DNA from: an uncultured Dehalococcoidia bacterium
GTDB taxonomy: Bacteria > Chloroflexota > Dehalococcoidia > SZUA-161
NCBI GenBank assembly: GCA_964574685.1
Contig: CAZNOI010000005.1
Coordinates: 1,493-65,492 of the forward strand
Direction: 5' to 3'
DNA length: 64,000 nt
Shown: positions 1-64,000 of the stretch, one piece after another
Layout: every line of letters begins with the position of its first letter
How positions within the stretch are numbered: position 1 is the stretch's first letter
Notes under the pieces: generated by a model
Told to the model about the DNA's origin: nothing
What the model saw: the letters and a program-made list of their open reading frames with translations, nothing else
Database searches by the model: none
Position numbers and translations under genes: made by a program

Positions 1-479
1 TTGAGTCGCGGCGGTGGCCCGAAGTCCACGTCCAGGTTCTCGACAGCCTGCTGCCGCAGAGCGCGGAGAAGCTTCTGGAGGCTCTCGTAGTCGCCGTCCG
101 CGAGTGAGGACATCGCTTCCTGGACGACGCTCTTCATGACTGCGACGCCCTTGCTGCAGTACTCCTGCCCCTTGCTGGTGAGCTTGATTTCGGTGAACGG
201 CCGACCTTTCCTCTTGGGTATCCGGGTTACCAGACCGTCTTGCTCCATTCTGTTTATGAGTCCTGTGACGCTCTGGCTCTCCCGTGAGAGGAATCTGGCG
301 ATCTCGGCGGGGATGAGAGGACCGGGGTGCTCCCTGCACGTCCATAGAACGGCAACCTTCTCGGGAGTTAGACCTACTCTGGCTAGCCTGGTCTCGGCCA
401 CCCTGTCCAGGAGAGACCACGTCTGTCGCAGGAGCGCCCAGCTTGTCAACGCTGCATCGTTGAACATCAAATCATACAT
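1..479 (-). CDS. MarR-family transcriptional regulator (3' end runs off the window)
   Basis: Not in the ORF track; translated by hand. ATG at 479 has a GGAGG RBS. Sequence MYDLMFNDAALTSWALLRQTWSLLDRVAETRLARVGLTPEKVAVLW...PAEIARFLSRESQSVTGLINRMEQDGLVTR...IKLTSKG matches the MarR winged-helix pattern. Frame is open to position 1. Confidence 0.85.
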   Translation of the reverse strand, partial: MYDLMFNDAALTSWALLRQTWSLLDRVAETRLARVGLTPEKVAVLWTCREHPGPLIPAEIARFLSRESQSVTGLINRMEQDGLVTRIPKRKGRPFTEIKLTSKGQEYCSKGVAVMKSVVQEAMSSLADGDYESLQKLLRALRQQAVENLDVDFGPPPRL

Positions 480-609
480 TGGTATACCTCCCGGCTGACT
501 GCTTCTCCGAAGTGACTCTTCTGCGATACGCTTCGCGGCAAATCAACAGTAATATGCAACTGTATACACGAGTGTGATTAAGGAATCGCTTAAGAACATG
601 AAGGGCCAG

Positions 610-636
610 TTACAAGAAGCTTACAATCGGATTACA
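610..636. promoter_or_regulatory. Three TTACA direct repeats with 11-bp period; candidate OmpR/PhoB-type operator
   Basis: TTACA at 610, 621 and 632, upstream of the marR-like gene and just past the stop of an OmpR-family regulator. Confidence 0.4.
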
Positions 637-663
637 GAGACGGATTGCCGGAACGATTCCGGT

Positions 664-1371
664 TCAACATGCCTTGGAGTGACCGCTGCGCGTCGGTCTC
701 GCGAGGAAGTAGCCCGTGCCCGCCTTGGTGAGGATGATCTGTGGGTGGCTGGGGTTTGACTCCAGCTTCTCACGAAGACGCCTTATGTGTACTCTCAGGC
801 TCTCGATAGAGCCAGGGTAGTCTTCCCCCCATACCTCTTCTGCAAGAGCAGAGTGCGTGGCGACACGGCCCGCGTTTCTGATCAGGCGCTGGACTATGTG
901 TGCCTCGATAGCTGTGAGATTGACTTCCCTGTCCTCCAAGGTCAGTTGCCGTGTGGACGGATTGAAGCGAAGAGGGCCAAACTCCAGAGGCGTCTCCTCG
1001 GCGTACCCGGTCCTGTCCCGCATGCGTACGTTGATGCGTGCCAGCAGTTCCAGTTGGCCGCAGGGCTTGACAATGTAGTCGTCGGCGCCCCATTCAAGGC
1101 CCTTGACTATGTCGGCCTCGTCAGCCTTGACCGTCAGTATGATGATGGGGACTGAGGAGAACCGCCTTACTTCCTTTAGCACCTGGAACCCGCTTATGTC
1201 TGGCAGGCCGAGGTCGAGTACCATCATGTCCATATCCTCGGTGCTGGCCAGTTCGACACCCTTCTTGCCGAGATGGGTAGTAGTGATCTGGGCCTTGGGC
1301 CACCGGATCTGGATAGCAAGCGAGATGGACTCCACAATCTCGGGATCGTCTTCGACGATGAGTACCTTCAA
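664..1371 (-). CDS. OmpR/PhoB-family response regulator
   Basis: Receiver domain (VLIVEDD, VLDLGLPD, GADDYIVKP) plus winged-helix output (SLRVHIRRLREKLE...IILTKAGTGY). Confidence 0.95.
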   Translation of the reverse strand: MKVLIVEDDPEIVESISLAIQIRWPKAQITTTHLGKKGVELASTEDMDMMVLDLGLPDISGFQVLKEVRRFSSVPIIILTVKADEADIVKGLEWGADDYIVKPCGQLELLARINVRMRDRTGYAEETPLEFGPLRFNPSTRQLTLEDREVNLTAIEAHIVQRLIRNAGRVATHSALAEEVWGEDYPGSIESLRVHIRRLREKLESNPSHPQIILTKAGTGYFLARPTRSGHSKAC

Positions 1372-1616
1372 TGTGCCTCCGGATGCCGACCACTTTGACT
1401 GGTAGTTCAGATTAAGGGGGCGGCCACTTCAGATGGAGGCCGCCTCAGTCTGTCGCCTGGGGGCGTGTGGGGAAACACTGCAAGGGATGCTCTGGTTCTG
1501 GACAGAGTGCTGCCGGTCCGGCGACCGACACTTGCGGCATACTGCAGCAGCGCAGATACCAGCAGCGCTCGCGCACTCCCTCGCCGATGCCCGGTCCTCA
1601 GCCATGGCGCAACTCC

Positions 1617-1901
1617 TCAGTTGCTATGGAAGGTCTGTCGATGGCCGGAACGGACGGTGTGTCTCTCCTCGGCGGTGCCGGTACGTAGCTGAAAAGTCGA
1701 CTTCTGGAGGAAATGCAGTACATCCTGTCGGCGGTACCTGCGGTCCCCTCTGGAGCCGATATGATAGCAGCGAAGCAGCCCCTTATCACTCCATCGCCTG
1801 ACTGTGGAGATACTGACATGAAGAAAGGCTGCTACCTGCCTGACGGTGAGCATAGCTTCTAGCTTTGTCTTCTCCATGGTCTGAGGCTGCGGCGGGGTCA
1901 C
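1617..1901 (-). CDS. Small helix-turn-helix DNA-binding protein (excisionase-like HTH_17/MerR-type)
   Basis: MLTVRQVAAFLHVSISTVRRWSDKG...GSRGDRRY pattern. Start may be the ATG at 1877. Confidence 0.8.
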   Translation of the reverse strand: MTPPQPQTMEKTKLEAMLTVRQVAAFLHVSISTVRRWSDKGLLRCYHIGSRGDRRYRRQDVLHFLQKSTFQLRTGTAEERHTVRSGHRQTFHSN

Positions 1902-1996
1902 GAAGACGCTGGTTTGTCATATCATAACACATAAGGGCAAGAGAAGCCTTCGTGGGAGTCAGCTCAGGCGTGTTCGTGGAAGCCCTAGGCTGGTGC

Positions 1997-3724
1997 CTAT
2001 CGTTCGCTTCCGCCTTCGGATGAGGAACGTCCTGCTGTGCGGCTCAGTTCTTCTTCCATCAATACGCGGCGCAGTATCTTGCCTATCGGTGATTTCGGCA
2101 GTTCCTCCCTGAACTCGACCAGCTTTGGTACCTTGTACTTGGCCAGTAGGGGTCTGCAGTACTCGGTGATTTCTTCGGGAGTGCACGTCTGTCCCTCATT
2201 GAGAACAACGCATACCTTGACGTTCTGGCCCCGATACTCATCCGGCACCGAGTAGCAGACGGCCTCCTTCACCTTTGGGTGTTCGTACAATACCTCTTCT
2301 ATCTCCCGGGGGTAGATGTTGAAGCCGCCTGCGATTATCATCTCCTTCTTGCGGTCGACGATGCTGAAGAACCCGTCCTCGTCCATGACGGCCAGGTCGC
2401 CGGTATGCAGCCATCCGTCTCGCAGCACGAGGGCGGTCTCATCCGGCCTGTTCCAGTACTCCCGCATTAGCTGCGGTCCTCTGATACACAGCTCGCCGAC
2501 CTCACCCTGCAACACCTCCCTGTCTCCGCTCTCGATATCCACCAGCTTCGCCTCGGTGTCGGGGAATGGAACACCTATACTGCCGATCTTCCTCTTGCCA
2601 AGAAGAGGCGTTGCCAGATTGACAACCGGAGCCTCGCTCAGGCCGTATCCTTCGACCAGCCGCCCGCCGGAAAGGGTCTCGAACTGCTCCTGTACCTCCG
2701 CGGGCAAAGGTGCAGCGCCGCTCACACAGGCCCGGACGGACCTGAAGTCATAGTTGTGCCTGTCGGGACGGCTGTTGATTGCCACATACATGGTCGGTAC
2801 GCCGGGGAAGAACGTGGGCTTGTACCTGTCTATCGTCTTCATCACCTGACGCGTCTCGAAGCGCGGGAGCAGGACCATAGTTGCGCCGGCGAGCATCGAC
2901 AGGTGCATCACCGTTACCATTCCATAGACGTGGAACAGGGGCATTACCCCCATGATGACGGCATCGCCCTCCCGCAGTCCCAGAGGGGTAGCCCAGGCGC
3001 GCATCTGATAGACGTTGGTGACTACACCGTAGTGCTCCGCCACCGCACCCTTGCTGGTACCGGTAGTGCCACCCGTGTATTGCAGCATGGCGATATCGCG
3101 AGGGCTGACGTCAACGCTCGGGTGCGCGGCGATTGATTTCTGCAAGAGTTCCTGAAATCGATAGAACCCGGGGACGCCGGCGGTCTCTACCCTGTGCCCT
3201 TCCTGGCGCTCCCTCAGCAGCGTGAAGAGGAGTCTCGTGACCGGAGGCAGGAACTCCTTGACATTGGTTACGACCACGTTCTTGAGCTTCGTTCGCTCCC
3301 GGACGCTCATTATCAGGTTGTAGAAGACGCTCAGGGTGACTACGGTCTCGGCGCCACAGTCATACAACTGCTCTTCGAGTTCTCGCGCCGAGTACAGGGG
3401 ATTGGTGGCCACCACTATGCCGCCGGCCTTGAGTACGGCGAAGTAGGCGATCACGAACTGGGGGCAGTTCGGGAGCAGCAGCGCCACCCTGTCGCCCTTC
3501 TTGACACCGAGCTGAATAAGGGCGTTAGCGAACTTGTTCGCGAGTTGATCCATCTCCTGGAAGCTGATGCGGTTGGCGTCCCCGAGGACGCCGGGGAACA
3601 AAGTTGAGGTCACATCAGGGAAGCGCCGGGAAGCCTCTTCCAGCAAATGGTGGAGAGTGATTTCGGGATAGTTCATGCTGTGGGCGACGCCGGGGTCGTA
3701 GTTCTTCAGCCAGATCCTCTCCAT
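1997..3724 (-). CDS. Long-chain fatty acid-CoA ligase
   Basis: AMP-binding motifs YTGGTTGTSKG, EGYGLSE, GWLHTGD, RKKEMII, KSPIGKILR. Confidence 0.93.
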   Translation of the reverse strand: MERIWLKNYDPGVAHSMNYPEITLHHLLEEASRRFPDVTSTLFPGVLGDANRISFQEMDQLANKFANALIQLGVKKGDRVALLLPNCPQFVIAYFAVLKAGGIVVATNPLYSARELEEQLYDCGAETVVTLSVFYNLIMSVRERTKLKNVVVTNVKEFLPPVTRLLFTLLRERQEGHRVETAGVPGFYRFQELLQKSIAAHPSVDVSPRDIAMLQYTGGTTGTSKGAVAEHYGVVTNVYQMRAWATPLGLREGDAVIMGVMPLFHVYGMVTVMHLSMLAGATMVLLPRFETRQVMKTIDRYKPTFFPGVPTMYVAINSRPDRHNYDFRSVRACVSGAAPLPAEVQEQFETLSGGRLVEGYGLSEAPVVNLATPLLGKRKIGSIGVPFPDTEAKLVDIESGDREVLQGEVGELCIRGPQLMREYWNRPDETALVLRDGWLHTGDLAVMDEDGFFSIVDRKKEMIIAGGFNIYPREIEEVLYEHPKVKEAVCYSVPDEYRGQNVKVCVVLNEGQTCTPEEITEYCRPLLAKYKVPKLVEFREELPKSPIGKILRRVLMEEELSRTAGRSSSEGGSER

Positions 3725-3748
3725 GTCGACCTCCCCACAGGTCCAGCC

Positions 3749-4243
3749 TCAGACTCCCAGTCTTTGCCTGAACTCCTTGATCTGGGCCCGGTACTGCTCG
3801 AGCCGCTCGGCTGTCATCTCATCGGGCCACTCGGTCTCGACCTGGTAGAAGCAGTCTATCACCGCCCCGCTCTTGGGGGCCAGAGCTATGATTCTGGCCG
3901 GGTTGCCCTTGGCCAGCTTGATCTTCTTCGTCATGAAAGCTGATATGAAACCCTCGCCTTTCCTGATGACCTTCTTCCAGATTTCGGGCGTTGCGCTGAG
4001 AATGAAGTCGGCTTTCTGCTCTGCAGTGGACGCGGTGATATGGGTGCTGTCGTCCTGGAGCGCGCCGTCCTCCAGATGGAGCGCGAAGTCGATATCCTCG
4101 TCTATGCCGAGCCTGGGTTCGGCCAGGACTCGAAACACGAGGAAGATGGTCATGCCCTTGAAGGCCTTATTCTGGTTGTCCGGGTTGCTCCGATAGACCT
4201 CGGCGACCTCTTCAAGCCATTCGGGAGTCACGTAGCTGACCAT
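3749..4243 (-). CDS. SCP2 sterol/lipid-binding domain protein
   Basis: ADFILSATPEIWKKVIRKGEGFISAFMTKKIKL resembles the SCP2 core; lies between two CoA ligases. Confidence 0.7.
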   Translation of the reverse strand: MVSYVTPEWLEEVAEVYRSNPDNQNKAFKGMTIFLVFRVLAEPRLGIDEDIDFALHLEDGALQDDSTHITASTAEQKADFILSATPEIWKKVIRKGEGFISAFMTKKIKLAKGNPARIIALAPKSGAVIDCFYQVETEWPDEMTAERLEQYRAQIKEFRQRLGV

Positions 4244-4261
4244 GTGCTCCTCCAGTGGCGT

Positions 4262-5956
4262 TCACTTGAGAACGCCTTCCGCCTTCATTCGCTCGACTTC
4301 CTCTTCCCTCAGAGCCCTCTTGAATATCTTGCCGGTCCGAGTGAGGGGGAGCTCGCTTCTGAACTCCACCTGTCTGGGGACGGACACAGGTGGCAGGTTC
4401 TCCTTGCAGTACTCGATCACGGCCTCCGCGGTCAGCTTTTCTTCATATTCAGCCGCTGGCTTGACGAATACCTTGATTCTCTCGCTGCCCGGTCGCTCGG
4501 GGTCAGGGATGCCCACGCTTGCCGCCATCTCGATGCCAGGGTGTTTGAACAGCACCTCGTCAACCTCGGTCGTGTAGACCTTGAATCCGGATATGTTGGC
4601 CATGTCCTTGATCCGGTCGAGAAGCATGAAGTAGCCGTTCTCGTCCATCCTGCCTATGTCTCCCGTATGCAGCCAGCCGTTGTCCAGGCCGCTGCCGGGC
4701 GTGGGCCAGTAGCCCTTCATCGTCTGGGGTCCCCTGACCAGTATCTCGCCGATATCTCCGGCCCCGAGTTCCTCTCCGCTGTTGGGATCGACTATCATCG
4801 CCTCCGTATCCGGCACGGGCAGTCCAATGCCGAGCGTCTCCCTCGAAATGAACCCCGTGATCTTCGAGAAGCACGACAGGTTCGCGTGCGTCATCGGGCC
4901 GCACTCGGTAAGCCCGTAGCCCTCCGTCACGGGCATCATGATCTCGTCCTTGATGCTCTGGAACAGCCCCTCGGGAAGGGGAGCCGCACCCGACATGAAC
5001 ATGACAGGCAGCCTCCCGACCTTCTTCTGCGCAATCGCCATCAGGTGCGTAGGTACGACGTAGATGAGGAGCGGCCGGTTCTCCTGCATCAGCCTGACCG
5101 CCTGTTCTATGTCGCGTGGGTCTGACACGAGCAGCAGGCGCAGTCCGAGCGCGATGCTGGCCTGCATTGCCATGTGTCCGTATGAGTGGAAGAGCGGCAC
5201 GACCACCTCGGCGCCGGCCTTGCCCTTTATGCCAGGCCAGAGCGGTTCCAGCGCCCACGTGACCTGCCTGACATTTGTTACCCTGTTGAAATGCGTTATC
5301 ATTACGCCCTTGGGAACACCTGTGGCTCCACCCGTGAACGAGAGGTAGGCGAGGTCTTCTACAGGGTCGATCTCGACCTCCGGTGGTTCCGGCGGATGAT
5401 CGGCCAGCAGGTCCTTGAAGCGGATGGCGCCGGGCGACTGTGGTATCTCAACCGCCTCCGCGGCGTACTCGAGTGGCGACGTGACGATCACATTCCGCAG
5501 ACTGGTCTTCGGCCTGATGGTCTCAACCAGGCTGAGGGCTTCGTCCGAGCAGACCACTGTCTCGGCGCCGGACTCACCGACCTCGTGTTCAAGGTCATGG
5601 ACCCGGTGCAGGGTGCTGCATGGAATGAGGACAGCCCCGCATTCCGATACTGCAAAATCAGTCATGACGAACTGTGGGCAGTTGGGAAGGATGGCCGCGA
5701 CCTTGTCCCCCTTACGAACCCCCATTGTCGCCAGCGCGTTGGCCAGCCTGTCGACATGACCCTTGAGATCGCGGTAGCTGATTCTCCTGCCCAGGTACTC
5801 GACAGACGTCTGGTTGGGGTATGCCTCCGCAGAGTCATCGAGAAGCTTGCAAACAGGAATCCTTGGGTGCGGCTCCAGGCTCTTCTTCAATGGGTACGGG
5901 CCCAGCTTGTAGCTCTTGAGCCAGGGTTTATCGCTGCCCTTCACTTTGTCGCTCAA
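4262..5956 (-). CDS. Acyl-CoA synthetase (AMP-forming)
   Basis: FTGGATGVPKG, EGYGLTE, GWLHTGD, LTRTGKIFK motifs. Confidence 0.93.
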   Translation of the reverse strand: MSDKVKGSDKPWLKSYKLGPYPLKKSLEPHPRIPVCKLLDDSAEAYPNQTSVEYLGRRISYRDLKGHVDRLANALATMGVRKGDKVAAILPNCPQFVMTDFAVSECGAVLIPCSTLHRVHDLEHEVGESGAETVVCSDEALSLVETIRPKTSLRNVIVTSPLEYAAEAVEIPQSPGAIRFKDLLADHPPEPPEVEIDPVEDLAYLSFTGGATGVPKGVMITHFNRVTNVRQVTWALEPLWPGIKGKAGAEVVVPLFHSYGHMAMQASIALGLRLLLVSDPRDIEQAVRLMQENRPLLIYVVPTHLMAIAQKKVGRLPVMFMSGAAPLPEGLFQSIKDEIMMPVTEGYGLTECGPMTHANLSCFSKITGFISRETLGIGLPVPDTEAMIVDPNSGEELGAGDIGEILVRGPQTMKGYWPTPGSGLDNGWLHTGDIGRMDENGYFMLLDRIKDMANISGFKVYTTEVDEVLFKHPGIEMAASVGIPDPERPGSERIKVFVKPAAEYEEKLTAEAVIEYCKENLPPVSVPRQVEFRSELPLTRTGKIFKRALREEEVERMKAEGVLK

Positions 5957-5968
5957 CCGACTCCCTCG

Positions 5969-7840
5969 CTACTCGCCCCAGATATCGGCGATGTATTCCT
6001 CCAGGCCAAGCCCCCGCAGCTTGTCGGGCGTGGGCTTGCCTGTCTCCCTGTCCCAGCCTCGTAGCTCATAGTACTTGTTAAGCATCGCGGGCAGATTCTC
6101 GTTGACCTTGCCGGCGGCCGGCCCCTCTGTCAAGGGCTCCTCCAGTAGCCGCGGCGGGAGCGTATCGTCAGACCTGGTCAGTCCTTCCCGGACATTGAAC
6201 ACTCTCGCGAGATTGTATGCCCTCTCGCCTATCTCGGCAAGGTCTTTGAAGGTGAAACCTTGTCCCAGGCAGTGCTCCACAAGCTTCACCCATTCCCCGG
6301 AATCGAGGCAGAACCCCATGAACTTGCAGGCTCCCAGCGTATCGAGTGCCGTCATGACGTTCTCCAGATCGACCAGTACATGCACCTCTTCGGGGTCGGC
6401 CACGAGGGGGTCTCTGATCTGGCTGTCGGGAATCACGAGGAACGGGATATCGAGGAACGTCGGACCCTGGATGTAGGCCGTTATGTGGTCGCCGCCCCGG
6501 TTGGCGACTGCATACGCCAGGCCGGTAATCTGGACCGCCCTTGAATCGTACGCGGGCAGCTCCAGACCCTTGACATTCATCGCGAATCTGTCACTGCCCT
6601 TGTCCAGCTTCTGCGCCATCCTGCGCGTTCCTTCTGCGAGCAGGTCCCCGATCCCATCGCGCCTGGCTATCCTGTGGATAAGCTCGATGACAACGTCGGG
6701 ATCGCCGAATCTGAGTTCCAGGCCATCCGTGTCCTGCGCGGTCAGAATCCCCTTCTCATAGCACTCGATGGCAAAGGCGATCGTGCTGCCGGTGGATATC
6801 GTGTCCATGCCGTAGTCATCGCAGAGATAGTGCCCCCAGGTGATGGCCTCCATGTCGGTGATGTGGCACTGGCCTCCGAGAGTCCCGACGGTCTCGTATT
6901 CTGGGCCTTCGCCACTCTTGCCGGAGTACTTCCCCTCCCTGATTGTCGTGCGTCTGCCGCACCTGAGAGGGCACGCGAAGCAGCCCATGGGCTCCTCGAG
7001 GACCTTTTCACTGAGGGCCTGCGCGTTTATCTCCTCGATTTCGGGGTAGACGCTTGTCTGCCAGTTCTTCGTCGGGAAACCGCCGCGCACGTTGACGAGG
7101 TCGATGACGGCGTTTGTCCCGAAGGTCTCCAGTGTGACCTTGAACATGGACTGGTCGAGAAGCTCGAACTGCTTCTTCGCAGTCGCCGAGAAGGCTTCCG
7201 GGTCGGCAATCCGCACCTGCTTCTTGCCCAGCACGGCGATTGCCTTGAGCTTCTTCGAGCCCATCACTGCCCCGCCGCCGCATCGGCCCGCAGCCCTGTG
7301 CAGGTCGTTCATTATGCTTGCGTATCTGACCAGGTTCTCACCGGCGATGCCTATGCAGTCCACATTGAACTTGTTTCCCAGCTCCTCCCTGATGAGCCGC
7401 GTCGTCTCGGACACGCTCTTTCCCCACAGGTGGGATGCGTCCCGAATCTCGGCTCCCTCTTCTGTGATCACGAGGTAGACGGGCCTATCGGCTGCTCCAC
7501 GGAAGATAATTCCGTCGTATCCGGTCTTCTTGAAATCGACTCCCCAGAACCCGGCCGAGTTCGATTGAGCCCACAGGTTGGTAAGGGGTGACTTGAATAC
7601 CCAATTGAACCGGCCTGTGCTCGGCGCCACGGTACCCGTGAGTGCACCGGTCATGAGGATGAGTTCGTTGTCCGGGCCAAGCGGCTCGGCGCCCTTTGGC
7701 ACGTCTCGATAAAGGTAGTGCGTCGCCAGGCCCGCTCCAGTGAGGTACTTGTCGAACAGTTCCTGGCGTATCTCTTCCTCCGCGACGCTTCCCCGAGAGA
7801 GATCGACTCTCAGGAGCTTTCCGTGTCCTCCGTACATCAT
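5969..7840 (-). CDS. aor: Aldehyde:ferredoxin oxidoreductase (tungsten/molybdopterin family)
   Basis: GKLLRVDLS, KSPLT, AAGRCGGGAVMGSKKLKAI, CFACPLRC, GPEYET, DTLGACKF, YYELRGW. Confidence 0.93.
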   Translation of the reverse strand: MMYGGHGKLLRVDLSRGSVAEEEIRQELFDKYLTGAGLATHYLYRDVPKGAEPLGPDNELILMTGALTGTVAPSTGRFNWVFKSPLTNLWAQSNSAGFWGVDFKKTGYDGIIFRGAADRPVYLVITEEGAEIRDASHLWGKSVSETTRLIREELGNKFNVDCIGIAGENLVRYASIMNDLHRAAGRCGGGAVMGSKKLKAIAVLGKKQVRIADPEAFSATAKKQFELLDQSMFKVTLETFGTNAVIDLVNVRGGFPTKNWQTSVYPEIEEINAQALSEKVLEEPMGCFACPLRCGRRTTIREGKYSGKSGEGPEYETVGTLGGQCHITDMEAITWGHYLCDDYGMDTISTGSTIAFAIECYEKGILTAQDTDGLELRFGDPDVVIELIHRIARRDGIGDLLAEGTRRMAQKLDKGSDRFAMNVKGLELPAYDSRAVQITGLAYAVANRGGDHITAYIQGPTFLDIPFLVIPDSQIRDPLVADPEEVHVLVDLENVMTALDTLGACKFMGFCLDSGEWVKLVEHCLGQGFTFKDLAEIGERAYNLARVFNVREGLTRSDDTLPPRLLEEPLTEGPAAGKVNENLPAMLNKYYELRGWDRETGKPTPDKLRGLGLEEYIADIWGE

Positions 7841-7863
7841 TCCGCCTTTCCGTCAGGCTGTTG

Positions 7864-7947
7864 GCAGTGCTCGGGAGCTGGTGCCGATGGGCGAAACGCT
7901 ACAGCTCGGATGCGCCTTCGCCCATCACCAGAGCTTCAGAGTGCTGC
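7864..7947. other. Long intercistronic stem-loop
   Basis: GATGGGCGAA pairs with TTCGCCCATC; the outer arms GCAGTGCTC...GAGCT and AGCT...GAGTGCTGC pair imperfectly. Confidence 0.55.
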
Positions 7948-7956
7948 TTCATGCGC

Positions 7957-9738
7957 TCAGCAGGTGTACTTGCCGGACTCGATTATGTTGTCGGCAACGG
8001 CTCTCCTGAGCTGCATGCTGTTCAATGGAACGTACTGCATCGCCTTGCTCACAATGGCAAGCTGGCCCTGCAGCGCCTGTCCTTCTTCCATGGTTGCGAC
8101 GAGGCTGCGGGCGTAAGCCGCCACCCGCGCCATAGCCTCATTCACATATAGCTGGACCATCTGCACCTTGGGTGCGGTCTTCTGCTCGCCCGAGGAGTCG
8201 ACGGCCTTTAGTGACCTCAGGAGTCCGCTTTCCATTGCATAGACCTCCTGGGCCATATCGGACAGCAGACCGAGCACCTCCTGCTCGTCCTCGATGCCCA
8301 TGCCGTACTTCTGGGCCGCCGTGCCGCACAGCGCCAGGAACACCAGCTTGGCCCGCTTGACCAGCCTGCTCTGATACCCGAGGGGACCGTCGTCGGCTTT
8401 CGGGGCCAGGGGTTCGGACGTTTGCATCTCGTTTTTCGCCTTATCTGCCTCCGCAAACAGAGGAATCGTACCCTTCAGGGCGCTTCGGAGCAGCATGCCG
8501 ATACTCAGCACCCTGTTAATCTCGTTGGTCCCCTCGAAGATGCGGAATACCCTGTTGTCACGGTATATCTCCTCAGCGGGGTAGTCTTCCGAGAACCCGT
8601 AGCCGCCGTATATCTGCAATCCCTCGTCTGCTACGAAGTCCAGCACCTCGGAGCAATACACCTTGTTGATTGAGCATTCGACCGCATACTCGCCGATGGA
8701 CTTCGCGAACTCGCGTCCCTGGTCCTCGGCGGTGCGATCGACGCTGGCCAGGCTTCCGTCAATGAGACCGCCCGTACGGTAGACCATGCTCTCGGCCATG
8801 TAGGTCCGCGCGCCCATCTCAGCTACCTTCTGCTTGATGAGGCCGAACTGGCATATGGGTTTGCCGAACTGCACCCGCTCCTTGGAGTAGCCGACGCTGC
8901 CCTCCATGGCCAGCTTAGCGACTCCGACACAACCGGCTGCCAGCTTGAACCTGCCGAGGTTGAGGACGTTGAATGCCACTATGTGTCCTCTCCCTGTCTC
9001 AAACATCGCGTTCTCGACGGGAACCATGGCACCGTCGAGGAATATGCTGCAGGTGGAGGAACCGTGCAGGCCCATCTTCTTCTCTTCGGCGCCCGCTGAC
9101 ACACCTTCGAAGCCCTTCTCGACTATGAAGGCGGTCATCTTGTCGTCGACCTTGGCGTACGTGAAGATGAGGTCTGCGAAGCCGCCGTTCGTAACATACT
9201 GCTTCTGGCCGTCGATCTTGTAGTACTTGCCGTCCGGGGTCAGCTTCGCGGTGGCCTGGATAGACATCGCGTCGGTCCCCGAGCCGGGCTCAGTCAGCGC
9301 ATAGCAGCCGATCAGCTCCCCGCTCGCGAGACCCGGCAGGTACTTCTTCTTCTGGTCCGTGTTACCGAAGAATACCAGCGGCATGGAGCCGATTCCTGTG
9401 TGGTCGTTCAAGGTCAGCCCGAATGAGCCCGCCATCGCCGAGTGCTCGCAGATGAGCAGCGAAGTGATACTGTCCATGTGCGAGCCGCCGTACTCCTCTT
9501 CGATGTCTACCCCGAGAAGGCCCAACTCTCCCGCCATCAGCATCAGCTTGCGGCTGAGGTCCCAGTCCTTCTGCTCGAGTTCCTTGGCATGAGGCATCAC
9601 CTCGTTCCTGACGAACCGCTCGGTCGTCTTGATTATCATCTCGTGCTCTTCGCGGAAGTCCTCCGGAGTGAATACCTCGTCCGGGGGCACATCCTCATAT
9701 AGGAACGAACCACCCTTCCTGACAACCTTCTCCTGCAT
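7957..9738 (-). CDS. fadE: Acyl-CoA dehydrogenase, long FadE type
   Basis: YALTEPGSGTD, KMGLHGSST, QFGKPI, IFEGTNEINR; 593 aa, third gene of a fadN-fadA-fadE-like order. Confidence 0.92.
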   Translation of the reverse strand: MQEKVVRKGGSFLYEDVPPDEVFTPEDFREEHEMIIKTTERFVRNEVMPHAKELEQKDWDLSRKLMLMAGELGLLGVDIEEEYGGSHMDSITSLLICEHSAMAGSFGLTLNDHTGIGSMPLVFFGNTDQKKKYLPGLASGELIGCYALTEPGSGTDAMSIQATAKLTPDGKYYKIDGQKQYVTNGGFADLIFTYAKVDDKMTAFIVEKGFEGVSAGAEEKKMGLHGSSTCSIFLDGAMVPVENAMFETGRGHIVAFNVLNLGRFKLAAGCVGVAKLAMEGSVGYSKERVQFGKPICQFGLIKQKVAEMGARTYMAESMVYRTGGLIDGSLASVDRTAEDQGREFAKSIGEYAVECSINKVYCSEVLDFVADEGLQIYGGYGFSEDYPAEEIYRDNRVFRIFEGTNEINRVLSIGMLLRSALKGTIPLFAEADKAKNEMQTSEPLAPKADDGPLGYQSRLVKRAKLVFLALCGTAAQKYGMGIEDEQEVLGLLSDMAQEVYAMESGLLRSLKAVDSSGEQKTAPKVQMVQLYVNEAMARVAAYARSLVATMEEGQALQGQLAIVSKAMQYVPLNSMQLRRAVADNIIESGKYTC

Positions 9739-9752
9739 GGCAACCCCCTTCG

Positions 9753-10931
9753 TTATTGGTCTCGCTCAAATATGCCCGCAGCGCCCATGCCGCCGCCCGT
9801 GCACATTGTCACCATACCGTATCTGGCTTTCCGCCGCTGCATCTCGTGCATCAGCTTGACGGTAAGATAGACGCCGGTGCATCCCAGCGGATGCCCGAGG
9901 GCGATGGAACCCCCGTTGACATTGAGCCTGCTCATCTCGATCCCGAGTTCCCTCACCACGTACAACGATTGTGAGGCGAAGGCCTCGTTCAGCTCAATCA
10001 GGTCCACCTCGTCGATGCCGAGACCCGCGTTCTTCAGAGCCTTGGGCACCGCGACCACGGGCCCTATGCCCATGATATCGGGGTCGACCCCGCCGACACC
10101 GAACGCCCTGAAAGCGGCCATCGGCCTGAGCCCTATTTCGTGCGCTTTCTCGCGCGACATGACCACCACGGCGGCCGCGCCGTCGTTCATGGGACAGGAG
10201 TTGCCCGCCGTCACGCTTCCGCCCGCGCGGAACAGCGGCCTGAGCTTCGCCAGCCTCTCCAGAGACGTGTCTCGGCGCACACACTCGTCGGCGTCGAAGA
10301 CCTTCTCGTGTGCCGCCGGCTTCCCGTTCTCAAACGTCCGGTCCACGACCTTGATCGGCAGTATCTGCCTCTTGTACACTCCCTCGTCGTAGGCCCTTAT
10401 GGCCTTCTGGTGACTCTCGAAGGCGAATGCGTCCTGGTCCTCCCGGCTGATGCCGAAACGCTGCGCCACGTTTTCCGCCGTAAGGCCCATCGTGATGTAG
10501 GTCTCCGGCATCACCTCCATCAGCTCAGGGTCGGGCATCGGCTTGTTGCCGCCCATCGGCACGCACGTCATGTGCTCGACACCGGCTGCCACTATGATGT
10601 CGGCGAAGCCGCACATGACCCTCTGGCAGGCGATGGCGACGGCATCCAGACCAGATGCGCAGTACCTGTTCACGGTCATGCCCGGTACCTGAGCGGAGAG
10701 GCCCGCCTTGAGGGCGATGACTCTGCCTATGTTCATGCCCATCTCCGCTTCAGGAAAGGAGCAGCCCATCACCAGGTCATCTACCTGCTCGGGCTTGAGA
10801 CCTTCAGCGCGCTTCACCGCTTCTTTGACCATTTCTGCCGCGGTGTGCTCGGGCCTCGTGTTTCGGAGGCTACCGTTTATGGCGCGGCCCAGGGCCGTCC
10901 TTACCGCCGATACAATAACTGCGTCTGTCAT
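9753..10931 (-). CDS. fadA: Thiolase (acetyl-CoA C-acyltransferase)
   Basis: NRYCASG (catalytic Cys), NEAF, GHPLG, MCTGGGMG. Confidence 0.95.
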   Translation of the reverse strand: MTDAVIVSAVRTALGRAINGSLRNTRPEHTAAEMVKEAVKRAEGLKPEQVDDLVMGCSFPEAEMGMNIGRVIALKAGLSAQVPGMTVNRYCASGLDAVAIACQRVMCGFADIIVAAGVEHMTCVPMGGNKPMPDPELMEVMPETYITMGLTAENVAQRFGISREDQDAFAFESHQKAIRAYDEGVYKRQILPIKVVDRTFENGKPAAHEKVFDADECVRRDTSLERLAKLRPLFRAGGSVTAGNSCPMNDGAAAVVVMSREKAHEIGLRPMAAFRAFGVGGVDPDIMGIGPVVAVPKALKNAGLGIDEVDLIELNEAFASQSLYVVRELGIEMSRLNVNGGSIALGHPLGCTGVYLTVKLMHEMQRRKARYGMVTMCTGGGMGAAGIFERDQ

Positions 10932-10955
10932 TGCCGTATCTCCTTGACGCCAGGG

Positions 10956-13388
10956 CTAGTTCCTGAGCGGCTTGTTTGTCTCCATCATGTGCTTCATGCG
11001 TTCCTGCGACTTCGGCTCGCCGCAAAGGGACAGGAAGGCCTCCCTCTCCAGATCCAGCAGGTACTGCTCGGTTACCAGTGTGTTCTCATCCACGTCACCG
11101 CCTGTCACCACATAGGCCAGCTTCTTCGCGATCACGGCGTCGTGCTCGCTGATGTACAGGCCTTCCTTCAACAGATAGACGAGCAACTCCAGCAGTCCTC
11201 TGCCCGACCTGCCCGTCACCCTGATCTCATCTCTGGGCCTCGGCCTGTGATAGCCCTCCCGCACCATGTCGAGCACCACCTGCTTGGCGTCGTGCAGCAC
11301 GTGGTCCGGGTTCATCGTGAAGCTGTCGAAGCGGGTGATGTACGCCAGCTCCTGCGCCTCACGCGCGCAGCTCGATACCTTGGCCATGGCTATGGTCTCG
11401 AATGCCTTGGAAACGTAGGGAAGCAGGTCGGGCTTGCCTCCGCCGGGTACAGCACTCGGTATCTCCTTGGGTACCCAGTCGGTGCTTCTGAGCAGCAGCT
11501 CCTTGGTGCCGCCGCCGCTGGGTATGAGCCCTACTCCCATCTCGACAAGTCCGATGTAGGCTTCGGCGCTTGCCCTCACCCTCGCCGCCGCCATGACGAC
11601 CTCGCAACCTCCGCCGAGCGCCATCCTGTGGGGCGTAGCTACAACGGGCCGCTCGCAGTATTTGAGCTTCATGCAGGCTTGCTGAAGGTTTTTGGCAACC
11701 TGCTCGAGGGCATCCCATTGCCCTGAGGCCGCCGCCGGGTACATCTGTCTGAGGTCCGCACCGACGCAGAAGTTGGTGCCCTGGTTGCCGATTACCAGAC
11801 CCTCGAAGCTCTCCTCGACCGCGTCTACACTGTCGCTCATCATCTGTATGATGTCGGGGTCGATGGCGTTGCTGCGCGAGTGGAACTCCAGACAGGCGAC
11901 CCCATCTCCAATATCGATGAGGCTGGCCCCGGCATTCGTCTTGACGACCCTGGCCCTGTCCTTCAGCGAAGGCAGGATTATAACCTTGGGCTTCTCTTTG
12001 ATCTCGACGTAGTCGGCTCTGGAGAAATCATAGAAGTACTGCCTGCCGTTGCTCTCCCGGTAGAAGCTGTCGTGGCCGGATTCGAGCATCTTGCTGACAT
12101 TGGCCGGAAGACTCTCGCCCTCTCTCTCCATCCTTTCCACGGACTTCCTCAGTCCTATGGCGTCCCAGGTCTCGAACGGCCCCAGTTCCCAGTTGTAACC
12201 CCAGCTCATGGCCCTGTCGACGCTGACCACGTCGTCGGCGATCTCCGGTACCTTGTCCGCGCAGTACAGAAGCATGCGCCTGGTGACCTTCCACGCGAAC
12301 GCACCGGCCCTGTCGTCCGAATAGACGACTGTCGCGACCCTCTCGGCGGGGTCGGGCTCCTTCGCCACCTTGTCCAGCACCGGGAAGGAGGGCTTGCGTT
12401 GAGCCACGTACTCCATCGACTTGTAGTCGAGGGCCTGGATCTGTGACCCGCCCGGTCCCGGCACCTTCTTGTAGAACCCTTGCTGGGCCTTATCGCCCAG
12501 CAGCCCCTTCTCCACCATCTGCTTCACGAAATCCGGGACGGCGAACATGCTCTTCTCGGCGTCGCTTCGGACGTTCTCCGCCACGTTCTGTGCCACCTTG
12601 ACGATGGTGTCTATTCCCACCATGTCGGACGTCCTGAAGGACGCGCTTCGCGGCCTGCCCATCGGGGGCCCGGTGACGGCGTCCGCCTCCTCGATTGTAT
12701 AGCCGTCCTCTACCATGGTCTGCATGACGGCAATCATAGCCTGCGCGCCTATCCTGTTCGCAATGAAGTTGGGCGTGTCCTTGGCGAAGACTATGCTCTT
12801 GCCCAGCCTGTTCTCGCAGAAATCGGACATGAAGGAGACGACTTCCGGATCTGTCCTGCCGCCCGGTATGATCTCGAGCAGCTTCATGTGCCTCGGCGGA
12901 TTGAAGAAGTGGGTGCCCAGGAAGCACTTCTTCGTGGCTTCAGACAGCCCTTCTGATATCCGCTCTATCGAGATGCCGGAGGTATTGGTGCTCAGTATTG
13001 CATCGGCCTTGAGATTGGGCTCCACCCTGCTCAGAAGGCTCTTCTTGATTTCAAGGTCCTCAGCCACTGCCTCAATCACCCAGTCGGCGTCGACCAGCCA
13101 TTCCAGATGGTCCTCGAAGTTCCCCGGCTTGACCAGCCTGGCGTCGTCCGGGACGAACATGGCCGGCGGGCTGGTGCCTATGGTGCCCTGAATGCCCTGG
13201 GTGGCCAGCTTGTTCCTGAAAGTGGGCGACTCCTTCGTGAATCCCTTCTTCTGGTCCTGCGCGTCCAGTTCAGGCGGGACTATGTCCAGGAGGTAGACTG
13301 GTATGTCCACGCCTGCGAGGAGAGCGGCGATCCTGCTGCCCATGACGCCTGCTCCGAGTACGGCTGCCTTCCTGATAGTCCTTCTCAT
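10956..13388 (-). CDS. fadN: 3-hydroxyacyl-CoA dehydrogenase / enoyl-CoA hydratase fusion
   Basis: GAGVMG Rossmann motif, NTSG, HFFNP, then a crotonase domain (NFCVGADL, GGGCE, GLVEMGVGLIP). Confidence 0.93.
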   Translation of the reverse strand: MRRTIRKAAVLGAGVMGSRIAALLAGVDIPVYLLDIVPPELDAQDQKKGFTKESPTFRNKLATQGIQGTIGTSPPAMFVPDDARLVKPGNFEDHLEWLVDADWVIEAVAEDLEIKKSLLSRVEPNLKADAILSTNTSGISIERISEGLSEATKKCFLGTHFFNPPRHMKLLEIIPGGRTDPEVVSFMSDFCENRLGKSIVFAKDTPNFIANRIGAQAMIAVMQTMVEDGYTIEEADAVTGPPMGRPRSASFRTSDMVGIDTIVKVAQNVAENVRSDAEKSMFAVPDFVKQMVEKGLLGDKAQQGFYKKVPGPGGSQIQALDYKSMEYVAQRKPSFPVLDKVAKEPDPAERVATVVYSDDRAGAFAWKVTRRMLLYCADKVPEIADDVVSVDRAMSWGYNWELGPFETWDAIGLRKSVERMEREGESLPANVSKMLESGHDSFYRESNGRQYFYDFSRADYVEIKEKPKVIILPSLKDRARVVKTNAGASLIDIGDGVACLEFHSRSNAIDPDIIQMMSDSVDAVEESFEGLVIGNQGTNFCVGADLRQMYPAAASGQWDALEQVAKNLQQACMKLKYCERPVVATPHRMALGGGCEVVMAAARVRASAEAYIGLVEMGVGLIPSGGGTKELLLRSTDWVPKEIPSAVPGGGKPDLLPYVSKAFETIAMAKVSSCAREAQELAYITRFDSFTMNPDHVLHDAKQVVLDMVREGYHRPRPRDEIRVTGRSGRGLLELLVYLLKEGLYISEHDAVIAKKLAYVVTGGDVDENTLVTEQYLLDLEREAFLSLCGEPKSQERMKHMMETNKPLRN

Positions 13389-13442
13389 TGTCGGTCTCCC
13401 TGTAGTATGAAGATAGGGCGGGACTGCTGCTGTCTGTGGTAT

Positions 13443-15119
13443 TCAGGCGTCAGGGCGCCCCGAGGTCACCTGGCTTTGCCGAGCGCCCTCCTCATCTCTG
13501 GGCGGCACGCAGCTCATGGCGTATTCGGCCAGCGCGGTAATGGTCAGGCTCGGGTTGACTCCCGGGTTGGCGGGTACGATCGAGCCGTCGACTACGTAGA
13601 GGCCGGGATAGTTGTGCACGTGGCAGTCGAGGCCGATGACGCCCTCGTCGGCCGTTCGACCGAACGGACAGCCGCCGAGTATGTGCGCCGTCGTTTCCAT
13701 GTCGACCAGGCTCTCGCTGATGGAAGCTCCAGCGAAGCCGTTGGTCTTGGCGGCGAAGTCCTTCGTGACCCTGTGAGCCATATCGACCCTGGGCGGGACC
13801 ATCTCCTCAGCATCCGGCTCCGATACCAGGCCGCGCCGGAAAAAGGTGAAGATGCTCCGCCCTCGCCTGAGCCGAAGCCTGTTGTCGACCGTCTGCATTA
13901 CCAGCAATATCGTGGTGCGGCGGGCCCAGCCGGGCAGTACCCAGGCCCGAATGTAGTCGATCGGATGTGTCACCATGTCTATGGCCGACCGGAGCAGGCG
14001 GACGAAGGTGTTGGACTGCCGGGGAATCAACGGCCCTACGAGTATGCGCATGAGCGACGAGCCGTCTGGGTATCTGACAGGTTCGATTCGAGTCACTTCG
14101 TCGCCCCGGAAGATGGAGGTGATGGCTATGCCCTTCGAGTAGTTGACCACCTTCTCCTTTGCCATCACACCGAGGAGGGCCTCGCTGTTCGTTCTCACCA
14201 TGTCTCCGAGGCGGGGGGAGATATCGCGCAGGGAGCCGGTCTCGTCTCTCGCATGGAAGAGCAGCTTCAGCGTGCCCAGGACGCCAGCAGACAGGATGAC
14301 ATTGCGCGCCCTGACCCGGCGCTCTCTCTTCAGAAGCCAGGCGGTGCTGCTTCGCGTGACCAGTTCGTAGAGGGCGCCGTCCGGTTGTCCCGCTGCCAGC
14401 GTTCGGATGTCCGCTACCTGTGTTTCGGGCACGATCCGGGCGCCCCATTTCTCCGCGAAGTACAGGTAGTTCTTCACCAGCGTGTTCTTGCCGTTGTACT
14501 TGCACCCTACCATACAGCCGCCGCAGAAGTTGCATCCGGACCTTGGCGGCCCTTCGCCGCCGAAGTACGGGTCGGGCACCTCTTCGCCCTCAGGGCCGAA
14601 GAACACCCCCACCTGCGTTGGTCTGAAAGTGTCGCCCTGGCCCAGCTCGTCGGCTATCTCCTTCAGGACCTCGTCTGCCGGCGAGAGTCGCGGGTTCTGA
14701 GTGACTCCGAGCATGTGCTTCGCCGTCTCGTAATGGGGCTTGAGTATCGCCTTCCAGTCGGCGAAGTCCTGCCAGGACCTTGCCTCGAAGAGCCGATCGT
14801 CGGGCACTTCGAGCACGTTCGCGTAGCCCAGGCTTCCGCCGCCGACACCGGAGCCATGCAGGACGAGTCCGTGCTTGAGGGCGCTTATCTGTAGGATGCC
14901 GAAGCAGCGCAGGGCCGGAAGCCAGAGGTACTTCCAGACCTGCCAGTTGGGACCGAAGGTCTCCTCGCTCCAGCGCTTCCCCCGCTCGAGGAGGAGCACG
15001 CTGTAGCCCTTCTCGGCGAGGCGCATGGCGGACACGCTCCCGCCGAAGCCGGAGCCAATGACCACATAGTCATAGGTCTGGCCGAGTTTTGCGTCTGCTG
15101 AAGCGATGGTCCTGGGCAC
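13443..15119 (-). CDS. GMC-family FAD oxidoreductase, cholesterol oxidase (ChoD)-like
   Basis: YDYVVIGSGFGGSVSAMRL, GVGGGSL.YAN, C..CGGCMVGC, TAHILGG, GVNPSLTITALAE. Start moved to GTG 15119, which has a GAGGAGG RBS. Confidence 0.85.
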   Translation of the reverse strand: MPRTIASADAKLGQTYDYVVIGSGFGGSVSAMRLAEKGYSVLLLERGKRWSEETFGPNWQVWKYLWLPALRCFGILQISALKHGLVLHGSGVGGGSLGYANVLEVPDDRLFEARSWQDFADWKAILKPHYETAKHMLGVTQNPRLSPADEVLKEIADELGQGDTFRPTQVGVFFGPEGEEVPDPYFGGEGPPRSGCNFCGGCMVGCKYNGKNTLVKNYLYFAEKWGARIVPETQVADIRTLAAGQPDGALYELVTRSSTAWLLKRERRVRARNVILSAGVLGTLKLLFHARDETGSLRDISPRLGDMVRTNSEALLGVMAKEKVVNYSKGIAITSIFRGDEVTRIEPVRYPDGSSLMRILVGPLIPRQSNTFVRLLRSAIDMVTHPIDYIRAWVLPGWARRTTILLVMQTVDNRLRLRRGRSIFTFFRRGLVSEPDAEEMVPPRVDMAHRVTKDFAAKTNGFAGASISESLVDMETTAHILGGCPFGRTADEGVIGLDCHVHNYPGLYVVDGSIVPANPGVNPSLTITALAEYAMSCVPPRDEEGARQSQVTSGRPDA

Positions 15120-15240
15120 CGTCCCTCCTCTTGGCGGCGGAGGTATGACGGGCGGCTCGTTACATTCGTGGGGGGCGTAAGCTAATTCGTAGCATATGTC
15201 AGCTTTCATGTCAACTATCGTGCACGATGTCGGGCGTGAG

Positions 15241-15269
15241 TTGTAATCGTGAGCGTTGACCCCTATACT
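15241..15269 (+). promoter_or_regulatory. Sigma70-type promoter
   Basis: TTGTAA-17 bp-TATACT directly upstream of the DUF3786 gene. Confidence 0.55.
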
Positions 15270-15286
15270 GTCTGTGGAGAGGCAAC

Positions 15287-15886
15287 GTGGGTAACGAAGA
15301 GGCCCTGCAGAGGGCGCTGGAGGAAATGAAGGGCATTGTGCCTTACGCCGTCGCCTCCAAGAGCGGCTGCGATTTCGACGGCGGCAGGTTCAGAGTGCCT
15401 TTCTTCAACCGCGTGTTCTTGGTCAGTCACCCCGATATCAGGGTGGAGGAGGAGGGGACCGGCGCCAAGGTGCCGCAGTACATAGACATCATACTGCTGC
15501 ACTATCTGCTCCAGGCCGACGGAACGCCCCTCGCCGACCAGTGGATAGCCTACAGGCAGTTGCCGGGGGCGAACCTGTTTGAGCGCAGGTTCCAGCAGAT
15601 GGCGATGATTCCGCTGCAGCGCATCTTCGGCAACGACCTCGAAGGGTTCAGCAAGGCCGGAGAGGCAATAGGCGGAGATCCCATGAGCCGCACCGGGGAC
15701 GCCGCATTCAAGTTCATGGCACTGCCCAAGGTGCCGATTGGCTGCATATACTACGAGGGCGAGGAGGGCATCCCATCCTCGATCAACGTGCTGTTCGACG
15801 CCTCCGCGCCCAACTACCTGCCGACCGAGGACCTGTCGCTGCTTGGGGTCTACCTCGTGGGGGCGCTGAAGAAGGTGAAGCCCTAG
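15287..15886 (+). CDS. DUF3786 domain protein
   Basis: IILLHYLLQADG..L..QWIAYRQLPG...F and PSSINVLFD..A..YLPTED pattern typical of this anaerobe family. Confidence 0.75.
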   Translation: MGNEEALQRALEEMKGIVPYAVASKSGCDFDGGRFRVPFFNRVFLVSHPDIRVEEEGTGAKVPQYIDIILLHYLLQADGTPLADQWIAYRQLPGANLFERRFQQMAMIPLQRIFGNDLEGFSKAGEAIGGDPMSRTGDAAFKFMALPKVPIGCIYYEGEEGIPSSINVLFDASAPNYLPTEDLSLLGVYLVGALKKVKP

Positions 15887-17340
15887 CCCTCTCCTTCGTG
15901 CAGCCTGCGCAGGATGTCCCAGAAAGCCCCGCGAAACCCGTCCCTGATGGCGTTCACCAGCACCGTGTTGTCGTTGTAGTTGTAGTTCTGATCCTCGTCC
16001 GACGGAGACACGAAGAAGAAACGCTCGTCACTTCCGACGAGCTCGGCCACATACCCAGGAGCGTCTTCACCGAGTTGAGCCGAGAGGTAGAACACCGGCT
16101 CGAAGAGGGAACCGTCACCCGTGAAGGCGGCCTGAAGGTTTGGGTTATCCTTGAGCGGACCCGTCCGGCTCAGATCCGCGGCCAACTGCGTGCCGGGGTA
16201 CACGCGGACGCCAAGAGATATGCCGGCCCTGTCCGGAGATATCCGCTTCACCCGCTCGATCGTCTCCCGCAGCGACTCCCTGGTCTCGCCTGGGCCGCCG
16301 AGCAGCAGGTCATACATTGCGGCGATGCCCGTCTCCCGGCAAGCTGCCGCAGCACGCTCCACGTCCTCAACGCTGAAGTCGCGGCCAAGGCTGCTAAGCA
16401 TACGGTCGCACGCGCTGTCCACGCCGAAGTTGATGCCGGCGCAACCCGCCCTGCGGCACAGCCCGGCGAGTTCCCGGTCGAAGCCGGCAGGACTGGCGTA
16501 TGTGTACCACCTGACTCGGTCTCCCATGCCTCGTCCGGCCAGTGTCTTGCAGACTTGCACAGCGTGCTCTCGGGGCACATTGAACTCGCTGTCACACAGG
16601 TGCAGGTGATCAACGCCCGCCCTGAGGAGCGCCTCCATCTCATCGGCCACGCTCGTCGGCGACCGCATCCTGATCCGCCTGCCCTTGCCCACGGGATCGG
16701 CGCAGTAGATGCAACCCCGGTCGCAGCCGCGCTTCGTCTCGATGCAGCCCATCCCGCCCTCAATGAAGTAGCGCCGGTTGTCGACTGCACCCCTGGCCGG
16801 TGCAGGCATGTTCGCAAGATCGAGGAATGCCGGGCTGTTGGTTCGGAACCCGGTGCCCCGGAGAAGGACCAGGCCGGGTATGTCCTCATACTCCGCTCCG
16901 TTTGACAACCGCTGCAGCAGAAGGGGCAAGGCGTGTTCTCCCTCACCCCATATACCGAGGTCGAGCCCGCAGTAGCTCAGGATCGCTTCAGGCATGACCG
17001 AGAACCCGGCACCCCCCAGCACGACGGGAGCGCTGGTATAGCGGCGGACGAGGTCCAGCATGTTCCTGAGCTCGGGGATGAAGAAGTCGCGGCTGGCGAA
17101 ATACGCATCGTCGGTGTTGCGAATGGTGAAAGCGACCGCGAGCACATCTCTGCTTCCGAAGAAGTACTCGACGTCACGCTCAATATCCGTAGAGAAGCAC
17201 AGGTCCAGCAACTCCGGTGAGAAGCCGTCTTTACCGAGAGCGTCGGCGAGATAGTCAAGGGCAAGAGGGGCTACCGTCGGCTTCATCCGGTTGGGGTTGA
17301 CGAGGGCAACCGTGCCCCTGCTGTGGGGTGTGGGAGGCAT
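15883..17340 (-). CDS. Cobalamin-dependent radical SAM methyltransferase, TsrM-like
   Basis: B12-binding N-terminus (GTVALVNPN, TIRNTD, APVVLGGAGFS), CxxxCxxC (CDRGCIYC), CDSEFN, C-terminal NYNDN...GFRGAFW. Start is ATG 17340, overlapping the upstream TGA. Confidence 0.88.
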   Translation of the reverse strand: MPPTPHSRGTVALVNPNRMKPTVAPLALDYLADALGKDGFSPELLDLCFSTDIERDVEYFFGSRDVLAVAFTIRNTDDAYFASRDFFIPELRNMLDLVRRYTSAPVVLGGAGFSVMPEAILSYCGLDLGIWGEGEHALPLLLQRLSNGAEYEDIPGLVLLRGTGFRTNSPAFLDLANMPAPARGAVDNRRYFIEGGMGCIETKRGCDRGCIYCADPVGKGRRIRMRSPTSVADEMEALLRAGVDHLHLCDSEFNVPREHAVQVCKTLAGRGMGDRVRWYTYASPAGFDRELAGLCRRAGCAGINFGVDSACDRMLSSLGRDFSVEDVERAAAACRETGIAAMYDLLLGGPGETRESLRETIERVKRISPDRAGISLGVRVYPGTQLAADLSRTGPLKDNPNLQAAFTGDGSLFEPVFYLSAQLGEDAPGYVAELVGSDERFFFVSPSDEDQNYNYNDNTVLVNAIRDGFRGAFWDILRRLHEGEG

Positions 17341-18128
17341 CAGGGCTCCCCGGCGATCCCGTTCGCGCGCATTAGCCATTCCAGTGCAGCCGACATCGCG
17401 GGCTCGCAGAGGCGCAGCCGGTGGTCGCCGCCCTCGATGATGCAGATGTCCTTCGGCTCCCGCGCCTTCTCGTACAGCATGCGGGCGTGGCTCGGGTCGA
17501 CAGTCTCGTCGTTCGCGCCGTGAACGAACAGTATGGGTCGTGGCGAGATATCCTGCACGCAGTCTATGGGATTGACCTCTTCGAAGCCCCTGACCCACTC
17601 CTCGACCGACGGCGGGAAGTCTGGGTCGCGGATCGTGCCCACATTGCGGCAGTGCTGCAGGAACTCTTCAGCCCTTGCGAACTCAGCTATGCTGAAGAAC
17701 CGGTAAGGGCAGGCGCAGGCCACGACTGATTGTATCCTGCTGTCTTTCGCCGCGCGGTAGACCGTGACGGCCGCGCCGCCGCTGAAGCCCATGACGGACA
17801 GGCGCGACGCGTCGATGCCGTCCAACCGGCAAATGTAGTCCGTGGCGGCCTCCAGGTCGCGCGTCCAGCCGAGCAGGTCGAGGTTGCCCTCGCTCTCACC
17901 GGCACCCCGGAAGTTGAAGATCAGCACGGCGAAACCGTGACCGGAGAACCTCTCTGCCAGCAACGGATATCCGCGGTCGTTGGGGTCGGGGACGCGCTTC
18001 GCGGGAACACCGTGACAGAGGATCAGACCGGGGTGTGGCCCTTCCCCCTCGGGCAGGTGCAGCTCCGCGGCCAGCCTCAGCCCGTCGGCATGGAGGTCAA
18101 GTCTTCGCACTGACCCAGTACTCGCCAT
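17340..18128 (-). CDS. Alpha/beta hydrolase
   Basis: ILCHG, FNFRG.GES.G, nucleophile elbow GFSGG, VHGANDETV, GGDH. Confidence 0.9.
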   Translation of the reverse strand: MASTGSVRRLDLHADGLRLAAELHLPEGEGPHPGLILCHGVPAKRVPDPNDRGYPLLAERFSGHGFAVLIFNFRGAGESEGNLDLLGWTRDLEAATDYICRLDGIDASRLSVMGFSGGAAVTVYRAAKDSRIQSVVACACPYRFFSIAEFARAEEFLQHCRNVGTIRDPDFPPSVEEWVRGFEEVNPIDCVQDISPRPILFVHGANDETVDPSHARMLYEKAREPKDICIIEGGDHRLRLCEPAMSAALEWLMRANGIAGEP

Positions 18129-18516
18129 CCTCGCGCGACTCCCTGGCCGAGACCACCTGCTTGAAGCGGTCTATGATGAACTGGCAGGCGGCGAAACCCT
18201 CCGGACGATGGATGGTGGCCACGGCGATCACCAGGGTGACGTCGCCCGCGGGCACCTTGCCGGTGCGATAGCATACCACTGTTTCCCTGATGCCCCACTT
18301 CCGCCGTGCCTCCTTGAGTATGGCCGAGAACCGCTCCTTCGCGGCATCCGCGTCGGCATCGTGCTCGAGCGAATGCACGGCCTTGCCGCCGGAGGTACCG
18401 CGCACCTTGCCGATGAAGCTGGTTATGGCCCCGCACTCCTTTCCCTCGACGAGTGAGATCACCTCGGCGGGATCAATTGGCTGGTCCGTAGTCCGGATGG
18501 TGTCCTGCCCGTTCAC
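18097..18516 (-). CDS. moaE: MoaE-like molybdopterin synthase large subunit (divergent)
   Basis: CGAITSFIGKVRG, YRTGKVPAGD, HRPEGFAACQFIIDRFK; the PxWKxE motif is missing. GTG start at 18516 with a GGAGG RBS. Confidence 0.7.
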   Translation of the reverse strand: MNGQDTIRTTDQPIDPAEVISLVEGKECGAITSFIGKVRGTSGGKAVHSLEHDADADAAKERFSAILKEARRKWGIRETVVCYRTGKVPAGDVTLVIAVATIHRPEGFAACQFIIDRFKQVVSARESREDGEYWVSAKT

Positions 18517-18602
18517 TGCGCCTCCTTCCACCTGCTATCTACAATTGGATTATAAGTGGTGGCAAATGCGGAAGTCCACCCGTCGTCGCCTCGCCCGGCC
18601 GG

Positions 18603-18694
18603 GCCGGGAGCATCGGCTCCCGGCTGAAATGGTCGGTTTAGCTGCGCTGCACCCACCCTACAGCTTGGATAGGCCGGGAGCATCCGCTCCCGGC
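18603..18694. repeat. Two copies of a 22-bp palindrome flanking a GTAG-type REP
   Basis: GCCGGGAGC-ATC(G/C)-GCTCCCGGC at 18603-18624 and 18673-18694. The REP GTAGGGTGGGTGCAGCGCAGCTAAACC lies between them on the minus strand, starting at 18661. Confidence 0.8.
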
Positions 18695-18746
18695 GGGGGA
18701 ATCGAATGGGGCGGACACGCCCGTTGCCGGTATCCTCCCATGAGAT

Positions 18747-18775
18747 TTGACCCTGTAACCGCAGCGAAATAGAAT
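18747..18775 (+). promoter_or_regulatory. Sigma70-type promoter
   Basis: TTGACC-17 bp-TAGAAT upstream of the carboxyltransferase at 18802. Confidence 0.6.
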
Positions 18776-18801
18776 GAGATTTTGATGCTCGTGGAGGTGT
18801 A

Positions 18802-20343
18802 ATGGAAGGCGACCGCATGAAGCGCAGGCTGGCCGAGCTCGACGGCATGAGGCGCAGGCTGGCACAGGGCGGCCCCTCCGAGGAGGTGCAGGCCCATCAT
18901 GCCAAAGGTAAGCTGACTGCGCGCGAGCGGATTCACCGGCTGCTCGACCCCGGCACCTTCACCGAGCTGGACATCTGGGGCACTCCGATGGAGATCGGCG
19001 CGATCAGCGACTACCTCAGGGCCCCCGCCGACGCCGTGGCCGTAGGGTACGGCGAGGTGCAGGGCCGTCCCGTGTTCGTCTGGGCGCAGGACGCGACCGT
19101 CATGCACGGCACCGTCGGCACCATGCACGCCCGCAAGATCGCGATGGTGATGGAGAAGGCGCTGCAGGCCCGCGTGCCCATCGTGGGCATGATCGACTCC
19201 GAAGGGCCGCGCGCGGGCGACGCGGTGCAGTACTATCGCTTCTACTCGCCGGAGGCCTTTGCCCGCTTCCAGACAATGGCCTCGGGCGTGATACCGCAGC
19301 TCGCGCTGGTGATGGGGCCGTGCGTCGGCGAGATGGCCGTTGTGGCCCGGCTGTCGGATTTCGTATTCATGGTCGACGGGACGAGCCATATGCATATCGC
19401 CGAGCTTCCCGGCCACATCGTGCCCGGCGAGGTGGGAAGCCCCGGCGTCCACTCGACGGACACGGGCTGCTGCGACTACCTGGCCGGGGACGACGAGGAG
19501 TGCCTGCAGCAGTGCCGTATGCTGCTGGGGTACCTCCCGTCGAGCAACCGCGAGGGGCCGCCCGTGCTGGATACGGGCGATCCCCCGGACAGGAGAGAGA
19601 GGGAGCTGCTGACGCTCGTGCCTTTCGACGCGAAGCAGGCCTTCAGCATGCACCGCGTCATCTCACTGGTCGTGGACAACGGCAGGCTGTTCGAGGTGAA
19701 GAAGGACTGGGCGAGGAACCTGATAACAGGCTTCGCCCGGCTCGCGGGCCAGACCGTGGGCATCGTGGCCAACAACCCCGAGGTGATGGGCGGGTCGCTG
19801 ACGCTGGACGCCGCGGACAAGATGGCTGGGTTCGTCCGCTTCTGCGACGCGTTCAACAGCCCGCTGGTCTGGCTGGCCGACACCCCCGCGTTCCTGCCAG
19901 CGGTGGACGAGGAGACCAGGGGGCTGATCCGGCACGGGTGCAAGCTCGTGTTCTCCAACGTGGAGTGCACCGTGCCCCAGATCACGGTGGCGATCAGGAA
20001 GCTGTACGGCGGCGGTGGGGTGGCCATGCCCGGAACAACGCTCGGCGGCGACGTCGATGTTGCGTGGCCGACGGTGGAGAGGGGGCTGATGGGTGGGGAG
20101 GGGGCGGTCTCGATCATCTACAAGCGCGAGCTTGCGGCCATCGAGGACGAGAAGGCCAGGGCGGCGCAGAGGTCGAGGCGCGTTGTGCAGATGAAGGACA
20201 AGTTCAAGTCACTGGAGAGGGAATGGGCGCAGGACTTCATCGACCCGCGCGACACGAGGCCGTATTTGATACGGGCGTTGCGAAATCTGTCCCACAGGCA
20301 GGAGCCGAGGCCCCGCCGCAAGCACGAGAACATGAGGCTGTAG
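18802..20343 (+). CDS. Acyl-CoA carboxylase carboxyltransferase (beta) subunit, paralog 1
   Basis: GKLTARERI..LLDPGTF, NLITGFARLAG, FVRFCDAFN.P, IIDP/FIDPRDTR-type ending. Confidence 0.92.
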   Translation: MEGDRMKRRLAELDGMRRRLAQGGPSEEVQAHHAKGKLTARERIHRLLDPGTFTELDIWGTPMEIGAISDYLRAPADAVAVGYGEVQGRPVFVWAQDATVMHGTVGTMHARKIAMVMEKALQARVPIVGMIDSEGPRAGDAVQYYRFYSPEAFARFQTMASGVIPQLALVMGPCVGEMAVVARLSDFVFMVDGTSHMHIAELPGHIVPGEVGSPGVHSTDTGCCDYLAGDDEECLQQCRMLLGYLPSSNREGPPVLDTGDPPDRRERELLTLVPFDAKQAFSMHRVISLVVDNGRLFEVKKDWARNLITGFARLAGQTVGIVANNPEVMGGSLTLDAADKMAGFVRFCDAFNSPLVWLADTPAFLPAVDEETRGLIRHGCKLVFSNVECTVPQITVAIRKLYGGGGVAMPGTTLGGDVDVAWPTVERGLMGGEGAVSIIYKRELAAIEDEKARAAQRSRRVVQMKDKFKSLEREWAQDFIDPRDTRPYLIRALRNLSHRQEPRPRRKHENMRL

Positions 20344-20366
20344 GGGGTGGGCTTCGCCCACCCTAC
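20340..20366. repeat. GTAG-type REP palindrome shared by two convergent stop codons
   Basis: GTAGGGGGTGGGCTTCGCCCACCCTAC; both terminal GTAGs contain a gene's TAG stop. Confidence 0.85.
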
Positions 20367-20743
20367 TCCAGGTCGACGAGCGCGTCGATGAGAAAAACGA
20401 TACCAAAGATGATGCTAGCGGAACCGAGGAATCTTATGAACAGTACATTCGCCCATGATGGGATTAGTCGCAGACGTACCAGCTTCTTAGACCTGTCGTC
20501 GTAGAACCCCGACCACCTGTATACTCTGAACAACCAGTTCCTAGAGGCCATTGCCTCGACCTCCTTCACCTCCAGCCAGCGGAAGAACCTTGGGGCCAGG
20601 CACGCGAAGATTAGCCCACCCACGATCGCTACCACCCCAACCCACCACTCGCTTGGGTGGATGGAGCCGTCCACAGGTTGAGCAGGACCAACCGTCGCGA
20701 TGTCTGCTACCACCTTTCCTATTCCAAACGTGAGGCAAATCAC
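20363..20743 (-). CDS. Small hypothetical membrane protein (two TM segments)
   Basis: Hydrophobic WWVGVVAIVGGLIFACL and VLFIRFLGSASIIFGIVFL; fills the space between REP elements. Start codon uncertain. Confidence 0.6.
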   Translation of the reverse strand: MICLTFGIGKVVADIATVGPAQPVDGSIHPSEWWVGVVAIVGGLIFACLAPRFFRWLEVKEVEAMASRNWLFRVYRWSGFYDDRSKKLVRLRLIPSWANVLFIRFLGSASIIFGIVFLIDALVDLE

Positions 20744-20795
20744 AGGCCGCTCTCCACGACTGTGCTCCTTTCGCTCTTCTGCCTACCACAGCATA

Positions 20796-20850
20796 GTAGG
20801 GTGGGTGCAGCGAAGCGGAACCCACCGTCTTAGTGTTGCCCCAGGCCTAC
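20796..20850. repeat. REP doublet, internally deleted copy
   Basis: GTAGGGTGGGTGCAGCGAAGCGGAACCCACC followed by GTCTTAGTGTTGCCCCAGGCCTAC. Confidence 0.85.
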
Positions 20851-21215
20851 AAGAAGAACCAGAGCCATATGTGAAAGAACAGGAAAGCTGCAGCCGTGAG
20901 TACAGATGATACAATAGCGGCTCGCCTTCCTGATATACTCTTCGCCATCCACCAAGCAAGGTAACCAACCGGCAGCATAGACAGGAACAGTAAGATACGC
21001 CACGACAACTCCTCGGCCTCGGACCATCCCTCGGAGAGGAATGTCCCATAGAAGCCCCACGCGAAAAACAACGCTTGGTACAGCGCTTGGGCCAGCAAGA
21101 AGCTGGCACCGATCGCAAGCAGTAATCGCAGTTTGCGCGGTATGCTGAGTCTAGGGAGGATGTGCCCTGGCCGGCGCATGTTTAGACCTCTGCTCCTCAT
21201 CCATCGCGCTTGCAT
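20847..21215 (-). CDS. Small hypothetical membrane protein (three TM segments)
   Basis: Three hydrophobic stretches; bounded by REP elements. Confidence 0.65.
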   Translation of the reverse strand: MQARWMRSRGLNMRRPGHILPRLSIPRKLRLLLAIGASFLLAQALYQALFFAWGFYGTFLSEGWSEAEELSWRILLFLSMLPVGYLAWWMAKSISGRRAAIVSSVLTAAAFLFFHIWLWFFL

Positions 21216-21218
21216 CCC

Positions 21219-21294
21219 GGTGGGGTAGGTGGAGCGGAGCGGAACCCACCACCGCCGCCTTGCCCCACGCCGTGGTGGGCTTCGCCCACCCTAC
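21219..21294. repeat. REP doublet (REPIN-like, about 75 bp)
   Basis: GGTGGGGTAGGTGGAGCGGAGCGGAACCCACC-ACCGCCGCCTTGCCCCACGCCGT-GGTGGGCTTCGCCCACCCTAC; near-identical to 21875-21949. Confidence 0.9.
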
Positions 21295-21309
21295 AATTCT
21301 TGCGCCCAT

Positions 21310-21873
21310 CTACGGGAAAGCTAGCATCTTGTCGGCGGCAGCCCTGAACGCCCGGTAATACCACCACAGGCCGGGAAACAACGGCATCATGGGGGTCTTC
21401 CGCGAGTAGTGGAGGGTGCGCGATGACACGTCGCTGACCACCGGGAACTCAGAACCTCGAAGCCAGTGCCACGGAGGACTGGTCGTGCGCATGTGCCGCT
21501 CGATTGCTGGGTCTATGCCGTTGACCACGATTGTGGGAAAACATACAAAGTTCTGGTAATGGCCCAGGAGTATGTCACGCATGGGAGAGTGGCGGGTGAA
21601 CCGGGCATACCTGAAGCTGATCCAGCCCAGATACTCCAGAACGCCTGTGGTCTCCCAGGGAACCGTCTGCCTTCGCGGAGTTGTGAACACGAAGAACGTG
21701 TTGACCCAGGTGAGCAGCTTCGGATGGAACCTGTCAGCGCGTGCGACTAGCGGGAAGACCTCACCATCGAACTCAACGTAGCTCTGAAGCAGGAAGCCGT
21801 TGGCCTCCAGTCTCCCGGCTACCGCCGATATGTACTCGTCTATCTTCTTGTCTTCATCCATGATGATCAGCAT
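21310..21873 (-). CDS. Hypothetical protein
   Basis: 187-aa ORF with globular-looking composition, between REP doublets; no family recognised. Confidence 0.7.
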   Translation of the reverse strand: MLIIMDEDKKIDEYISAVAGRLEANGFLLQSYVEFDGEVFPLVARADRFHPKLLTWVNTFFVFTTPRRQTVPWETTGVLEYLGWISFRYARFTRHSPMRDILLGHYQNFVCFPTIVVNGIDPAIERHMRTTSPPWHWLRGSEFPVVSDVSSRTLHYSRKTPMMPLFPGLWWYYRAFRAAADKMLAFP

Positions 21874-21874
21874 G

Positions 21875-21949
21875 GTAGGGTGGGTGAAGCGAAGCGGAAC
21901 CCACCACCTCCGCCTTGCCCCACGCCGTGGTGGGCTTCGCCCACCCTAC
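21875..21949. repeat. REP doublet (REPIN-like, 75 bp, most complete copy)
   Basis: GTAGGGTGGGTGAAGCGAAGCGGAACCCACC + 23-nt spacer + GGTGGGCTTCGCCCACCCTAC, with GTAG facing outward at both ends. Confidence 0.92.
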
Positions 21950-22698
21950 TCACAATCTATCTTATGAGCAATTAATCTCCCCTCTGTAACCCTGAAACTC
22001 AAGGTCATTCTTACCAAAGATGTAGGTGGATCAGCAACAGCAGTTAAATCAAATCGCCATCCTTCGGTTTGGCGAATAGCATCTGAAATGACTGTATTAT
22101 CATCTTCATTTAGCATCCATTCAGGCCCTAATTGGCTAGATTCATCGCCGTCAGCACGATAAAGATAGAACATGTCTGGATCAGTCTGCCCACAGGCAAA
22201 CAAATCAAATGTTATTGGCTCACCATACCTTACATTATGTGTTTGCTGAAATGGCCTGTTATTATCATGCAGACGATGCAAAACAATAGGGAAAGCCGTT
22301 GAAATCAATGGTGTGGGATTGGTGATTTGAACACATACATTTTTCGCACATGTATTCTGTTTTGTATTCTCAACGGTGACATACCATCTAGGCAACTCAT
22401 TGGTATCAACATCATCCAATCGCTGAAATGGGCCATTTATTTTCAATACCGTCGTTTGTTTCTCATAATTATTGACTCTCCTCTGCAACTTAATTCCAGC
22501 TATGAGAAATAATATAGCTGGTATAGCAATGAACCATATTAAGTCTGCTTTTGACAGCCACTTCGATAAGTCCAGGAATTGGGGAGTAGTAGGGTAGGCT
22601 GCTATTATCAACAAGTGCAGCACATCCCACCACCCAACGGCAGATTCCAACTTGCTCGCTGGTCGAATTGCCAACCAAATAAATTTGAGGATTGCCAT
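21946..22698 (-). CDS. Hypothetical low-GC protein with N-terminal membrane anchor
   Basis: 250-aa ORF; about 40 percent GC in a hand-counted 60-nt line, against a GC-rich background; two N-terminal hydrophobic helices. Confidence 0.75.
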   Translation of the reverse strand: MAILKFIWLAIRPASKLESAVGWWDVLHLLIIAAYPTTPQFLDLSKWLSKADLIWFIAIPAILFLIAGIKLQRRVNNYEKQTTVLKINGPFQRLDDVDTNELPRWYVTVENTKQNTCAKNVCVQITNPTPLISTAFPIVLHRLHDNNRPFQQTHNVRYGEPITFDLFACGQTDPDMFYLYRADGDESSQLGPEWMLNEDDNTVISDAIRQTEGWRFDLTAVADPPTSLVRMTLSFRVTEGRLIAHKIDCE

Positions 22699-22798
22699 GC
22701 AAGTACTCTATCAGGCTTTAGCCTTGCATCAAGTAGATAACCTCGCAATAATCCATAGAAAGCTAATGACCATTGTCGTCGACTCCCAACCACAAGAC

Positions 22799-22914
22799 GG
22801 TGGGTCGAGCGGAGCTCACCACCCCAGGTTGATCATCTGGTGAGAATGTCTCAGTATCGTATCAGAATCGCTGGGGCTTCTCAAGGGGTGGGTAGTTGGA
22901 GCTGCGCTGCCTAC
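22799..22914. repeat. Degenerate REP pair
   Basis: GGTGGGTCGAGCGGAGCTCACCACC at 22799 and GGTGGGTAGTTGGAGCTGCGCTGCCTAC ending at 22914. Confidence 0.65.
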
Positions 22915-24161
22915 GCGAAGTACTGCATGGTGGCGTCGGGCACCAGCGCCACCCTCGCGCGGTCGCCGTGCCGCCTGGTCAGCCTGTCCAGGACCTCGGG
23001 CCAGGTCTTGGCCCACACGATGGACTCGGGGGTCGCCAGCCAGTCGGCCCCGGCTATGTCGATGTGCGGGGTCAGGACTATGAAGTTATTGATATCACTG
23101 GGCGGCGGCGACGGCGGGCTCCACAGCCTGCCGCCCATCCCTTTCCCGGAGCTCCTCACCAGGTAGTGCGTCACCTGCCCCTCGGGGGCGTTGGCGATGA
23201 ACACGACGTCTACCCCGTTCTTGCTCAGCAGCGGCCCCAGCGTGGGCACCGCCAGCACAACCTCGCTGGCCTTGCTGTACGCGTTCAGGATGACGATGTC
23301 CGAGCCCTCGACGGCTTTCGTGGCGTAGACCTCCCTGGCGAGCCTGACGCCCCCGGCGTGGGCCTGCTCGTGAGCCCCCGCGAACAGCGCGGCAGTCTGA
23401 CCCCTGCCGTTCACCACTGTGTCGACCTTGAAGTCCAGCCCCGCCATGCGGGCCGCCTCCTCGATGTCCCGCCGCATGTAGTTGCTCTCGAATGTGGCCA
23501 GGCCGATTCCTGGGTCCCTGCCCTCGGTGAGCAGCCTCATCACCAGGTCCCTGTGGTGGGCGGCCATGCTGTCGATGGAGGCGACGCCGGGCAGGATGAT
23601 CTTGCCGCCGCCGCCGAACCCGGTCAGGGGGTGGGGCAGGATCGAGCCGAACCCGATCTTGAGGTCGCACGCCATGACCTCGCTGTTGATCGAGACAGGG
23701 GTGCCCAGGCTGGTCTCCCCGAGGTAGGTGCAGTTCTCGTAAGGGTTGTGGTTGTAGACGGGGAACCTGTCGAGCACCGCCTCGCCCAGCTTCTTGACGA
23801 AGTCGTGCCGCGTCAGCGCGCCGTGGGCCCCGACGGCGGCGATGAAGCGGACGCCCTCGTCCCTGACCCCGGCAGCCTCAAGCTCCTCCAGGACGTAAGG
23901 CAGTATGTCCGCGACGCGGGTGGGCCTGGTCATGTCGTCGAAGATGATGGCGATCTCGCGTTTGCCTCTGGCCAGCTCGCGGATCGGGCGCGTGCCGATG
24001 GGGTTGGCTACGGCCTGCCTGATCTCGTCCGGCGACAGCGGCGGCCTGTCGTGGCCCGCCATGCGGCAGACGCTCACCTCCCACGCGGCCGGGAACTGCA
24101 GATCGAGCTCGTCGTCCTGGTACCACGCCAGTTGAGGAACTCGAACGCTGATCGTGCTCAT
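22911..24161 (-). CDS. LarA-family nickel-pincer racemase/epimerase (DUF2088)
   Basis: IIFDDMTRPT, GAHG, NHNP, ILPHPLTGFGGGGKIILPGVA. Confidence 0.85.
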   Translation of the reverse strand: MSTISVRVPQLAWYQDDELDLQFPAAWEVSVCRMAGHDRPPLSPDEIRQAVANPIGTRPIRELARGKREIAIIFDDMTRPTRVADILPYVLEELEAAGVRDEGVRFIAAVGAHGALTRHDFVKKLGEAVLDRFPVYNHNPYENCTYLGETSLGTPVSINSEVMACDLKIGFGSILPHPLTGFGGGGKIILPGVASIDSMAAHHRDLVMRLLTEGRDPGIGLATFESNYMRRDIEEAARMAGLDFKVDTVVNGRGQTAALFAGAHEQAHAGGVRLAREVYATKAVEGSDIVILNAYSKASEVVLAVPTLGPLLSKNGVDVVFIANAPEGQVTHYLVRSSGKGMGGRLWSPPSPPPSDINNFIVLTPHIDIAGADWLATPESIVWAKTWPEVLDRLTRRHGDRARVALVPDATMQYFA

Positions 24162-24251
24162 GGGGGTCAGCTCTGTGGCCGTGCGTTCCGGGTGCGAGGA
24201 TTATGAGGCAACGTTGGGTTGGCGTCAACGCCCGCCCGGGGGGAGCAGAAT

Positions 24252-24282
24252 GGTGGGTTCCGCTGCGCTTCACCCACCTTAC
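24252..24282 (-). repeat. Single REP copy
   Basis: Minus strand reads GTAAGGTGGGTGAAGCGCAGCGGAACCCACC. Confidence 0.85.
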
Positions 24283-24390
24283 GCCTGGTGTTGGAGGGAG
24301 TCCCGGGGCAAGGGCACTTCGCCGAATCGTTCCTACAACGTTCGGGGCTGCGGGGGGCTAAGCCCTCGGAACGCACGCGGACGGGAGATT

Positions 24391-24427
24391 GGGGGCGCAT
24401 GGCCATGCACCCCTGCAGTTATCCTAC
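24391..24427 (-). repeat. Second-family REP-like palindrome
   Basis: GGGGCGCATGG/CCATGCACCCC hairpin with a GTAG 5' of it on the minus strand. Confidence 0.45.
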
Positions 24428-24467
24428 CCTGGGCCGGACCCTTTTTCGATCGATTCGGGACAGTGCT

Positions 24468-26063
24468 CTAGAGAGGCACCAGCGAGTGCTTCCGCCAGGG
24501 AGTGGTAGGCTCCAGCTTCTTGGACAGCCGCTCGAAGGTGTTGATCAGGACGGGCCGCGTCTTGCGCGGGTCGATGATGTCGTCAGCCCCCTGGACACCG
24601 GCCAGGTGGTAGGCCGTAGCGAACTGGTCATGGACCACCTGCATCTTGTCCTGGCGCACCTGCTCGGGGTTGTCGACGGCCGCGATCTCCGAGCCGTACA
24701 GTGCATCCGCTGAGCGCTCGTAGCCCTCGACCCGCATATCGGCGGTCGGCCAGGCATACACGGCGTCCACACCCATTCTCTCGGTCCCCATGAGCAGGCG
24801 GGCCGCTCCCCAGCACCGCCTTATGTATACGGTGATCATCGGGGTTGTCGCCTCACAGATGGCGAACACCGGCTTGGCGGCGTTGCGCTCCAGGCCGTCC
24901 CTGTTCTGCTCCTGCTCGACGTCGGGCAGGAAGCCGGGGCTGTCCACCAGGAAGACGATGGGTATGTTGTAGCAGTCGCAGAACCGGACAAACCTCGCCT
25001 GCTTGTCGCAGCTATACACAGTCAGGGCGCCCTCCTGCACCGCCGGGTTGTTGGCGACAATGCCGACCGGCTGCCCTGCGAGCCTGGCGAAGCCTATCAG
25101 CATGCTCGGCGCGTACAGTGCCTGAAGCTCGAAGAAATGGCCGTTGTCCACTACGGAGGCGATGACCTCGTGCATGTCGTACGGCTTCGATACGTCGGGC
25201 GGCACGATGTCCAGCAGCTTGTCGTCGGCGCGTCTCGGGTCGTCGCCCGTGTCCGCAAGGGGCGCCTTCTCCTTCCAGTTGGAAGGAAGGAAGCTCAGCA
25301 GCTCGCGGCACTTCTCGATGGCCTCCTCGTCGCTGTCCACCAGGATATCGTTGGAGCCGGTGGTCTCCGAATGGAGCAGCGCGCCGCCGATCTCCTCCTC
25401 GGTCACATCGACGAACGTGACAGCCTTGAGGATTGGCGGTGACGCCACCGACATGAAGGCGATGTTGCGGCGCATGATGACGAAGTCGGCCATAATCGGC
25501 GAGTACGCCGACCCCGCGTAGCAGGGGCCGAGCATCAGGCTGATGTGGGGCACGACTCCTGACATCAGCGGTGGGTAGTACATGAAGCCGCCGCCCCCGC
25601 CGACCGGGCTCCCCCTTACCGGGACCTTGAACCCGCCCGTGCCGAACAGGTCATGGATTCGAATCGCGCCGGAATCTACCATACCCACGAGGGGTATGCC
25701 TTCCTCCATCGCCTGCTCCATGGCGCGGGCAACTTTGGAGTTCTGGATGGTGGACTGCGTGCCGGCCAGCACTGTGAAGTCGTGGGCGTAGGAGTAGACC
25801 AGCCGCCCGTTGACCTCGCCGTAGCCTACTATGACCGAGTCCCTGGGCAACTCCCTCTGGTCGATGTCGAATCCGGTCTTCATCGGCTGCGTCCAGATGC
25901 CGATCTCTTGGAATGTGCCCGGATCGTACAGCTTCTGAATCCGCTCCCAGGCGGTGAGCTTCCCCTTGCCGTGCTGCTTCTCCGTTTCCGCAGGCCCGCC
26001 GCCTGGCTCCAGGCGCTTTCTGTTCTCCTCCAGCTTCTTGAGAAGGTCTCGCATATCAGCCAT
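24468..26063 (-). CDS. Acyl-CoA carboxylase carboxyltransferase subunit, paralog 2
   Basis: GKLTAWERI, GPCYAGSAYSP, FVRFCDCYNIP, IIDPRKTR. Confidence 0.92.
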   Translation of the reverse strand: MADMRDLLKKLEENRKRLEPGGGPAETEKQHGKGKLTAWERIQKLYDPGTFQEIGIWTQPMKTGFDIDQRELPRDSVIVGYGEVNGRLVYSYAHDFTVLAGTQSTIQNSKVARAMEQAMEEGIPLVGMVDSGAIRIHDLFGTGGFKVPVRGSPVGGGGGFMYYPPLMSGVVPHISLMLGPCYAGSAYSPIMADFVIMRRNIAFMSVASPPILKAVTFVDVTEEEIGGALLHSETTGSNDILVDSDEEAIEKCRELLSFLPSNWKEKAPLADTGDDPRRADDKLLDIVPPDVSKPYDMHEVIASVVDNGHFFELQALYAPSMLIGFARLAGQPVGIVANNPAVQEGALTVYSCDKQARFVRFCDCYNIPIVFLVDSPGFLPDVEQEQNRDGLERNAAKPVFAICEATTPMITVYIRRCWGAARLLMGTERMGVDAVYAWPTADMRVEGYERSADALYGSEIAAVDNPEQVRQDKMQVVHDQFATAYHLAGVQGADDIIDPRKTRPVLINTFERLSKKLEPTTPWRKHSLVPL

Positions 26064-26078
26064 CTGTTTCCTCCTGGA

Positions 26079-27626
26079 CTACAGCCGGATGTTCTCGTGC
26101 TTTCTCTTGGGCCTGCCCTCGTCTCTGTGCTCCAGCGCCTTCAGCGCCTTGATAAGGAACGAGCGCGTATCTCTCGGATCGAGGAAGTCCTGCGCCCACT
26201 CGCGCTCCAGCGACTTGAACTTCTCCTGCATCTCGGCGACCCGTTTGGCCTGCTGCTCCTCTTTCTTCTTCGGGTCCTCGATCGCCGCGAACTCGCGCTT
26301 ATAGATGATCGAGACGGCGCCCTCCGCGCCCATCAGGCCTCGCTCGACTGTCGGCCAGGCCACGTCGAGGTCGCCGCCGAGGGTGGTACCGGGCATGCCG
26401 AGCTGGCCGCCGCCGTAAAGCTTGCGTATAGCGATGGTGATCTGCGGCACCGTGGCCTCGACGTTGGAGAATACCAGCTTGCAGCCGTGCCGGATCAGCC
26501 CCCTGGTCTCCTCGTCCACCGCGGGCAGGAACGCGGGCGTATCGGCGAGCCAGATGAGGGGGATGTTGAACGCGTCGCAGAAGCGGGCAAACCAGGCCAT
26601 CTTGTCCGCCGCGTCCAGCGTCAGCGAGCCGCCCATAGCCTTGGGATTGTTCGCGATGATGCCAGCCGTCTTGCCGTCCAGCCGGACGAAGCCTGTAATC
26701 AGGTTGTTCGCCCACTGCTTCTTGAGTTCGAGGAACTCGCCATTATCCGCGACGAGAGATATCAGCTTCTGCATATCGTAGGGCTTCATGGCGTCGAACG
26801 GAACGAGGCTCAGAAGCTCCTCTTCCCTGCGGTCAGGGTCGTCGCCGGTGTCCACGACAGGCAGGGTTTTCTTGTCGTTGCTGAGGGGCAGGTAGCTGAG
26901 CAACTGCCTGCAGGTCTCGATGCACTCCTCGTCACCCTTCGCCAGGAGGTCACAACATCCGGTCTTCTTGGAGTGAACCGAGGAGTCCCCGACCTCCATG
27001 GGGGTCTTGTCTTCAGGCGGCGGTGCAACGTGCATGAAGCTGGTCTTCCTGGTCATGAAGACGAAGTCTGACAACTGCGCCGTGATCGCGAGTTCGCCCG
27101 AGCAGGGGCCCATAATCATCGCGATCTGCGGAATGACGCCCGACGCCATGGTCTGGAAGTGGGCGAAGGACTCGGGAGAGTAGAAGCGATAGTACTGAAG
27201 GGCGTCCTCCACCCTGGCGCCCTGCGAGTCGATGATGCCCACGATGGGCACGCGCGCGTGAACGGCCTTCTCCATGACCATAGCGATCTTGCGGGAATGC
27301 ATGTTCGCCAGGGTACCGCCCATAACGGTCGCATCCTGAGCCCAGAGGAACACGGGCCGACCGTGGACTTCGCCGTATCCCACAGCCACGCCGTCCGCCG
27401 AGCCCTCCTGGTTGTCGATGGCGAAGCCTGTGGCCAGGGGAGTGCCCCATATGTCCAGTTCCGCGAAGGTGCCGGGGTCGAGCAGCCTGTCGATCCTCTC
27501 GCGGGCGGTGAGCTTGCCCTCCTCATGCTGCTTCTCGATGGCCTCGGGGCCGCCGCCCTGCCTCAGCATATTGCGAAGCTCATCGATCTCGGCGAGACGC
27601 TTCTGCATCAGCTCCAGGTCGTCCAT
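26079..27626 (-). CDS. Acyl-CoA carboxylase carboxyltransferase subunit, paralog 3 (close paralog of 18802..20343)
   Basis: Long shared stretches with paralog 1, e.g. ADTPAFLPAVDEETRGLIRHGCKLVFSNVE and FKSLEREWAQDF. Confidence 0.92.
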   Translation of the reverse strand: MDDLELMQKRLAEIDELRNMLRQGGGPEAIEKQHEEGKLTARERIDRLLDPGTFAELDIWGTPLATGFAIDNQEGSADGVAVGYGEVHGRPVFLWAQDATVMGGTLANMHSRKIAMVMEKAVHARVPIVGIIDSQGARVEDALQYYRFYSPESFAHFQTMASGVIPQIAMIMGPCSGELAITAQLSDFVFMTRKTSFMHVAPPPEDKTPMEVGDSSVHSKKTGCCDLLAKGDEECIETCRQLLSYLPLSNDKKTLPVVDTGDDPDRREEELLSLVPFDAMKPYDMQKLISLVADNGEFLELKKQWANNLITGFVRLDGKTAGIIANNPKAMGGSLTLDAADKMAWFARFCDAFNIPLIWLADTPAFLPAVDEETRGLIRHGCKLVFSNVEATVPQITIAIRKLYGGGQLGMPGTTLGGDLDVAWPTVERGLMGAEGAVSIIYKREFAAIEDPKKKEEQQAKRVAEMQEKFKSLEREWAQDFLDPRDTRSFLIKALKALEHRDEGRPKRKHENIRL

Positions 27627-27710
27627 AGTGCCTCCTTAAAGACGCGTAGAAAGCATTCTACCGGCTGGTGGGGGGTATCGTCAACTCCGCTGCGAGTGAT
27701 GAGTCTCGCC

Positions 27711-27813
27711 GACGACCCCTGCGCGCACGCGCGCTGGTTTGACGCAATGCCCGCGACAGGTCACCTGGCCAGCCGGGACGACCCCTGCGCGCACGCGCGC
27801 TGGTTTGACGCAA
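27711..27813. repeat. Two identical 37-bp direct repeats separated by 29 bp
   Basis: GACGACCCCTGCGCGCACGCGCGCTGGTTTGACGCAA at 27711-27747 and 27777-27813. Confidence 0.95.
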
Positions 27814-27834
27814 AACTGAGGCAAATGGTATACT
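27805..27834 (+). promoter_or_regulatory. Sigma70-type promoter with extended -10
   Basis: TTGACG-18 bp-TATACT with TG at the extended -10 position; the -35 lies inside the second 37-bp repeat. Confidence 0.6.
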
Positions 27835-27897
27835 GATGCTCGATTCCGCCCGATTCCCCGTCATCGAAAGGCACAGGCAAGAAAGGAGCAGTCTATA

Positions 27898-29058
27898 ATG
27901 TCCGGTTTCGGCTTCTCCGAGGAACAGGAGAGACTACAGGAGGAAGTGAAGCGGTTCGCGCAGAGGGAGCTTGCACCCGGTGCACTGGCCAGAAGCAAGA
28001 TGGGCCCCGAAGAGCTGCACGAGAACCTGAAGGACATCGACAAGAAGATAGTCGAGCTTGGATGGACGAAGATTAACGTGCCCGAGAAGTATGGAGGGTA
28101 TCCACTCGGCCACGTGGAGATAGGTATCATTCACGAGGAAGTGCACAAAGTGGATCCGACGGTCGAGGCTGTTGGGGGTATGGAGGCTACCAGCGCCCTG
28201 CTACAGACGCTGCCCCAAGATGTGCAGGATGAATGGTTCCCGGCCCTCATCAATCGCGACCAACGGCATTCATTCGGCTTCACTGAATCGGCGGCCGGTT
28301 CGGATGCGGCAGGCATCGTGACCAAAGCCGTCAGGGATGGGGATGAATACGTCATCAACGGCGAGAAGACACCTCTTCCGGGCGCGACCGTAGCTGATGT
28401 CGTCAGCATATCCACCAAGACAGACCCGAACGCGGGATTCAAGGGCGTCAGCCTGTTCTGGATTCCCACCAACTTTCCCGGCGTGACTATCCAGCATCTC
28501 CCCTGGATGGGCAACACCAGCCTGTATCCCAGCTTCGTCACATTTGACGACGTGCGCGTACCTGCCAAGTACCGCGAGGGCGAAGAGGGTATGGGCTTCT
28601 ACACGGTCATGGGCACGCTTGACTGGCTGCGAATCATAGTGGCTCTGACCTGTCTCGCCAGGGCGCAGGCCTCGATCCAGGACGCAATGGAGTGGTCGAA
28701 GGAGCGCAAGACCTTCGGCAGGGCGATAGCGAGCTACCAAGGGGTATCCTTCGACATCGCGGAGCACTACACCGCGGTCGAGGCGGCGAGGCTGCTTTGC
28801 TATCGGACTCTCTGGCTGAAGGATCAGGGCAAGCCGCACACCGTCGAGTCCTCGATGGCGAAGTGGTTCAGTGTCGAGGTCTCGCTGCAGTGCATCAAGG
28901 ATATGATGGTCCTCATCGGCCATCCGGGGTACAGCACGGAACACCCGATCTCTCAGCGGCTCAGGGACGTGATCGGCTATCAGCTCGGTGACGGCCCTCC
29001 GCAGATCCAGAAGATGATCATTGCCAGGCTACTCATCGGCAAGGCTGTGGTCGGCTAG
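27898..29058 (+). CDS. Acyl-CoA dehydrogenase
   Basis: FGFTESAAGSDAA, INGEK, RKTFGR.I..YQG, SSMAK, GHPGYS; ends QLGDGPPQIQ. Confidence 0.92.
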   Translation: MSGFGFSEEQERLQEEVKRFAQRELAPGALARSKMGPEELHENLKDIDKKIVELGWTKINVPEKYGGYPLGHVEIGIIHEEVHKVDPTVEAVGGMEATSALLQTLPQDVQDEWFPALINRDQRHSFGFTESAAGSDAAGIVTKAVRDGDEYVINGEKTPLPGATVADVVSISTKTDPNAGFKGVSLFWIPTNFPGVTIQHLPWMGNTSLYPSFVTFDDVRVPAKYREGEEGMGFYTVMGTLDWLRIIVALTCLARAQASIQDAMEWSKERKTFGRAIASYQGVSFDIAEHYTAVEAARLLCYRTLWLKDQGKPHTVESSMAKWFSVEVSLQCIKDMMVLIGHPGYSTEHPISQRLRDVIGYQLGDGPPQIQKMIIARLLIGKAVVG

Positions 29059-29090
29059 CGGGCAAGACTGCTGCAGATTACTGAAGTAAT

Positions 29091-29123
29091 GCGGAGCCCC
29101 GTGCCAGCGGCACGGGGCTCCGC
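29091..29123. terminator. Perfect 14-bp hairpin between convergent genes; probable bidirectional terminator
   Basis: GCGGAGCCCCGTGC-CAGCG-GCACGGGGCTCCGC. Confidence 0.65.
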
Positions 29124-29145
29124 TCTATCTCAGGGCCTTCTTGGA

Positions 29146-29886
29146 CTAATGGCCGAGGTCTCCCGCCTCGTAGAGAACCGCAGTAGCTGCTATCAGGCCG
29201 GCGGTCTCGGCGCGGAGAATGCGGTTTCCCATGGTCACCGGCACTATGCCGGAAGCGGTCGCCCTCTCAATTTCCTCAAGCGTGAAGCCGCCCTCCGGAC
29301 CCACGAACAGACCGACCTCGCCAGCTTCCCGGATTGCGGCAGCACTGAGCGCCCGCTTCAGCGAAGTGGCTGTCTCGCCCTCCCACAGGATGAATGCGGG
29401 ATGGGGGGCCATACTGCAGCCCTCGGTGAACGACACTGCCTCTTGAATTGGGGGCAACACGGCCCTTCTGGACTGCTGGGCCGCCTCCAGCACTATACTT
29501 GACCAGCGCTGCAGGCGATTCGCGCTCGGCCTCCGGGCCACGCATCTCTCCGATATCAGCGGCGCGAACGCGTATATACCAAGCTCGGTGCATTTCTGCA
29601 GCACGAGTTCTAGGCTGTCGCCTTTGAGAAGCGCCTGATAGAGGACGATCCTGAGATTCGGCTCATTCGGGCAGGGCGACCTGCCCAGGACCGTTCCTTC
29701 TCCCTCGTGCCGTCGCAGCGAATCCAATCGTACCGTGTATTCCAGTCCGCTGCCGTCAAGCAGGACAATGCTATCTCCGGGACCGAGGCGAAGTACGTTT
29801 CTGAGGCGATGGACGAGCTCAGGGCCCATGCTGACCCTGTTTTCCACGATGCTGTCCGGTGGAACGAAGAAACGGTGCCGGCTCAC
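29146..29886 (-). CDS. rsmE: 16S rRNA m3U1498 methyltransferase
   Basis: HRLRNVLRL, LQKCTELG, EAAQQSRR, FVGPEGGF, RILRAETA; next to dnaJ. Confidence 0.95.
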   Translation of the reverse strand: MSRHRFFVPPDSIVENRVSMGPELVHRLRNVLRLGPGDSIVLLDGSGLEYTVRLDSLRRHEGEGTVLGRSPCPNEPNLRIVLYQALLKGDSLELVLQKCTELGIYAFAPLISERCVARRPSANRLQRWSSIVLEAAQQSRRAVLPPIQEAVSFTEGCSMAPHPAFILWEGETATSLKRALSAAAIREAGEVGLFVGPEGGFTLEEIERATASGIVPVTMGNRILRAETAGLIAATAVLYEAGDLGH

Positions 29887-29909
29887 GGTGAAGCTCCGGC
29901 CGATTGGGA

Positions 29910-31031
29910 CTAGCCGGCGAACGAGTCCCTGATCTTGTCGAAGAGACCTTTGTCTTCTCCCGGCATGTTGGCCTCACCCAGGCTCCCTGCGAGTTCGCGG
30001 AACAGCTTCTTCTGCTTGGGATCGAGCGACTCAGGGGTAACGACGTGCAGCCTGACCAGTTGGTCGCCCCTTCCTTCCCTGCGGAGGTGCGGCACGCCCT
30101 TCTCCTTCAGGCGGAAGACCTTGCCGTGCTGAGTGCCTGCCGGTATCTTCAGCTTTTCCTTCCCGTCGACCGTGGGCACTTCCAACTCGTCCCCCAGGGC
30201 CGCCTGAGCGAAGTTGATGGGCAGGTCGTAGAGTATGTCGTCGCCTTCCCGTTTGAAGGACTTGTGCTTCTTGACGGACAAGGTTACATAGAGGTTGCCG
30301 GGACCGCCGCCCCTCGTCCCCGCGTCCCCCTCGCCCGAAAGCCTGATCTGGGTGTTGCTGTCTACGCCGGGGGGCATCTTGACGGATATCTTGCGGGAGG
30401 CACGCTCCCTGCCCTTGCCGCCGCAATGCTTGCAGGGATCGGTCACAAGCTTGCCTTCCCCTCTGCAGGTGGCGCAGGTGGCGAGATTGACGAACTGCCC
30501 GAAGATGCTCCTCTGTGCCCGGCGTACCTGGCCCGACCCCTTGCACTCGGGACACTGCTCCGGCTGGCTTCCAAGCTCACATCGGGTACCGTGACAGGCC
30601 GAGCAACGCTCGCTGCGCACGATCTCCATTTCCTTGTCGCAGCCGAACACGGCTTCTTCGAAAGTGATCTCCAGGCCGTAGTTGAGGTCGGCTCCGCGCT
30701 GGGGTCCGGCCCGTCTCGCAGTACCACCGGCGCCGCCGAAGAACGCGTCGAATATGTCACCGATTCCTCCGAAGTCGAAGCCGTCGAATCCCCTGGCGCC
30801 GAAGCCGTGGGCACCCGCGTGGCCGAAGCGGTCATAGGCGGCGCGCTTCTGGGAGTCCTTAAGGGTCTCGTAGGCCTCGGTAACCTCCTTGAAGGACTCA
30901 GCCGCGCCGTGATTCCTGTTGTGATCGGGGTGGTACTTGAAGGCCAGCTTCCGATAGGCCCTCTTGATGTCCTCCTCGGAGGCATTCCTGTCGACGCCGA
31001 GAACTTCGTAATAGTCTCTCTTGGTTGCCAT
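29910..31031 (-). CDS. dnaJ: Molecular chaperone DnaJ
   Basis: J domain with HPD, G/F region, four CxxCxGxG-type repeats, C-terminal domain. Confidence 0.98.
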
Positions 31032-31193
31032 GGCCTGACCCTGGAGTCGTCGCTAAACCTCAATTATAGAGCAGGCATGTGGATGACACAATACGTGCAG
31101 CACCATATTCCTATCGCAAGTGTCGCTGTATGCTCGAGGGGCGGAGCGCTCGATCCGCGGACGATGCTCCGCTCGGGGGTGTCCGAGGAAATG

Positions 31194-31224
31194 TGGAACA
31201 CCCCGAGGTTCTCGGGGTGTTCCA
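31194..31224. terminator. Perfect 14-bp hairpin downstream of the RiPP cluster
   Basis: TGGAACACCCCGAG-GTT-CTCGGGGTGTTCCA; a second weaker hairpin lies at about 31141-31173. Confidence 0.5.
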
Positions 31225-31396
31225 TCTGAGGTCTGTTCCAGCTACGAAGCCGCTTCCCAGCGCCTGACTCAGCAGCCAGTTGCACCATCAGTTCTGGGTA
31301 TGGTGTAGGAGGCGAGAAGTTGTCGTCTTCAGGCCTCCGGCGGATTGCCAATGCTTCTGGCCCTCCGCTGGTTCTTCACCGGGTTCTAAGGTTCTC

Positions 31397-31540
31397 CTAT
31401 CTGCAGCATAAGCCGAAGAACGGCTGCAAGACGTGGATAGGCCCCTGATCGTCACCACCGGCTGGACTGCCGGAGGCGACCAGAGTCTGCGGCTGCACCG
31501 TCTCGGTCACCATCTTCGGCTTCTCGTACGTCTTCCTCAT
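31397..31540 (-). CDS. Putative RiPP precursor peptide, 47 aa
   Basis: Hand translation MRKTYEKPKMVTETVQPQTLVASGSPAGGDDQGPIHVLQPFFGLCCR. Strong RBS GGAGGGAGGTG, YxxP leader motif, directly downstream of RRE and rSAM genes. Below the ORF-track size cut-off. Confidence 0.85.
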   Translation of the reverse strand: MRKTYEKPKMVTETVQPQTLVASGSPAGGDDQGPIHVLQPFFGLCCR

Positions 31541-32582
31541 GTCTCACCTCCCTCCGGGCGAGGATTTCGCTCCTTATGGCTGCGTTTTGGCAGGCGCTGG
31601 GAGCCGGCTTCGTCAGTTCTCCTGTTTCGGTGAGGTTTCGCCCTGTACACCGATTGCAGTTCTCCCTCAGGTCGCAGTCATTGCATTGATGGAAATCGCT
31701 CTCCTCCAGTCGTCTCAGAAGGGTAAGCTCGGGTATAGACGAACCGGACCAGATGTCCGCGAAGGACTGCTGTCTCAAGTTGCCCAATTTGAGCGGCATC
31801 ATGATGCAGGGGAAGACATCGCCGTTGGGCGCGACGGAGCATGTGGCGCGTCCCGCTTTGCAGATGCCGGTGCTCTCAGGACTGTCATCCTTCGGGACCA
31901 TCCAGTCAGCGTCATAGTACTCGTGTAGCTGTGCCGGGGTTAGTCTGTGGTCCCTCGGGTGCGACTCCCCGCTCTTCGTGGGGGCCAGATCGTAGCTGAA
32001 TTCGACCGCGATGTTCATGGTGTCCGCCAGCTTCTGGATCTCGGACGCTTCATGCACGTTGTCGGACATAAGCACAGCCTGCAGCTTCACCGGTATACGG
32101 CGCTGCTGGAGCAGGTCTATGCCGCGCAGAGTCTCCAGGAGAGAGCCGGGACGACCGGTGATATGGTCGTGTGTCCGGCTCGTGACACCGTAGACACTCA
32201 TGCCCACGAAGAGGGGCCTGAGCCAGGATATCTCCTCAGCAATCCTGGGTGTTATGAGGGTTCCGTTGGTCAGAAGCATGAGTATGAAACCCTGCCGGCG
32301 TGCGTAATGGGCAATGTCCAGGAAGTCCTTCCGTACCAGCGGCTCTCCTCCTGTGATCAGCAGATAAAGGCAGCCAGCGGACCTGAGCTGGTCGATGACG
32401 TTGTGCCACTCCTGAAGTGACAGCTCGTCCCCGTACGGAGCGTCCACATAGCAGTGCCTGCACCTGAGGTTGCACCTGTATGTGATCTCCAGTGCCGCCT
32501 GAAGAGGCACCAGGTTCTCCGCCGCCCTGGACATAACCTGATGCAGCAGCGGCTGCATCTCCGAATCGCAATAGGGGTCCAT
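31452..32582 (-). CDS. Radical SAM protein with SPASM domain (peptide maturase type)
   Basis: CNLRCRHC, ITGGEPL, SPASM cysteines CKAG...FPC...CNDC...CNRC...C. Confidence 0.93.
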   Translation of the reverse strand: MDPYCDSEMQPLLHQVMSRAAENLVPLQAALEITYRCNLRCRHCYVDAPYGDELSLQEWHNVIDQLRSAGCLYLLITGGEPLVRKDFLDIAHYARRQGFILMLLTNGTLITPRIAEEISWLRPLFVGMSVYGVTSRTHDHITGRPGSLLETLRGIDLLQQRRIPVKLQAVLMSDNVHEASEIQKLADTMNIAVEFSYDLAPTKSGESHPRDHRLTPAQLHEYYDADWMVPKDDSPESTGICKAGRATCSVAPNGDVFPCIMMPLKLGNLRQQSFADIWSGSSIPELTLLRRLEESDFHQCNDCDLRENCNRCTGRNLTETGELTKPAPSACQNAAIRSEILARREVRHEEDVREAEDGDRDGAAADSGRLRQSSRW

Positions 32583-32585
32583 ACG

Positions 32586-32870
32586 CTAATGCTCCCTTGG
32601 GGACGTGCTCGCGGTGGCCAGGTTGGCTTCGAGAAGCTCGGAGCAGAACTGGTCTACGTCAGCCTGCGCCTCTTCCGGTGCGACCTCGAAGCGCTGCGAG
32701 AGAGCGGCCGCTATCTCGTCCGACAACCGGGTACCGTCAGCCAGCAGCCAAATGTAGCTGGCGGTCTCGTTGAGCATACGGATAGTGCAGTCGTTTTCTC
32801 CTACTATCACCACTTCGCCCGCGATATCCCGCCAGATCACTTCATCGCTTCTGGATACGTAGCAGCCCAT
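32586..32870 (-). CDS. PqqD-family RiPP recognition element
   Basis: LNETASYIWLLADG..L..IAAALSQRFEV..E.A..DV..F..EL. Confidence 0.9.
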   Translation of the reverse strand: MGCYVSRSDEVIWRDIAGEVVIVGENDCTIRMLNETASYIWLLADGTRLSDEIAAALSQRFEVAPEEAQADVDQFCSELLEANLATASTSPREH

Positions 32871-32872
32871 AC

Positions 32873-33793
32873 TCAGCCCACCTCCATATCGAAACAGTTC
32901 TCTACAGCTTCCCAGAACGTGGTGTCCGGCCTGAAGCTGAGCTCATATGCCGGCACGCCGGCGGCGATGGCCGCGCTCAGGTCGGCGCGCTCAGGCAGGT
33001 ATTCCAGTCGGCGAATGTCGAACAGGGGGGATGAATCCAGCACCTGTGCCAGAAGGCCGCGGTAGGCTTCCCCGCCGTTGAGCCGTCTGAGTTCCACTCT
33101 GTCTGCCTGTCTGAGCAGGAACGCAGCCGACAGCGTCTCGGAATCGGGAGAGCGCTCTGCGACGCCGCCGTCGAAAGGCGTCCCCACTATGCGGATGCCG
33201 GAACCGTTCCTGCCGACGAGCACCGTCTCGTCGTTCAATACCTTTCGGCCACCGGCCAGGGATGCCACCGTTGTCTTGCCAATGCCCGATGGGCCGGTGA
33301 ACAGGTACGCCCGCCCATCGGAGATGACTCCGCAGCCGTGCATCAGGTAGGCGTCAGGCGGCTCGTCTCTCAGCCACTTGAATATCGAATAGTAAAGTCC
33401 GCGCAACAGGTGGTTCATCAGCTTGTAGTTTGCCTGCGCGGCGAACAGCTCTCTCTCCGTCTCGACGCGTACCTGCCGCATCTTCCTGTCGAGATAGCAG
33501 TCGATGAGCCAGGGATGAGTAAAGAATCTGCTCCCGTCGCAGTGCGCTTCGATATTGCGTATGACTTCGCTGACCTCGCCGGCGGTGAGGTAATCGTGGA
33601 GATTGAGGTCGATAGTATACTCCGGTGGTCTCTCCACCAGAAAGGACCTGTAGGATGCGGCCATACGGTCCTGTATGCCCGGGTCGCTGCAGCGCACACC
33701 TACGCATGCGTCGCCGACAGCCAGGCTGAGATAGCCGTCTGAACGCACGTCGCTGTAGCCCGGTGATTGCGAAGGGTGACTCATTGGGACCAT
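32873..33793 (-). CDS. HPr-kinase-related P-loop protein
   Basis: MHGCGV, LFTGPSGIGKTT, VLNDE, GTPF; motif order typical of the HprK-related kinases found in RiPP loci. Confidence 0.8.
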   Translation of the reverse strand: MVPMSHPSQSPGYSDVRSDGYLSLAVGDACVGVRCSDPGIQDRMAASYRSFLVERPPEYTIDLNLHDYLTAGEVSEVIRNIEAHCDGSRFFTHPWLIDCYLDRKMRQVRVETERELFAAQANYKLMNHLLRGLYYSIFKWLRDEPPDAYLMHGCGVISDGRAYLFTGPSGIGKTTVASLAGGRKVLNDETVLVGRNGSGIRIVGTPFDGGVAERSPDSETLSAAFLLRQADRVELRRLNGGEAYRGLLAQVLDSSPLFDIRRLEYLPERADLSAAIAAGVPAYELSFRPDTTFWEAVENCFDMEVG

Positions 33794-33946
33794 GTCAGGG
33801 CCGGTGGGAGGTCGGAATGGGGCCGTCTCTGTCCTGCAAGTCTGATTCTATGTCGACTGTGTTAGCAGCCGGTATGAACAGGGTTAGAGTCCGGTTCAAG
33901 CGGCCTCCCAATCGTCGCCGGCGTTTCCCTGTGATATACTGCAGTC

Positions 33947-35029
33947 GTGGCCGCGAAAGAGAAGGACGCCTACTCTGTACTTGCCGAGAGGCACGGCTTC
34001 GAGTCATCGGAGCCCTATCTCCGGGTGCTCCAATTCCTCATGACGCCGGAACAGGCTGACCTCGTGACGCTCCTGCCCGGCTCACCGGAGGATGTCGCCG
34101 ACAAGGCCGGGATGGGAGTAGCAGCGGCGAGAGAGACCATCGAGCTCCTGGTCAGGAAAGGCGTGGTGGTGCCGGTCGACTTCAGGATGGGCGACCGGTA
34201 CCAGTTCTGCAAGTACGCGGAGCGATTGTGGGAGGTGAGCGAGTCCCTGATGGGGCTGGACATATACACGGAGGACGAATACCGGGAGCTGTTCCGCCTC
34301 TGGGAGGAGTGGAAGAAGACCGACTACGCCGACATGACAGCTGAGAGGTGGCTCAACCTCAAGGCGATGGGCATACACGGCCTGAGAATCATTCCCGCTT
34401 ACCGCGCAATACTGGACATGCCGGACCTACTGCCACAGGAAGACGTCCGGGAGATGGTCAGAGTGCAGCCGCTCATCACAGTTGTCTCGTGTTCATGCCG
34501 GAAGCACAAGAAGATGATCGGGAGCCCCTGCAGGAAGTCCGACGCCGATGCCAATTGCCTTCAGTTCGCGAAGTCGGCAGAGTATTCTCTGAGCCGGGGT
34601 CATGGACGTCGGATATCGACCGATGAGGCTGTGTCAATACTCGAGATGAACGAGGAGGACGGGCTGGTACATCAGTGGATGAACCACAGCAAGGTGGAGG
34701 CAGCACCGCCCTATGCCCTGTGCAGTTGCTGCCGGTGCTGCTGCACTGTGTGGCATGCCGCCGATATCAGGAGCGTGCCCAACGATGCGGTCTTCGCCAG
34801 GAGCCGCTACGAGGCGAGGGTCGACGCTTGTGAGTGCATCGGCTGCGGGCTCTGCATGGACCGCTGCCAGTTCGACGCCATAAACATGGTGCCGGTCGAG
34901 GGTTCCACCGAAACGAGAGCTGTGGTCGACCCGGAGAAGTGCTGGGGCTGCGGGGTGTGCACGCTTGTCTGCGAACCCGGGGCGCTCGGGATGCACCTTG
35001 TCAGGCCGCCGGAGCACATCCCCGCCTGA
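33947..35029 (+). CDS. 4Fe-4S dicluster protein with N-terminal HTH-like region
   Basis: CSCR, CSCCRCCC, CIGCGLCMDRCQF, CWGCGVCTLVC. Confidence 0.85.
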   Translation: MAAKEKDAYSVLAERHGFESSEPYLRVLQFLMTPEQADLVTLLPGSPEDVADKAGMGVAAARETIELLVRKGVVVPVDFRMGDRYQFCKYAERLWEVSESLMGLDIYTEDEYRELFRLWEEWKKTDYADMTAERWLNLKAMGIHGLRIIPAYRAILDMPDLLPQEDVREMVRVQPLITVVSCSCRKHKKMIGSPCRKSDADANCLQFAKSAEYSLSRGHGRRISTDEAVSILEMNEEDGLVHQWMNHSKVEAAPPYALCSCCRCCCTVWHAADIRSVPNDAVFARSRYEARVDACECIGCGLCMDRCQFDAINMVPVEGSTETRAVVDPEKCWGCGVCTLVCEPGALGMHLVRPPEHIPA

Positions 35030-35060
35030 AAAACGACGCCCGTCCTAGGAGGTGGGCATC

Positions 35061-35675
35061 ATGAGTGAAGCTGCGTTTGATTACCCGGCCAATCTCACGG
35101 TGGACTACCCGGACAGAGACCTTGACAGGGTGAGCACCCTGTTCAGGATCTTCACAATCATTCCTATCGCGATAGTCATCGGTTTCCTTATGTGGGGCAT
35201 TGCGGACGACGACGGACGCTACTTCGGTGCTTTCGTCGTGGCGCCGACGGCGCTGATGATACTGTTCCGTCAGAAGTACCCGATGTGGTGGTTCGACTGG
35301 AACCTGGGGCTTGCGCGTTTCGGGGGGCGCGTGGCATCGTATCTGGCCTGCATGACTGATGTCTATCCCTCCACGGACGAAGAGCAGGCGGTTCACATCG
35401 ACATCGTGTATCCCGATGTCCAGGCCGAACTGAAGCGATGGCTGCCGTTGGTGAAATGGCTTCTGGCCATCCCGCACTATGTAGCCCTCTTCTTCCTCAC
35501 TGTCGCAGCCGTAGTCATCGTGATAATCTGCTGGTTCGTGATACTCTTCACGAGACGCTATCCGAGGGATATGTTCGACTTCGTTGTCGGTGTCCTGAGG
35601 TGGCACCTGCGGGTATGGGCCTACGCCTTCCTGCTGACGACCGACAAGTATCCGCCGTTCAGGCTCGTCAGCTAG
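35061..35675 (+). CDS. DUF4389-like membrane protein
   Basis: Duplicated unit F...YP...FD...G..R...RV..Y.....TD.YP. Confidence 0.75.
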   Translation: MSEAAFDYPANLTVDYPDRDLDRVSTLFRIFTIIPIAIVIGFLMWGIADDDGRYFGAFVVAPTALMILFRQKYPMWWFDWNLGLARFGGRVASYLACMTDVYPSTDEEQAVHIDIVYPDVQAELKRWLPLVKWLLAIPHYVALFFLTVAAVVIVIICWFVILFTRRYPRDMFDFVVGVLRWHLRVWAYAFLLTTDKYPPFRLVS

Positions 35676-35711
35676 GGGGGCCGGGGAATCGGAGGTGTCT
35701 GCCGGATCTGG

Positions 35712-35939
35712 TCAGTCCGTATCGGCCTCTTCGTCGAGTTGCTGCATGATGGACAGGATGTCCGGTGAGGTGTCGAGAAAGCGGTTGAGCCGGACCGGCT
35801 GCAACCGCTGACCGCATTCCGGGCAGACGAAAGTCTCCTCGTCAGCCTCGTCTGCCACCACATGAGTCCGGTAGCAGTACACCTCGCGGCAGCCCTCGCA
35901 GTACAGGCCGCCGTATGTGAATTCGATCTCGTCGGTCAT
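35712..35939 (-). CDS. Small zinc-ribbon protein
   Basis: CEGC...CPECG pairs and an acidic tail; 75 aa. Confidence 0.65.
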   Translation of the reverse strand: MTDEIEFTYGGLYCEGCREVYCYRTHVVADEADEETFVCPECGQRLQPVRLNRFLDTSPDILSIMQQLDEEADTD

Positions 35940-36126
35940 CCGTCAACCGGCTGGCTCGGGTTGCTCCAGCATCAGGGATGCTATCACAGGCGCGCCTCTG
36001 CGGGCAACTTCGCCCGTGAACTGACCGATGTCACGGGTTTTCAATCTTTTCTGTTGAGGCGTTATGACTTCTTCATTCGTGGCGGAGTATGATTGAGATG
36101 GCGCGGGACGTGCGCGGGGAACGAGT

Positions 36127-37248
36127 ATGCCTGGACGTGGCATCCCGGTAGGCAGGTACTTCGGAATCTCGGTGAACCTCCACTACTCGTGGTTCATTGT
36201 CTTCCTGCTCGTTACTGTCCTCCTGGCAACTGCGTATTTCCCGCAGGGCTATCCCGACTGGTCGACAGCTACCTACTGGGGCATCGGCGTCGTTACCAGC
36301 ATTCTCTTCTTCATTTCGGTGCTGGCACACGAACTGGCGCATAGCGTGGTAGCCCGCTCCGCAGGGATACCGGTGAGGGTCATTACGCTGTTCATATTCG
36401 GGGGTGTGTCGCGTATCGAGAAGGAGCCCGATGAGCCGGGCGTCGAGTTGAGAGTAGCCCTGGCTGGTCCGCTTACCAGCCTTGCTATCAGCGGTGTCTT
36501 CTGGGCCATATGGGCCGGGGTCGCGGGCATCAATGAGCCGGTGGGCGCTCTGGCGTTCTGGCTGGGCTTCATCAATGCCGTTTTGGCGGCGTTCAACCTG
36601 ATACCAGGTTTTCCTCTGGACGGGGGCAGAGTCCTGCGGGCCGTGCTCTGGTGGCGTTCGCGCAGCCTGCTTAACGCCACGAAGACCGCCTCGAACGTTG
36701 GAAGAGGAGTCGGGTACCTGTTCATATTCGCCGGTATAGGTCTCATCTTCTGGGGCTATCTCCTCAACGGCGTGTGGATTGCCTTCATAGGCTGGTTCCT
36801 GCAGAACGCAGCGGGAGCAAGCTACCGACAGATGGCTCTGCAGAGCGTGCTTCGCGGTCATAAGGTCAGCGAGGTCATGACGCGCGACTGTCCGTCGATC
36901 AGCGCGGACATGTCGCTGGAGCAACTGATAAACGAATACGTGCTGGGTAAAGGCCGCCGTTGCTTCCCGGTCGTTGATGACGGGCGGGTGCTCGGCCTGG
37001 CAACCGTAAATGATCTGCGCAAGGCCCCTCGTGAGTCATGGCACTCGCGGAGCGTATCGGAGGTTATGACACCATATGACCATCTTCGATGGGTTGGGCC
37101 CGGTGATGAATTGACCAGCGCCTTGCAGACAATGACGTCGGAAGACGTGAATCAGCTTCCGGTAATGGAGAACGGCAGAATCGTGGGCATGGTAGGGCGC
37201 GACAGTCTCCTGTCGTTCATACAGCTTCGCAGTGCTCTCGGAGTCTGA
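36127..37248 (+). CDS. Site-2 protease (M50) with CBS pair
   Basis: HELAH, NLIPGFPLDGGR, two C-terminal CBS domains. Confidence 0.95.
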   Translation: MPGRGIPVGRYFGISVNLHYSWFIVFLLVTVLLATAYFPQGYPDWSTATYWGIGVVTSILFFISVLAHELAHSVVARSAGIPVRVITLFIFGGVSRIEKEPDEPGVELRVALAGPLTSLAISGVFWAIWAGVAGINEPVGALAFWLGFINAVLAAFNLIPGFPLDGGRVLRAVLWWRSRSLLNATKTASNVGRGVGYLFIFAGIGLIFWGYLLNGVWIAFIGWFLQNAAGASYRQMALQSVLRGHKVSEVMTRDCPSISADMSLEQLINEYVLGKGRRCFPVVDDGRVLGLATVNDLRKAPRESWHSRSVSEVMTPYDHLRWVGPGDELTSALQTMTSEDVNQLPVMENGRIVGMVGRDSLLSFIQLRSALGV

Positions 37249-37260
37249 GAATCGAGGTAT

Positions 37261-38190
37261 ATGGCGGGTACGCAGCAACTGACCCCCAACGCTGGTCCCT
37301 TCCCACCGGTCTCGGCATGGATCAGGCTGACAAGGCCGATGTTCCTGCTGGGTTCGATCCTGCTGGCTGTTGCCGGGACTGCGCTGGCGTGGTGGGACGG
37401 TTTCTTCGATCTTCGGCTCGCCGCACTCGCGTTCGTCGGCCTCCTCCTGTGGCACTTGAGTGTAAACGTGCTCAACGAGTACTTCGACTACAGAAGCGGG
37501 GTCGACTTCCATGCTGAAAGGACTGCGTTTAGCGGGGGCAGCGGCCTGTTGCCCGGAGGGGTACTCCGCGCCCGGTCGGCGCTAGCGCTCGGCGCGGTCT
37601 GCTTCGTGCTCGCCCTTCCTGCTTGGGGCTACCTGGCCGTCGAGAAGGGGTTCCTGCTGGTGGCATTGCTCGTACCCGCCGCCGGATGCGTGTTGCTCTA
37701 CACTCCCCTGCTGACCAAGCTGGGACTCGGCGAGCTGTCCTCGGCATATGGTGTGGGGGTCTTCCCTATACTCGCGTTCTACTTCATACAGACGGGCTTC
37801 TTGAGCCTGGAGGCGCTGGCACTCGCGCTTGTCGCTGCGGCTCTGGTGGGAAGCCTGCATCTGTTGAACGAATTCCCGGACGTTGAAGCTGATCGGGTGG
37901 GCGGCAGGCGCACTCTGGCCATTGTCCTCGGCAGGCGCGGCGCGAGCTGGGTGAATCTAGGTGTTGCACTCGTCGGGTACGGGCTGCTGGTAGGCTGGGT
38001 GGTCGCGGGACTCATGCCCAGGGAAATGCTTATGGCCCTGGTCACGCTCCCAATAGCCGGTTGGGTGGCGATCAGGGCCTTCCGGTACCGAAGCCCGGCG
38101 TCCTTCTCCCCCGTACTGTGGGCCAGCGGCGCGGCATACACCCTGACCCTGTTGCTGCTGGCGGGAGGTTATATAGCTGATGGAATATAG
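37261..38190 (+). CDS. UbiA-family prenyltransferase, MenA-like
   Basis: NEYFDYRSGVD and NEFPDVEADRVGGRRTL Asp-rich motifs; multiple TM helices. Confidence 0.88.
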   Translation: MAGTQQLTPNAGPFPPVSAWIRLTRPMFLLGSILLAVAGTALAWWDGFFDLRLAALAFVGLLLWHLSVNVLNEYFDYRSGVDFHAERTAFSGGSGLLPGGVLRARSALALGAVCFVLALPAWGYLAVEKGFLLVALLVPAAGCVLLYTPLLTKLGLGELSSAYGVGVFPILAFYFIQTGFLSLEALALALVAAALVGSLHLLNEFPDVEADRVGGRRTLAIVLGRRGASWVNLGVALVGYGLLVGWVVAGLMPREMLMALVTLPIAGWVAIRAFRYRSPASFSPVLWASGAAYTLTLLLLAGGYIADGI

Positions 38191-38623
38191 AAGCCGAGTT
38201 CGTATAACGGTAGTAGGAGTACTCTGCGCGGCGCTTGTTGCCCTATGTGGACTGGGATCGCTCTCGTGCGGTGAATCGGAGCCCGAGTTGAACGGCGGCA
38301 TTCTGGCTACCTTCGACGTCCAGGGGGAGACCTACAGCGTCTTCATAACCAACGAGGATACGATCGAAGATGTCTTCGCACTGCAGGAAGGGGAGAGTTC
38401 AGCCAATATACCGAGCGGTCGCCTGCTGGCGGGCTCGGTGTGGTACAACGAGCCCTGGAGTTGGCACATCGACAGTGAGGACATACACATGGCTGAGATC
38501 ACGATCGAGGTCTGCGACGGCCTGCCGTCGCACGTGGAGGATAGCCTCGACTACTGGCTGAACACGGTCGGACGGTTCTGCCCGTGGAGCGCCGAGCTTA
38601 TCGAGGTGCAGGACTACCGGTAG
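38180..38623 (+). CDS. Putative lipoprotein with BP74-like domain
   Basis: Lipobox-like LSC after a signal peptide; YNEPWSWH...IEVCDG.P..VE...FCPWS motif. Confidence 0.6.
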   Translation: MEYRSRVRITVVGVLCAALVALCGLGSLSCGESEPELNGGILATFDVQGETYSVFITNEDTIEDVFALQEGESSANIPSGRLLAGSVWYNEPWSWHIDSEDIHMAEITIEVCDGLPSHVEDSLDYWLNTVGRFCPWSAELIEVQDYR

Positions 38624-38703
38624 CTCCCCCGCAGGGCTTGCTTGCCTCCGGCTGCTGACTGTAATAGGCTATTGCGGTCAGCATCTCGGGCCGGAGGCAG
38701 AGA

Positions 38704-39849
38704 ATGCAGGCGTCGCAGGACTCCATCGCCCGGTTCCTCGAAGCGTTTCTGAAGCCGTGGCATGCTGCTGTAGCGGAGCCGGCGGAGGCGCAGCGCACGG
38801 TGTTGCAGCGCCTTCTTGAAGGGTACGCCAGGACCGGCTATGGAGCGCAGCACGGCGCCGCTCAAGTAGAAAGCATAGAGGACTACAGGCGCGCCTTCCC
38901 CGTTGTCACCTACGACGACTGCAAACCGCTGATCGAGCAGGTCATGGAAGGCGACACCAGCATCCTGCTCTTCGAAGAGCCCTCCGGCTGGGCCATCACC
39001 CGGGGCACGACCAGAGGCGAATCCAAGTTCATACCCATGACTCCAACCGACATCGCGATCAGGTCCAGCGCCGGGCGGGCGGTCATCAACTACGTTGCGT
39101 CCACCGGTCAGCCTGCGTTGCTGAACGGGGCCAATCTGAACCTGAACTTCCCGTCCGTCGTAGGTACGGTTCAAGCGGGAGACAGGCAACTCGAATACGG
39201 CTACAGCTCGGGCATCTACCTGCGACACGTCTCAGACCTCACTCCTGTGCGTTCTGTCCCAACGCAGGATGAGATCGATGCCGTCGGCGGTACGACGTCG
39301 ATACGGGACTGGGAAGCACGCTTTGAACTCGCCTATCGCAAGTGCCAGGACGAGGATGTGACCATAGTAGGCGGTGTTGTGCAGACGGCCCTCACCTTTG
39401 GTCGCTACCTCAAGCGCGCGCACGGGGTATATCCAAGGGACCTCTGGCGGGTCCGGGTCATGACGCTGGGCAGTCTGCCCGGAATCAACACTCGCTGTGT
39501 CTCGGCGCTGCGTGCTCTGTACGGGCCGGTTTCAGTCCGCGAGATATACGGGGCAACCGAGGGTATGTTCGGACAGCAGCGCGATGACAGGAGGGCCTGG
39601 GTGCCGAACTATGATCAGTGCGTGTTCGAGGTGCAGACGAGGTCGGGAATCAAGATGCTCCACGAGATGAGGCCCGGAGAGATGGGCAGCCTCGTGGTGT
39701 CGACGTCCGTCTTGCCTCGCTACATGATAGGCGACCTGATAAGAGCATTCAGGGCGCCGTACTTCCGATGCATCGGGCGCGACCGCTGGTGGGTGCCCCT
39801 GGACTACTTCTGGGGCGAGTTCATGACGCTCAACCTGGATCGGCTGTAG
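38704..39849 (+). CDS. GH3-family (auxin-responsive-like) acyl-adenylate protein
   Basis: ITRGTTRGESKFIP, EIYGATEG, GSLVVSTSVLPRYMIGD. Confidence 0.8.
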   Translation: MQASQDSIARFLEAFLKPWHAAVAEPAEAQRTVLQRLLEGYARTGYGAQHGAAQVESIEDYRRAFPVVTYDDCKPLIEQVMEGDTSILLFEEPSGWAITRGTTRGESKFIPMTPTDIAIRSSAGRAVINYVASTGQPALLNGANLNLNFPSVVGTVQAGDRQLEYGYSSGIYLRHVSDLTPVRSVPTQDEIDAVGGTTSIRDWEARFELAYRKCQDEDVTIVGGVVQTALTFGRYLKRAHGVYPRDLWRVRVMTLGSLPGINTRCVSALRALYGPVSVREIYGATEGMFGQQRDDRRAWVPNYDQCVFEVQTRSGIKMLHEMRPGEMGSLVVSTSVLPRYMIGDLIRAFRAPYFRCIGRDRWWVPLDYFWGEFMTLNLDRL

Positions 39850-39852
39850 GCA

Positions 39853-40293
39853 TCACGTACGGCGGACAAAGGCGTGAAACAGGATAATCAACGCTATGAC
39901 GACCAGTATGGCTACCCACACGTAGGCCCATGAATCGAGGATCTCGCCCAGCCCGACTCCCAGCAGCACGAAGCTGAGAATCAACGCGCCTGCCACCGGC
40001 CTGCGGTGTTCCGGCACGACGATGCGATACAGGGTGCTGAGCAGGATTATCATGCCGAACCCGGCCAGGAAAACGGACCAGGCCTCCCACCAGTCGCCGA
40101 ACTGGTCACCGGCGAAGCCCGTAGTCTCGGCCAGTATTATGAGTGCGGCCCAGATGAGAACCGACGCCCAAGTAAGTGCGTTCACACGGTCACGTCGCCA
40201 CTTCTCCGTCCAGCCCCTGTTCTTCTCTTCTTCCTTCTCCTCCTTTTCCCGCTTCTTCTCCTCGTCTTTCTCCTCACGCCTGCGTTCGGACAT
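39853..40293 (-). CDS. Hypothetical membrane protein (four TM segments)
   Basis: Charged N-terminal tail followed by four hydrophobic helices. Confidence 0.7.
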   Translation of the reverse strand: MSERRREEKDEEKKREKEEKEEEKNRGWTEKWRRDRVNALTWASVLIWAALIILAETTGFAGDQFGDWWEAWSVFLAGFGMIILLSTLYRIVVPEHRRPVAGALILSFVLLGVGLGEILDSWAYVWVAILVVIALIILFHAFVRRT

Positions 40294-40454
40294 GTCCCCC
40301 CCTCTCCGCCTGCTCCGGCACCGACCTGTCGAACCGCCTCGAATCTACAGCATTTCACAGTGCCGTGCAAGTGGCCTTCTCTCCCGGGAGGGGACAGCAG
40401 CGCAGTGTAGCGGACCGGAATACTCGTGGGCCGGGAAGCGAGTATCAGGCCATC

Positions 40455-41090
40455 TCACCGTCCACGTTCACGATCTGCGCGATGGGCGAAGCCGGACAGG
40501 CCGCAAACTAGACCTGTGCACAGCCACAGCACCGTACCGTCCCACAGGGCCACTATGTGAAGTCCAAGGCCCATGTAGTCGCCATTGTAGTGGGCCGGTG
40601 GTACAGGGAGCGCGTAGTGGTACGCCACTTGAGCAAAGGGTATCTGGCCAACGGTAACGACTGTCGAGAAGACGAGCAGTCCAATGCAGCCGGTTGTCGA
40701 TGGGGGGCCCCCAACCTCCGGGCGGGCGCGGGCCCGCCCGATCCAGAACATAGAGACTTCCGCAAACATGAAGCTGGACAACCAGAGGAGCGGGAAGATC
40801 GGCCTCCAGTACCAAACGTGATAGTCATGGAAGATGAGCGCGACCGGCGTTGAGATCGCCAGGAGGCATAGTAGAATGCCGGGTGCTACGTTTGATCTGG
40901 TACTGGTGAGCCAGCCCATGCCGATGGCGGCAATGACACCGCCAACTACGATCCAAATCGCGGGAAGTCCCAGCCCCCAAGGTTCCTCCCAAGGCCACAC
41001 CGAAGCAGTCCTCGGAACAACCAGCGACGTTACGCCGATCGCCACAGCTGTGACTCCCATGAGGAATACGAACCAGCTATTCTGTTTCAT
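40455..41090 (-). CDS. Hypothetical multi-pass membrane protein
   Basis: Six hydrophobic segments; start placed at ATG 41090. Confidence 0.6.
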   Translation of the reverse strand: MKQNSWFVFLMGVTAVAIGVTSLVVPRTASVWPWEEPWGLGLPAIWIVVGGVIAAIGMGWLTSTRSNVAPGILLCLLAISTPVALIFHDYHVWYWRPIFPLLWLSSFMFAEVSMFWIGRARARPEVGGPPSTTGCIGLLVFSTVVTVGQIPFAQVAYHYALPVPPAHYNGDYMGLGLHIVALWDGTVLWLCTGLVCGLSGFAHRADRERGR

Positions 41091-41907
41091 TGTCCCACCG
41101 TAGAAGAGTGGCGCTGGCAAGGGACTCGCGACGTTTGCTGTGAGTGCATCCCCCTGAGGTGGCTATGCGCCGGTATGCCTTCCTGTCAGCCAACGCCGGT
41201 GCCGGCGTTGTACCATACCACACACGGGTCAAGATGTCGCTGGTCGGCACCCAGGAGGCATCGTGGTCCCAGTAAGCCCTCCACGACCTCGCACGTGGTC
41301 CAGCCGGCCGCGCAGACCAGCGCCAGGGTGAGTATGACCACGGCGCGTCACCCACACCTAGCCCAAGGGCGATCAACCACCGCAAAGAAGCAGCGGAGAA
41401 CACCGCAAGAACACAGGACAACGATATCATTAGGCATCGCGCTGCCGTCATGAACGTTCTCCAACCAATCTCGACTTCCCCCCTTCGTCTTGGTCGGGTC
41501 AATCAGACAGTGTTGTGGGAGTTGTGCTGCTCCTCGAAGATCAACACTCTGATCGCATTGGAATACATGTGATGAAAGAGCCCGCTGGTTACAACACACG
41601 CAGGCCAGCAGACGGGAGAGCTGCTACACGGAAGTGATGAGGACCTTGATGGCCCCTGCAACTGTGGCTCCGGTCGCTCACGGGCGTCATTCCCGAAGAG
41701 CCTTCAGGGATGCCCTTGCCTGCCATCGGGACAGCCATCGGGTGCTCTCCTCCCTTTCTTCTGTCTTCACCACCAGTGTGCAGTTTCGAGACGCCACTCG
41801 TCTTGAGACCCTAGTCCCCACTTGCTTCGCCCATCCTCTGGCTGGCCGGCACTTTACAATGGTGTAAAATAGCCCCAGCCCACAAGGATGGTCGCGGGCG
41901 TCATTCC

Positions 41908-43125
41908 GTGACCGTAGACGTCGATGTTGGTGGGAGGAGAGCGTTGTCGCTAGCCCGTGGTCGCAGCCTGGATGAGCAGAAGGACCTCGAGTGGATATTC
42001 ATCGGGATTCACTCGCTCGGCGTGCCCATAGCGATCGTGATGGGCGTGATGCACGACCCGGCGTCCTTCACCTGGGTTGCTACGCTGGCTGGCCTGCTCG
42101 GGGTGTGGAACGTCTCCGCTGCCGTGTGGAACCACCGGATCGCGAGCGTCGGGGCGCAGATCGGCCTGGGCGTAGCCACCCAGATGTTGCTTGCGGTGGT
42201 CGCATGGGCGTTCATCTTCCAGTTCGTCGCCGACGAGAGCACCGCAGCCTACGCCGGGTTCGCCGTGGTTATCATCGAGGGTGCTGTCCGCTTCGGCCTG
42301 CCCGGTAGCATGGTAATGGGGGTCGTATTCGCGCTTGGCCTCGGTGCCGCCATGTCGTTCAGGGACTGGGAGTATGCAATTCCTTTTAGCCCCGCCGGCT
42401 ACACGTTCTGGACCGTTCTATTGTTGCTGATCGCGCTCGCCGTAGGCCTGGTGACGGAGGAGACCAGGAGGGAGCGCCACAGGCGCGAGGCTCTGGTAAG
42501 GGAACGCACGTTGCTGGAAGAGCGTCAGCGGATCTCTAGGGACTTGCACGATACGGTGTTGAAAACACTTCAGGGGCTCGCATTCGAAGTACACGCTCTG
42601 AAGAGAAGCGTGGACTCCGCGCCGGCGCTGGAGAGAGCCGAGCACATCCAGGCCGTCTGCCAGCGGTCGAGCCAGGAGATTCGAGAGATAGTCTCAGAAC
42701 TGCGAAGCGAGGCGGTATCTGAGGGTATAGCATCAATGCTGTCAAGGCTGGTCGAGGTCTGGGGGAGGGAGAGTGGTATCGAGACCGAGTTTGTCGTCGA
42801 CGGTGAGGACCGGCCTCTGCCACTGCTGGCCAGCTACAATCTCAGGAACGTTTTGTCCGAGGCGCTGGTCAATGTTCGTAAGCATGCCTCAGCCTCCCGT
42901 GTCAGCGTGCTGCTGGAGTTGCAGGCCGGCGAGCTGAGGCTTGAGATCGCCGACGACGGGAAGGGGATGGAACATGCCAGGGCGGATATCTACGGGTTGG
43001 GAAGAGGCGAGTACGGGCTCCTGGGAATGAAGGAGCGAGTCGAGCAGATGAACGGCCAGTTCTCGATTGAGAGCGCGGGCGGGACTCGCATAGCTGTATC
43101 GGTCCCGCTCGCCGCCGCCGAGTGA
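41908..43125 (+). CDS. Membrane sensor histidine kinase (HisKA_3, NarX/DesK type)
   Basis: About six TM helices, RISRDLHDT H-box, EALVNVRKHA, DDGKG, GLLGMKER. Confidence 0.93.
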   Translation: MTVDVDVGGRRALSLARGRSLDEQKDLEWIFIGIHSLGVPIAIVMGVMHDPASFTWVATLAGLLGVWNVSAAVWNHRIASVGAQIGLGVATQMLLAVVAWAFIFQFVADESTAAYAGFAVVIIEGAVRFGLPGSMVMGVVFALGLGAAMSFRDWEYAIPFSPAGYTFWTVLLLLIALAVGLVTEETRRERHRREALVRERTLLEERQRISRDLHDTVLKTLQGLAFEVHALKRSVDSAPALERAEHIQAVCQRSSQEIREIVSELRSEAVSEGIASMLSRLVEVWGRESGIETEFVVDGEDRPLPLLASYNLRNVLSEALVNVRKHASASRVSVLLELQAGELRLEIADDGKGMEHARADIYGLGRGEYGLLGMKERVEQMNGQFSIESAGGTRIAVSVPLAAAE

Positions 43126-43131
43126 GCCGGC

Positions 43132-43791
43132 ATGGATGGGGTCACGATACTCATTGTCGATGACAACGTGGTCATCCGTCAGGGGCTGAGGGCTCTCCTC
43201 GACCCTGAAGAGTGGATCGAGGTTGCCGGTGAGGCTTCGACCGGAGCTGAGGCCATCCAATGGTTGCGGAGGCACTCTGCGGATGTTGTGCTGATGGACA
43301 TCCGGATGCCGGTCATAGACGGCGTAGAGGCGACGGCTGAGATCATGCGCCTGAGACCGGAGACCATAGTGCTGGTGCTCACGGTGAGCGAGGAGCCAAC
43401 AGTTCTGGCGCGCTCCATTCGCGCCGGGGCCAAGGGCTACCTGGTCTACGGCCGTTTCGCGCCCGACGAGTTGCTCGGGGCTCTCTCGGCGATTACAGCG
43501 GGTCAGGCGATGCCTCTGTCACCGGCGGTATCGCTCGCCCTGGATGGCCTTCCCGAAGGCCCGGCGAGGTCACGGTCGTTCGACGAAGAACACCCTCATG
43601 AACCCTTGACCGCCAGGGAAGCCGAGATTCTGGAGATGATCGCCGACGGCAGAAGCAACGCGGAAATCGCCCGTGCCCTCGTGGTTGAGGAGAAGACCGT
43701 CAAGAACCACATCACGAGGCTCTACTCTAAGCTTAATGTGAGCAGCCGCTATCAGGCAATCCGGATGAGGCTGGCGAACCCATCTCCATAG
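43132..43791 (+). CDS. NarL/LuxR-family response regulator
   Basis: VLMDIRMP receiver; LTAREAEIL...SNAEIA...TVKNH LuxR HTH. Confidence 0.95.
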   Translation: MDGVTILIVDDNVVIRQGLRALLDPEEWIEVAGEASTGAEAIQWLRRHSADVVLMDIRMPVIDGVEATAEIMRLRPETIVLVLTVSEEPTVLARSIRAGAKGYLVYGRFAPDELLGALSAITAGQAMPLSPAVSLALDGLPEGPARSRSFDEEHPHEPLTAREAEILEMIADGRSNAEIARALVVEEKTVKNHITRLYSKLNVSSRYQAIRMRLANPSP

Positions 43792-43849
43792 TTCCTTGCA
43801 AGACGTCTTGTCTCCCGAAAGGGCGGCGAGAACTCCCCGATAGACGGGT

Positions 43850-43878
43850 TTGACCCGCATCAGGCGCACTTGTAGAAT
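43850..43878 (+). promoter_or_regulatory. Sigma70-type promoter
   Basis: TTGACC-17 bp-TAGAAT; supports a TTG start at 43904 (RBS GAGGGGAG). Confidence 0.6.
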
Positions 43879-43903
43879 GCGGCAAAGAGGGGAGAAGCAG
43901 CAG

Positions 43904-45820
43904 TTGTCGGGTAGCGGGTACGCGGGCAGGATACTGAAGGTCAACCTCACATCGAGAAGGACGGCCGAGGTCGACACCGCTCAGTACGCGAAGGACTTCA
44001 TCGGAGGCCGAGGTATAGCAGCCCGGCTGTACTGGGACGGGGTACCGCCCTCTTGCAGTCCGTTCGATGCGGAGAACCAGCTCATCTTCATGACCGGTCC
44101 GGCCTGCGACGTGCCTGGATTCGGCAGCCGGTTCCAGGTATGCGGGAAGTCCGCCATCAGCGGCACCTTCTCCTACTGCAACCTCGGTGGCTCGTGGGGC
44201 GCTCATCTGAAGCGCGCCGGGTACGACGGGGCCCTGATCAGCGGCGCATCGGAGACGCCCGTCTACCTGTTGATCGACAACGGCAAGGTCGAGATCAGGG
44301 ACGCGAGCCATCTGGCGGGCACTCCGGGATTCACCTGCGAGTCGATGCTCAAGAAGGAGCTCGGCGAGGCTGTTAGCGTGCTGACGATCGGTCCCGCCGG
44401 GGAGAATGGAGTCGTTTTCGCCACGCTCCTGGCTGCCGACAACTCGTGCGGCACCGGTGGTCTCGCAGCGGTCATGGGTTCCAAGAACCTCAAGGCGATG
44501 GCTGTAAGGGGCGAGGGCAAGGTCGGAGTAGCCGACAGAGACAGGCTGGTTCGCATCAGGGCCAGGTTGAACGAAATACGCGCCGGTCTCCCCGAGTCCA
44601 TGAAGACCCTGGGGTGGCTTCTCCCGATAGAGGGCCTGAAGCCCAGCATCTGTCATGCGTGTCCCACCGGATGCGTCCGCGTGAGCTATCGCAAGGAGGA
44701 TGGTTCTGAAAGGAAGTTCATGTGTCAGGCCGCTCTCTTCTATCAGACCCGCGCCGAGCGATTCTACGGCGGGCCTACGAGAGCACCGTTGCGCGCCACG
44801 GAAGTCTGCGATGACTACGGCCTGGATACGCGGGCTACCGAGACCATGATCATGTGGTTGAGCAGGTGTCACAAGTCGGGCCTGTTGAGCGACGAGCAAA
44901 CAGGCATTCCGCTCTCGAAAATGGGGAGCACGGAGTTCATCGAGAGCCTGGTATCACGCGTTGCCCGTCGAGAGGGTTTCGGAGACCTGCTGGCCGGAGG
45001 CACCAGCAAGGCGGCAGAGGCCCTCGGCTCGGAGGCGCAGAAGCATATCAAGGACTACATGACCGCTACCGGCGACAACGACATATACGGGCCGAGGCTG
45101 TACATGACTACCGGCATCTTCTACGCAATGGAGCCCAGAATGCCGATCCACCAGCTTCACGAGGTGAGCGTGCCCGTCATGATGTGGGCGGCGAACGCCA
45201 TGGGAATGGAGGATGTGTTCGTGACTTCGCCTGTGTTGCGGGCGATGGCGGGTCGGATGATGGGGAGCGAGGAAGCGATGGACTTCTCGACCTGTGCCGG
45301 AAAGGCCGTGGCCGCAGTTAGGATTCAGGATAGGGAGTTTGCCAAGGAGAGCCTGATACTCTGTGACCTGACCTGGCCGGTCTTCTTCGACCGCGGCTCG
45401 GGCAATTCAGTGGGCGACCCGAGCATTGAGAGTCAGGTCTACTCGGCGATATCCGGCAACGAGACCGACGAGGAAGGGCTCTACGCTGTGGGCGAGAGAG
45501 TATTCAACCTTCAGCGGGCGATACTGGCAAGAGAAGGGCACGCCGGTCGAGCCCATGACACCATAGACGAGTTCAACTTCACGAGCCCTCTGAAGGGCGA
45601 TTTCGGCAACCCGGAGTGCATAGTCCCCGGCGCCGGCGGTGCACCAACATCGAGAAAGGGCGCATTCCTCGACCGCGACGAGTTTGAGGCGCTGAAGAGC
45701 GAGTTCTATGGCTTGAGGGGATGGGATATCTCGACTGGACTGCAGTCGGTCCAGAAGCTGGGCGATATCGGCCTGAGTGAAATGGCCGTCGAACTGGAGA
45801 GGCTCGGACTCGCCGCCTGA
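43904..45820 (+). CDS. Aldehyde:ferredoxin oxidoreductase family protein (divergent paralog)
   Basis: GYAGRILKVNLT, IGPAGEN, AVMGSKNLKA, CHACPTGC, FYGLRGWD; the GPEYE motif is not conserved. Confidence 0.88.
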   Translation: MSGSGYAGRILKVNLTSRRTAEVDTAQYAKDFIGGRGIAARLYWDGVPPSCSPFDAENQLIFMTGPACDVPGFGSRFQVCGKSAISGTFSYCNLGGSWGAHLKRAGYDGALISGASETPVYLLIDNGKVEIRDASHLAGTPGFTCESMLKKELGEAVSVLTIGPAGENGVVFATLLAADNSCGTGGLAAVMGSKNLKAMAVRGEGKVGVADRDRLVRIRARLNEIRAGLPESMKTLGWLLPIEGLKPSICHACPTGCVRVSYRKEDGSERKFMCQAALFYQTRAERFYGGPTRAPLRATEVCDDYGLDTRATETMIMWLSRCHKSGLLSDEQTGIPLSKMGSTEFIESLVSRVARREGFGDLLAGGTSKAAEALGSEAQKHIKDYMTATGDNDIYGPRLYMTTGIFYAMEPRMPIHQLHEVSVPVMMWAANAMGMEDVFVTSPVLRAMAGRMMGSEEAMDFSTCAGKAVAAVRIQDREFAKESLILCDLTWPVFFDRGSGNSVGDPSIESQVYSAISGNETDEEGLYAVGERVFNLQRAILAREGHAGRAHDTIDEFNFTSPLKGDFGNPECIVPGAGGAPTSRKGAFLDRDEFEALKSEFYGLRGWDISTGLQSVQKLGDIGLSEMAVELERLGLAA

Positions 45821-45859
45821 CATCCTCGGCAGGCAAGGGAGCCTCGTGCTCTATTGTGA

Positions 45860-46045
45860 CTACCTCTTGACGAGCTTGAGCTTCTTGACTTCGCCTCGGA
45901 AGCCCAGACTTGTGCTCAGCCTGTCCCTGAGGTAGCTAAGGACTTCTTCCTCGGTCTGGTTGCTGGCCCACTGTTCGTTGAGCGACAGAGTGACCTTCAG
46001 TGAGACCTCTTTGTTTGCCAAGCGATCACCTCCATCAACCATCAT
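45860..46045 (-). CDS. Small hypothetical protein
   Basis: 61-aa ORF with GC3-rich codons; probable TTG start at about 46021 after a GGAGGTG RBS. Confidence 0.55.
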   Translation of the reverse strand: MMVDGGDRLANKEVSLKVTLSLNEQWASNQTEEEVLSYLRDRLSTSLGFRGEVKKLKLVKR

Positions 46046-46106
46046 TATACATCAGGTGAAGGCATCGTGCCGAGAGAAATCTGAGACGCCGGAAGTTTCC
46101 CCGTGT

Positions 46107-46304
46107 TCACTGCCCGTCGTCGGCGAAGGCATCCAAGAAGGCCTGGGGCACTTCGGGGCTGCGGGTCACATACCCACGGCAGACCTCAACGAAACGAGCG
46201 AAAGCGTCGATATCCGTGAAGGCGAGATTCCCGACCCCGTCACCCCGCAGCACGACGTGAACGTGATCGTTGCCACACTGGAAGATATCGACCTGCATTT
46301 CCAT
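46107..46304 (-). CDS. Small hypothetical protein
   Basis: 65-aa ORF with gene-like codon usage, co-oriented with 45860..46045. Confidence 0.55.
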   Translation of the reverse strand: MEMQVDIFQCGNDHVHVVLRGDGVGNLAFTDIDAFARFVEVCRGYVTRSPEVPQAFLDAFADDGQ

Positions 46305-46426
46305 CCTGTCGGTCCGCCGGAACCCCTTTTTCGTCTTCCTCTTGCTCGAACCCTAGCACATCTTGCCTCGAGGACACCATAGTCCAATTCTCTCTATTGT
46401 CTTGGGAAAATAGTACCAGCAAGTGC

Positions 46427-46580
46427 TTGACGTTTACATTACAGAGCTTAACATATCGTTGCGTTGGCGTTACAATTGCATGGGCAATCGACTTCACCAG
46501 TGTTCCCTCGACTGGGGGAAGGCTCGTCGGTTCGGCGAACCAACGCGTGGGGTTGACAATGAGATCGAAAAGCCGATAAT
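46427..46580 (+). promoter_or_regulatory. Two candidate tandem sigma70 promoters for the tubulin-like operon
   Basis: TTGACG-16 bp-TAACAT at 46427-46454 and TTGACA-16 bp-GATAAT at 46553-46580. Confidence 0.4.
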
Positions 46581-47085
46581 GGTTGGGCAGTCCGTAGCAG
46601 TCCGCTGCGGACTGAGAATATGAGTCACGAGTAGCTGTCAGTCCGTGCGGTTGTTTCGGCACTGCCTGTCGAACTTGGGCCGGGCCTGAGACAGCGGGTC
46701 TGTCATTTTGCGCCAGCAACCAAGAGGGTGGCTTCGGTGAACTGCTATGCAGCGCTTGTGTATGACTGCGGGGGCACCGGCGCTCGGACAAGGATTCGAG
46801 GCTGCACAGGGAATAGTACTTCCGAACCCAGTACCATCTCCCCATAGGTACCCACCCGAAAGGGCTATTGCTGGTAACTGACAGGTTTGCTAAGGTCTGA
46901 CCGGGAGAAGCGCATTGCCTGCCGGTGCGCACAGGTACGCACAGGGACCCAGCCCGTTCGGTGCCGGAGACCTCTTTCGGGAAAAGGCGATTCAGGGGGC
47001 GCCACAGGGGAGTGAACGGTCAGAGGGCAACAACCGCAGGCCTGATACTGACGGCTCGATGTGATCCCAGCGAGAAGGAGTGTCA

Positions 47086-48261
47086 GTGATGTCCTGCTTA
47101 CGTCTTTCCCGACTTGCCAGACTCGTCCTGGTGGCCATGTTCCTGCTCACGGCGCTGTACGCTGTTCCGCTTGCCAGCGCCCAGGAACCCGCGCTCTCGG
47201 TGGACCTCAAGTCTTACACTATCCGTGACGTCAGCAACACGGATGTCACCGGCGAGCTTCTCCTCGCGGGAGATACCTATACAGTCTACTTCGACGTCGA
47301 GGTGAGCACCGAGTTGCCGGACACCAGGCTGGCGCTGTCCACCTCGCTGGAGAAAGCGGAGGATGTTTACTGGTCTCTTGAGAATGAGGACGAGTACACC
47401 GGAGTCGATACCGGAAGCTGGCAGCCCGGCCAGTCCTCGATCGAGTTCAATGCCGCTAAGGGCGTTGCCAACTTCGTCCTGACAGGAACGGTGCCGATCA
47501 ACTACACAACCGAAGTGCTCGCGAATGGCGACAGCGAGGTCACGCTGCATCGCGTCAAGACCATACCCATGGTCACCCTCTCCCTGGGCACCGAAGGTGA
47601 GCTGCTCGACCAGCGGACATCCGAAGTCGTCGACCAGAATATCCTTGCCTATCGGCAGATACTTACGGAGAAGAAGAGCCTTCTGCAGGGCGCTTCAGCC
47701 GATCCCACGTACTCCGACCTGGCGCAGGACATACTGGACATAGCCGAGACCCAGGGGGATCAGGGCTTTGTCGCGACTGCTCGCGCCCTGCTCAACACGT
47801 TGCCGGGCAGCCCGTCGGAGTTCCCCGGCGTCCAAGAATACGAGCAGGCGAAGTCCGCGAAGCTGAACGTTCTCCAGTCAACAGAGACCCAGCCTGAGTA
47901 CGAACAGCTCGTTTCTGAAATGATCGCACTGGCGGACGACCTCAATGCGGCAGGGTATTCGAACAACGCTATCGACGTGCTCGAAGCGCTGCCCGGCTCG
48001 GCTTTGGAGTACCCCGAGCCAATCGCCGGCGACTCATCTTTCATTTACATAATCGTCATCGTGATAGTGGTAATACTGCTGATTGCCGTGCTGGCGCTGC
48101 TGCTGAGGGCTCGGTCCAATGTCAGTTTTGTGAAACAACAGGTCGATGAGGAAATCGGGAGACTCGATGTACTCCTGGTCAGAATAGGCAGAGTAGACAA
48201 GCAGCTTGCACGTGATGTCGAGCAGGTTAAGGAGCAGCTCGAGAGGCTCAGCGGGAGGTGA
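47086..48261 (+). CDS. Secreted protein with C-terminal TM anchor and short cytoplasmic coiled coil
   Basis: Signal peptide ending LASA-QEP, internal tandem helical repeat, TM IYIIVIVIVVILLIAVLALLL, heptad-like tail. GTG/ATG start at 47086/47089 after GAAGGAG. Confidence 0.8.
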   Translation: MMSCLRLSRLARLVLVAMFLLTALYAVPLASAQEPALSVDLKSYTIRDVSNTDVTGELLLAGDTYTVYFDVEVSTELPDTRLALSTSLEKAEDVYWSLENEDEYTGVDTGSWQPGQSSIEFNAAKGVANFVLTGTVPINYTTEVLANGDSEVTLHRVKTIPMVTLSLGTEGELLDQRTSEVVDQNILAYRQILTEKKSLLQGASADPTYSDLAQDILDIAETQGDQGFVATARALLNTLPGSPSEFPGVQEYEQAKSAKLNVLQSTETQPEYEQLVSEMIALADDLNAAGYSNNAIDVLEALPGSALEYPEPIAGDSSFIYIIVIVIVVILLIAVLALLLRARSNVSFVKQQVDEEIGRLDVLLVRIGRVDKQLARDVEQVKEQLERLSGR

Positions 48262-48265
48262 AGCA

Positions 48266-50956
48266 ATGGCTCGCTCTGTGACCTACAATTCTTCCCTGCA
48301 ACTGGTTGGCTTGGGTGGAACGGGCGTCAACATAATCGAAGCCTTCATCAATAATCGCAAGGCCCTGTTGCCGATCCTGAAGAAGGAGGGCATCAGGGTG
48401 TCGTGTCTGGCCATAGACGTCGCGGACCACGACATCCAGAGTCTCGAGGAGTCGGGCCGGGACCTCGCAGACCAGCTCAGGGAAGAGGGCATCCCGTCGG
48501 ACAAGCTGTGGCTTACTGCGAAGTCAGTCAAGTTCCCCACTCCGGAAAGCATGTTCGATTTCATAAACAAATACCCCGAGTACCTGAGTCGGGAAGGCGT
48601 GGAGATAGTCGGGGAATACCAACCCTGGCTGTCGTCATCAATGGATATACCGCCTCTCGCAGGGGGCGTGGGCAGGAGACGGGCGCTCTCCAAGGCGATC
48701 TACGGCCTGAACTACCATCATCTCAGACTGCTCGACAGCTACATGGATGGGTTCAAGGAGCACCTCTTCACTTCGACGGTTCAGCCTGTTGTCTTCGTCA
48801 TCTATGGTCTCGGCGGCGGCAGCGGGAGCGGCATGGTACTGGACTTCACCCGGCACTTGAGGAAGAAGATAGGCAGCGGCGTGCCCATAATCGGGATCTG
48901 CGTGCTGCCATGTGCGGGCGACGACCCACCCGCAAAGGGCACATCAGCGTACGGTTCGCTCGTAGAGGCCGGAACGATGATCGACCGGCAGAGCAACCTG
49001 AAGACCATGCAGCAATTCGGAGGGCCGTACGAGAACCCGTTCAGCGCCTTCCTGGTGATGCCGCTGGGCCCTGCCTACAGCAAGACGGCGAGTCTCATCG
49101 ACGCCAAGCGAATCATCGATGACGCCATAGTCGACGTTCTGACGAACTCGATGAACTTCGACCTCGCTGACCTGCTCAGCAACATCGGCTCGAACATCGA
49201 CATGGAAGGCAACTGGCTCCATCTGCTCTCCACTCTGAGGATAAGCTTCCCGGTCACGGAGTTCATAGAGGTGACCAAGGTGTATCTTGAGCGGCTGGAC
49301 AAGGTCCGGGCGCTTCGCCGCGAGAAGCGGGAGGTTTTCGGCGGCACACATCCTACGGAGACGGGTGGTGTCAACAAGGTACTCAGCATCTGCAACCACG
49401 ACCTCAAGGAGATCTACAGGCAGGTGCTCATCGAGTCGGGCAAGTACAACGCGGAGACATTCGACGACGCCGTCGAGAGTATGGTGAACGCGGACCGGTC
49501 GGTCGAGGCCGAGTACATTATGCACTTGAAGGGCGTCGACGATTCGATCAAGACCCAGGTGAACGAACTGGGCCGACCTGTCATGGCCATTGGACTGGAT
49601 GCGCCCGATGGCACTGTCGAATCGATGATTCGCAAGCAGGCGTCCCGGCTTATCGAACTGGGTGCGTGCATCTCCAAGAGCTATGGCGAGTTCCTCGACG
49701 AGGTGGACGACATCCTCGAAGGCCTGAGGGATACGCTTCCCAGCGCTCAGCAGTTGACAGCGAAGGAAGTCCAGCTGGTCAACGACGTCTCCGAGCTTGC
49801 GGCAATGATACGGGACTACCTCGGCAGTCTCCGGTTGTACCTGGAGACCAAGAAGCTCGCCGACAAGCTGCAGAAGCAGTTGCAGAAGGCCGAGGAGACG
49901 GAATCCCGGCAGATGCAACTGGGCAGGGTCGAGCAGATTATCAACCCTGAACTGGTTGTCCTCTTCTCGCTGCTTTCTTCCATGTTCACGCCCGTGAGCA
50001 CTCAGCTCAAGAGCATGGACTCGCTGATGGTCAACTGTCGCAGGGTCCGGCGTGTTCTCGAGGACGAAGCTTCGCGCATCAACACGGAGGTCGACAATCT
50101 TGAGTTGAATCGCAAGGCGAAGCAGGTGGAGCGGAACAGGGCCAACAAGGAGATGAGGGGTATCAGGGTCGGGTTCCTGGCCCGGGGAAAGAGGCAGCTC
50201 TGGGAGGAAAGGAGCAAGAAGCTGGGGAGAGCTCTCTCCTCAGTCGACGAGAGCCTCCGGCTGCTTGAAGACGATCAGGCCAAGGTGCATGACAAGATAG
50301 CCGTCTATTCGGGAATTGAGCGAAGGTTCGAGGTGAACTCCGAGTACCGGAAGTTGCTCACCAGCATAGCGGAGCTGTCGAATCGGCACTACGAGAAGAT
50401 GAACGAGATGGTTAGGGACAAGGGCTTCTACGACCGGACAGCCGAACTGACGGAAGACGTGCAGCTCCGGCTGATGCAGAAGATCCTGATGGAGGACGAG
50501 GCCTCTCTGTCCAGCGAGAACATACTGAATGAGATCATGGACAAGGACTACCTGAAGGAGTACCTGTCCAGCGTGCTGGGCATATTCAGGGTCCCGGGCA
50601 TCCTGGGAGTAACACCGGAGTACAAGACAGACTACATATGGTTCGCCGTAGTGTCACCGCGAGGAATCTGGGACCATGACCTTACGGCCGATGTGCGGGC
50701 CACATTCTCGGGATACGTGAAGTCCGATGCGTCCAGGAGCATAGCGATACGGGAGATAGACTCCGCCGACCCATGGACGGTGCGTTTCATGGTTATCGCC
50801 GCAAAGGGAGTCCCCCGGATGCTCGAGTGCTTCGCCGAGATGAAGCACATATACGACCAGTCCACGGAGGAGGAGAGACTGCTCGCTCACTCCTTCCTTC
50901 TTGAGCAAGGCGTACACCCGTCGCGCGAGAAGGAACCCGCCGAGAACGCCACGTAG
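48266..50956 (+). CDS. Tubulin/FtsZ-superfamily GTPase with long coiled-coil region (Tubulin_2/FtsZ-like), 896 aa
   Basis: T1 LVGLGGTG, T3 GGVGRRR, signature GLGGGSGSG, T7-like NFDLAD. Start at ATG 48266 after GGGAGGTG. Confidence 0.85.
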   Translation: MARSVTYNSSLQLVGLGGTGVNIIEAFINNRKALLPILKKEGIRVSCLAIDVADHDIQSLEESGRDLADQLREEGIPSDKLWLTAKSVKFPTPESMFDFINKYPEYLSREGVEIVGEYQPWLSSSMDIPPLAGGVGRRRALSKAIYGLNYHHLRLLDSYMDGFKEHLFTSTVQPVVFVIYGLGGGSGSGMVLDFTRHLRKKIGSGVPIIGICVLPCAGDDPPAKGTSAYGSLVEAGTMIDRQSNLKTMQQFGGPYENPFSAFLVMPLGPAYSKTASLIDAKRIIDDAIVDVLTNSMNFDLADLLSNIGSNIDMEGNWLHLLSTLRISFPVTEFIEVTKVYLERLDKVRALRREKREVFGGTHPTETGGVNKVLSICNHDLKEIYRQVLIESGKYNAETFDDAVESMVNADRSVEAEYIMHLKGVDDSIKTQVNELGRPVMAIGLDAPDGTVESMIRKQASRLIELGACISKSYGEFLDEVDDILEGLRDTLPSAQQLTAKEVQLVNDVSELAAMIRDYLGSLRLYLETKKLADKLQKQLQKAEETESRQMQLGRVEQIINPELVVLFSLLSSMFTPVSTQLKSMDSLMVNCRRVRRVLEDEASRINTEVDNLELNRKAKQVERNRANKEMRGIRVGFLARGKRQLWEERSKKLGRALSSVDESLRLLEDDQAKVHDKIAVYSGIERRFEVNSEYRKLLTSIAELSNRHYEKMNEMVRDKGFYDRTAELTEDVQLRLMQKILMEDEASLSSENILNEIMDKDYLKEYLSSVLGIFRVPGILGVTPEYKTDYIWFAVVSPRGIWDHDLTADVRATFSGYVKSDASRSIAIREIDSADPWTVRFMVIAAKGVPRMLECFAEMKHIYDQSTEEERLLAHSFLLEQGVHPSREKEPAENAT

Positions 50957-51018
50957 CGCCACGGGGAATCGGCTGCGCAAACCTCCTGGTCGCAGCGCCG
51001 GACGCGGGCTGCAGTGCA

Positions 51019-53352
51019 ATGGAAGACACTCTGCCTCAATTGAAGACAGAGCAGCAGTCCGAGGAGGAGCTGCTCCAGCGTCAGTGCCCGGTCGCGAAGA
51101 GCGAGGAGAGGTTCAGAGAGTTGCTTCTCAGGGCAACCATGTCTCTCTCCTTCCTGACCGCCGGTCTCATCGTCTACTACCTGTTGCCCTTCTATCCCTC
51201 GTCAATGTCCGTGTTCTTCGCCATCATGCTGGCGGTCATCGCCTTCCGCTGGCCGTCGGCGGCCCTCGCGGTCTTGCTGGTGTTGGCCGCGCCCGCGTAC
51301 GCCTATCAACTCGGTGGCGCGATGTGGGCGCTGGGCGTGATGCTGGCTCTCGCAGCGGTGCTGCCCTTCTGCGTGAGCAGACTGCCAGGAGCCATAATCG
51401 GATGCGTAGCGGGCACGGCGGCAGGGGTGTTGGTCCTCAGTCCGTACTTTCTGCTCTCGCTGCCACTACTGGTGGGGGCGACCCTGTTTCGACTTAAGGG
51501 TTCGTCCATGGCGGGCCTGTGGGCGGTACTGATGTTCCTGGCATTCCACCTGCCGTTTCTGAGCGTTGCGCAATCGACCGGTACGCAGGCCGGAGTGGTG
51601 CCCCTGTTGACGTCGGTGGACTACGCGCAGAGGCCCTCACTGGAGTACCTGGGGCTGGAGCCGCTCAAGGCTGCCTTCGGAGAAGCGCCCGCAGGCTTCG
51701 GTGACCTCTCGGGCTTCTCGGCCTATTTCGTTGAGGGCTGGGGCGGCATTGCACTGGTCCTGACACTGGTGCTGGCGGTCATCGGCGTCCCGACGTTGCT
51801 CAACCTGTCGCGGAGGGTGAGGCACAGGGGCATGCTGACGAGAGGCATGATGCCGGTCCTGACGCTGCTGGCCGTTGAGTTGGTCTTCCTGGTTCCGCTC
51901 CAGTTGCTGGACAGGCCGCTTCGGTACTACACCGGATTCAACCAATGGGACAACATAGCTGTACTCACGGCGATAGTGCTGTTCATGGGCGGTATGGGCT
52001 TCGCCGTCGAGTTCTGGCTGAGCCGGCGGGACCTGCGAGTGAACCTGGCGGGGCAGGTCTCAGCACTCACGGACGAGCTGGAGATACTGCTTGAAGACGC
52101 AAGGCAGGGCCTGCAGCAGGTGGCCTACGTATGTCGGGGCAGGGACCTCAGCGACGAGAAGGCCGCTGTTTCTCAGAGTGAGGAGAAGGTGGCGATGACT
52201 GTCGAGAGCCTGAGCGCCCTTTCGGTGCCCAGGCTCGAGGTGACTCTCAGCGAGTTCTCGAGTATGAGGAAGCAACTGCGCGATACCAAGGTGCAGCTAC
52301 AGTTGAAGCTACTAGGCCACCTTGACGATTGCCGGCGTTCGTACAAGGCGACTGTGGAGGGCGCGAGGCTGTTGGGCATGCCGGTCGCCCGTGACGCAAT
52401 CGGCCCCGACGTGTTCTCACCCGATGGGGATGACTACGAGAGCGTGCTCCTCGAGCAGGAAGAGCTGAACAAGGCCTTCTCGGACCTTGCGAGCGAGCTT
52501 GTAGCTGCAGGGGAGATGCTGGCCGAAATCGTCAAGGAGGAGATCGACCCCGAGTTTTCCCTCACCACGATAGACATCGGCCGTGGCTTCCTGGAACAGG
52601 GTAGATACGAGGAGGCCGCGCGGACGATCCTGGAGGACCTCCAGATTATCGACGGCAGAATCGAGAGCCCCATTGCTGAGCTGGCGACCAAAGTGGTAGT
52701 GATGGCAAGCGCCCTGCGCGACGTCACCTCCAGCCATATCATTCCGATGTTTGAGGCACTGGGAGACACGGATTCTGTCGAAAGGTATCGTCAAGTGATT
52801 GCCGACCTGGATGAGATCGCCAGATCCGTACAAGGATCTCGCACATTGGCCGACCTCATCGGCATCGTCGAGCAGAGCAGAAGACTGGCGGATACCGCCA
52901 TATTGACGGTCACGGAACTCAGACACAAATCGCGTTCCCTGGAGTCCGCAAACGACCGGCTGTGTCCGGTCAGATACAACTGGGGCAAGAACAGCCACAT
53001 GACCGGTGAGGTGCAGCAGTTGCTCCACACCATCGAATCCGAATCGGCGGGCCTGACCATCAGCAGCCGCTTCAGCGTGATCGAGAACGCTGTGCAGGCC
53101 GCCGAGCAGCAGGCCAGGATCATACGGAAGTACAGCCAGGCCAGCGAGTTCCTCATCAACTACCCCAATGTCGAATATGTCATCGAGGAGAAGCTGAAGG
53201 GCGACGGGGGAGTAGTCAGGTCTGATGTCCCGGTGAACGCCAAGTACGCCGCCGAGTACCTGAAGCTCTTCGCGGCGAAGCACTACGAGTACGTGGTGTT
53301 TGACCCACGTACGGCCACTCTCAAGCAGAAGTCCGGGAAGAAGACGGGCTAG
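51019..53352 (+). CDS. Multi-pass membrane protein with long cytoplasmic helical/coiled-coil domain
   Basis: About ten hydrophobic helices in the first 340 aa, then about 430 aa of amphipathic helices. Confidence 0.8.
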   Translation: MEDTLPQLKTEQQSEEELLQRQCPVAKSEERFRELLLRATMSLSFLTAGLIVYYLLPFYPSSMSVFFAIMLAVIAFRWPSAALAVLLVLAAPAYAYQLGGAMWALGVMLALAAVLPFCVSRLPGAIIGCVAGTAAGVLVLSPYFLLSLPLLVGATLFRLKGSSMAGLWAVLMFLAFHLPFLSVAQSTGTQAGVVPLLTSVDYAQRPSLEYLGLEPLKAAFGEAPAGFGDLSGFSAYFVEGWGGIALVLTLVLAVIGVPTLLNLSRRVRHRGMLTRGMMPVLTLLAVELVFLVPLQLLDRPLRYYTGFNQWDNIAVLTAIVLFMGGMGFAVEFWLSRRDLRVNLAGQVSALTDELEILLEDARQGLQQVAYVCRGRDLSDEKAAVSQSEEKVAMTVESLSALSVPRLEVTLSEFSSMRKQLRDTKVQLQLKLLGHLDDCRRSYKATVEGARLLGMPVARDAIGPDVFSPDGDDYESVLLEQEELNKAFSDLASELVAAGEMLAEIVKEEIDPEFSLTTIDIGRGFLEQGRYEEAARTILEDLQIIDGRIESPIAELATKVVVMASALRDVTSSHIIPMFEALGDTDSVERYRQVIADLDEIARSVQGSRTLADLIGIVEQSRRLADTAILTVTELRHKSRSLESANDRLCPVRYNWGKNSHMTGEVQQLLHTIESESAGLTISSRFSVIENAVQAAEQQARIIRKYSQASEFLINYPNVEYVIEEKLKGDGGVVRSDVPVNAKYAAEYLKLFAAKHYEYVVFDPRTATLKQKSGKKTG

Positions 53353-53360
53353 CTCTGGAT

Positions 53361-54317
53361 GTGAAGATGAGTGAAGAAGACCTGCAGTGCTCCGGGAACG
53401 CGGAGCGGACCCTGGCTGTGTTGAAGAACGTTGGTCTCGATGGCAAAGGGAAGGGGCGGCTCCTTCTCACCGGACAGACCATAGCCTATGAGGCGAGAAA
53501 TGGGCTCTTCTCACGCACGAAGACTGAGCTGACGATCGATCTAGCGGCGGTGTCTTCCGCTGTCAGGGATGAGGCTTCGAACGAGCTGGTGGTCGAGTGG
53601 CTGGACGACCAGGAATACTGCTCCGTCACGTTCAGATTGCCAAAAGGGCACGCGGCAGAATTCGGACAGGCGCTGAATGAGCTCCTTGAGCAAATGAGAG
53701 CGGACGAGGAGCTGGAGAGGCGGAAGGCTGAGTACGTAGATTTCCTGTGGGGAACCGCCTACGATGTCTGGGTTCTGACAGGTCTCTTGATCGAGACTGT
53801 TGAGCAACTCACGCTCGACGACTGGGCCGCGGTGGACGGACTCGCGGAACAGATCAATGAATCTGTGAGAAACGGACTCTCGCTCCCTCGGGTTTCTGTG
53901 CACTCGCTGGCCGACTCGCTGGCGAGCCGTGATGGGCCGCTAGTGCTCCGTGAGGTAAGCGACATCCTCAGGGCCATAGGCAGTACGCTGAACGACGAGC
54001 TGTGCCCTGCCGATGAGTGGGGTGAGCTGGTACTTGACGAAGGATTGGGAATCAAGTGGCGGGACATCCGCTTCATCTACCTGTTCGCGCTGAGCCACAG
54101 GCTTCTTCCTCTGGCGCGCAGGCTGTGCAACCGTGAGGAGCTTGAGAATACGATGCATCGGCTGCAGCGATTCGGGCTGGTGCTCAGCGAGACCCTAATG
54201 GAACAGGCAAACATATGTGATATGCAGGACGCCGAACTGGAGGACCTGGCAGCAGGCGTGGATGAGACGGCGTACGAGGTCGAACAGTCACTCAAGGAAA
54301 GGGCCGGGGTCGCCTAG
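53361..54317 (+). CDS. Hypothetical protein with PH/GRAM-like N-terminus and helical C-terminus
   Basis: GRLLLTGQTIAYE..GLFS...LTIDLAAVSS beta pattern followed by a coiled-coil stretch. Confidence 0.7.
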   Translation: MKMSEEDLQCSGNAERTLAVLKNVGLDGKGKGRLLLTGQTIAYEARNGLFSRTKTELTIDLAAVSSAVRDEASNELVVEWLDDQEYCSVTFRLPKGHAAEFGQALNELLEQMRADEELERRKAEYVDFLWGTAYDVWVLTGLLIETVEQLTLDDWAAVDGLAEQINESVRNGLSLPRVSVHSLADSLASRDGPLVLREVSDILRAIGSTLNDELCPADEWGELVLDEGLGIKWRDIRFIYLFALSHRLLPLARRLCNREELENTMHRLQRFGLVLSETLMEQANICDMQDAELEDLAAGVDETAYEVEQSLKERAGVA

Positions 54318-55751
54318 ATGGCATTGCAGCAGATAGGGAGCGAAGGCTTGTCCTGCCCCAGGGGCCACGAGAACAGAGGTGGCGCCGAATGGTGCACTGC
54401 GTGTGGGATGCCGGTCATTGACTTCGATGAGGAAATGGACCGGGTTCTCCGTCTGCTGGCTGGCTGGGAACGGCACACCAGGTTCGTCAAGGAGCGCGTG
54501 TTCATCGGCGTGGGAGGTCAGGGCACCCGTTTGGTCTCGTGCTTCTGCCGGTACTGGGCCGAGTACCTGAAATCCTCGGAGTACCTGCTCATCGATTCCT
54601 CCCCGGAAATCCACAGCTTCGCATCGTCCGTGGCCTCGACCAAGACCGGGGGAGATGAGCCCGCCAGGGTCCCAAGGCGTCACCAGATGCCCGGATCACA
54701 GAGCAGGCAACTTGGCTATTTCGGCCTCGGGGAGTTCCTGGCCCAGGCGGACGATACTCTCAACGATACCCTAATGAAGTGTGGGGTAAGGCCTGCGAGC
54801 AGCAAGCAGCTTGTGCTGACGGTATCAGCGCTCGGCGGAGGGACCGGCGCCGGTGTAAGTCCTAACGTCCTGCAGCGCGTCAGGAGCCTGAATCCAAACT
54901 GCCGAAACGTGATTATCGCAATAATGCCCGGTGACGACGAACCGGACAGCGCGCACTTCAATGCCTACTGCTCGCTGTCCAGGTTCATCAGGTCGGAGGC
55001 GGGTCCCCTCGCCGATATGGTGCTCTTGGTCGATCATGATAGGCTCATGAGACTCAGGGGCGTGGATTCCAGGGGCGAGGAGATGGCAAACGATTCCCTG
55101 GTGTCCCACATGATCGCCGTACTGACCGGCGGAGCGGCCGAGCTGGGGAAAGCCCAGACGGACCCGGGCTACCTTGCCAGGATGAGCAGATCGATGGGCA
55201 TACATGCCTTCGTTCCGTGCCTGGCTGTGGGCCGGAGTCTGGAGATATTCGGCAGTCTCACAAACATACTGGAGAGCGCTCTCGCCTGTCCACTGGCGCC
55301 GATCGACAGGGAGTCCATAGCACTGTCCTTCGTGCTTGTCCAGGTCCCGGAAAGACTTGTCCAGTCCATGCCGGAGGAAAGGCTTCGGGCAGAGCTGAAC
55401 AAGTGGAACAAGGAGAGATTCCCAAACCTGCGCGGCGGCGCCATTCAGTTCATGCACTCGAATCGCGGTTCGGACCGAATCGATGTATGCTTCCTGCTGG
55501 GCGGCACGAAGCTGGAGATCGCCGCCGGAAGGGCCAAAGAAGGCTTTGAGAGCTTCAAGTCAGTTGTGGAAAGTGATTCCTGGGCGGAGGAATACTCGTC
55601 GCCCGGAGCTGTCTTCGAAGTGGACCAGGCTGTCCGATGGTATGACGGCAGGCTCGACGACACTGGAACGCGCACCGAGGGCGTGTACGTCTGGACCAAC
55701 CAGAGTGAGAAGTCTGCTCATGGTCAGGAATCATCCTCTCCAGTAGACTAG
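54318..55751 (+). CDS. Zinc-ribbon plus tubulin/FtsZ (CetZ-like) GTPase
   Basis: CPRGH...CTACG ribbon, T1 FIGVGGQG, signature ALGGGTGAG, IAIMP, VLLVDHD, tubulin-type C-terminal domain. Confidence 0.85.
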   Translation: MALQQIGSEGLSCPRGHENRGGAEWCTACGMPVIDFDEEMDRVLRLLAGWERHTRFVKERVFIGVGGQGTRLVSCFCRYWAEYLKSSEYLLIDSSPEIHSFASSVASTKTGGDEPARVPRRHQMPGSQSRQLGYFGLGEFLAQADDTLNDTLMKCGVRPASSKQLVLTVSALGGGTGAGVSPNVLQRVRSLNPNCRNVIIAIMPGDDEPDSAHFNAYCSLSRFIRSEAGPLADMVLLVDHDRLMRLRGVDSRGEEMANDSLVSHMIAVLTGGAAELGKAQTDPGYLARMSRSMGIHAFVPCLAVGRSLEIFGSLTNILESALACPLAPIDRESIALSFVLVQVPERLVQSMPEERLRAELNKWNKERFPNLRGGAIQFMHSNRGSDRIDVCFLLGGTKLEIAAGRAKEGFESFKSVVESDSWAEEYSSPGAVFEVDQAVRWYDGRLDDTGTRTEGVYVWTNQSEKSAHGQESSSPVD

Positions 55752-55859
55752 CCACGTTACGCCCTCGTATCTCCCTGAGAACGGTTCTTTGTCGTCCTTC
55801 TGCTGTGCGTCGGTGCAGACGCAGTCCCCCAAATGCTATAATCGGCAGAAGGGGGTATC

Positions 55860-56570
55860 TTGTCTGCCAACAGGGTCCTGGTGGTTGAAGACGACCGGAC
55901 TCTCCTCGAAGTCCTTCGCTACAATCTCAGCAACGAAGGCTATGAAGTCATCGTTGCTACGGACGGCGCCGAGGCGCTGGAGTTGGCCCGCGCCCAGAAA
56001 CCAGACCTCATTATCCTCGACATAATGCTCCCGAAGCTTGATGGCTTCGACGTATGCCGCATCCTGAGATCTGAGACCAATATCCCCATCGTTATGCTGA
56101 CGGCGAAGACCGAGGAAGTGGACAGGGTTGTCGGCCTGGAACTCGGTGCCGACGACTACATAATCAAGCCCTTCAGCATGCGCGAGTTGCTCGCCCGGGC
56201 GAAGGCCGTTGTTCGCCGGTCAACCCTGGCCAGAGAGGAAGCCGAGAGCCCGGCGGTCGAGCCGGCGTCCGGACTGGTGACGATCGGAGAATTGCAGATC
56301 GACATCGACCGTCGTCGTGTCTACCTCGCGGGCGTCGACCTCGAAGTGAGCCCCAAGGAGTTCGAACTTCTGCACTATCTGATTGCCAACAGGGGACGTG
56401 TGTTCGACAGAGAGCACCTGCTTGAGAGGGTGTGGGGCTACAACTACGTTGGAGACCCGCGCACCGTCGACGTGCACGTCAGGTGGCTCAGGCAGAAGAT
56501 TGAGGCCGACCCGTCGCACCCGAGACACCTTGTCACGGTCAGGGGCGTCGGGTACAAGTACGAGGACTAG
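55860..56570 (+). CDS. OmpR/PhoB-family response regulator
   Basis: ILDIMLP, LELGADDYIIKPF, RTVDVHVRWLRQKIE, TVRGVGYK. Confidence 0.95.
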   Translation: MSANRVLVVEDDRTLLEVLRYNLSNEGYEVIVATDGAEALELARAQKPDLIILDIMLPKLDGFDVCRILRSETNIPIVMLTAKTEEVDRVVGLELGADDYIIKPFSMRELLARAKAVVRRSTLAREEAESPAVEPASGLVTIGELQIDIDRRRVYLAGVDLEVSPKEFELLHYLIANRGRVFDREHLLERVWGYNYVGDPRTVDVHVRWLRQKIEADPSHPRHLVTVRGVGYKYED

Positions 56571-56572
56571 CC

Positions 56573-58354
56573 TTGTTTCACAGCATCAAGTGGCGTACAG
56601 CTACAGCCTTCGCTCTCATCACGGTCATATGCGTCGGGGGGGTGAGCGGCTATCTGGCGCACTTCTTGAGGCAGAGTCATCTGGAGAGCCTCGAGACTCA
56701 ACTGACTGCTCAGGCGCAGATGCTTGGCTCCGCCTGCGCGGCCGGCCTCCGATCCGGTGATTCAGATACCCTGCAGGATGTGCTGTTGAGGATGGGGCAG
56801 TCGACCGACACCCGGATGGTGCTGCTTGACAATGCTGGAGCTGTGTTGGCGAATCCGGGAAGCCCCATCATGGATGAGGTCGACAGGAATGCCCCGGAGG
56901 TTGTGATGGCGCTCTACCGGGGTGAGGGGAGTGACATCCGGCGGAGCGAGGAGCTTGGTCAGGACGCGATGTACGTAGCAGTCCCGGTCGTATACGAGGG
57001 GCAGGACCTGGGTATCGCTGTGGTGTCCGCTTCTCTCGGCTTCGTCGGGAATTACCTTGGACAGGTAACCGGTGCGATAGTGGCCGGAGCAGCCATATCC
57101 GCCTTCGCTGTCGTCGCGCTTTCACTTCAGATAACCAAGGTAACCAGCGGCCCGGTGAACAAGCTTACTCGCCTGTCGCGGAAGGTTGCTGAGGGTGAGC
57201 TTGACCAGGAGATAGAAGTTGTCTCAGTCGACGAGGTGGGAGAGTTGGCCCAGGCATTCAACGCGATGGTCGGTCGCATCAGGGAGATGATGTCGATCGT
57301 GACCAAAGAACGCGACCGCATGGCCACCATCCTTTCCGAGATGGGTGACGGTATATTCGTGGTGGACGTGGACAGCAGGGTTGCTGTGATCAACCCGGCA
57401 GCCGAGCGCATGTTGCGCGTCACCAATGTCGAGGTGCTGGGGAAGCCGTTTGTCGAGGTCGTCAGGGACTACGAACTGGACGAGCTTATCAAGAATTGCC
57501 TCAAGACAGGTCGGCAGCTCAGTGCGAACGTCGAGACGAGTCCGCAGAAGCAGTTTCTGTGGGTCTTCGCCACGCCCCTCGAGCAGGAGTCGGGTTGCCT
57601 CGTATTGCTGCGTGACCTCACCGAGCTTCGGCGGCTGGAGCGGGTCAGGCAGGACTTCGTATCCAATATCTCGCACGAGTTGCGGACGCCCATAGCTTCG
57701 GTGAAGGCTCTGGCCGAAACACTTCAGCGCGGTGCGGTGGACGACCTCGCTGTCTCAAGGGACTTCCTCGCCAAGATCAACACCGAGGCGGACCGACTGG
57801 CACAGATGGTACAGGAGTTGGCCGACCTGGCGCGCATCGAGAGCGGCCAGGTGACTCTCGAGAGAAAAGCCTTCTCAATCAGTGACGCTATCGTGCAGGT
57901 CGTAGACAGATTGCAGCCTCAGGCGGACGCGGTGAATGTTCGCCTCAACGTCGATACGACCTCGGACATACCGCAGGCATGGGGCGATACGAGCCGGATA
58001 GAGCAGGTGCTCGTGAACATCGTCCACAATGCCATCAAGTTCACTCCGGCCGGTGGAGACATCACCGTTTCGGCCAGAGGCAACGGCCGGGAGGTCATGG
58101 TGTCGGTGGCGGATACCGGGGTAGGGATACCCTCAGACGACCTGCCAAGGATATTCGAACGCTTCTACAAGGCCGACCGTGCAAGGAGCGGTGGAGGGAC
58201 CGGGTTGGGATTGGCTATCGCCAAGCATATCGTCGAGGCCCACGACGGCCGCATATGGGCTGACTCACTGGAGGGCAAGGGTTCCACATTCAGCTTCGTT
58301 GTGCCCGCGGCTCCTCAGGAGGATGTCGACACGGGACAGGCGCTGTGGGACTAG
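56573..58354 (+). CDS. Sensor histidine kinase (HAMP-PAS-HisKA-HATPase; PhoR/WalK type)
   Basis: FVSNISHELRTP, NIVHNAIKF, DTGVGI, GGTGLGLAI. Confidence 0.95.
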   Translation: MFHSIKWRTATAFALITVICVGGVSGYLAHFLRQSHLESLETQLTAQAQMLGSACAAGLRSGDSDTLQDVLLRMGQSTDTRMVLLDNAGAVLANPGSPIMDEVDRNAPEVVMALYRGEGSDIRRSEELGQDAMYVAVPVVYEGQDLGIAVVSASLGFVGNYLGQVTGAIVAGAAISAFAVVALSLQITKVTSGPVNKLTRLSRKVAEGELDQEIEVVSVDEVGELAQAFNAMVGRIREMMSIVTKERDRMATILSEMGDGIFVVDVDSRVAVINPAAERMLRVTNVEVLGKPFVEVVRDYELDELIKNCLKTGRQLSANVETSPQKQFLWVFATPLEQESGCLVLLRDLTELRRLERVRQDFVSNISHELRTPIASVKALAETLQRGAVDDLAVSRDFLAKINTEADRLAQMVQELADLARIESGQVTLERKAFSISDAIVQVVDRLQPQADAVNVRLNVDTTSDIPQAWGDTSRIEQVLVNIVHNAIKFTPAGGDITVSARGNGREVMVSVADTGVGIPSDDLPRIFERFYKADRARSGGGTGLGLAIAKHIVEAHDGRIWADSLEGKGSTFSFVVPAAPQEDVDTGQALWD

Positions 58355-58380
58355 TCGGAAATGCCGACCCGGTCTGGTAG

Positions 58381-59421
58381 CTAGGCCCGGGACAGGACGA
58401 GCCGCCGTGACAGCACCATGAACGCGGCCCCAAGAAGTACCAGCGGCGCGGCGTAGAAAAGGACATGCGGCATGCCGACGTGCTGGTCGGCGGCGGCCAG
58501 CCGGGTCAGCAGCGCGAATGGAGAGGGTTCGAGAAAGTAGGCGGCACCGGCGGTCCCGACCAGCGCAATCGAGAATACGAACTGTGCCCTCTCTCGGTCC
58601 TTGAAGTAGAGCGCGATGATTGCCGCACCGAACGACACTGTGCCTGCGATCATGAGCGTTAGAAGCAATACCAGTCCGAGGTTCGATATCTCGAAGTTGT
58701 TGAACCGCAGGAGTATGGCCCAGAGCGCGCACTGGAGGACGGCGGCAAGGACAGCGGCACAGACCTTCGATCCGAATATCTGATTCAGCGAGACAGGTGC
58801 CGCCCACAGGGTATCCAGCGTCTTGTTCTCCGTCTCCTCGGACACGGTGTCGACAACAATGCTGCCGGCGATGAATGCAGGGAAGAGCATGAGTATCGGG
58901 ATTATTATCGAATAGAGGAACTCGTAGTTGGTGTGGGGCTTGCCTTCCAGCCCTTCGTACCGCAGCTCGACCCCGTTGATTCCCCTCAGGAAGTTCTCGT
59001 ACTGCTTTAGTGACTCGTCCAGAACCATCAGTGCAAGGGTCTTCTGTGTATCGGCCTCGGGCACGATCAGCTTCAGGTCTGACGGACCCAGCTTGACCTC
59101 CGGCACGTAGATGACCGTGTCGATGTGTCCCGCCTCGAAGGCGTCTTCGGCGATATCAAGGTCAGGGAACGGCGTGACGGGAAGCCCGCGCTGCTCAAGC
59201 ATTGTGACGAGCGGACCCGACGTGTCACCGACAACGCCGACATCCACGCGAACGTTGGTGTTCTGGCCTATAGAGGCGGGATCATAGAACGACATGACGC
59301 CGATCAGGATGACGGAAGAGAAGGAGGCTATGAGGAACTGTATCAGGATGGCCAGCAGGATGGTCTTCTCCCGCTTGATCGACTTCAATTCCCTCGTAAC
59401 GAGGGTCAGGAACTGCTTCAC
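58381..59421 (-). CDS. ABC-2 type exporter permease
   Basis: RELKSIKREK start, EETENKTLDTLWAAPVS...IFGSK motif, six TM helices. Confidence 0.85.
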   Translation of the reverse strand: MKQFLTLVTRELKSIKREKTILLAILIQFLIASFSSVILIGVMSFYDPASIGQNTNVRVDVGVVGDTSGPLVTMLEQRGLPVTPFPDLDIAEDAFEAGHIDTVIYVPEVKLGPSDLKLIVPEADTQKTLALMVLDESLKQYENFLRGINGVELRYEGLEGKPHTNYEFLYSIIIPILMLFPAFIAGSIVVDTVSEETENKTLDTLWAAPVSLNQIFGSKVCAAVLAAVLQCALWAILLRFNNFEISNLGLVLLLTLMIAGTVSFGAAIIALYFKDRERAQFVFSIALVGTAGAAYFLEPSPFALLTRLAAADQHVGMPHVLFYAAPLVLLGAAFMVLSRRLVLSRA

Positions 59422-61286
59422 AGTACCTCACCTATGATGTAAAGGTTGTACACGGCGTGCAGGATCCCGCCGGCGAGGATGGCCAGAGGATAGAATCGGA
59501 CCCCGAGTCGGGCCGTCGTCAGGCACACAACCGCCGTGGCGACGAAATGCATGAGCATGGGTGCAACGAGCAGACCCGCACTGAAAAGCGCCTCGATGAA
59601 GAGCGATTGCGACACGACACTCATGGCCAGATAGAGCAGCAGCTTCTCTCCCAGCAGGAACCCCAGAGCCGACACCAGTGAGAGCATGATCAATGCCCTT
59701 CGCGATCGGATAATTCCGTTCTTGATCAGCACTACGATCCCCGTCGACTTCGCCACTTCCTCGACCACGATAGATACGGCGAACAACGCCCAAAGGGAAG
59801 CCGGCATGGGCAGGTTCGAGGCCACGACGATGGATGCGAGCTGTACCATGAATACGAGGGGGATCGCGCACAGGCTCAGGAAGAAGATGGAAAGGCTGAG
59901 ATGGTCCTTGTTGACTGCCAGATAGACCGCCTCGCCTATCTTGCGATGGAGCGGCCTGAAGCCCATGAGGAATTCCTCATTGAACATCCGCGTCCCCAGA
60001 AACACGGCTACCGCGAAGATGAGGTACATGGGCGTCGTCGACAGCAGGTACTGGGTGATTCCGAATGACTCTCCCTGATACATCTGGACGGCGAGGGTAA
60101 GGGGGGATATGTAGCTGAGGTTGCTGACTCCCGAGAACATAGCCGGCGCAACCAGGTAGGCCGTAATCACCCAGACTGCCAGGACTGAGAAGAACGTCTG
60201 GTCCTTGAACGTCCTGTAAAGCAGCGCGACCATGAGATAGATGGCCATTATGAAGAGCATCACCGGGGTGAAGATAGCGAGTCCCGCGGGCACACTGCCC
60301 CCCAGAACCAGGGTGATGCCGATCACACAGAGTATGCCGTACACGAGGTACGGAAGCATCTTACCGATGATTACCTGCAGCGGTGTCACAGGTGCTGACA
60401 TCAGGATGATGAGCTTCCTGTTCGTCTTCTCCTCCATGAAGCTGCTGGTGAAGAACACGCTGACGAAGAACAGCGGCACAACATACAGGAATGCCAGTAT
60501 CACCTGAGCGAGGGGAGTCGGTGGAGTCATGAGCGACGGCACTATGATGTCCTGGTCGGAGACGAACTCGGCGTTGAACTCGGGTAGCCCTCGCGAGCCC
60601 TTCCGCTCTTCCAGTTGGTCACGTACCGCCTGATCGGTGTGGCTGGAATGGGCCGGTCCCTCGTCCGGCGGCTCTGTCAGGCTTCCGGGACCGTTCTGCC
60701 CGGCGCTCCCGGGGTCGGAGCTCTCGATGGAGGTGGCGGAGGAGTTCTCCGACTTCTCCCCCGTGTCGGAGACAACGGCAGGCTCGGTCGACTCCAGGAT
60801 GTCGGAGAGGGATGGGCCGTCCTCTGAACTGCCTGCGGATGCCATCTCGCGCACCTCGACGCGCAGAGGGAAGGCCTCGGCAAGGTCGTATTCCTGCGCT
60901 ATTCTGTCCAACTCCAGCCCGCCGAGATGCTGCTTCAGTGCACTGGTAGCGTACTGCGAGCGGGGAGCGCTGGTGATGAAGACCCGGTCTTCGTACATAT
61001 AGACATCTATGTCACCTGCCTCAAGTGCGGCCAGTCCGGCGTCGAAGTCCATCGTCAGTCGATTGAATCTGGCGTCGTCAAGCGGGGGCGCTCCTGCTCC
61101 TGCACCGATCACATACATGTCTCTGGCAATGACCATGTCCTGCTGATACACAGCGAGGCCGGTAACCAGCGATATGGCCAGGACGGCCAGCACGACAAGC
61201 CTGGACTTGCCGGGGAACCTCGATCTGAGGCGGGTTACCTCGCGTCTGGAGATGATGAGGATGTTTCTCATAGGCCCTGCTCGCAA
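59418..61286 (-). CDS. ABC-2 permease fused to a PrsW-family (M82) intramembrane protease domain
   Basis: EEKTNRKLIILMSAPV...GK permease motif; C-terminal EEVAK, GFLLGE, MHFVAT and LHAVYN motifs. Confidence 0.75.
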   Translation of the reverse strand: MRAGPMRNILIISRREVTRLRSRFPGKSRLVVLAVLAISLVTGLAVYQQDMVIARDMYVIGAGAGAPPLDDARFNRLTMDFDAGLAALEAGDIDVYMYEDRVFITSAPRSQYATSALKQHLGGLELDRIAQEYDLAEAFPLRVEVREMASAGSSEDGPSLSDILESTEPAVVSDTGEKSENSSATSIESSDPGSAGQNGPGSLTEPPDEGPAHSSHTDQAVRDQLEERKGSRGLPEFNAEFVSDQDIIVPSLMTPPTPLAQVILAFLYVVPLFFVSVFFTSSFMEEKTNRKLIILMSAPVTPLQVIIGKMLPYLVYGILCVIGITLVLGGSVPAGLAIFTPVMLFIMAIYLMVALLYRTFKDQTFFSVLAVWVITAYLVAPAMFSGVSNLSYISPLTLAVQMYQGESFGITQYLLSTTPMYLIFAVAVFLGTRMFNEEFLMGFRPLHRKIGEAVYLAVNKDHLSLSIFFLSLCAIPLVFMVQLASIVVASNLPMPASLWALFAVSIVVEEVAKSTGIVVLIKNGIIRSRRALIMLSLVSALGFLLGEKLLLYLAMSVVSQSLFIEALFSAGLLVAPMLMHFVATAVVCLTTARLGVRFYPLAILAGGILHAVYNLYIIGEVL

Positions 61287-61517
61287 GTTAGCATATGCTC
61301 CAATTCGCCAACAATGGTGATTTCCGGTACTTTCGGGTGGGAAAATGGTACCGCGTGAAGGTTCGGTTACTTCGGGTCAGGTGGGGGCAGGTACGAAATC
61401 GCCAGCGCTCCCGCGACTTATTCGTCATGTTCAGCCGTAGAGCGACGAGGTAGACTGATTCTCAGGGGTGGGCAGTCGGCTGCCCGCCAACTATCTGTTG
61501 CGGTGCCCGAGTAAGAG

Positions 61518-62420
61518 GTGAGCTCAATGGAGGCAATCGTCAGCTTGAATTCGGTTGTGAAGCGCTACGGCGATCTCGACGCTGTGAAGGGATTCGACCT
61601 GGAGGTCAGGAACGGCGAGATACTGGGCATCATCGGCCACAATGGTGCCGGCAAGAGCACCACGATCAAGATGATCACCGGCCTTCTGTCCCCCACTTCC
61701 GGCACCGTTGAGGTTATGGGCACCGACATGGGAAAGGACTGCACGGAGGTCAAGAGGTCGATAGGTTACCTGCCGGAGGAGAGCCCGCTTTACGAGAACA
61801 TGTCGGTGACAGAGTACCTGATGTTCTTCTCGCAGCTCTACGGCGTTCCGAAGGAACGCGCCAGAGAGCGCATAGGACTGCTTCTTGACTCCCTGAGACT
61901 GTCGAGCAGGGACAAGCTTGCCGGCGAACTCTCCAAGGGCATGAAGCGGAAGGTGGCCATAGCCCGCACGCTTCTGCACGACCCCAGGCTGCTGGTCCTC
62001 GATGAGCCCAGCTCAGGACTGGACCCGCTGACCTCCTTTTTCATCATCGACTACCTCAAATCGCTCAACAGGCAGGGAAAGACGATCATACTCAGCGCAC
62101 ACAACCTGTTCCACGTTGAGTACATATGTGACAGGGTCGCCATCATGAAGAACGGCGAGCTGGCGCTTTGCGACACTGTGGAGGCAATGCGGGAAAGCAT
62201 CGGCAAGCGTGAGTATGAGATAACCTTTGGAGCCGATGCCCAGCTTGACTACGAGCGGCGGGAGGACAACTACGTCTTCCGCGCGGCTGATGTCGGCAAG
62301 ATAGCTTCGGTGCTGCAGGCGATATCGGAGAACAACTGGGCGCTCATCGACCTCTCGGTCCGCCAGTCGGCCCTCGAGGACATGTATGTGGGGCTGATGT
62401 CCGAGGTAGCCAGCCGGTAA
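61518..62420 (+). CDS. ABC transporter ATP-binding protein
   Basis: GHNGAGKST, LSKGMKRK, LVLDEPSSGLD, SAHNL. Confidence 0.96.
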   Translation: MSSMEAIVSLNSVVKRYGDLDAVKGFDLEVRNGEILGIIGHNGAGKSTTIKMITGLLSPTSGTVEVMGTDMGKDCTEVKRSIGYLPEESPLYENMSVTEYLMFFSQLYGVPKERARERIGLLLDSLRLSSRDKLAGELSKGMKRKVAIARTLLHDPRLLVLDEPSSGLDPLTSFFIIDYLKSLNRQGKTIILSAHNLFHVEYICDRVAIMKNGELALCDTVEAMRESIGKREYEITFGADAQLDYERREDNYVFRAADVGKIASVLQAISENNWALIDLSVRQSALEDMYVGLMSEVASR

Positions 62421-62683
62421 AGACCCCCCGGTTCGGCCTGATCCTCGACATTCCTGTCGATCCAATTGCCGAAGCTCACGTTGAGCAGCCTGTGGCATTC
62501 CTCGACTGAGGTGTCCTCCATCATCTTGAAGGCCCTGCTCAGTGATTGTCTGGATGGCTCCTCCATGGGAAGACCGCTGCCAAAGGCGAAGAAGTTCTCT
62601 GCACCCCTGGTGGGGTCCATCTGGAAGTACTCGATGCCTCCCGCCGCGTCCCTGCTTACGAGGCTTATGTTCCAGGGCACCAC
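62270..62683 (-). CDS. Possible hypothetical protein overlapping the ABC ATPase 3' end
   Basis: GC3-rich codons over about 90 codons and a GGAG RBS before a GTG; the last 150 nt run antisense to the ATPase. Confidence 0.35.
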   Translation of the reverse strand: MVPWNISLVSRDAAGGIEYFQMDPTRGAENFFAFGSGLPMEEPSRQSLSRAFKMMEDTSVEECHRLLNVSFGNWIDRNVEDQAEPGGLYRLATSDISPTYMSSRADWRTERSMSAQLFSDIACSTEAILPTSAARKT

Positions 62684-62775
62684 TTTCGTTCTCCGCGGGT
62701 TTGGAGACAAGTCCCGTGGTCATTCTGACTCCGTTATCCGAGCGGCACCCATGGAAGTCGATCGACCGAGGCCAG

Positions 62776-63999
62776 TCACGGCACCGGTCTGAGACCCGGG
62801 CCCGAGTCTATGCCGGTACCGCCGAACGTAGACAGGTGGCCGAGTACCTCAACGAGAGCCCACTTGTCCATTTCCTCAAACTTGTACATTCTGCCGCCGC
62901 CAGCCTCGGCTATCTCCGAGTTATACCCCAGATGCAGCAGGTCATCGTCGGTGTCGATGACGACAAGGTGGAAGCCCCTTTTCTTCATCTCCCTTGACAG
63001 AGCAATCGCCTCCTTCCTGGCGTCGTTTGCGATGGGGACATTTCCCCTTCCGTCTGTCACGAGGACCATGATCGGGACCACGTTCCTGTTCTTCCATAGC
63101 TGAACCTGCAGCAGTTGAATACCCCTGTATATGCCGTCCGCGAGCGGTGTGCGGCCCTCGGTTGGTAGCTCACGAAGGTGCCTTGCCGCAAGCTCGACGC
63201 TGGATGTGGGCTGCAACAGCACGCCGGCCTTCTCTCCTGCAACGGCAACGAATGCGACCTTGTCTCTCTTGCGATACGCGTCCTCCAGGAGCACCAGCAC
63301 GCACTCTCGCGAGAGTTCCGCGGCTCGCAGAGTGGCCATCGATCCGGAGGCATCAACTACAAAAACGATTACGGAGGAGGCCTTCTTCGCCCTCACCTTC
63401 TCGCGTAGGTCCTGCTTCTCGATTCGGAGGCTTCCCGTTCTGAGGACAGCGGCCCTGACGGTGGCGTCGACGGCGATGTCCGTTGTGCGGTCTCCAGGGA
63501 GACAAGCCTTAACGTACTTGCCGCTGTGAGTGCTCAGCGTAGGGGCCCGCCTTCCCGAGCCGGTTCGACGCAGCTTGTCATTTTGGAGCCTCATTTCGGC
63601 GGGGCGCAAGACCTTCCCGGGGTTGATGGCATCGAATGCTCGCTCACCCTCTCCGCGACCTGTGTGAGGCTCCCCGTCATCAGATGACTCGCCGCCAGTG
63701 AGGCCAGACCTTGTTTCGCGGGATGCTCCCGCCCTTTCCCGCCCGCGTCGGATGACTCCATCCACTCTATCTGTTACCGGTTGCTGCTCCTCGAAGGGCA
63801 TCCTGCGCATCCTGTGCGGCAGCACGAGTTCTGCCGCTACTCTGAGGTCACCCTCCTCCACGTGTCGTCTCCCATCGAATGCGGCCATGGTCTTCGCGGC
63901 CCTGGCCATCAGGAAGTCGGCCCGGTGACCCTGAACCGCGAACTCGGAGCAGATGTCCGCCACTGTGTCGAGCAGGCTATCGGCGATCCCGACTTCGTT
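62776..63999 (-). CDS. Magnesium/cobalt chelatase ChlD/BchD-like subunit with VWA domain (5' part outside the window)
   Basis: GHRAD...AA.FDGR..V...D...A..LVLPHR AAA lid, then VWA MIDAS motif DASGSM and GRTPL, TDGRGN. Frame is open to the window edge. Confidence 0.9.
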   Translation of the reverse strand, partial: NEVGIADSLLDTVADICSEFAVQGHRADFLMARAAKTMAAFDGRRHVEEGDLRVAAELVLPHRMRRMPFEEQQPVTDRVDGVIRRGRERAGASRETRSGLTGGESSDDGEPHTGRGEGERAFDAINPGKVLRPAEMRLQNDKLRRTGSGRRAPTLSTHSGKYVKACLPGDRTTDIAVDATVRAAVLRTGSLRIEKQDLREKVRAKKASSVIVFVVDASGSMATLRAAELSRECVLVLLEDAYRKRDKVAFVAVAGEKAGVLLQPTSSVELAARHLRELPTEGRTPLADGIYRGIQLLQVQLWKNRNVVPIMVLVTDGRGNVPIANDARKEAIALSREMKKRGFHLVVIDTDDDLLHLGYNSEIAEAGGGRMYKFEEMDKWALVEVLGHLSTFGGTGIDSGPGLRPVP

Positions 64000-64000
64000 C

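What the first reader, a model, noticed from the sequence alone, without database searches (positions are those of the whole stretch)
18631..24427. Cassette-like array of orphan genes separated by GTAG REP doublets, with no integrase
Seen: at least seven related palindromic elements, best copy the 75-bp GTAGGGTGGGTGAAGCGAAGCGGAACCCACC-N23-GGTGGGCTTCGCCCACCCTAC, are confined to about 6 kb; I saw none elsewhere in the window. They alternate one-for-one with four co-oriented unrelated ORFs (20363, 20847, 21310, 21946) plus a LarA gene. Several of the ORFs have almost no leader and they differ in GC content. Established: GTAG-tagged hairpins and their inverted doublets (REPINs) are substrates of RAYT/TnpA-REP HUH nucleases, while one-gene-per-repeat arrays are the hallmark of integrons, which use attC sites and a tyrosine integrase. 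Inference: an integron-like gene capture array built on REP/HUH chemistry, acting in trans.
Basis: partly seen in the sequence, partly recalled or inferred. Interest (0 to 1): 0.75.

Follow-up and report, generated by a model that had tools for sequence, protein, structure and literature searches.

The report
Ordinary REP hairpins colonising variable islet
The repeats are real but are ordinary GTAG-type REP hairpins of the kind copied by RAYT transposases; they have piled up in a small strain-specific patch of foreign genes, and nothing shows that they capture genes as an integron does.

Summary
Eight clear repeat arms and two decayed ones lie in 18631-24282, and none lie elsewhere in the 64 kb. 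They sit in every intergenic gap around four minus-strand ORFs that are orphans or nearly so. GC falls from about 65% to 39-58% there.

The interpretation does not hold. The arms are canonical GTAG REPs: GTAG, then a GGTGGGT/ACCCACC stem. The long arm has a GNAGC-GNAGC-GNAAC loop and the short arm a 3-nt loop. The same 31-mer occurs beside ordinary genes in more than 100 loci from many phyla. In two of those loci it directly flanks a Y1_Tnp/RAYT gene 47% identical to E. coli RayT. The 75-bp doublets have GTAG outside and a 23-nt spacer, which is the family's usual dimer (REPIN) form. The ORFs lie outside these units.

No attC boxes are present, and no integrase or RAYT was found in the window. 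Close relatives (86-93% nt identity in the flanks) carry different cargo at the same spot, without intact REPs: a DndB-like gene plus a Dam-type methyltransferase, or one 213-aa ORF. Homologues of the one ORF with clear relatives sit elsewhere without REPs.

Best reading: a hypervariable islet between two convergent core genes of a probable Dehalococcoidia MAG, recently colonised by REP/REPIN copies. Interest is low.

The parts
18631..18661 (-). Long-arm REP with a decayed 3' half of the stem (GTAGGGTGGGTGCAGCGCAGCTAAACCGACC), in the MoaE / carboxyltransferase-1 intergenic region
   Evidence: nhmmer E 1.3e-6
18802..20343 (+). Carboxyltransferase CT1, the conserved left flank. Its TAG stop (20341-20343) is the TAG of a REP GTAG head; relatives use TGA there.
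   Evidence: Pfam Carboxyl_trans 1.5e-123; junction comparison
20340..20366 (.). Short-arm REP, a double-headed palindrome GTAGGGGGTGGGC-TTC-GCCCACCCTAC. It supplies the TAG stops of both CT1 and ORF1.
   Evidence: E 8e-6
20344..22910 (.). Strain-specific islet (GC 39-58%) between the stop codons of the convergent genes CT1 and LarA. Relatives hold unrelated DNA here.
20363..20743 (-). ORF1, 126 aa (the database gene call is 86 aa). A small membrane protein with only weak relatives.
20796..20850 (+). Decayed doublet: an intact long arm (20796-20826), a spacer relic, and a CTAC relic of the short arm that gives ORF2 its TAG stop
   Evidence: family D1, 61% to the doublets; E 2e-10
20847..21215 (-). 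ORF2, 122 aa, hydrophobic. It has no homologue and is not a called gene in the collection, so its reality is uncertain.
21225..21294 (.). REP doublet: a long arm with a damaged head (+), a 23-nt spacer and a short arm (-), with GTAG outside. It is 93% identical to the next doublet, spacer included.
21310..21873 (-). ORF3, 187 aa, soluble. A true orphan, with a coding-like GC1/2/3 pattern.
21875..21949 (.). Intact 75-bp REP doublet (REPIN-like): a 31-nt long arm (+), a 23-nt spacer and a 21-nt short arm (-). Its short-arm GTAG gives ORF4 its TAG stop.
   Evidence: (DNA fold -24.4 kcal/mol, z -3.9)
21946..22698 (-). ORF4, 250 aa, 41% GC. An N-terminal membrane helix plus a beta-sandwich; it belongs to a rare family (8 homologues) of unknown function.
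22796..22826 (+). Decayed long arm lacking the GTAG head
   Evidence: 0 of 500 shuffles reach the alignment score; weak
22883..22914 (-). Probable decayed long arm with its 5' stem deleted. Its GTAG contains LarA's TAG stop.
   Evidence: 8 of 500 shuffles; junction comparison
22911..24161 (-). LarA-family gene (Lar_N domain). It is conserved at 89-90% aa identity in the relatives, so it is the right flank of the islet and not a cassette.
24252..24282 (-). Long-arm REP between LarA and carboxyltransferase CT2. Relatives carry an 8-kb, five-gene segment at this junction.
   Evidence: E 2e-9

Best explanation
The repeats are canonical GTAG-headed REPs: single arms and 'GTAG-outside' doublets (REPINs) of the class that flanks RAYT (Y1 HUH, IS200-like) genes.

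They are non-autonomous hairpin elements. A RAYT encoded elsewhere in the genome is inferred to cut and rejoin them as single-stranded DNA. The replicated unit is the roughly 75-bp doublet, not the gene next to it.

In this probable Dehalococcoidia genome they have recently multiplied locally into every intergenic gap of a small, strain-specific islet of foreign genes and its immediate neighbours. The islet lies between the 3' ends of two convergent core genes, a position where insertions do little harm. In sister strains that position holds other cargo.

As by-products, the REP heads supply TAG stop codons and 3'-end hairpins to the adjacent genes.

What is shown: REP identity, doublet architecture, RAYT linkage in other genomes, islet variability, and absence of attC. 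What is inferred: a RAYT acting in trans in this genome, and local transposition as the cause of the cluster.
For: 1. Sequence class. The arm consists of GTAG, a 7-bp stem and either a GNAGC-GNAGC-GNAAC loop or a 3-nt loop. Table 1 of PMC2817692 lists REPs that flank rayt genes, and both arms resemble them:
- Enterobacter sakazakii: GTAGGGtGGGTAAGCGcAGCGCACCCaCC.
- Haemophilus influenzae: GTAGGGTGGGCTTcAGCCCACC.

2. RAYT linkage. A phmmer search with E. coli RayT against all their ORFs hit two:
- L005 1243-1782, flanked by long arms at 1181-1211(+) and 1801-1831(-), with GTAG outside.
- L040 3459-3995, with a short arm plus a long arm on one side and a short arm on the other.
- Both pass the Pfam Y1_Tnp cut-off. 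The L005 protein is 47% identical to RayT.

3. Dimer form. Of the close REP pairs in those loci, 45 of 62 have GTAG outside, with gaps mostly 20-28 nt. This matches the window's 23-nt doublets. The two full doublets are 93% identical including the spacer, with no homology beyond them.

4. Neighbouring genes. REP neighbours elsewhere are ordinary genes: EF-Tu, IMPDH, ABC transporters, short-chain dehydrogenases (SDRs), response regulators, and a mannose-1-P guanylyltransferase.

5. Published behaviour. PMC3733652 reports that GTAG ends provide TAG stops, that REPs between convergent genes (conv-REPs) abut both 3' ends, that HH dimers and clusters occur, and that Thermomicrobium roseum (Chloroflexi) REPs cluster in blocks at a few loci.

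6. Islet variability without REPs:
- L123, L213-L216, L219 and L220 carry a DndB-like gene plus a D12 methyltransferase.
- L122 and L218 carry a single 213-aa ORF.

7. ORF4 homologues in L202-L204 have no REP beside them.
Against: - The density is odd for a REP family: eight to ten arms in 5.7 kb and none in the other 58 kb. The syntenic 33 kb of the closest relative has only one, and 804 kb of related contigs have about seven. Local proliferation is assumed, not shown.
- No RAYT was seen in the window. The rest of the 134.8-kb contig and of the genome could not be searched.
- The three cargo variants all lie exactly between REP relics that abut the two stop codons. The ORFs also differ in GC. 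A REP-targeted insertion process would predict both, although both also follow trivially from how tightly the conv-REPs are packed against the stop codons.
Confidence: 0.8

Rival explanations
1. REP/HUH-based gene capture. Each ORF was inserted or mobilised as a REP-bounded unit by a RAYT acting in trans, producing an integron-like array.
For: - There is one ORF per REP site, the ORFs are orphan or rare, they are co-oriented, and their GC differs.
- Cargo differs among sister strains exactly between REP relics at the two stop codons.
- RAYT genes themselves are REP-bounded single genes.
- L053 carries a duplicated block of about 540 bp at 100% identity, offset by 724 bp, containing a REP and a 98-aa ORF.
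Against: - For ORF1, ORF3 and ORF4 the GTAG heads face the ORF. That is the opposite of the RAYT and doublet arrangement (GTAG outside), so the ORFs lie outside the unit known to be processed.
- ORF2 is flanked by direct, not inverted, arms.
- ORF4 homologues elsewhere lack REPs.
- The relatives' cargo has no internal or intact REPs.
- In other genomes the same REPs follow housekeeping genes.
- No case was found of the same gene in two REP-bounded contexts.
Confidence: 0.06
2. A classical integron cassette array without an integrase (a CALIN), with the doublets acting as attC sites.
For: The doublets are imperfect palindromes of 70-75 bp, ORF starts lie very close to them, and the ORFs are orphans on one strand.
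Against: - There is no RYYYAAC...GTTRRRY pair anywhere in 18600-24450.
- The doublet ends read GTAGGGT...ACCCTAC, and each arm is itself a hairpin.
- No Phage_integrase hit was found among 30 window ORFs scanned.
- The same arms occur singly beside ordinary genes and flank Y1_Tnp genes.
Confidence: 0.01
3. The islet arrived by horizontal transfer already carrying its REPs, from a REP-rich donor. The cluster would then reflect the donor's density rather than proliferation in this genome.
For: - The islet has foreign GC.
- The islet's best arm is identical to the 31-mer found in Desulfobacterales, Hydrogenedentota and Chloroflexi MAGs.
- Relatives have very few REPs.
Against: - REPs also sit outside the islet beside conserved genes, at 18631-18661 and 24252-24282.
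- Relatives keep decayed REP relics at the same junctions and one good copy nearby, so the family is native to the lineage.
- The four ORFs differ in GC by up to 17 points, which argues against a single donor segment.
Confidence: 0.12

Closest known systems
GTAG-type REPs and REPINs with their RAYT (a 'REPtron'); E. coli RayT/YafM-type Y1 HUH nuclease
   Same: - GTAG head, 7-bp GC-rich stem and AAGCG-NAGCG-type loop.
- GTAG-outside dimers with spacers of about 20-28 nt.
- Extragenic position at gene 3' ends, with TAG stops supplied by the head.
- The same arms flank Y1_Tnp genes in L005 and L040.
   Different: - No RAYT is visible in the window.
- The copies are confined to one 5.7-kb cluster rather than dispersed.
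- The host is a probable Dehalococcoidia MAG, not a proteobacterium.
Clustered GTAG-23 REPs of Thermomicrobium roseum (Chloroflexi), described in PMC3733652
   Same: - REPs concentrated in blocks at a few loci in a Chloroflexi genome.
- REPs associated with a second small GC-rich palindrome.
   Different: - The stem and loop sequence family differs.
- The companion palindrome here is CCGGGAGC-N4-5-GCTCCCGG, and it is seen around only some copies.
E. coli BIMEs (mosaic REP clusters)
   Same: REPs in alternating orientation with conserved linkers, lying in intergenic 3' regions. This rests on established knowledge and PMC2817692.
   Different: The window's cluster is interleaved with whole genes rather than being one compact mosaic.
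Integron cassette arrays and CALINs (attC sites plus the IntI tyrosine recombinase)
   Same: One short, often orphan, promoter-poor ORF per palindromic repeat, with co-orientation and strain-to-strain variation in cargo.
   Different: - No attC R'/R'' boxes and no IntI.
- The repeat polarity is not fixed.
- The repeat is a REP bound by HUH enzymes.
- The cargo variants in relatives lack the repeat.
IS200/IS605 elements and their MITE derivatives (PATEs)
   Same: Subterminal hairpins recognised by a Y1 HUH transposase, and single-strand 'peel and paste' chemistry (established knowledge).
   Different: There is no tnpA or tnpB between the arms. The arms carry the REP-specific GTAG head, and the associated enzyme is RAYT-type.

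Membership tests
REP (GTAG super-family) | Imperfect palindrome of 20-40 nt able to form a stem-loop | tested here: met
   The 7-bp stem is GGTGGGT/ACCCACC. Three A-T for G-C exchanges occur at stem pair 6/30 among the 72 copies.
REP (GTAG super-family) | Unpaired GTAG tetranucleotide at one end | tested here: met
   Present in all eight clear arms, once as GTAA and once damaged.
REP (GTAG super-family) | Extragenic, mostly at 3' ends of genes between convergent or co-directional ORFs | tested here: met
   All copies are intergenic. Five of six adjacent genes end in a REP-derived TAG.
REP (GTAG super-family) | Many dispersed copies in the genome | tested here: inconclusive
   Eight to ten arms, all within 5.7 kb of a 64-kb window. 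The rest of the genome is not available. Relatives show about 1 per 30-100 kb.
REP-RAYT system (REPtron) | A RAYT (Y1_Tnp with HUH and catalytic Tyr) flanked by the same REPs | tested here: met
   Met in other genomes only, namely L005 and L040. In the window's own genome this is not testable: there is no RayT hit in the window.
REPIN | Two inverted REPs plus a spacer, replicated as one unit | tested here: met
   21219-21294 and 21874-21949 are 93% identical over 76 nt including the spacer, with no homology outside. A third, decayed copy lies at 20795-20870.
Integron / CALIN | attC sites with R'' RYYYAAC and R' GTTRRRY boxes | tested here: not met
   No such pair spaced 40-130 nt apart in 18600-24450 on either strand.
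Integron / CALIN | IntI tyrosine recombinase next to the array | tested here: not met
   No Phage_integrase hit among 30 window ORFs scanned with Pfam. The scan did not cover every ORF.
Integron / CALIN | Constant polarity of the recombination site relative to the cassette ORFs | tested here: not met
   ORF1, ORF3 and ORF4 lie between inward-facing GTAG heads. ORF2 lies between direct long arms. In L053 and L115 the arm precedes the ORF on the same strand.
IS200/IS605 insertion sequence | tnpA (and/or tnpB) between the subterminal hairpins | tested here: not met
   The ORFs between the arms have no Y1_Tnp or other Pfam hit, and phmmer with RayT finds nothing in the window.

The most novel reading that the evidence does not exclude
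REP doublets packed against the stop codons of convergent genes act as preferred entry points for foreign DNA. On this reading a RAYT, or hairpin-directed recombination, inserts single genes between REP arms and duplicates the arm each time. REP-ORF-REP arrays such as this one would then be a slow, HUH-based analogue of integron cassette arrays.
Probability: 0.06. Interest if true: 0.8.

Novelty: new member of a known kind. Interest (0 to 1): 0.2.

Why it matters
As it stands, it matters little. It adds a Dehalococcoidia example to the known GTAG REP/REPIN class, and it documents a small hypervariable islet whose alternative cargo in sister strains looks defence-like.

Two points have modest value:
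- This REP arm, loop included, is nearly invariant from Enterobacteria-type REPs to Dehalococcoidia, Planctomycetota, Desulfobacterales and Nitrospirales. That sits uneasily with the view that REPIN-RAYT systems are lineage-specific and vertically inherited.
- REP bursts can be very local. That makes loci like this convenient for testing whether REPINs transpose preferentially nearby.

Only if REP arms proved to be the insertion points for the cargo would this become important.

Tried and rejected
- Rfam search of 18400-24600: only two chance-level hits.
- Literature search for the repeat sequence: only unrelated G-quadruplex and primer hits.
- All-against-all clustering of ORFs from 121 REP-bearing loci, to find a protein that travels with the repeat: only common families came up, namely response regulators, SDRs and ABC transporters.
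- PADLOC scan of the four ORFs: nothing.
- AlphaFold model of ORF4 (pLDDT 67) and a PDB fold search: no significant match. The best hit was an archaellin at E 6.5e-3 and TM 0.33-0.44.
- Exact look-ups of CT1 and ORF3 in assemblies found nothing. Logan contigs from SRR7048220 are 100% identical pieces of the window that break inside REPs, so they give no evidence of shuffling.
- The 23-nt doublet spacer was not found in any other fetched locus.
- The terminator scan shows no T-tract after the REPs, so they are not classical intrinsic terminators.
- More distant LarA loci (72% identity or less) are not syntenic, so the ancestral empty site could not be reconstructed.

Full report

Yes. It consists of a 31-nt long arm GTAGGGTGGGTGAAGCGAAGCGGAACCCACC on the plus strand, a 23-nt spacer, and a 21-nt short arm GTAGGGTGGGCGAAGCCCACC on the minus strand.

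I built profile HMMs from 72 long arms and 10 short arms collected in other genomes and searched the window:
- Five long arms are significant: 21875-21905, 20796-20826, 24252-24282, 18635-18661 and 21228-21250, with E from 7e-11 to 4e-5.
- Three short arms are significant: 20346-20366, 21274-21294 and 21929-21949, each at E 8e-6.
- Nothing better than E about 2 lies outside 18.6-24.3 kb.

Two more decayed arms lie at 22796-22826 and 22883-22914. A third doublet at 20796-20850 has lost most of its short arm.

The arms therefore fill seven consecutive intergenic gaps out of about 55 in the window. Random placement would give this with probability about 2e-7.

GC drops from about 65% to 39-58% across 20350-22900. 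The four minus-strand ORFs have no Pfam or PADLOC hit:
- ORF3 has no homologue among 5.8e9 proteins.
- ORF2 has none and is not even a called gene.
- ORF1 has three weak relatives in an exhaustive HMMER search.
- ORF4 has eight homologues.

The GC1/2/3 patterns look like coding sequence for all four ORFs.

**2. What the repeats are**

Each arm is a GTAG head followed by a 7-bp stem, GGTGGGT/ACCCACC. The loop is either GAA (short arm) or the 5-nt-periodic G-N-AGC G-N-AGC G-N-AAC (long arm).

The taxa include:
- Dehalococcoidia and other Chloroflexota
- Planctomycetota
- Desulfobacterales, including the complete genome of Desulfonema magnum
- Nitrospirales
- Hydrogenedentota
- Verrucomicrobia
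- Nitrosovibrio, Gallionella, Stenotrophobium and Bradyrhizobium

Among the 72 distinct long arms, the loop positions that the search pattern did not fix are 88-99% conserved. Only positions 13, 18 and 23 vary freely. Stem pair 6/30 shows three G-C to A-T double changes.

No protein family travels with the repeat. The neighbouring genes are ordinary: EF-Tu, IMPDH, ABC ATPases, short-chain dehydrogenases (SDRs), response regulators, a mannose-1-P guanylyltransferase and a metallo-beta-lactamase-fold hydrolase.

A phmmer search with E. coli RayT against every ORF of the fetched loci found two strong hits:
- L005 1243-1782 (E 4e-47) is bracketed by long arms at 1181-1211(+) and 1801-1831(-), with GTAG outside.
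- L040 3459-3995 (E 1e-49) has a short arm plus a long arm on one side and a short arm on the other.

Both pass the Pfam Y1_Tnp cut-off. The L005 protein is 47% identical to RayT over its full length, with the HUH and Tyr motifs conserved.

Nunvar et al. 2010 (PMC2817692, Table 1) list REPs that flank rayt genes, and the window's two arm types resemble them:
- Enterobacter sakazakii: GTAGGGtGGGTAAGCGcAGCGCACCCaCC.
- Haemophilus influenzae: GTAGGGTGGGCTTcAGCCCACC.

The elements are therefore canonical RAYT-class GTAG REPs.

**3. The doublets are the usual dimer form**

In the genome loci, 45 of 62 close REP pairs have GTAG outside, mostly with gaps of 20-28 nt. That is the window's architecture.

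The two full doublets are 93% identical across arms and spacer, and the similarity stops at their ends. This is what a REPIN copied as a unit looks like, rather than a segmental duplication.

Di Nocera et al. 2013 (PMC3733652) describe every other feature seen here:
- HH, TT and HT dimers, and clusters.
- REPs between convergent genes pressed against both 3' ends.
- GTAG ends that provide the TAG stop of flanking ORFs.
- A Chloroflexi genome, Thermomicrobium roseum, whose REPs are clustered in blocks at a few loci and nested in another small palindrome.

In the window, CT1, ORF1, ORF2, ORF4 and LarA all end in a REP-derived TAG.

**4. Is it an integron-like capture array?**

The tests I could run say no.

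- **attC.** No RYYYAAC...GTTRRRY pair exists in 18600-24450. The doublet ends read GTAGGGT...ACCCTAC.
- **Recombinase.** No Phage_integrase or Y1_Tnp hit appears among 30 window ORFs scanned. The window is otherwise ordinary metabolism: thiolase, acyl-CoA dehydrogenase, three carboxyltransferases, radical SAM enzymes and ABC transporters.
- **Polarity.** ORF1, ORF3 and ORF4 sit between GTAG heads that face the ORF. That is the opposite of the RAYT and doublet arrangement, so the genes lie outside the unit that RAYT-type enzymes are known to recognise. ORF2 sits between direct arms. In L053 and L115 the arm precedes ORFs on the same strand.
- **Mobility of units.** ORF4's homologues in L202, L203 and L204 are solitary genes between unrelated housekeeping genes, with no REP beside them.
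- **Sister strains.** Two metagenome lineages share the flanks at 86-93% nucleotide identity but differ completely between the stop codons of LarA and CT1.
  - One variant has a DndB-like gene plus a D12 (Dam-type) methyltransferase. It is seen in L123, L213-L216, L219 and L220, which come from several samples.
  - The other has a single 213-aa ORF, seen in L122 and L218.
  - Neither has intact REPs inside.

Cargo turnover at this site therefore does not need REPs.

**5. What remains unexplained**

The density is unusual. The window has eight to ten arms in 5.7 kb. The syntenic 33 kb of the closest relative has one, and 804 kb of related contigs have about seven.

Homology between the three variants stops exactly at the two stop codons. 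Decayed REP relics sit at those junctions in the relatives too, for example CTGTGAGGCGGTGGTGGGCAACCC after CT1 in L122. The ancestral intergenic gap was therefore probably a convergent REP pair, and all cargo now lies between its arms.

That fits a REP-targeted insertion process. It also follows trivially from the arms abutting both stop codons, because any insertion that spares the genes must land between them.

I put the capture reading at about 6%. The idea that the islet arrived with its REPs from a REP-rich donor gets about 12%. The REPs outside the islet, the relics in relatives and the 17-point GC spread among the ORFs all argue against a single donor segment.

**6. Organism and context**

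The window is part of a 134,768-bp NCBI contig. Proteins at least 90% identical to its acyl-CoA dehydrogenase are annotated as coming from Dehalococcoidia MAGs.

Logan contigs from SRR7048220 are 100% identical pieces of the window and break inside REP arms.

In the relatives, an 8-kb, five-gene segment separates CT2 from LarA. It includes a hybrid kinase-regulator, an aldehyde:ferredoxin oxidoreductase and an alcohol dehydrogenase. The window has only 320 bp and a REP there. The whole CT2-CT1 interval is therefore plastic in this lineage.

**7. Verdict**

The REP/REPIN assignment is correct. The integron-like mechanism is not supported.

This is a new member of a known kind: RAYT-class GTAG REPs that have locally colonised a strain-variable islet. 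Interest is 0.2.

Noticed in passing
window 18604-18623 and 18674-18693; L122/L123 2123-2139, 6574-6589, 9826-9841, 9859-9873; L123 15110-15125: A second small palindrome family, CCGGGAGC-N4-5-GCTCCCGG. Two copies bracket the REP at 18631-18661. Four to five copies lie in the close relatives, often next to REPs or REP relics, and none in the other 203 fetched loci. This recalls the small palindromes that host the Thermomicrobium roseum REPs.
   Followed up: partly
L002-L121 (genome scan), e.g. L025 2504-2578, L053, L086, L091: The 31-nt long arm is nearly identical across many phyla and across genomes of 40-65% GC. Its loop is three 5-nt units (GNAGC GNAGC GNAAC) in which only the N positions vary. 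This degree of cross-phylum conservation is unexpected if REPIN-RAYT systems are lineage-specific and vertically inherited.
   Followed up: partly
L123 11289-13279 (also L213 7630-9620, L215, L219): In the most frequently sampled sister lineage, the same intergenic site holds a DndB-like (DpdB/DndB) gene plus a D12 N6-adenine DNA methyltransferase. This is a defence-like two-gene module of about 53% GC.
   Followed up: partly
window 24162-24467 versus L123 2009-10001: Relatives carry an 8-kb, five-gene segment between carboxyltransferase CT2 and LarA: a GAF-HisKA-receiver-Trans_reg_C hybrid, an unknown 609-aa protein, an aldehyde:ferredoxin oxidoreductase and a Zn alcohol dehydrogenase. The window has 320 bp with a single REP there. 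I did not determine which state is ancestral.
   Followed up: no
window 18858-20343 versus 26079-27567: Carboxyltransferase paralogues CT1 and CT3 form a large inverted repeat (71-76% nt identity over about 1.5 kb) that brackets the whole variable interval. A third paralogue, CT2, lies at 24468-26063.
   Followed up: no
window 27711-27747 and 27777-27813: Two perfect 37-nt direct repeats (GACGACCCCTGCGCGCACGCGCGCTGGTTTGACGCAA), 66 bp apart start to start. They lie in the divergent promoter region between CT3 and the acyl-CoA dehydrogenase gene, and each contains a GCGCGC-AC-GCGCGC palindrome. They are probably paired operator sites.
   Followed up: no
window 21946-22698; alignment A1 (P0001-P0009): The ORF4 family is modular. 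A conserved N-terminal membrane segment (…WLAIRPxSKLESAVGWWDVLN…) is joined to different C-terminal domains in P0006-P0009. The C-terminal beta-sandwich of ORF4 occurs with other N-termini in P0003-P0005. ORF4 and its homologues in L202 and L203 have a TAGAAT/TAGAGT -10-like box 5-7 nt before the ATG, which suggests leaderless mRNAs.
   Followed up: partly
L053 1150-1690 and 1874-2414: In a Desulfobacterales MAG, a block of about 540 bp containing a 98-aa ORF and a long-arm REP is present twice at 100% identity, offset by 724 bp. This is an example of a REP cluster growing by local duplication of a REP together with its flanking gene.
   Followed up: partly

Follow-up and report, generated by a model that had tools for sequence, protein, structure and literature searches.

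The four tightly packed genes at 31397-33793 of the analysed DNA (64,000 nucleotides, hereafter the window) were predicted to form a RiPP biosynthetic operon, a minimal member of a superfamily of cassettes that combine an ScmC protein, a PqqD protein and a radical SAM/SPASM (rSAM-SPASM) enzyme. We place the probability of this reading at about 0.7. The genes and the structured elements that follow them are listed below.

32873..33793, minus strand: ScmC-family HprK/PEPCK-fold P-loop phosphotransferase, 306 aa (NCBIfam, PF27840, AlphaFold2, Foldseek)
32586..32870, minus strand: stand-alone PqqD-family RiPP recognition element (RRE), 94 aa (Pfam PqqD)
31452..32582, minus strand: radical SAM/SPASM peptide maturase, 376 aa as ORF (Pfam Radical_SAM and SPASM)
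31547..31555, minus strand: Shine-Dalgarno sequence GGAGGGAGG for the precursor (read from the sequence)
31397..31540, minus strand: precursor peptide, 47 aa, MRKTYEKPKMVTETVQPQTLVASGSPAGGDDQGPIHVLQPFFGLCCR (ORF, family HMM)
31218..31384, minus strand: conserved structured non-coding stretch, 3′ UTR or small RNA (L001/L087 alignment, consensus fold)
31195..31223, minus strand: perfect GC-rich hairpin GGAACACCCCGAG-aacc-CTCGGGGTGTTCC (sequence, MFE and centroid structures)

The four minus-strand ORFs are packed as one operon, with spacers of 2 nt and 3 nt followed by an 89-nt overlap of the rSAM-SPASM gene with the precursor gene. This tight four-gene arrangement, first described in the earlier note on this DNA, is confirmed, and the identities given there (HprK-like protein, RRE, rSAM-SPASM and precursor) were borne out by the ORFs, the Pfam and NCBIfam matches, the PF27840 annotation and the YxxP leader. 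Genes in this order, together with a peptide homologous to the precursor, recurred in at least 10 different genomic contexts, and the operon is therefore not a chance arrangement.

The genes around the operon are housekeeping genes; its flanks encode a Fer4 protein, a DUF4389 protein, a zinc-ribbon protein, M50/CBS and UbiA, together with DnaJ, RsmE, an acyl-CoA dehydrogenase and a carboxyltransferase. No second copy of the rSAM, ScmC, PqqD or precursor gene was found in the 64-kb window, and neither was a signal-peptidase-like protease or an NTP_transf_5 protein; the sole ABC ATPase match lay 28 kb from the operon. No ORF fitting a lasso cyclase or a B2 protease was present in the operon or among the genes flanking it. 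The operon ORFs, flanks and window searches thus agree with the absences reported earlier (no lasso cyclase or B2 protease, no further rSAM, and neither a dedicated peptidase nor an exporter). A simple scan found no promoter, and Rfam gave no match on the whole window.

The precursor gene has a GGAGG ribosome-binding site of its own, from which it is translated. This site falls inside the part of the rSAM gene that encodes 'RREV', and 6 nt separate it from the downstream ATG (31540). The precursor family HMM matched this ORF and no other in the window (80 bits, E 7.5e-24), and a profile search for homologues returned 35 clusters. In every locus examined the homologous peptide was adjoined by the same three enzyme genes, and in L001, L003, L005, L006, L087, L088, L090, L093 and L094 it directly followed the rSAM gene. 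Because the ORF has its own GGAGG site and about 35 homologous clusters beside the same enzyme genes, the predicted precursor is taken as a real gene product family and not a chance ORF; NCBIfam placed none of 18 precursor peptides in a family. Compared with the precursor of L087, 12 codons differed synonymously only and 13 non-synonymously.

The family consensus is MKEPYEKPKMVTE…PFFGLC(C/PPC), and Tyr5, Pro8, Pro34 and Cys45 were invariant among 37 members. Tyr5 and Pro8, the YxxP leader pointed out earlier, fall in a conserved YEKPxM motif. Phe41 and Phe42 are also conserved. The earlier note had named Ser23, Ser25, Cys45 and Cys46 as residues of interest, and these positions match the translation. 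As crosslink residues the two cysteines fared differently: the invariance of Cys45 makes it the likely partner of a radical crosslink, whereas Cys46 is missing from two members that have a single Cys. The His/Phe cyclophane that had been offered as an alternative crosslink was set aside as a leading idea since His36 is not conserved in the family. Of the proposed phosphate acceptors, Ser23 was rejected, its position being Cys in the closest relatives, L087 and P0175. Ser25 would be the better guess; it is conserved within the subclade only, at a site in a loosely aligned Gly/Ser/Pro linker. A Ser/Thr-Pro in this linker is loosely placed, and 5 of the 37 peptides lack it. The window precursor ends in Cys-Cys-Arg and so has no C-terminal Ser, a residue found in 9 of the 37 close family members.

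The 94-aa protein matched Pfam PqqD at 63.4 bits (E 2.5e-17; gathering score 23.4), and a PqqD gene was found in every related cassette examined. Its best NCBIfam match, the lasso PqqD chaperone, reached 31.1 bits against a cut-off of 70, and the ScmD (29.9 bits; equivalog TIGR04248, cut-off 100) and PqqD (29 bits) models also scored below their cut-offs.

The third enzyme matched Pfam Radical_SAM (81.8 bits) and SPASM (48.1 bits), both over the gathering thresholds. It contains the cluster motif C37xxxC41xxC44 and a seven-Cys SPASM domain in which C241, C259, C300, C303, C309 and C312 are invariant and C331 is nearly so. Its homologues are about 345 aa long and end where the precursor begins; the last ~30 aa of the window ORF are thus taken as a read-through tail that runs into the precursor gene, and the usual ATGA stop/start coupling has been lost. 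The nearest solved structures were SkfB (84 bits) and PqqE (54 bits). Every NCBIfam match was far below its curated cut-off, including those to the characterised maturase families AlbA, SkfB, StsB, PqqE, MftC and WgkB. A match to the PapB model, likewise far below the cut-off, was seen for a relative only. Identity to the counterparts in L001/L002 and L087 was about 60%, and a genome scan with a generic CxxxCxxC pattern returned 80 loci, all distant (identity ≤45%).

The 306-aa protein was assigned to Pfam PF27840 (ScmC) by precomputed annotation; a Pfam set lacking this model gave no match. NCBIfam gave weak matches to ScmC (22.7 bits), HprK_rel_B and HprK_rel_A. The ScmC equivalog TIGR04249 (cut-off 125 bits) was matched over the C-terminal half only, and likeness to the HprK families was confined to residues 147-205, some 60 residues around the P-loop. 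A profile search against the PDB returned generic P-loop matches only. The AlphaFold2 model (pLDDT 91.7), compared with the PDB by Foldseek, matched ATP-dependent PEPCK (E 2e-8) and HprK/P (E 4e-5). H152, G167, G170, G172, K173, T175 and D188 are invariant in the family and E189 is nearly so. In the lasso kinases a His-Lys-Asp-Asp motif is essential; the set H152/K173/D188/E189 was paired with it by the order of the motif and not by structural superposition, and the second Asp is here a Glu. Identity to the closest relatives was about 70%.

Strong hairpins had also been noted beyond the operon. Indeed, the 231 nt 3′ of the precursor stop folded at -97.9 kcal/mol (z = -5.19 against shuffles). 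The hairpin at 31195-31223, a perfect duplex of 13-14 bp that appears in the MFE and centroid structures alike, is likely to be the transcript end; a simple scan found no terminator at the operon end because no T-run follows the hairpin. The stretch 31218-31384 aligned with L001 and L087, and compensating 1-nt indels break the ORF that overlaps it. Its consensus fold contained 39 base pairs; compensatory changes occur in 5. By nhmmer the stretch was found in three loci only (the window, L001 and L087), with a partial second copy in L087, and Rfam gave no match on this 3′ region.

The relatives of the operon are distributed over many phyla. ScmC-like proteins formed 979 representatives of 50%-identity clusters at E≤1e-30 and 12,498 at E≤1e-10. 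By its sequence and gene content, then, the window operon is a reduced member of a very large SynChlorMet-related cassette superfamily. The extras usual among the relatives are a signal-peptidase-I-like protease, an ABC-2 exporter and an NTP_transf_5 nucleotidyltransferase, and the minimal architecture, with no exporter or peptidase, is common to the window, L001/L002 and L087. The window, L001 and L087 also share a divergently oriented neighbour, a 360-aa protein with two [4Fe-4S] sites, and the downstream context of L087 differs; the Fer4 proteins beside other cassettes match that of the window weakly (~1e-29). Precursors of the distant cassettes have a K-rich YxxPx[LIMV] leader and a Cys-rich core, and 16 of 21 end in Ser, a residue that the search pattern did not require. 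The ScmC gene often directly adjoins the precursor gene in these distant cassettes. Among the relatives with the full cassette, the L090 type has a peptide that ends in FRLCCS, and cleavage of its leader is predicted after the small-residue A-x-G motif.

These results alter the view of the operon as an isolated novelty of a single lineage, which the ~980 ScmC-like clusters at E≤1e-30 from many phyla contradict. The proposal of an uncharacterised class held in that no curated family covers the operon and the literature searched contained no paper on it, but its orphan status did not, given the large superfamily. Searches of the literature returned nothing on the cassette, on ScmC or SynChlorMet function, on the peptide motif FFGLC or on PF14907/PF27840, and nothing on a pairing of an HPr kinase with a radical SAM enzyme and a RiPP.

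One of the closest known arrangements is Haft's SynChlorMet (SCM) cassette of TIGRFAMs/NCBIfam, which reportedly comprises ScmC (TIGR04249), the PqqD-like ScmD (TIGR04248) and the rSAM/SPASM proteins ScmE (TIGR04250) and ScmF (TIGR04251). The two systems agree in their types of component, each having an ScmC-family member and a homologue of PqqD beside rSAM/SPASM protein of PqqE-like type, and SCM models were among the NCBIfam matches of all three window enzymes. However, the window proteins scored far below the cut-offs (22.7/125, 29.9/100, 127.4/400 and 82.1/400 bits for ScmC, ScmD, ScmE and ScmF, respectively), and the window has one rSAM in 64 kb where the SCM cassette has two. No product or function of the SCM cassette was found in the literature searched.

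The phosphorylated lasso systems paeninodin and pseudomycoidin provide a close parallel for the kinase. Beside a B1 PqqD RRE they have an HprK-like kinase (PadeK, ThcoK or PsmK), which adds phosphate to the Ser at the C-terminus of the precursor while this is still linear; a nucleotidyltransferase (PsmN) later decorates the phosphate. Like these systems, the window has a stand-alone PqqD RRE with a YxxP leader, the lasso chaperone being the best NCBIfam match of the former, and an HprK-superfamily protein with a putative His/Lys/Asp catalytic set. Its relatives also carry NTP_transf_5 proteins and precursors ending in Ser, PsmN being likened to the former as a nucleotidyltransferase and not by Pfam. 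The window differs in having no lasso cyclase or B2 protease in the operon or its flanks, its class-defining enzyme being the rSAM-SPASM protein; in having neither a C-terminal Ser on its peptide nor a nucleotidyltransferase; and in the Glu that ends the putative His-Lys-Asp-Glu set of its ScmC protein where lasso kinases have His-Lys-Asp-Asp.

The maturases of sactipeptides and ranthipeptides (SkfB, AlbA, StsB and PapB) resemble the window enzyme as full-SPASM rSAMs encoded beside a Cys-containing precursor, and SkfB, AlbA and StsB align with it over most of their length. In contrast to the separate RRE of the window, theirs is an N-terminal fusion; the window enzyme reached 99 bits against 850 for AlbA and 114 against 625 for StsB; the window peptide family has a single invariant Cys; and these classes have no obligatory HprK-like partner. 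Mycofactocin (MftA/MftB/MftC) is likewise a compact, exporterless system of a small peptide, a stand-alone PqqD-like RRE and an rSAM-SPASM enzyme, and residues 26-314 of the window rSAM align with the MftC model. The score (138.8 bits) is below the cut-off of 265, however, the window peptide ends in CCR and not in the Gly-Val-Tyr of MftA, and the mycofactocin system has no kinase.

In the pathway that we propose, the stand-alone PqqD protein would bind the leader at Tyr5-x-x-Pro8, by analogy with PqqD-type RREs and lasso B1 proteins, whose leader-binding role is established. The bound precursor would be handed to the rSAM-SPASM enzyme, which would install a radical crosslink in the C-terminal box P-F-F-G-L-C45. 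Conservation and the SkfB/AlbA-type relatives suggest that this would most likely be a thioether from Cys45 to a nearby carbon, for example of Phe41 or Phe42. The ScmC protein would use ATP to phosphorylate a peptide hydroxyl, as predicted from its fold and from H152/K173/D188/E189. In the distant cassettes the phosphate probably goes to the C-terminal Ser, as it does with the lasso kinases; in the window peptide, Ser25 would be the best candidate. Since no protease, exporter or nucleotidyltransferase is linked to the operon, leader removal and export would depend on unlinked genes, or the product would stay inside the cell. At a locus with no peptidase, exporter or NTP_transf_5 protein the product could also be incomplete or different. 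The modification chemistry proposed here is a prediction for every member of the family.

An alternative end point, which we regard as unlikely, resembles mycofactocin or PQQ: the product would remain in the cell, either as a peptide that binds metal or takes part in redox reactions or as the precursor of a cofactor, and its C-terminal CC or CPPC (CxxC-type) would be the functional group. For a RiPP the core shows unusual conservation, most of the 37 peptides having PFFGLC and then C or PPC; neither an exporter nor a peptidase occurs in the window, L001 or L087, which share the 2x[4Fe-4S] neighbour; and the whole of the rSAM aligns with the model of the mycofactocin maturase. Yet secretion is suggested by the signal-peptidase-I-like protease and the ABC-2 exporter that most relatives of the same peptide family carry. 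The low MftC score and the lack of a Gly-Val-Tyr C-terminus also argue against this alternative, and the Fer4 association may reflect only the shared ancestry of three close genomes. A broader form of the same idea is similarly doubtful: a new RiPP class in which an RRE-guided HprK/PEPCK-fold kinase and an rSAM would act on one Cys-peptide, and in which the present Dehalococcoidia-type subclade would have lost the Ser, protease, exporter and nucleotidyltransferase and retargeted its kinase to an internal hydroxyl, the result being a phosphorylated, thioether- or carbon-crosslinked intracellular redox or metal-binding factor.

We also think it improbable that the ScmC protein is something other than a peptide Ser/Thr kinase here, whether an enzyme acting on a carboxylate or small molecule, an ATP-dependent scaffold or chaperone of the rSAM-RRE pair, or a relic left after loss of the Ser. 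The missing C-terminal Ser of the window peptide is consistent with such a role, as are a fold closer to the small-molecule kinase PEPCK than to HprK/P, the short extent of the HprK likeness and the Glu at the fourth catalytic position. Nevertheless, the predicted catalytic His, the P-loop Lys and Thr and the Asp are invariant throughout the family, window included, the gene has been kept at 70% identity in the closest relatives, and in distant cassettes it often lies immediately beside the precursor gene.

Decay of a fuller cassette to a remnant with no mature product would account for the missing peptidase, exporter and nucleotidyltransferase of most relatives and for an rSAM gene that has lost its ATGA coupling and runs 89 nt into the precursor gene. 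This is very unlikely, however, as the four ORFs are intact with their predicted catalytic residues kept, and in the precursor, whose core is conserved, many codon changes are synonymous. Moreover, the same minimal set is present in L001/L002 and L087 at ~60% (rSAM) and ~70% (ScmC) identity, which would indicate long-term purifying selection on the minimal architecture. Finally, a non-peptide heme-type enzyme beside a spurious small ORF, suggested by top NCBIfam matches to AhbD (153.7 bits), NirJ2 and NirJ (141.5 bits) and by the JGI name 'AdoMet-dependent heme synthase' of one homologue, is effectively ruled out by synteny and the peptide family, for the AhbD and NirJ scores are less than a third of equivalog cut-offs of ~500 bits or more, the gene always has a PqqD RRE gene and the conserved YxxP peptide as neighbours, and the small ORF belongs to a family of 35 clusters with invariant residues. 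Assignment of the rSAM to a characterised non-peptide family, one way in which the original proposal could have failed, was thus answered in the negative.

Read as a minimal ScmC, PqqD and rSAM-SPASM operon, this short gene set becomes part of a very large family that extends across many uncultured phyla. The precursors of that family are now identified: they have a YxxP leader and a Cys-rich core, and those of most distant cassettes end in Ser. Few ribosomal peptide natural products are phosphorylated, and the literature searched contained no characterised precedent for a kinase paired with a radical SAM crosslinking enzyme. The comparison offers a direct hypothesis for ScmC proteins, namely phosphorylation of a C-terminal Ser as in the lasso kinases, for which the window, missing that Ser, is a natural contrast case. 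Characterisation of one member would provide annotation for thousands of genes and a new enzyme pair for peptide engineering.

The operon (31397-33793) was filled by four minus-strand ORFs, each gene being present in one copy in the 64-kb window and the whole being flanked by housekeeping genes:

32873-33793, minus strand: ORF of 306 aa, ScmC/HprK-like protein
32586-32870, minus strand: ORF of 94 aa, PqqD protein
31452-32582, minus strand: ORF of 376 aa, rSAM-SPASM enzyme
31397-31540, minus strand: ORF of 47 aa, precursor peptide
Upstream of the operon: divergent 2x[4Fe-4S] protein, then DUF4389, zinc-ribbon protein, M50/CBS and UbiA
Downstream of the operon: DnaJ, RsmE, acyl-CoA dehydrogenase and carboxyltransferases

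The scmC, pqqD and rSAM genes were separated by 2 and 3 nt, and the precursor gene shared 89 nt with the 3′ end of the rSAM ORF, with a GGAGGGAGG ribosome-binding site located 6 nt upstream of its ATG within the rSAM 'RREV' codons. The 231 nt past the precursor stop were predicted to fold with -97.9 kcal/mol (z = -5.19 versus shuffled controls) and ended in a perfect GC-rich hairpin of 13-14 bp (31195-31223). A simple terminator scan came back empty because this hairpin is not followed by a T-run. The tight packing and strong 3′ hairpins described in the earlier note were thus borne out in every detail. Its list of absent functions also held: a single rSAM was found across the 64 kb, neither a signal-peptidase-like protease nor an ABC-2 exporter was present there as a dedicated peptidase or transporter and, in contrast to lasso pathways, the locus contained neither a lasso cyclase nor a B2 protease.

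The nucleotide sequence of the ~170 nt directly 3′ of the precursor stop was conserved among the three closest loci (window 31218-31384, minus strand; L001 7195-7364; L087 3996-4165), with a partial second copy in L087 (6752-6826, E 1e-19). An overlapping 'MAIRRR...' ORF was broken by compensating 1-nt indels across the element, the predicted consensus structure contained 39 pairs, 5 of them compensatory, and no Rfam family matched. No dnaJ lies downstream in L087, and the element therefore follows the peptide operon. A protein of 360 aa whose C-terminal domain is a 2x[4Fe-4S] ferredoxin (33947-35029, plus strand) occupied the same divergent upstream position in 3 of 3 minimal-cassette loci (L001 3452-4531; L087 248-1348), and was kept in L087 although the downstream context differs; weaker homologues (~1e-29) lay near the cassettes of L093 and L030. 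This neighbor could be the electron donor for the rSAM enzyme, or the two may merely be syntenic. Also nearby, at 24468-29058, were two carboxyltransferase-domain ORFs (one Pfam-confirmed) and an acyl-CoA dehydrogenase. JGI names close homologues of the dehydrogenase 'cyclohexanecarboxyl-CoA dehydrogenase', a hint that the host degrades or makes alicyclic or aromatic acids anaerobically. The dehydrogenase falls into one 90%-identity cluster with proteins of a 'Dehalococcoidia bacterium', and close homologues from the operon carry Chloroflexota annotation; the host is thus probably a Dehalococcoidia (Chloroflexota) MAG. A 381-aa protein (38704-39849, plus strand) matched the GH3 (acyl-acid amido synthetase) family over that family's N-terminal domain only (90 bits). 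Several long antisense ORFs, such as those opposite dnaJ (29904-31229, plus strand, 441 aa) and pqqD/scmC (203 aa), were low-complexity and Ala/Gly/Arg/Pro-rich, as expected at 60% G+C; they are best regarded as non-genic.

By sequence, the ScmC-like protein gave weak matches to ScmC, HprK-related kinases A and B and P-loop proteins. Its confident AlphaFold2 model (pLDDT 91.7) matched ATP-dependent PEP carboxykinases (E 2e-8, TM ~0.5 over the query) and HPr kinase/phosphorylase (E 4e-5 to 4e-4), the P-loop phosphotransferase domain being common to both match sets. Alignment of 31 homologues showed H152, D188 and the P-loop residues G167, G170, G172, K173 and T175 to be invariant and E189 nearly so, and a distant member (L018) directly matched HPr(Ser) kinase and PEPCK models. 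HprK-superfamily lasso-peptide kinases depend on His-Lys-Asp-Asp, whereas the set here is His-Lys-Asp-Glu. The structure matches and invariant active site therefore make the label 'HprK-like kinase' fair for fold and active site, from which we infer activity.

The PqqD protein was clearly assigned to Pfam PqqD (63.4 bits); its nearest curated models (lasso-peptide PqqD chaperone, ScmD and PqqD) all scored below cut-off. The rSAM enzyme carried C37xxxC41xxC44 and a complete seven-Cys SPASM domain, and matched Pfam Radical_SAM and SPASM. None of 71 NCBIfam cut-offs was reached, the top scores being AhbD (153.7 bits vs 500), MftC (138.8 vs 265) and ScmE (127.4 vs 400). Among solved structures, the sactisynthase SkfB came closest (84 bits), ahead of PqqE (54 bits). 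A non-peptide rSAM enzyme, one alternative, is very unlikely given the homologous small ORFs directly behind the rSAM gene, present wherever a related locus was examined. The homologues are ~345 aa and stop at the start of the peptide gene, mostly via an ATGA overlap, so the extra 30 residues of the window ORF are a read-through tail. This ORF has lost the ATGA stop/start coupling of its relatives and covers, in a different frame, 89 nt of the precursor gene (31452-31540, minus strand). The tail appeared conserved only in the homologue P0001, a by-product of conserved precursor DNA read in another frame.

The precursor peptide is genuine, and a family can be defined around it. A profile search of a 5.8-billion-protein collection returned 35 clusters of homologues, and 37 aligned precursors gave the consensus MKEPYEKPKMVTE-IEIG-LVA-GSP---PI-QL-PFFGLC(C or PPC)x, with Tyr5, Pro8, Pro34 and Cys45 invariant. 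Neither the window peptide (NCBIfam, Pfam) nor any of 18 precursors (NCBIfam) matched a model. Among the residues proposed earlier for modification, His36 was not conserved, which disfavors a His cyclophane; Cys45 stood, and Cys46 was replaced in two members; Ser23 was Cys in L087 and P0175, and Ser25 was retained in the subclade. In 32 of 37 precursors the linker contained a Ser/Thr/Tyr-Pro pair, at loosely aligned positions. In L003/L004 (7035-7280, P0169) and P0201, the ORF (81 or 64 aa) contained two tandem leader-like repeats (MKEPCEKPKML..., then MKEPYEEPEMV...), and in P0169 the Cys core was on the second repeat alone, whereas P0201 had no Cys; duplication or degeneration of the precursor, or a decoy leader, may explain this.

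The ScmC, PqqD and rSAM triad was found on one strand in ~30 of 80 genome loci retrieved, with variable gene order and one to three rSAM genes, in Anaerolineae, Nitrospirota, Omnitrophota, Elusimicrobia, Acidobacteriota, delta-proteobacteria and others. An exhaustive profile search yielded 979 ScmC-like 50%-identity cluster representatives at E<=1e-30 and 12,498 at E<=1e-10. Most cassettes add an NTP_transf_5 nucleotidyltransferase, an ABC-2 exporter and a membrane-anchored, archaeal/SipW-type signal-peptidase-I-like protease (TIGR02228 in L094, 61.5 bits, above cut-off). None of the three occurred in the window (all 64 kb), L001/L002 or L087. The absence would suit a decaying remnant, an unlikely alternative; between the window and L087 precursors, 12 codons differed synonymously only and 13 non-synonymously. 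Stop-to-stop ORFs for the protease (9172-9915) and PqqD domain (9516-10277) overlapped in the Anaerolineae locus L006 and could be a fusion; in near-identical L090 they were called as separate genes (6286-6882, 7077-7373). Gene order in this lineage was ScmC, rSAM, precursor, peptidase, PqqD, ABC-2 exporter, NTP_transf_5.

A pattern that required nothing but one or more Cys and a YxxPx[LIMV] leader retrieved candidate precursors inside distant cassettes, many of them directly ahead of scmC. PadeK, ThcoK and PsmK, the HprK-like kinases of lasso pathways, are known to target the C-terminal Ser of the linear precursor; in the case of pseudomycoidin, a nucleotidyltransferase goes on to decorate this phosphate. 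A C-terminal Ser also ended 16 of 21 distant candidates, and ScmC is therefore read as a precursor kinase. The window peptide, unlike these, ends Cys-Cys-Arg; the acceptor in its subclade must therefore differ, or the role of ScmC has shifted, as the less likely alternative of a non-kinase ScmC would have it. In the proposed pathway, PqqD would bind the YxxP leader, the rSAM enzyme would form a radical crosslink with Cys45 inside the PFFGLC box, and ScmC would phosphorylate a hydroxyl, for which Ser25 is locally the best candidate. Unlinked genes would serve to remove the leader and export the product, or the product would stay intracellular; the latter is compatible with an intracellular cofactor-like peptide, although the Gly-Val-Tyr terminus of mycofactocin precursors is lacking.

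The gene set, motifs, fold, peptide family and synteny are shown and support an RRE-dependent rSAM-SPASM RiPP pathway, a variant of that known type, in which sacti/ranthipeptide-type features are combined with those of kinase-tailored lasso pathways. Membership tests for sacti/ranthipeptide-type, lasso and SynChlorMet systems failed, every equivalog score being far below cut-off; the operon is evolutionarily related to SynChlorMet, yet has one rSAM only. The literature searched made no mention of the cassette, the ScmC Pfam family or the peptide motif. An uncharacterized class, as first proposed, is thus upheld as to curated families and literature, but the operon belongs to a large cassette superfamily. 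On the best-supported reading, ScmC proteins act as kinases of the precursor, and lasso and rSAM pathways have the RRE-kinase(-nucleotidyltransferase) set in common as a tailoring module. The interest of the operon lies mostly in the superfamily that it exposed, and less in the reduced locus itself.

Follow-up and report, generated by a model that had tools for sequence, protein, structure and literature searches.

The cassette and its neighbourhood

The window is a stretch of 64,000 nucleotides (64 kb) from an uncultured Dehalococcoidia bacterium. Its minus strand carries a cassette of four genes that encode a ScmC-like protein, a PqqD-family protein, a radical SAM (rSAM)/SPASM enzyme, and a small peptide. 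The gene order ScmC-PqqD-rSAM-peptide is conserved among relatives. The features of the locus are collected in Table 1.

Table 1. Features of the cassette and its flanks (positions of the window)
Feature	Position	Strand	Details
GC-rich hairpin, probably the operon terminator	31194..31224	minus	perfect 14 bp, just past arm 2; weak T-tract
Inverted-repeat arm 2	31244..31266	minus	131 nt beyond the peptide stop codon
Conserved non-coding 3' region	31267..31396	minus	peptide stop to arm 2; hairpins such as GGAGGCnUGAAG...CUUCUCGCCUCC
Precursor peptide gene (putative)	31397..31540	minus	47-codon ATG ORF, 47 aa, MRKTYEKPKMVTETVQPQTLVASGSPAGGDDQGPIHVLQPFFGLCCR (ORF listing)
Shine-Dalgarno of the peptide gene	31544..31555	minus	GGAGGGAGG / GGAGGGAGGTGA; GGAGG core ending 6 nt before the ATG
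Inverted-repeat arm 1	31591..31613	minus	in the rSAM ORF, codons L-T-K-P-A-P-S-A-C
Radical SAM/SPASM enzyme, presumed maturase	31452..32582	minus	376 aa; PF04055 8.3e-23, PF13186 1.4e-12
Discrete PqqD-family protein, presumed leader-binding chaperone (RRE)	32586..32870	minus	94 aa; PF05402 2.5e-17
ScmC-like, HprK-related P-loop protein	32873..33793	minus	306 aa; Walker A GPSGIGKTT; invariant LNDE
Protein with C-terminal 2x[4Fe-4S] ferredoxin domain	33947..35029	plus, divergent	360 aa; Fer4 families

The rSAM enzyme possesses both the CX3CX2C radical SAM motif and the SPASM auxiliary-cluster cysteines. Cys 37/41/44 and Cys 241/259/300/303/309/312 are invariant in 35 homologues. No NCBIfam equivalog cut-off is reached by the enzyme; its best full-length match is MftC (138.8 bits, residues 26-314), and StsB and AlbA also match over the full length. 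The nearest solved structures are SkfB, PqqE, BlsE, SuiB, and anSME, with SkfB the closest by sequence and fold, and a Foldseek search with the AF2 model (pLDDT 87) returned the expected SPASM/twitch enzymes. Because these structures mix thioether-forming, C-C bond-forming, epimerase, and non-RiPP enzymes, the fold does not choose the reaction.

The PqqD gene adjoins the rSAM gene in all loci of the clade. Next to it, the P-loop protein matches TIGR04249 (ScmC) at 5.4e-5 and HprK_rel_B and HprK_rel_A at about 1e-3. Its orthologues match HprK_rel_B in eight of ten cases and ScmC in seven of ten, all below the cut-offs, and they carry a precomputed assignment to PF27840 (ScmC). The best HprK-related E-values among the ten are 1.1e-7 and 4.1e-6. 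The HprK-related kinase models TIGR04352 and TIGR04355 have a cut-off of 200 bits, and the window protein scores 16.6 and 17.7 bits. Judged by these profile matches, the protein is related to HprK kinases at the superfamily level only. A single-sequence AF2 model has a pLDDT of 33, and a search of its profile against PDB sequences gave generic P-loop matches only.

The ferredoxin-domain protein also flanks the cassette in the related loci L002 and L163 (80-82% identity); in L171, a homologue of 27% identity is found at a distance of 3 kb. It is a candidate electron donor or regulator with a putative tie to the cassette. ABC exporters and an S24-like peptidase occur in some relatives, as does an NTP_transf_5 nucleotidyltransferase. 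No leader peptidase or exporter is found near the window cassette, and the 64 kb hold no S24-like peptidase gene, NTP_transf_5 gene, or second peptide copy. A promoter and terminator consensus scan of 30900-34300 found none.

The peptide gene and its overlap with the rSAM gene

The peptide is made up of three parts: a leader MRKTYEKPKMVTETVQ, a variable linker PQTLVASGSPAGGDDQ, and a conserved core GPIHVLQPFFGLCCR. The sequence-only reading of this DNA placed the start of the ORF 89 nt inside the rSAM gene in a different frame, and the two ORFs do share 31452-31540 (89 nt), with the rSAM frame at +2 relative to the peptide. It also placed the ribosome-binding site within rSAM coding sequence. 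The mRNA 5' of the start reads CGGAGGGAGGTGAGAC-ATG, so the Shine-Dalgarno sits within the rSAM codons R-R-E-V-R, as claimed. The start codon is preceded by an identical GGAGGGAGGTGAGAC in L002 and L163 and by GGGAGGTGAGAC in L169. An assembly error as the source of the overlap is ruled out by two Logan contigs (28x and 46x depth) that match 31250-31750 with 0 differences and 0 indels.

A stretch of 11 kb here contains 121 ORFs of at least 30 aa, so the size of the ORF is by itself meaningless here, and its significance comes from conservation across loci. A peptide homologue lies at the rSAM 3' end in all 11 independent loci of the clade whose DNA passes the gene end; these include L001, L002, L163/164, L165/166, L167, L168, L170, L171, L172, and L169, the last in convergent orientation. 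The finding that would have told against a precursor gene, rSAM orthologues with no comparable small ORF beside them, was looked for and clearly did not materialize.

Between the window and L002, the peptide ORF has 35 differences, which fall on first, second, and third positions of the peptide frame in 9, 6, and 20 cases. Read in the rSAM frame, the changes within the overlap are 2 synonymous and 15 non-synonymous. GC at codon positions 1/2/3 is 0.54/0.47/0.81 in the peptide frame and 0.83/0.55/0.52 in the frame of the rSAM tail, and real genes have 0.6/0.45/0.78. Substitutions and GC by codon position thus track the peptide frame, not the rSAM tail.

An open frame arising by chance in GC-rich DNA, with its conservation merely reflecting selection on the rSAM C-terminal tail in the other frame, would agree with the abundance of short ORFs and with the likeness of the rSAM tail in the window and L002. 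Most rSAM homologues, however, have no such tail, and the GC3 signature and substitution pattern fit the peptide frame. In most lineages the overlap is just 4 nt and the peptide otherwise lies in non-coding DNA, yet the core is still nearly invariant. Because conservation holds in loci without the overlap, a chance frame is refuted and is left with a vanishingly small probability. At the level of sequence, the comparison of loci shows that the 47-codon ORF is a genuine conserved gene linked to the cassette, and the frame logic holds.

The rSAM tail, REVRHEEDVREAEDGDRDGAAADSGRLRQSSRW, makes up the last 30 codons (31452-31541) and is exactly the sequence that had earlier been called read-through. 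With a length of about 345 aa, most rSAM homologues span some 90% of the 376-aa query, and residues 361-376 of the AF2 model have a pLDDT below 55. Together with the wrong GC-by-codon signature and the changes at third positions of the peptide frame, the length of the homologues upholds the read-through label.

An ATGA stop/start overlap is the layout in most relatives. The Cys codon of a PAPSAC motif in the rSAM gene is 50 nt from the peptide start in L001, L165, and L167, which have the ATGA overlap. This distance is 49 or 52 nt in the window, L002, L163, and L168, where the overlaps are 89, 89, 17, and 47 nt. The rSAM 3' end is one frame off in the lineage of the window, so the enzyme frame runs on into a non-conserved tail. 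By this comparison, the 89-nt overlap arose accidentally in a single lineage, and the ancestral layout is an ATGA rSAM-stop/peptide-start. The frame shift would have let the enzyme frame bypass the ATGA stop and continue reading over a length set by synonymous codon choices in the peptide gene. The 30-aa tail would then be tolerated junk, and a strong ribosome-binding site of its own would drive translation of the peptide. The locus illustrates cleanly how a real gene comes to be buried beneath the meaningless extension of its neighbour when a stop/start junction slips by one frame.

As a single query, the window peptide matches the protein P0121 with E=1.3e-5 (5.8e9 proteins). A word-indexed profile search gave 55 called homologues, and a profile read over 1.84e9 proteins gave 87 cluster representatives. 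The family so defined has about 130 homologues, and 134 sequences were used for family statistics. Its consensus is composed of a leader ExYEKPx[MI]x[TS]Ex[IV]ExG, a variable linker, and a core GP[IV]xQLxPFFGLC(PP)Cx. P-F-F-G-L is 70-92% conserved. Cys45 is invariant, and a terminal Cys pair is present in 118 of the 134 (60 CC, 51 CPPC). Across rSAM lineages with just 35-60% identity, the core hardly varies; such constancy suggests a cofactor-like role or a conserved target and speaks against an antibiotic shaped by an arms race. The window peptide belongs to the CC subtype and ends FFGLCCR. Its close relative in L163, which ends ...SQLFGFCFR, has a degenerate core and only one Cys, and L167 has ATA where other loci show ATG. 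Peptides downstream of rSAM homologues of 30-39% identity keep a Y-x-K-P-x-L leader and carry other Cys-rich cores, often with PqqD and ScmC-like genes nearby.

Every called copy of the family is annotated as "hypothetical protein". No Pfam or NCBIfam model matches the window peptide, 10 related peptides, or 50 members of the family alignment A3, and literature searches found no papers that tie the cassette proteins or FFGLC/FFGLCPPC peptides to a chemistry. The expectation that gene callers drop the gene and leave the family systematically unannotated was right for L002, where the gene is truncated (38 aa), and for L163/164 and L167, where it is missed. It was wrong for many assemblies with the 4-nt overlap, in which the gene is called; the systematic gap is the absence of a name, not of gene calls. 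The search motif suggested at the time, YxxP...FFGxCC, is close to the true consensus, except that about half of the family ends CPPC and not CC. The result is a family of more than 130 peptides that databases leave unnamed. The A3 profile could annotate these peptides and the copies overlooked by gene callers.

A proposed function for the cassette

The peptide is best read as a ribosomally made precursor that is the substrate of the three upstream genes of its operon, a reading to which a probability of about 0.75 is assigned on the basis of sequence comparison. The locus has the attributes of an RRE-dependent rSAM/SPASM RiPP: the radical SAM motif and SPASM cysteines, a PqqD-like element, and a short adjacent precursor with leader and core. 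The binding to PqqD, the modification chemistry, the role of the ScmC-like protein, and the RNA function considered below are all inferred.

In the proposed pathway, the N-terminal leader Y-E-K-P-x-[MI]-x-[TS]-E-x-[IV]-E would bind the discrete PqqD-family protein as a beta-strand. PqqD would then hand over the C-terminal core G-P-[IV]-x-x-L-x-P-F-F-G-L-C-C-x, on which the rSAM/SPASM enzyme would act. The reaction is probably a Cys crosslink: most likely the enzyme joins the invariant Cys, or the Cys pair, to other parts of the same peptide by one or two crosslinks, with thioethers to the adjacent Phe-Phe/Gly-Leu segment as the best guess. The ScmC-like protein may contribute an ATP-dependent step, either phosphorylation or assistance. 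In relatives, the S24-like peptidase, whose gene is absent from the window, probably cleaves off the leader. Four genes and one 47-aa peptide now allow a direct test of the chemistry.

The SynChlorMet cassette, made up of ScmC, ScmD (PqqD-like), and the two rSAM/SPASM proteins ScmE and ScmF (NCBIfam TIGR04248-TIGR04251), resembles the window cassette in its ScmC-type P-loop protein, small PqqD-family protein, and PqqE-like rSAM/SPASM enzyme. The window proteins match its models weakly. The ScmC equivalog TIGR04249 (cut-off 125 bits) gives 22.7 bits over the C-terminal half only, the ScmD equivalog TIGR04248 (cut-off 100 bits) gives 29.9 bits, and ScmE and ScmF (cut-offs 400 bits each) give 127.4 and 82.1 bits with the single rSAM protein. 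In contrast to SynChlorMet, the window has one rSAM gene, not two, and an identified cognate peptide. To our knowledge, the TIGRFAM description of that cassette identifies no precursor. The window peptide family supplies the probable missing substrate for a group of ScmC/PqqD/rSAM-SPASM cassettes that databases list only as "radical SAM/SPASM domain-containing protein" plus "hypothetical protein".

Sactipeptide and ranthipeptide systems (SkfA/SkfB, subtilosin AlbA, CteA/CteB, PapA/PapB) share an rSAM/SPASM (or twitch) maturase, a PqqD-like element, and a short Cys-containing precursor with the window cassette. Here, however, the recognition element is a separate protein and not an N-terminal domain, and the conserved gene set includes an HprK-related P-loop protein. 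The core peptide is nearly invariant, not hypervariable, and all possible acceptors precede its Cys residues, which sit at the very C-terminal end. The Cys donor alone is visible in the peptide sequence, and the crosslink is putative.

Lasso-peptide systems, including those with HprK-like precursor kinases of the paeninodin type, have in common with the cassette a discrete PqqD, an HprK-related P-loop protein, and, in relatives, the NTP_transf_5 nucleotidyltransferase. Lasso leaders are recognized through a YxxPxL motif that is bound by the PqqD-like B1 protein, and the leader Y-E-K-P-x-[MI] fits this pattern. Many peptides of distant relatives end Gly-Ser; a C-terminal Ser is the kind of residue phosphorylated by the HprK-like lasso precursor kinases. 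The window peptide, unlike these, has no C-terminal Ser, and the cassette has an rSAM enzyme instead of the cyclase and B2 protease. Its genes are ScmC-like, PqqD, and rSAM only, with no Asn-synthetase-like cyclase or transglutaminase-like protease among them. The GeoRSP models are likewise not reached: the rSAM model TIGR04303 (cut-off 400 bits) gives 104.7 bits and the PqqD model TIGR04302 (cut-off 100 bits) gives 22.5 bits.

Mycofactocin (MftA/MftB/MftC) and PQQ (PqqA/PqqD/PqqE) also rely on an rSAM/SPASM enzyme, a discrete PqqD-family chaperone, and a very small peptide whose C-terminal motif is invariant. Their tiny genes mftA and pqqA frequently escape gene callers, and the cores of PqqA and MftA are likewise almost invariant. 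The modified window peptide may, like these two, be the source of a cofactor or metal ligand that acts inside the cell; such a product would not be secreted, and its modification would not have to be a thioether. This alternative is unlikely but has real points in its favour, namely the near invariance of the core across divergent rSAM lineages, the minimal cassette of the window among housekeeping genes and beside a ferredoxin-domain protein, and MftC as the best full-length match of the enzyme. Against it, the ABC exporters and S24-like peptidase of some relatives suit a processed, exported peptide, and downstream tailoring enzymes of the MftD/E/F or PqqB/C type are absent. The MftC match is well short of the TIGR03962 cut-off of 265 bits, and the PqqE (cut-off 381) and PqqD (cut-off 46) models give 104.2 and 29 bits. 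The window peptide also follows the enzyme gene instead of preceding it, and its motif is PFFGLC(PP)C and not the GVY of mycofactocin or the E-x3-Y of PQQ.

The peptide could also be made without being a substrate for modification, either as a small accessory or regulatory protein, e.g., a metal- or cluster-binding rSAM partner with a Cys pair, or as a coupling ORF. The CC or CPPC pair could bind a metal or cluster, the ATGA overlap couples translation to the rSAM gene in most lineages, and the lineage of the window has neither peptidase nor exporter. Such a role is nevertheless quite improbable, given that a discrete PqqD-family peptide chaperone is always present and that the peptide follows a RiPP-like plan of conserved leader, variable linker, and conserved C-terminal core. 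Distant cassettes retain the leader and exchange the core, as precursors do, and a coupling ORF alone would not preserve a near-invariant 12-residue core. A precursor modified by its own cassette is therefore preferred over an unmodified accessory peptide.

The inverted repeat and the 3' region

The peptide gene is bracketed by a conserved long-range inverted repeat. In the window, the 23-nt arms are 91% complementary with 324 nt between them; across loci, arm length ranges over 16-33 nt and the spacing over 270-406 nt. This bracket is the top inverted repeat in eight of ten loci, with the same orientation in all eight. In seven loci tested singly, it scored above all 500 shuffles each time (0/500). 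The repeat also co-varies: 83% of the cells pair, compared with 28-41% when the partner is slid, and double changes occur at five pairs (12 cells), which was reached by 0/500 shuffles. The closing stem is part of both the MFE and the centroid fold (z-scores -5.3 and -8.4). Among the mismatches, G.U (13) and A.C (11) are equally common, so RNA and DNA roles fit alike. In both the window and L163, two mismatched nucleotides persist at mid-arm.

The inverted repeat may be an RNA processing or stabilizing stalk. Its 5' arm would be the codons for LTKPAPSAC, a conserved motif of the maturase, and its 3' arm the transcript end, and the paired stalk would excise or clamp an mRNA that encodes the precursor only. 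It is proposed that processing of such a peptide-only transcript raises precursor output above enzyme output. The full proposal, in which PFFGLC(PP)C peptides are an overlooked, widespread family of rSAM-modified peptides or cofactors and a co-varying stalk with an arm in LTKPAPSAC decouples the amount of peptide from that of enzyme, is tentative and falls clearly short of even odds. If the repeat acts in RNA, an arm that codes for the enzyme would be an undescribed way of setting precursor:enzyme stoichiometry in a RiPP operon.

The closest parallels are the RNase III stalks of rRNA precursors and the long-range pairing of MS2, in which sequences on either side of a functional unit likewise pair. 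The predicted helix of the peptide loci has about 22-31 bp and closes a loop of 270-400 nt. The conserved long flanking helix of an RNase III stalk (about two turns or more) is present here. In MS2, long-range pairing couples the replicase to translation of the coat gene, and here too one arm lies in an upstream translated ORF. The enclosed unit differs in being a small precursor-peptide mRNA, and the stalk is predicted from sequence alone. A literature search found no reported case of RNase III processing or such a stalk in RiPP operons.

The bracket may instead act as DNA: as an intragenic inverton, it would work as a phase switch in which the peptide gene is turned around and the rSAM gene cut short. 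The length and spacing of the arms are inverton-like, the mismatch spectrum has no strand bias, and paired recombination sites would also be expected to co-vary. This role is improbable, since no conserved recombinase gene is found near the cassette, the eight loci all share one orientation, and the contigs are without joints. The 2-nt mismatch in mid-arm is poor for a site-specific crossover and normal for an RNA helix. The convergent peptides of L169, the sole locus of this kind, were considered as a flipped bracket and rejected because they have their own ribosome-binding site and terminator, and the bracket is absent. A terminator-like hairpin follows arm 2 directly, which places the arm at the 3' end of the transcript and favours the RNA stalk. 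A perfect hairpin of different sequence occupies the same place in L002 (4165-4200), in L163 (6364-6397, with a T-run after it), and in L001.

The sole open frame in the conserved 3' stretch (MAIRRRxED...) was considered as another small gene and rejected; a 1-nt indel in L002 breaks its frame, and the nucleotides are still conserved. No Rfam match was found anywhere in the window. In an alignment of the 3' region with L163 and L002, RNAalifold predicts 39 pairs, 5 of them with compensatory changes.

A conserved, probable precursor gene in a radical SAM cassette

The small ORF at the 3' end of the radical SAM gene is a real, conserved gene. It belongs to a conserved operon composed of a ScmC-like P-loop protein, a PqqD-family protein, a radical SAM/SPASM enzyme (rSAM), and the peptide, all four tightly packed in the window (see table). 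Systems that combine a small precursor, a PqqD chaperone, and a radical SAM/SPASM enzyme are known. The resources searched hold no description of this peptide family, its pairing with ScmC-type cassettes, or the inverted repeat around it, and neither the PFFGLC(PP)C motif nor the cassette names were found in the searched literature.

Features of the cassette and its surroundings (L numbers are related loci carrying rSAM homologues or the peptide)
Feature	Window position	Strand	Evidence	Counterparts
ScmC-like P-loop protein, 306-aa ORF	32873-33793	-	ORF listing	
PqqD-family protein, 94-aa ORF	32586-32870	-	PF05402 at 2.5e-17	
Radical SAM/SPASM enzyme, 376-aa ORF	31452-32582	-	PF04055 at 8e-23, PF13186 at 1.4e-12	
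Peptide, 47-aa ORF, MRKTYEKPKMVTETVQPQTLVASGSPAGGDDQGPIHVLQPFFGLCCR	31397-31540	-	ORF listing	
360-aa protein, C-terminal 2x[4Fe-4S] ferredoxin domain	33947-35029	+		L002:248-1348; L163:2452-3531; L171:5210-6316
Inverted repeat, arm 1	31591-31613			
Inverted repeat, arm 2	31244-31266			
Conserved non-coding stretch 3' of peptide stop	31215-31396	-		L163:6187-6365; L002:3988-4165
Perfect GC-rich hairpin just past arm 2	31194-31224			L002:4165-4200; L163:6364-6397; L001:1173-1222

A search with the single peptide returned one match among 5.8e9 sequences, the 45-aa database protein P0121 (E=1.3e-5). In six-frame translation, a homologous peptide is found at the rSAM 3' end in every sufficiently long locus among the closest rSAM homologues (46-61% identity; L001, L002, L163/164, L165/166, L167, and L168), which supports the sequence-only reading of the ORF as a precursor gene. 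A profile, the check proposed in that reading, was built from seven peptides and recovered 55 called proteins. A 50-peptide profile then gave 87 matches across all 1.84e9 cluster representatives, 26 of them at E <= 1e-10. Four profile-found peptides were traced to contigs; all four lie beside a ScmC-PqqD-rSAM/SPASM cassette, three immediately 3' of the rSAM gene.

The family has the consensus leader E-x-Y-E-K-P-x-[MI]-x-[TS]-E-x-[IV]-E-x-G, a variable Gly/Ser/Pro-rich linker, and the core G-P-[IV]-x-Q-L-[QEN]-P-F-F-G-L-C-(P-P)-C-x. A Cys pair ends 118 of 134 sequences (60 CC, 51 CPPC), and exactly one residue follows the last Cys in 78 of these 118. The window peptide is an ordinary CC-subtype member. 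Tandem "double-leader" forms (L165/L166:6035-6280, P0122, P0146, P0163, P0180, P0210, P0240) begin with a degenerate copy of the leader alone, in which Cys or Ser stands in place of Tyr, and continue in the same frame into a complete precursor. Unlike these, P0182 has two core-like motifs.

Gene callers had been expected to drop the peptide. This was assessed in five loci identified by way of their rSAM protein, which makes them an unbiased sample as to the peptide call. The peptide is missed in L163/164 and L167, and in L002 the call starts at an internal Met and is truncated to 38 aa. L168 has the correct call, and L165 an 81-aa one that joins a degenerate copy of the leader to a complete copy. 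The companion expectation, that the family may be systematically unannotated, is borne out in part. Every called copy is named "hypothetical protein," and neither Pfam nor NCBIfam has a model that matches any of 50 family members or ten further relatives.

The 376-aa enzyme has a complete SPASM domain, and 35 homologues all keep the cysteines of its CX3CX2C motif and six cysteines of the SPASM domain. It does not reach the cut-off of any NCBIfam equivalog, and its strongest partial matches are to AhbD, NirJ, MftC, ScmE, StsB, AlbA, GeoRSP, and PqqE. Among solved structures, SkfB and PqqE are closest by sequence; by fold, the closest are SkfB, PqqE, BlsE, SuiB, and anSME (AF2 model, pLDDT 87). 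The PqqD-family protein is a discrete, separate ORF. An alignment of the 306-aa protein shows the Walker A motif GPSGIGKTT together with an invariant LNDE. It matches the ScmC and HprK-related kinase models weakly, far under their cut-offs, and its orthologues carry precomputed Pfam PF27840 (ScmC). The cassette is similar to the SynChlorMet cassette, yet it fails every criterion for membership.

Relatives' cassettes often include an S24-like peptidase, encoded immediately 5' of the ScmC-like gene, and often an NTP_transf_5 protein; ABC transporters occur sometimes. Neither the peptidase nor NTP_transf_5 was found within the 64-kb window. The ferredoxin-domain protein lies divergent from the cassette and accompanies it in the window's lineage; in L171, a 27%-identical homologue is 3 kb away. 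It could be a reductant or regulator for the rSAM enzyme, which is only a lead. Gene order is common to window 24468-37248 and L163/L164, where the cassette proteins share only about 60% identity. By window coordinate, the order is carboxyltransferase, acyl-CoA dehydrogenase, RsmE-type methyltransferase, DnaJ, the cassette, the ferredoxin-domain protein, DUF4389, a Zn-ribbon protein, and an M50/CBS peptidase. The window has two tandem carboxyltransferase paralogues (24468-26063 and 26079-27626).

Overlapping frames and the peptide start

The peptide gene starts 89 nt inside the rSAM gene in a different frame, with its ribosome-binding site in rSAM codons, as had been observed correctly from the sequence alone. 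CGGAGGGAGGTGAGAC precedes the start, within the rSAM codons R-R-E-V-R. The overlap is not an assembly error, because positions 31250-31750 match two independent Logan contigs (28x and 46x; microbial-mat metagenome) exactly, with no indels. Judging by its named homologues and by where the matching runs come from, the host is likely a Chloroflexota bacterium of a hypersaline mat.

Of the 144 positions of the peptide gene, 35 are different in L002 and the window; counted in the peptide frame, 20 of them are third, 9 first, and 6 second codon positions. Within the overlap, there are 6 synonymous and 9 non-synonymous codon changes in the peptide frame, versus 2 and 15 in the rSAM frame. GC by codon position is about 0.60/0.45/0.75-0.81 in the window's real genes, 0.54/0.47/0.81 in the peptide ORF, and 0.83/0.55/0.52 in the rSAM tail frame. 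The rSAM homologues are mostly about 345 aa, covering about 90% of the query, and pLDDT is below 55 over the last 16 residues of the model. The rSAM tail is thus a read-on extension that is not itself under selection, and its earlier description as read-through stands.

The rSAM stop and peptide start share an ATGA in L001, L165, L171, and L172. The distance from the Cys codon of the conserved PAPSAC motif to the peptide start codon is 50 nt in L001, L165, and L167. A spacing of 49 or 52 nt in the window, L002, L163, and L168 puts the rSAM reading one frame off, so that it passes over the TGA within ATGA. The shifted frame ends where the peptide gene's codon choices make a stop. In L163, CCA-TAT-GAG gives aTA-TGA and an overlap of 17 nt; in L168 the overlap is 47 nt. 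The window's Tyr codon is TAC, so the rSAM frame continues to GGT-GGT-GAC, which contains TGA. Termination-reinitiation coupling is unlikely in the window, since the rSAM stop lies 89 nt past the peptide start; the peptide is probably translated from its own strong ribosome-binding site. For the L167 peptide gene (L167:5978-6127), the junction reads ATAA rather than ATGA: the rSAM stop is retained, and ATA stands where the peptide's ATG would be. A degenerating copy, use of a rare start codon, or an error in sequencing could each account for this.

The inverted repeat bracketing the peptide gene

Two 23-nt arms, 91% complementary and 324 nt apart, bracket the peptide gene. Arm 1 is the rSAM codons L-T-K-P-A-P-S-A-C, and arm 2, its reverse complement, lies 131 nt past the peptide stop, near the transcript 3' end. 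This bracket is also the top inverted repeat in L001, L002 (22/22 paired), L163, L165, L167 (33 nt long), L168, and L171, and its score is reached by 0/500 shuffles in each of seven loci. It is absent from L169, L170, and L172, the last with an integrase gene after the peptide. Distant relatives are essentially without it, and the repeat is specific to the clade with PFFGLC(PP)C cores.

Arm 2 tracks synonymous changes in arm 1 (Thr ACG/ACC/ACA, Lys AAG/AAA, Pro CCG/CCA). In an eight-locus alignment, 83% of cells pair versus 28-41% with the partner slid. Double changes occur in five pairs (12 cells; 0/500 shuffles), and the covariation score is 0.176 (1/500). The helix closes the predicted MFE and centroid folds of the window (406 nt; 9+15+7 bp) and L165 (491 nt) segments, with z-scores of -5.3 and -8.4. 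The leading reading, at a probability of roughly 0.45, is that the arms form an RNA stalk comparable to those on either side of rRNAs. A double-strand RNase might cleave it, or it might hold together the ends of an mRNA for the peptide alone. If so, more precursor than enzyme would be made. The main rival is that the bracket is an invertible DNA segment; the mismatch types do not tell it apart from the RNA stalk, and we consider it improbable.

Between the peptide stop and arm 2, conserved non-coding blocks form hairpins in the three closest loci. This stretch accompanies the cassette, not dnaJ, and has no match in Rfam. An ORF there ("MAIRRRxED...") was ruled out by an indel. L002:6754-6797 is a second, partial copy. 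The hairpins past arm 2 have unrelated sequences at an equivalent position in four loci and are probably the operon terminator; a consensus terminator scan did not flag them.

Proposed modification and wider relatives

The Y-E-K-P-x-[MI] leader, which resembles the YxxPxL leader motif of lasso peptides, may be the recognition sequence. RiPP leaders dock as a beta-strand onto PqqD-like domains, which hand the core to the modifying enzyme (PMC7470986). The ScmC-like protein would probably use ATP. The conserved C-terminal core is the presumed modification site: Cys45 is invariant, the second Cys is nearly so, and two conserved Phe lie three and four residues upstream. Together with the thioether-forming SkfB, StsB, and AlbA, which are among the closest characterised rSAM relatives by sequence, these residues tentatively suggest one or two thioether crosslinks within P-F-F-G-L-C-(PP)-C as the most likely reaction. 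Phe as the acceptor is less likely than thioether chemistry itself. A C-C crosslink or a cofactor-type transformation is also possible, given that MftC is the best full-length family match of rSAM and that the core varies as little as the cores of PqqA and MftA do.

Beyond this clade, rSAM homologues of 30-39% identity in many phyla are followed by peptides with a Y-x-K-P-x-L leader and other cores (L003-L162, e.g., L007:7053, L015:7102, L017:7110, L027:7048, L054:4616, L091:4452). No NCBIfam model matches these peptides. Their cores are Cys-rich, typically ...EEAVLxxGCK...C...C..GS or ...ILSACS...C...C..., and many have a C-terminal Gly-Ser. PqqD and ScmC-like genes are often nearby, and S24-like peptidase and NTP_transf_5 genes also occur there. 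A weak match to the peptide profile, P0214 (354 aa), has seven repeats of KKIQVARPRFGFCGVAGSNCKR between acidic spacers; it resembles a eukaryote-type multi-core precursor and is probably unrelated to the family.
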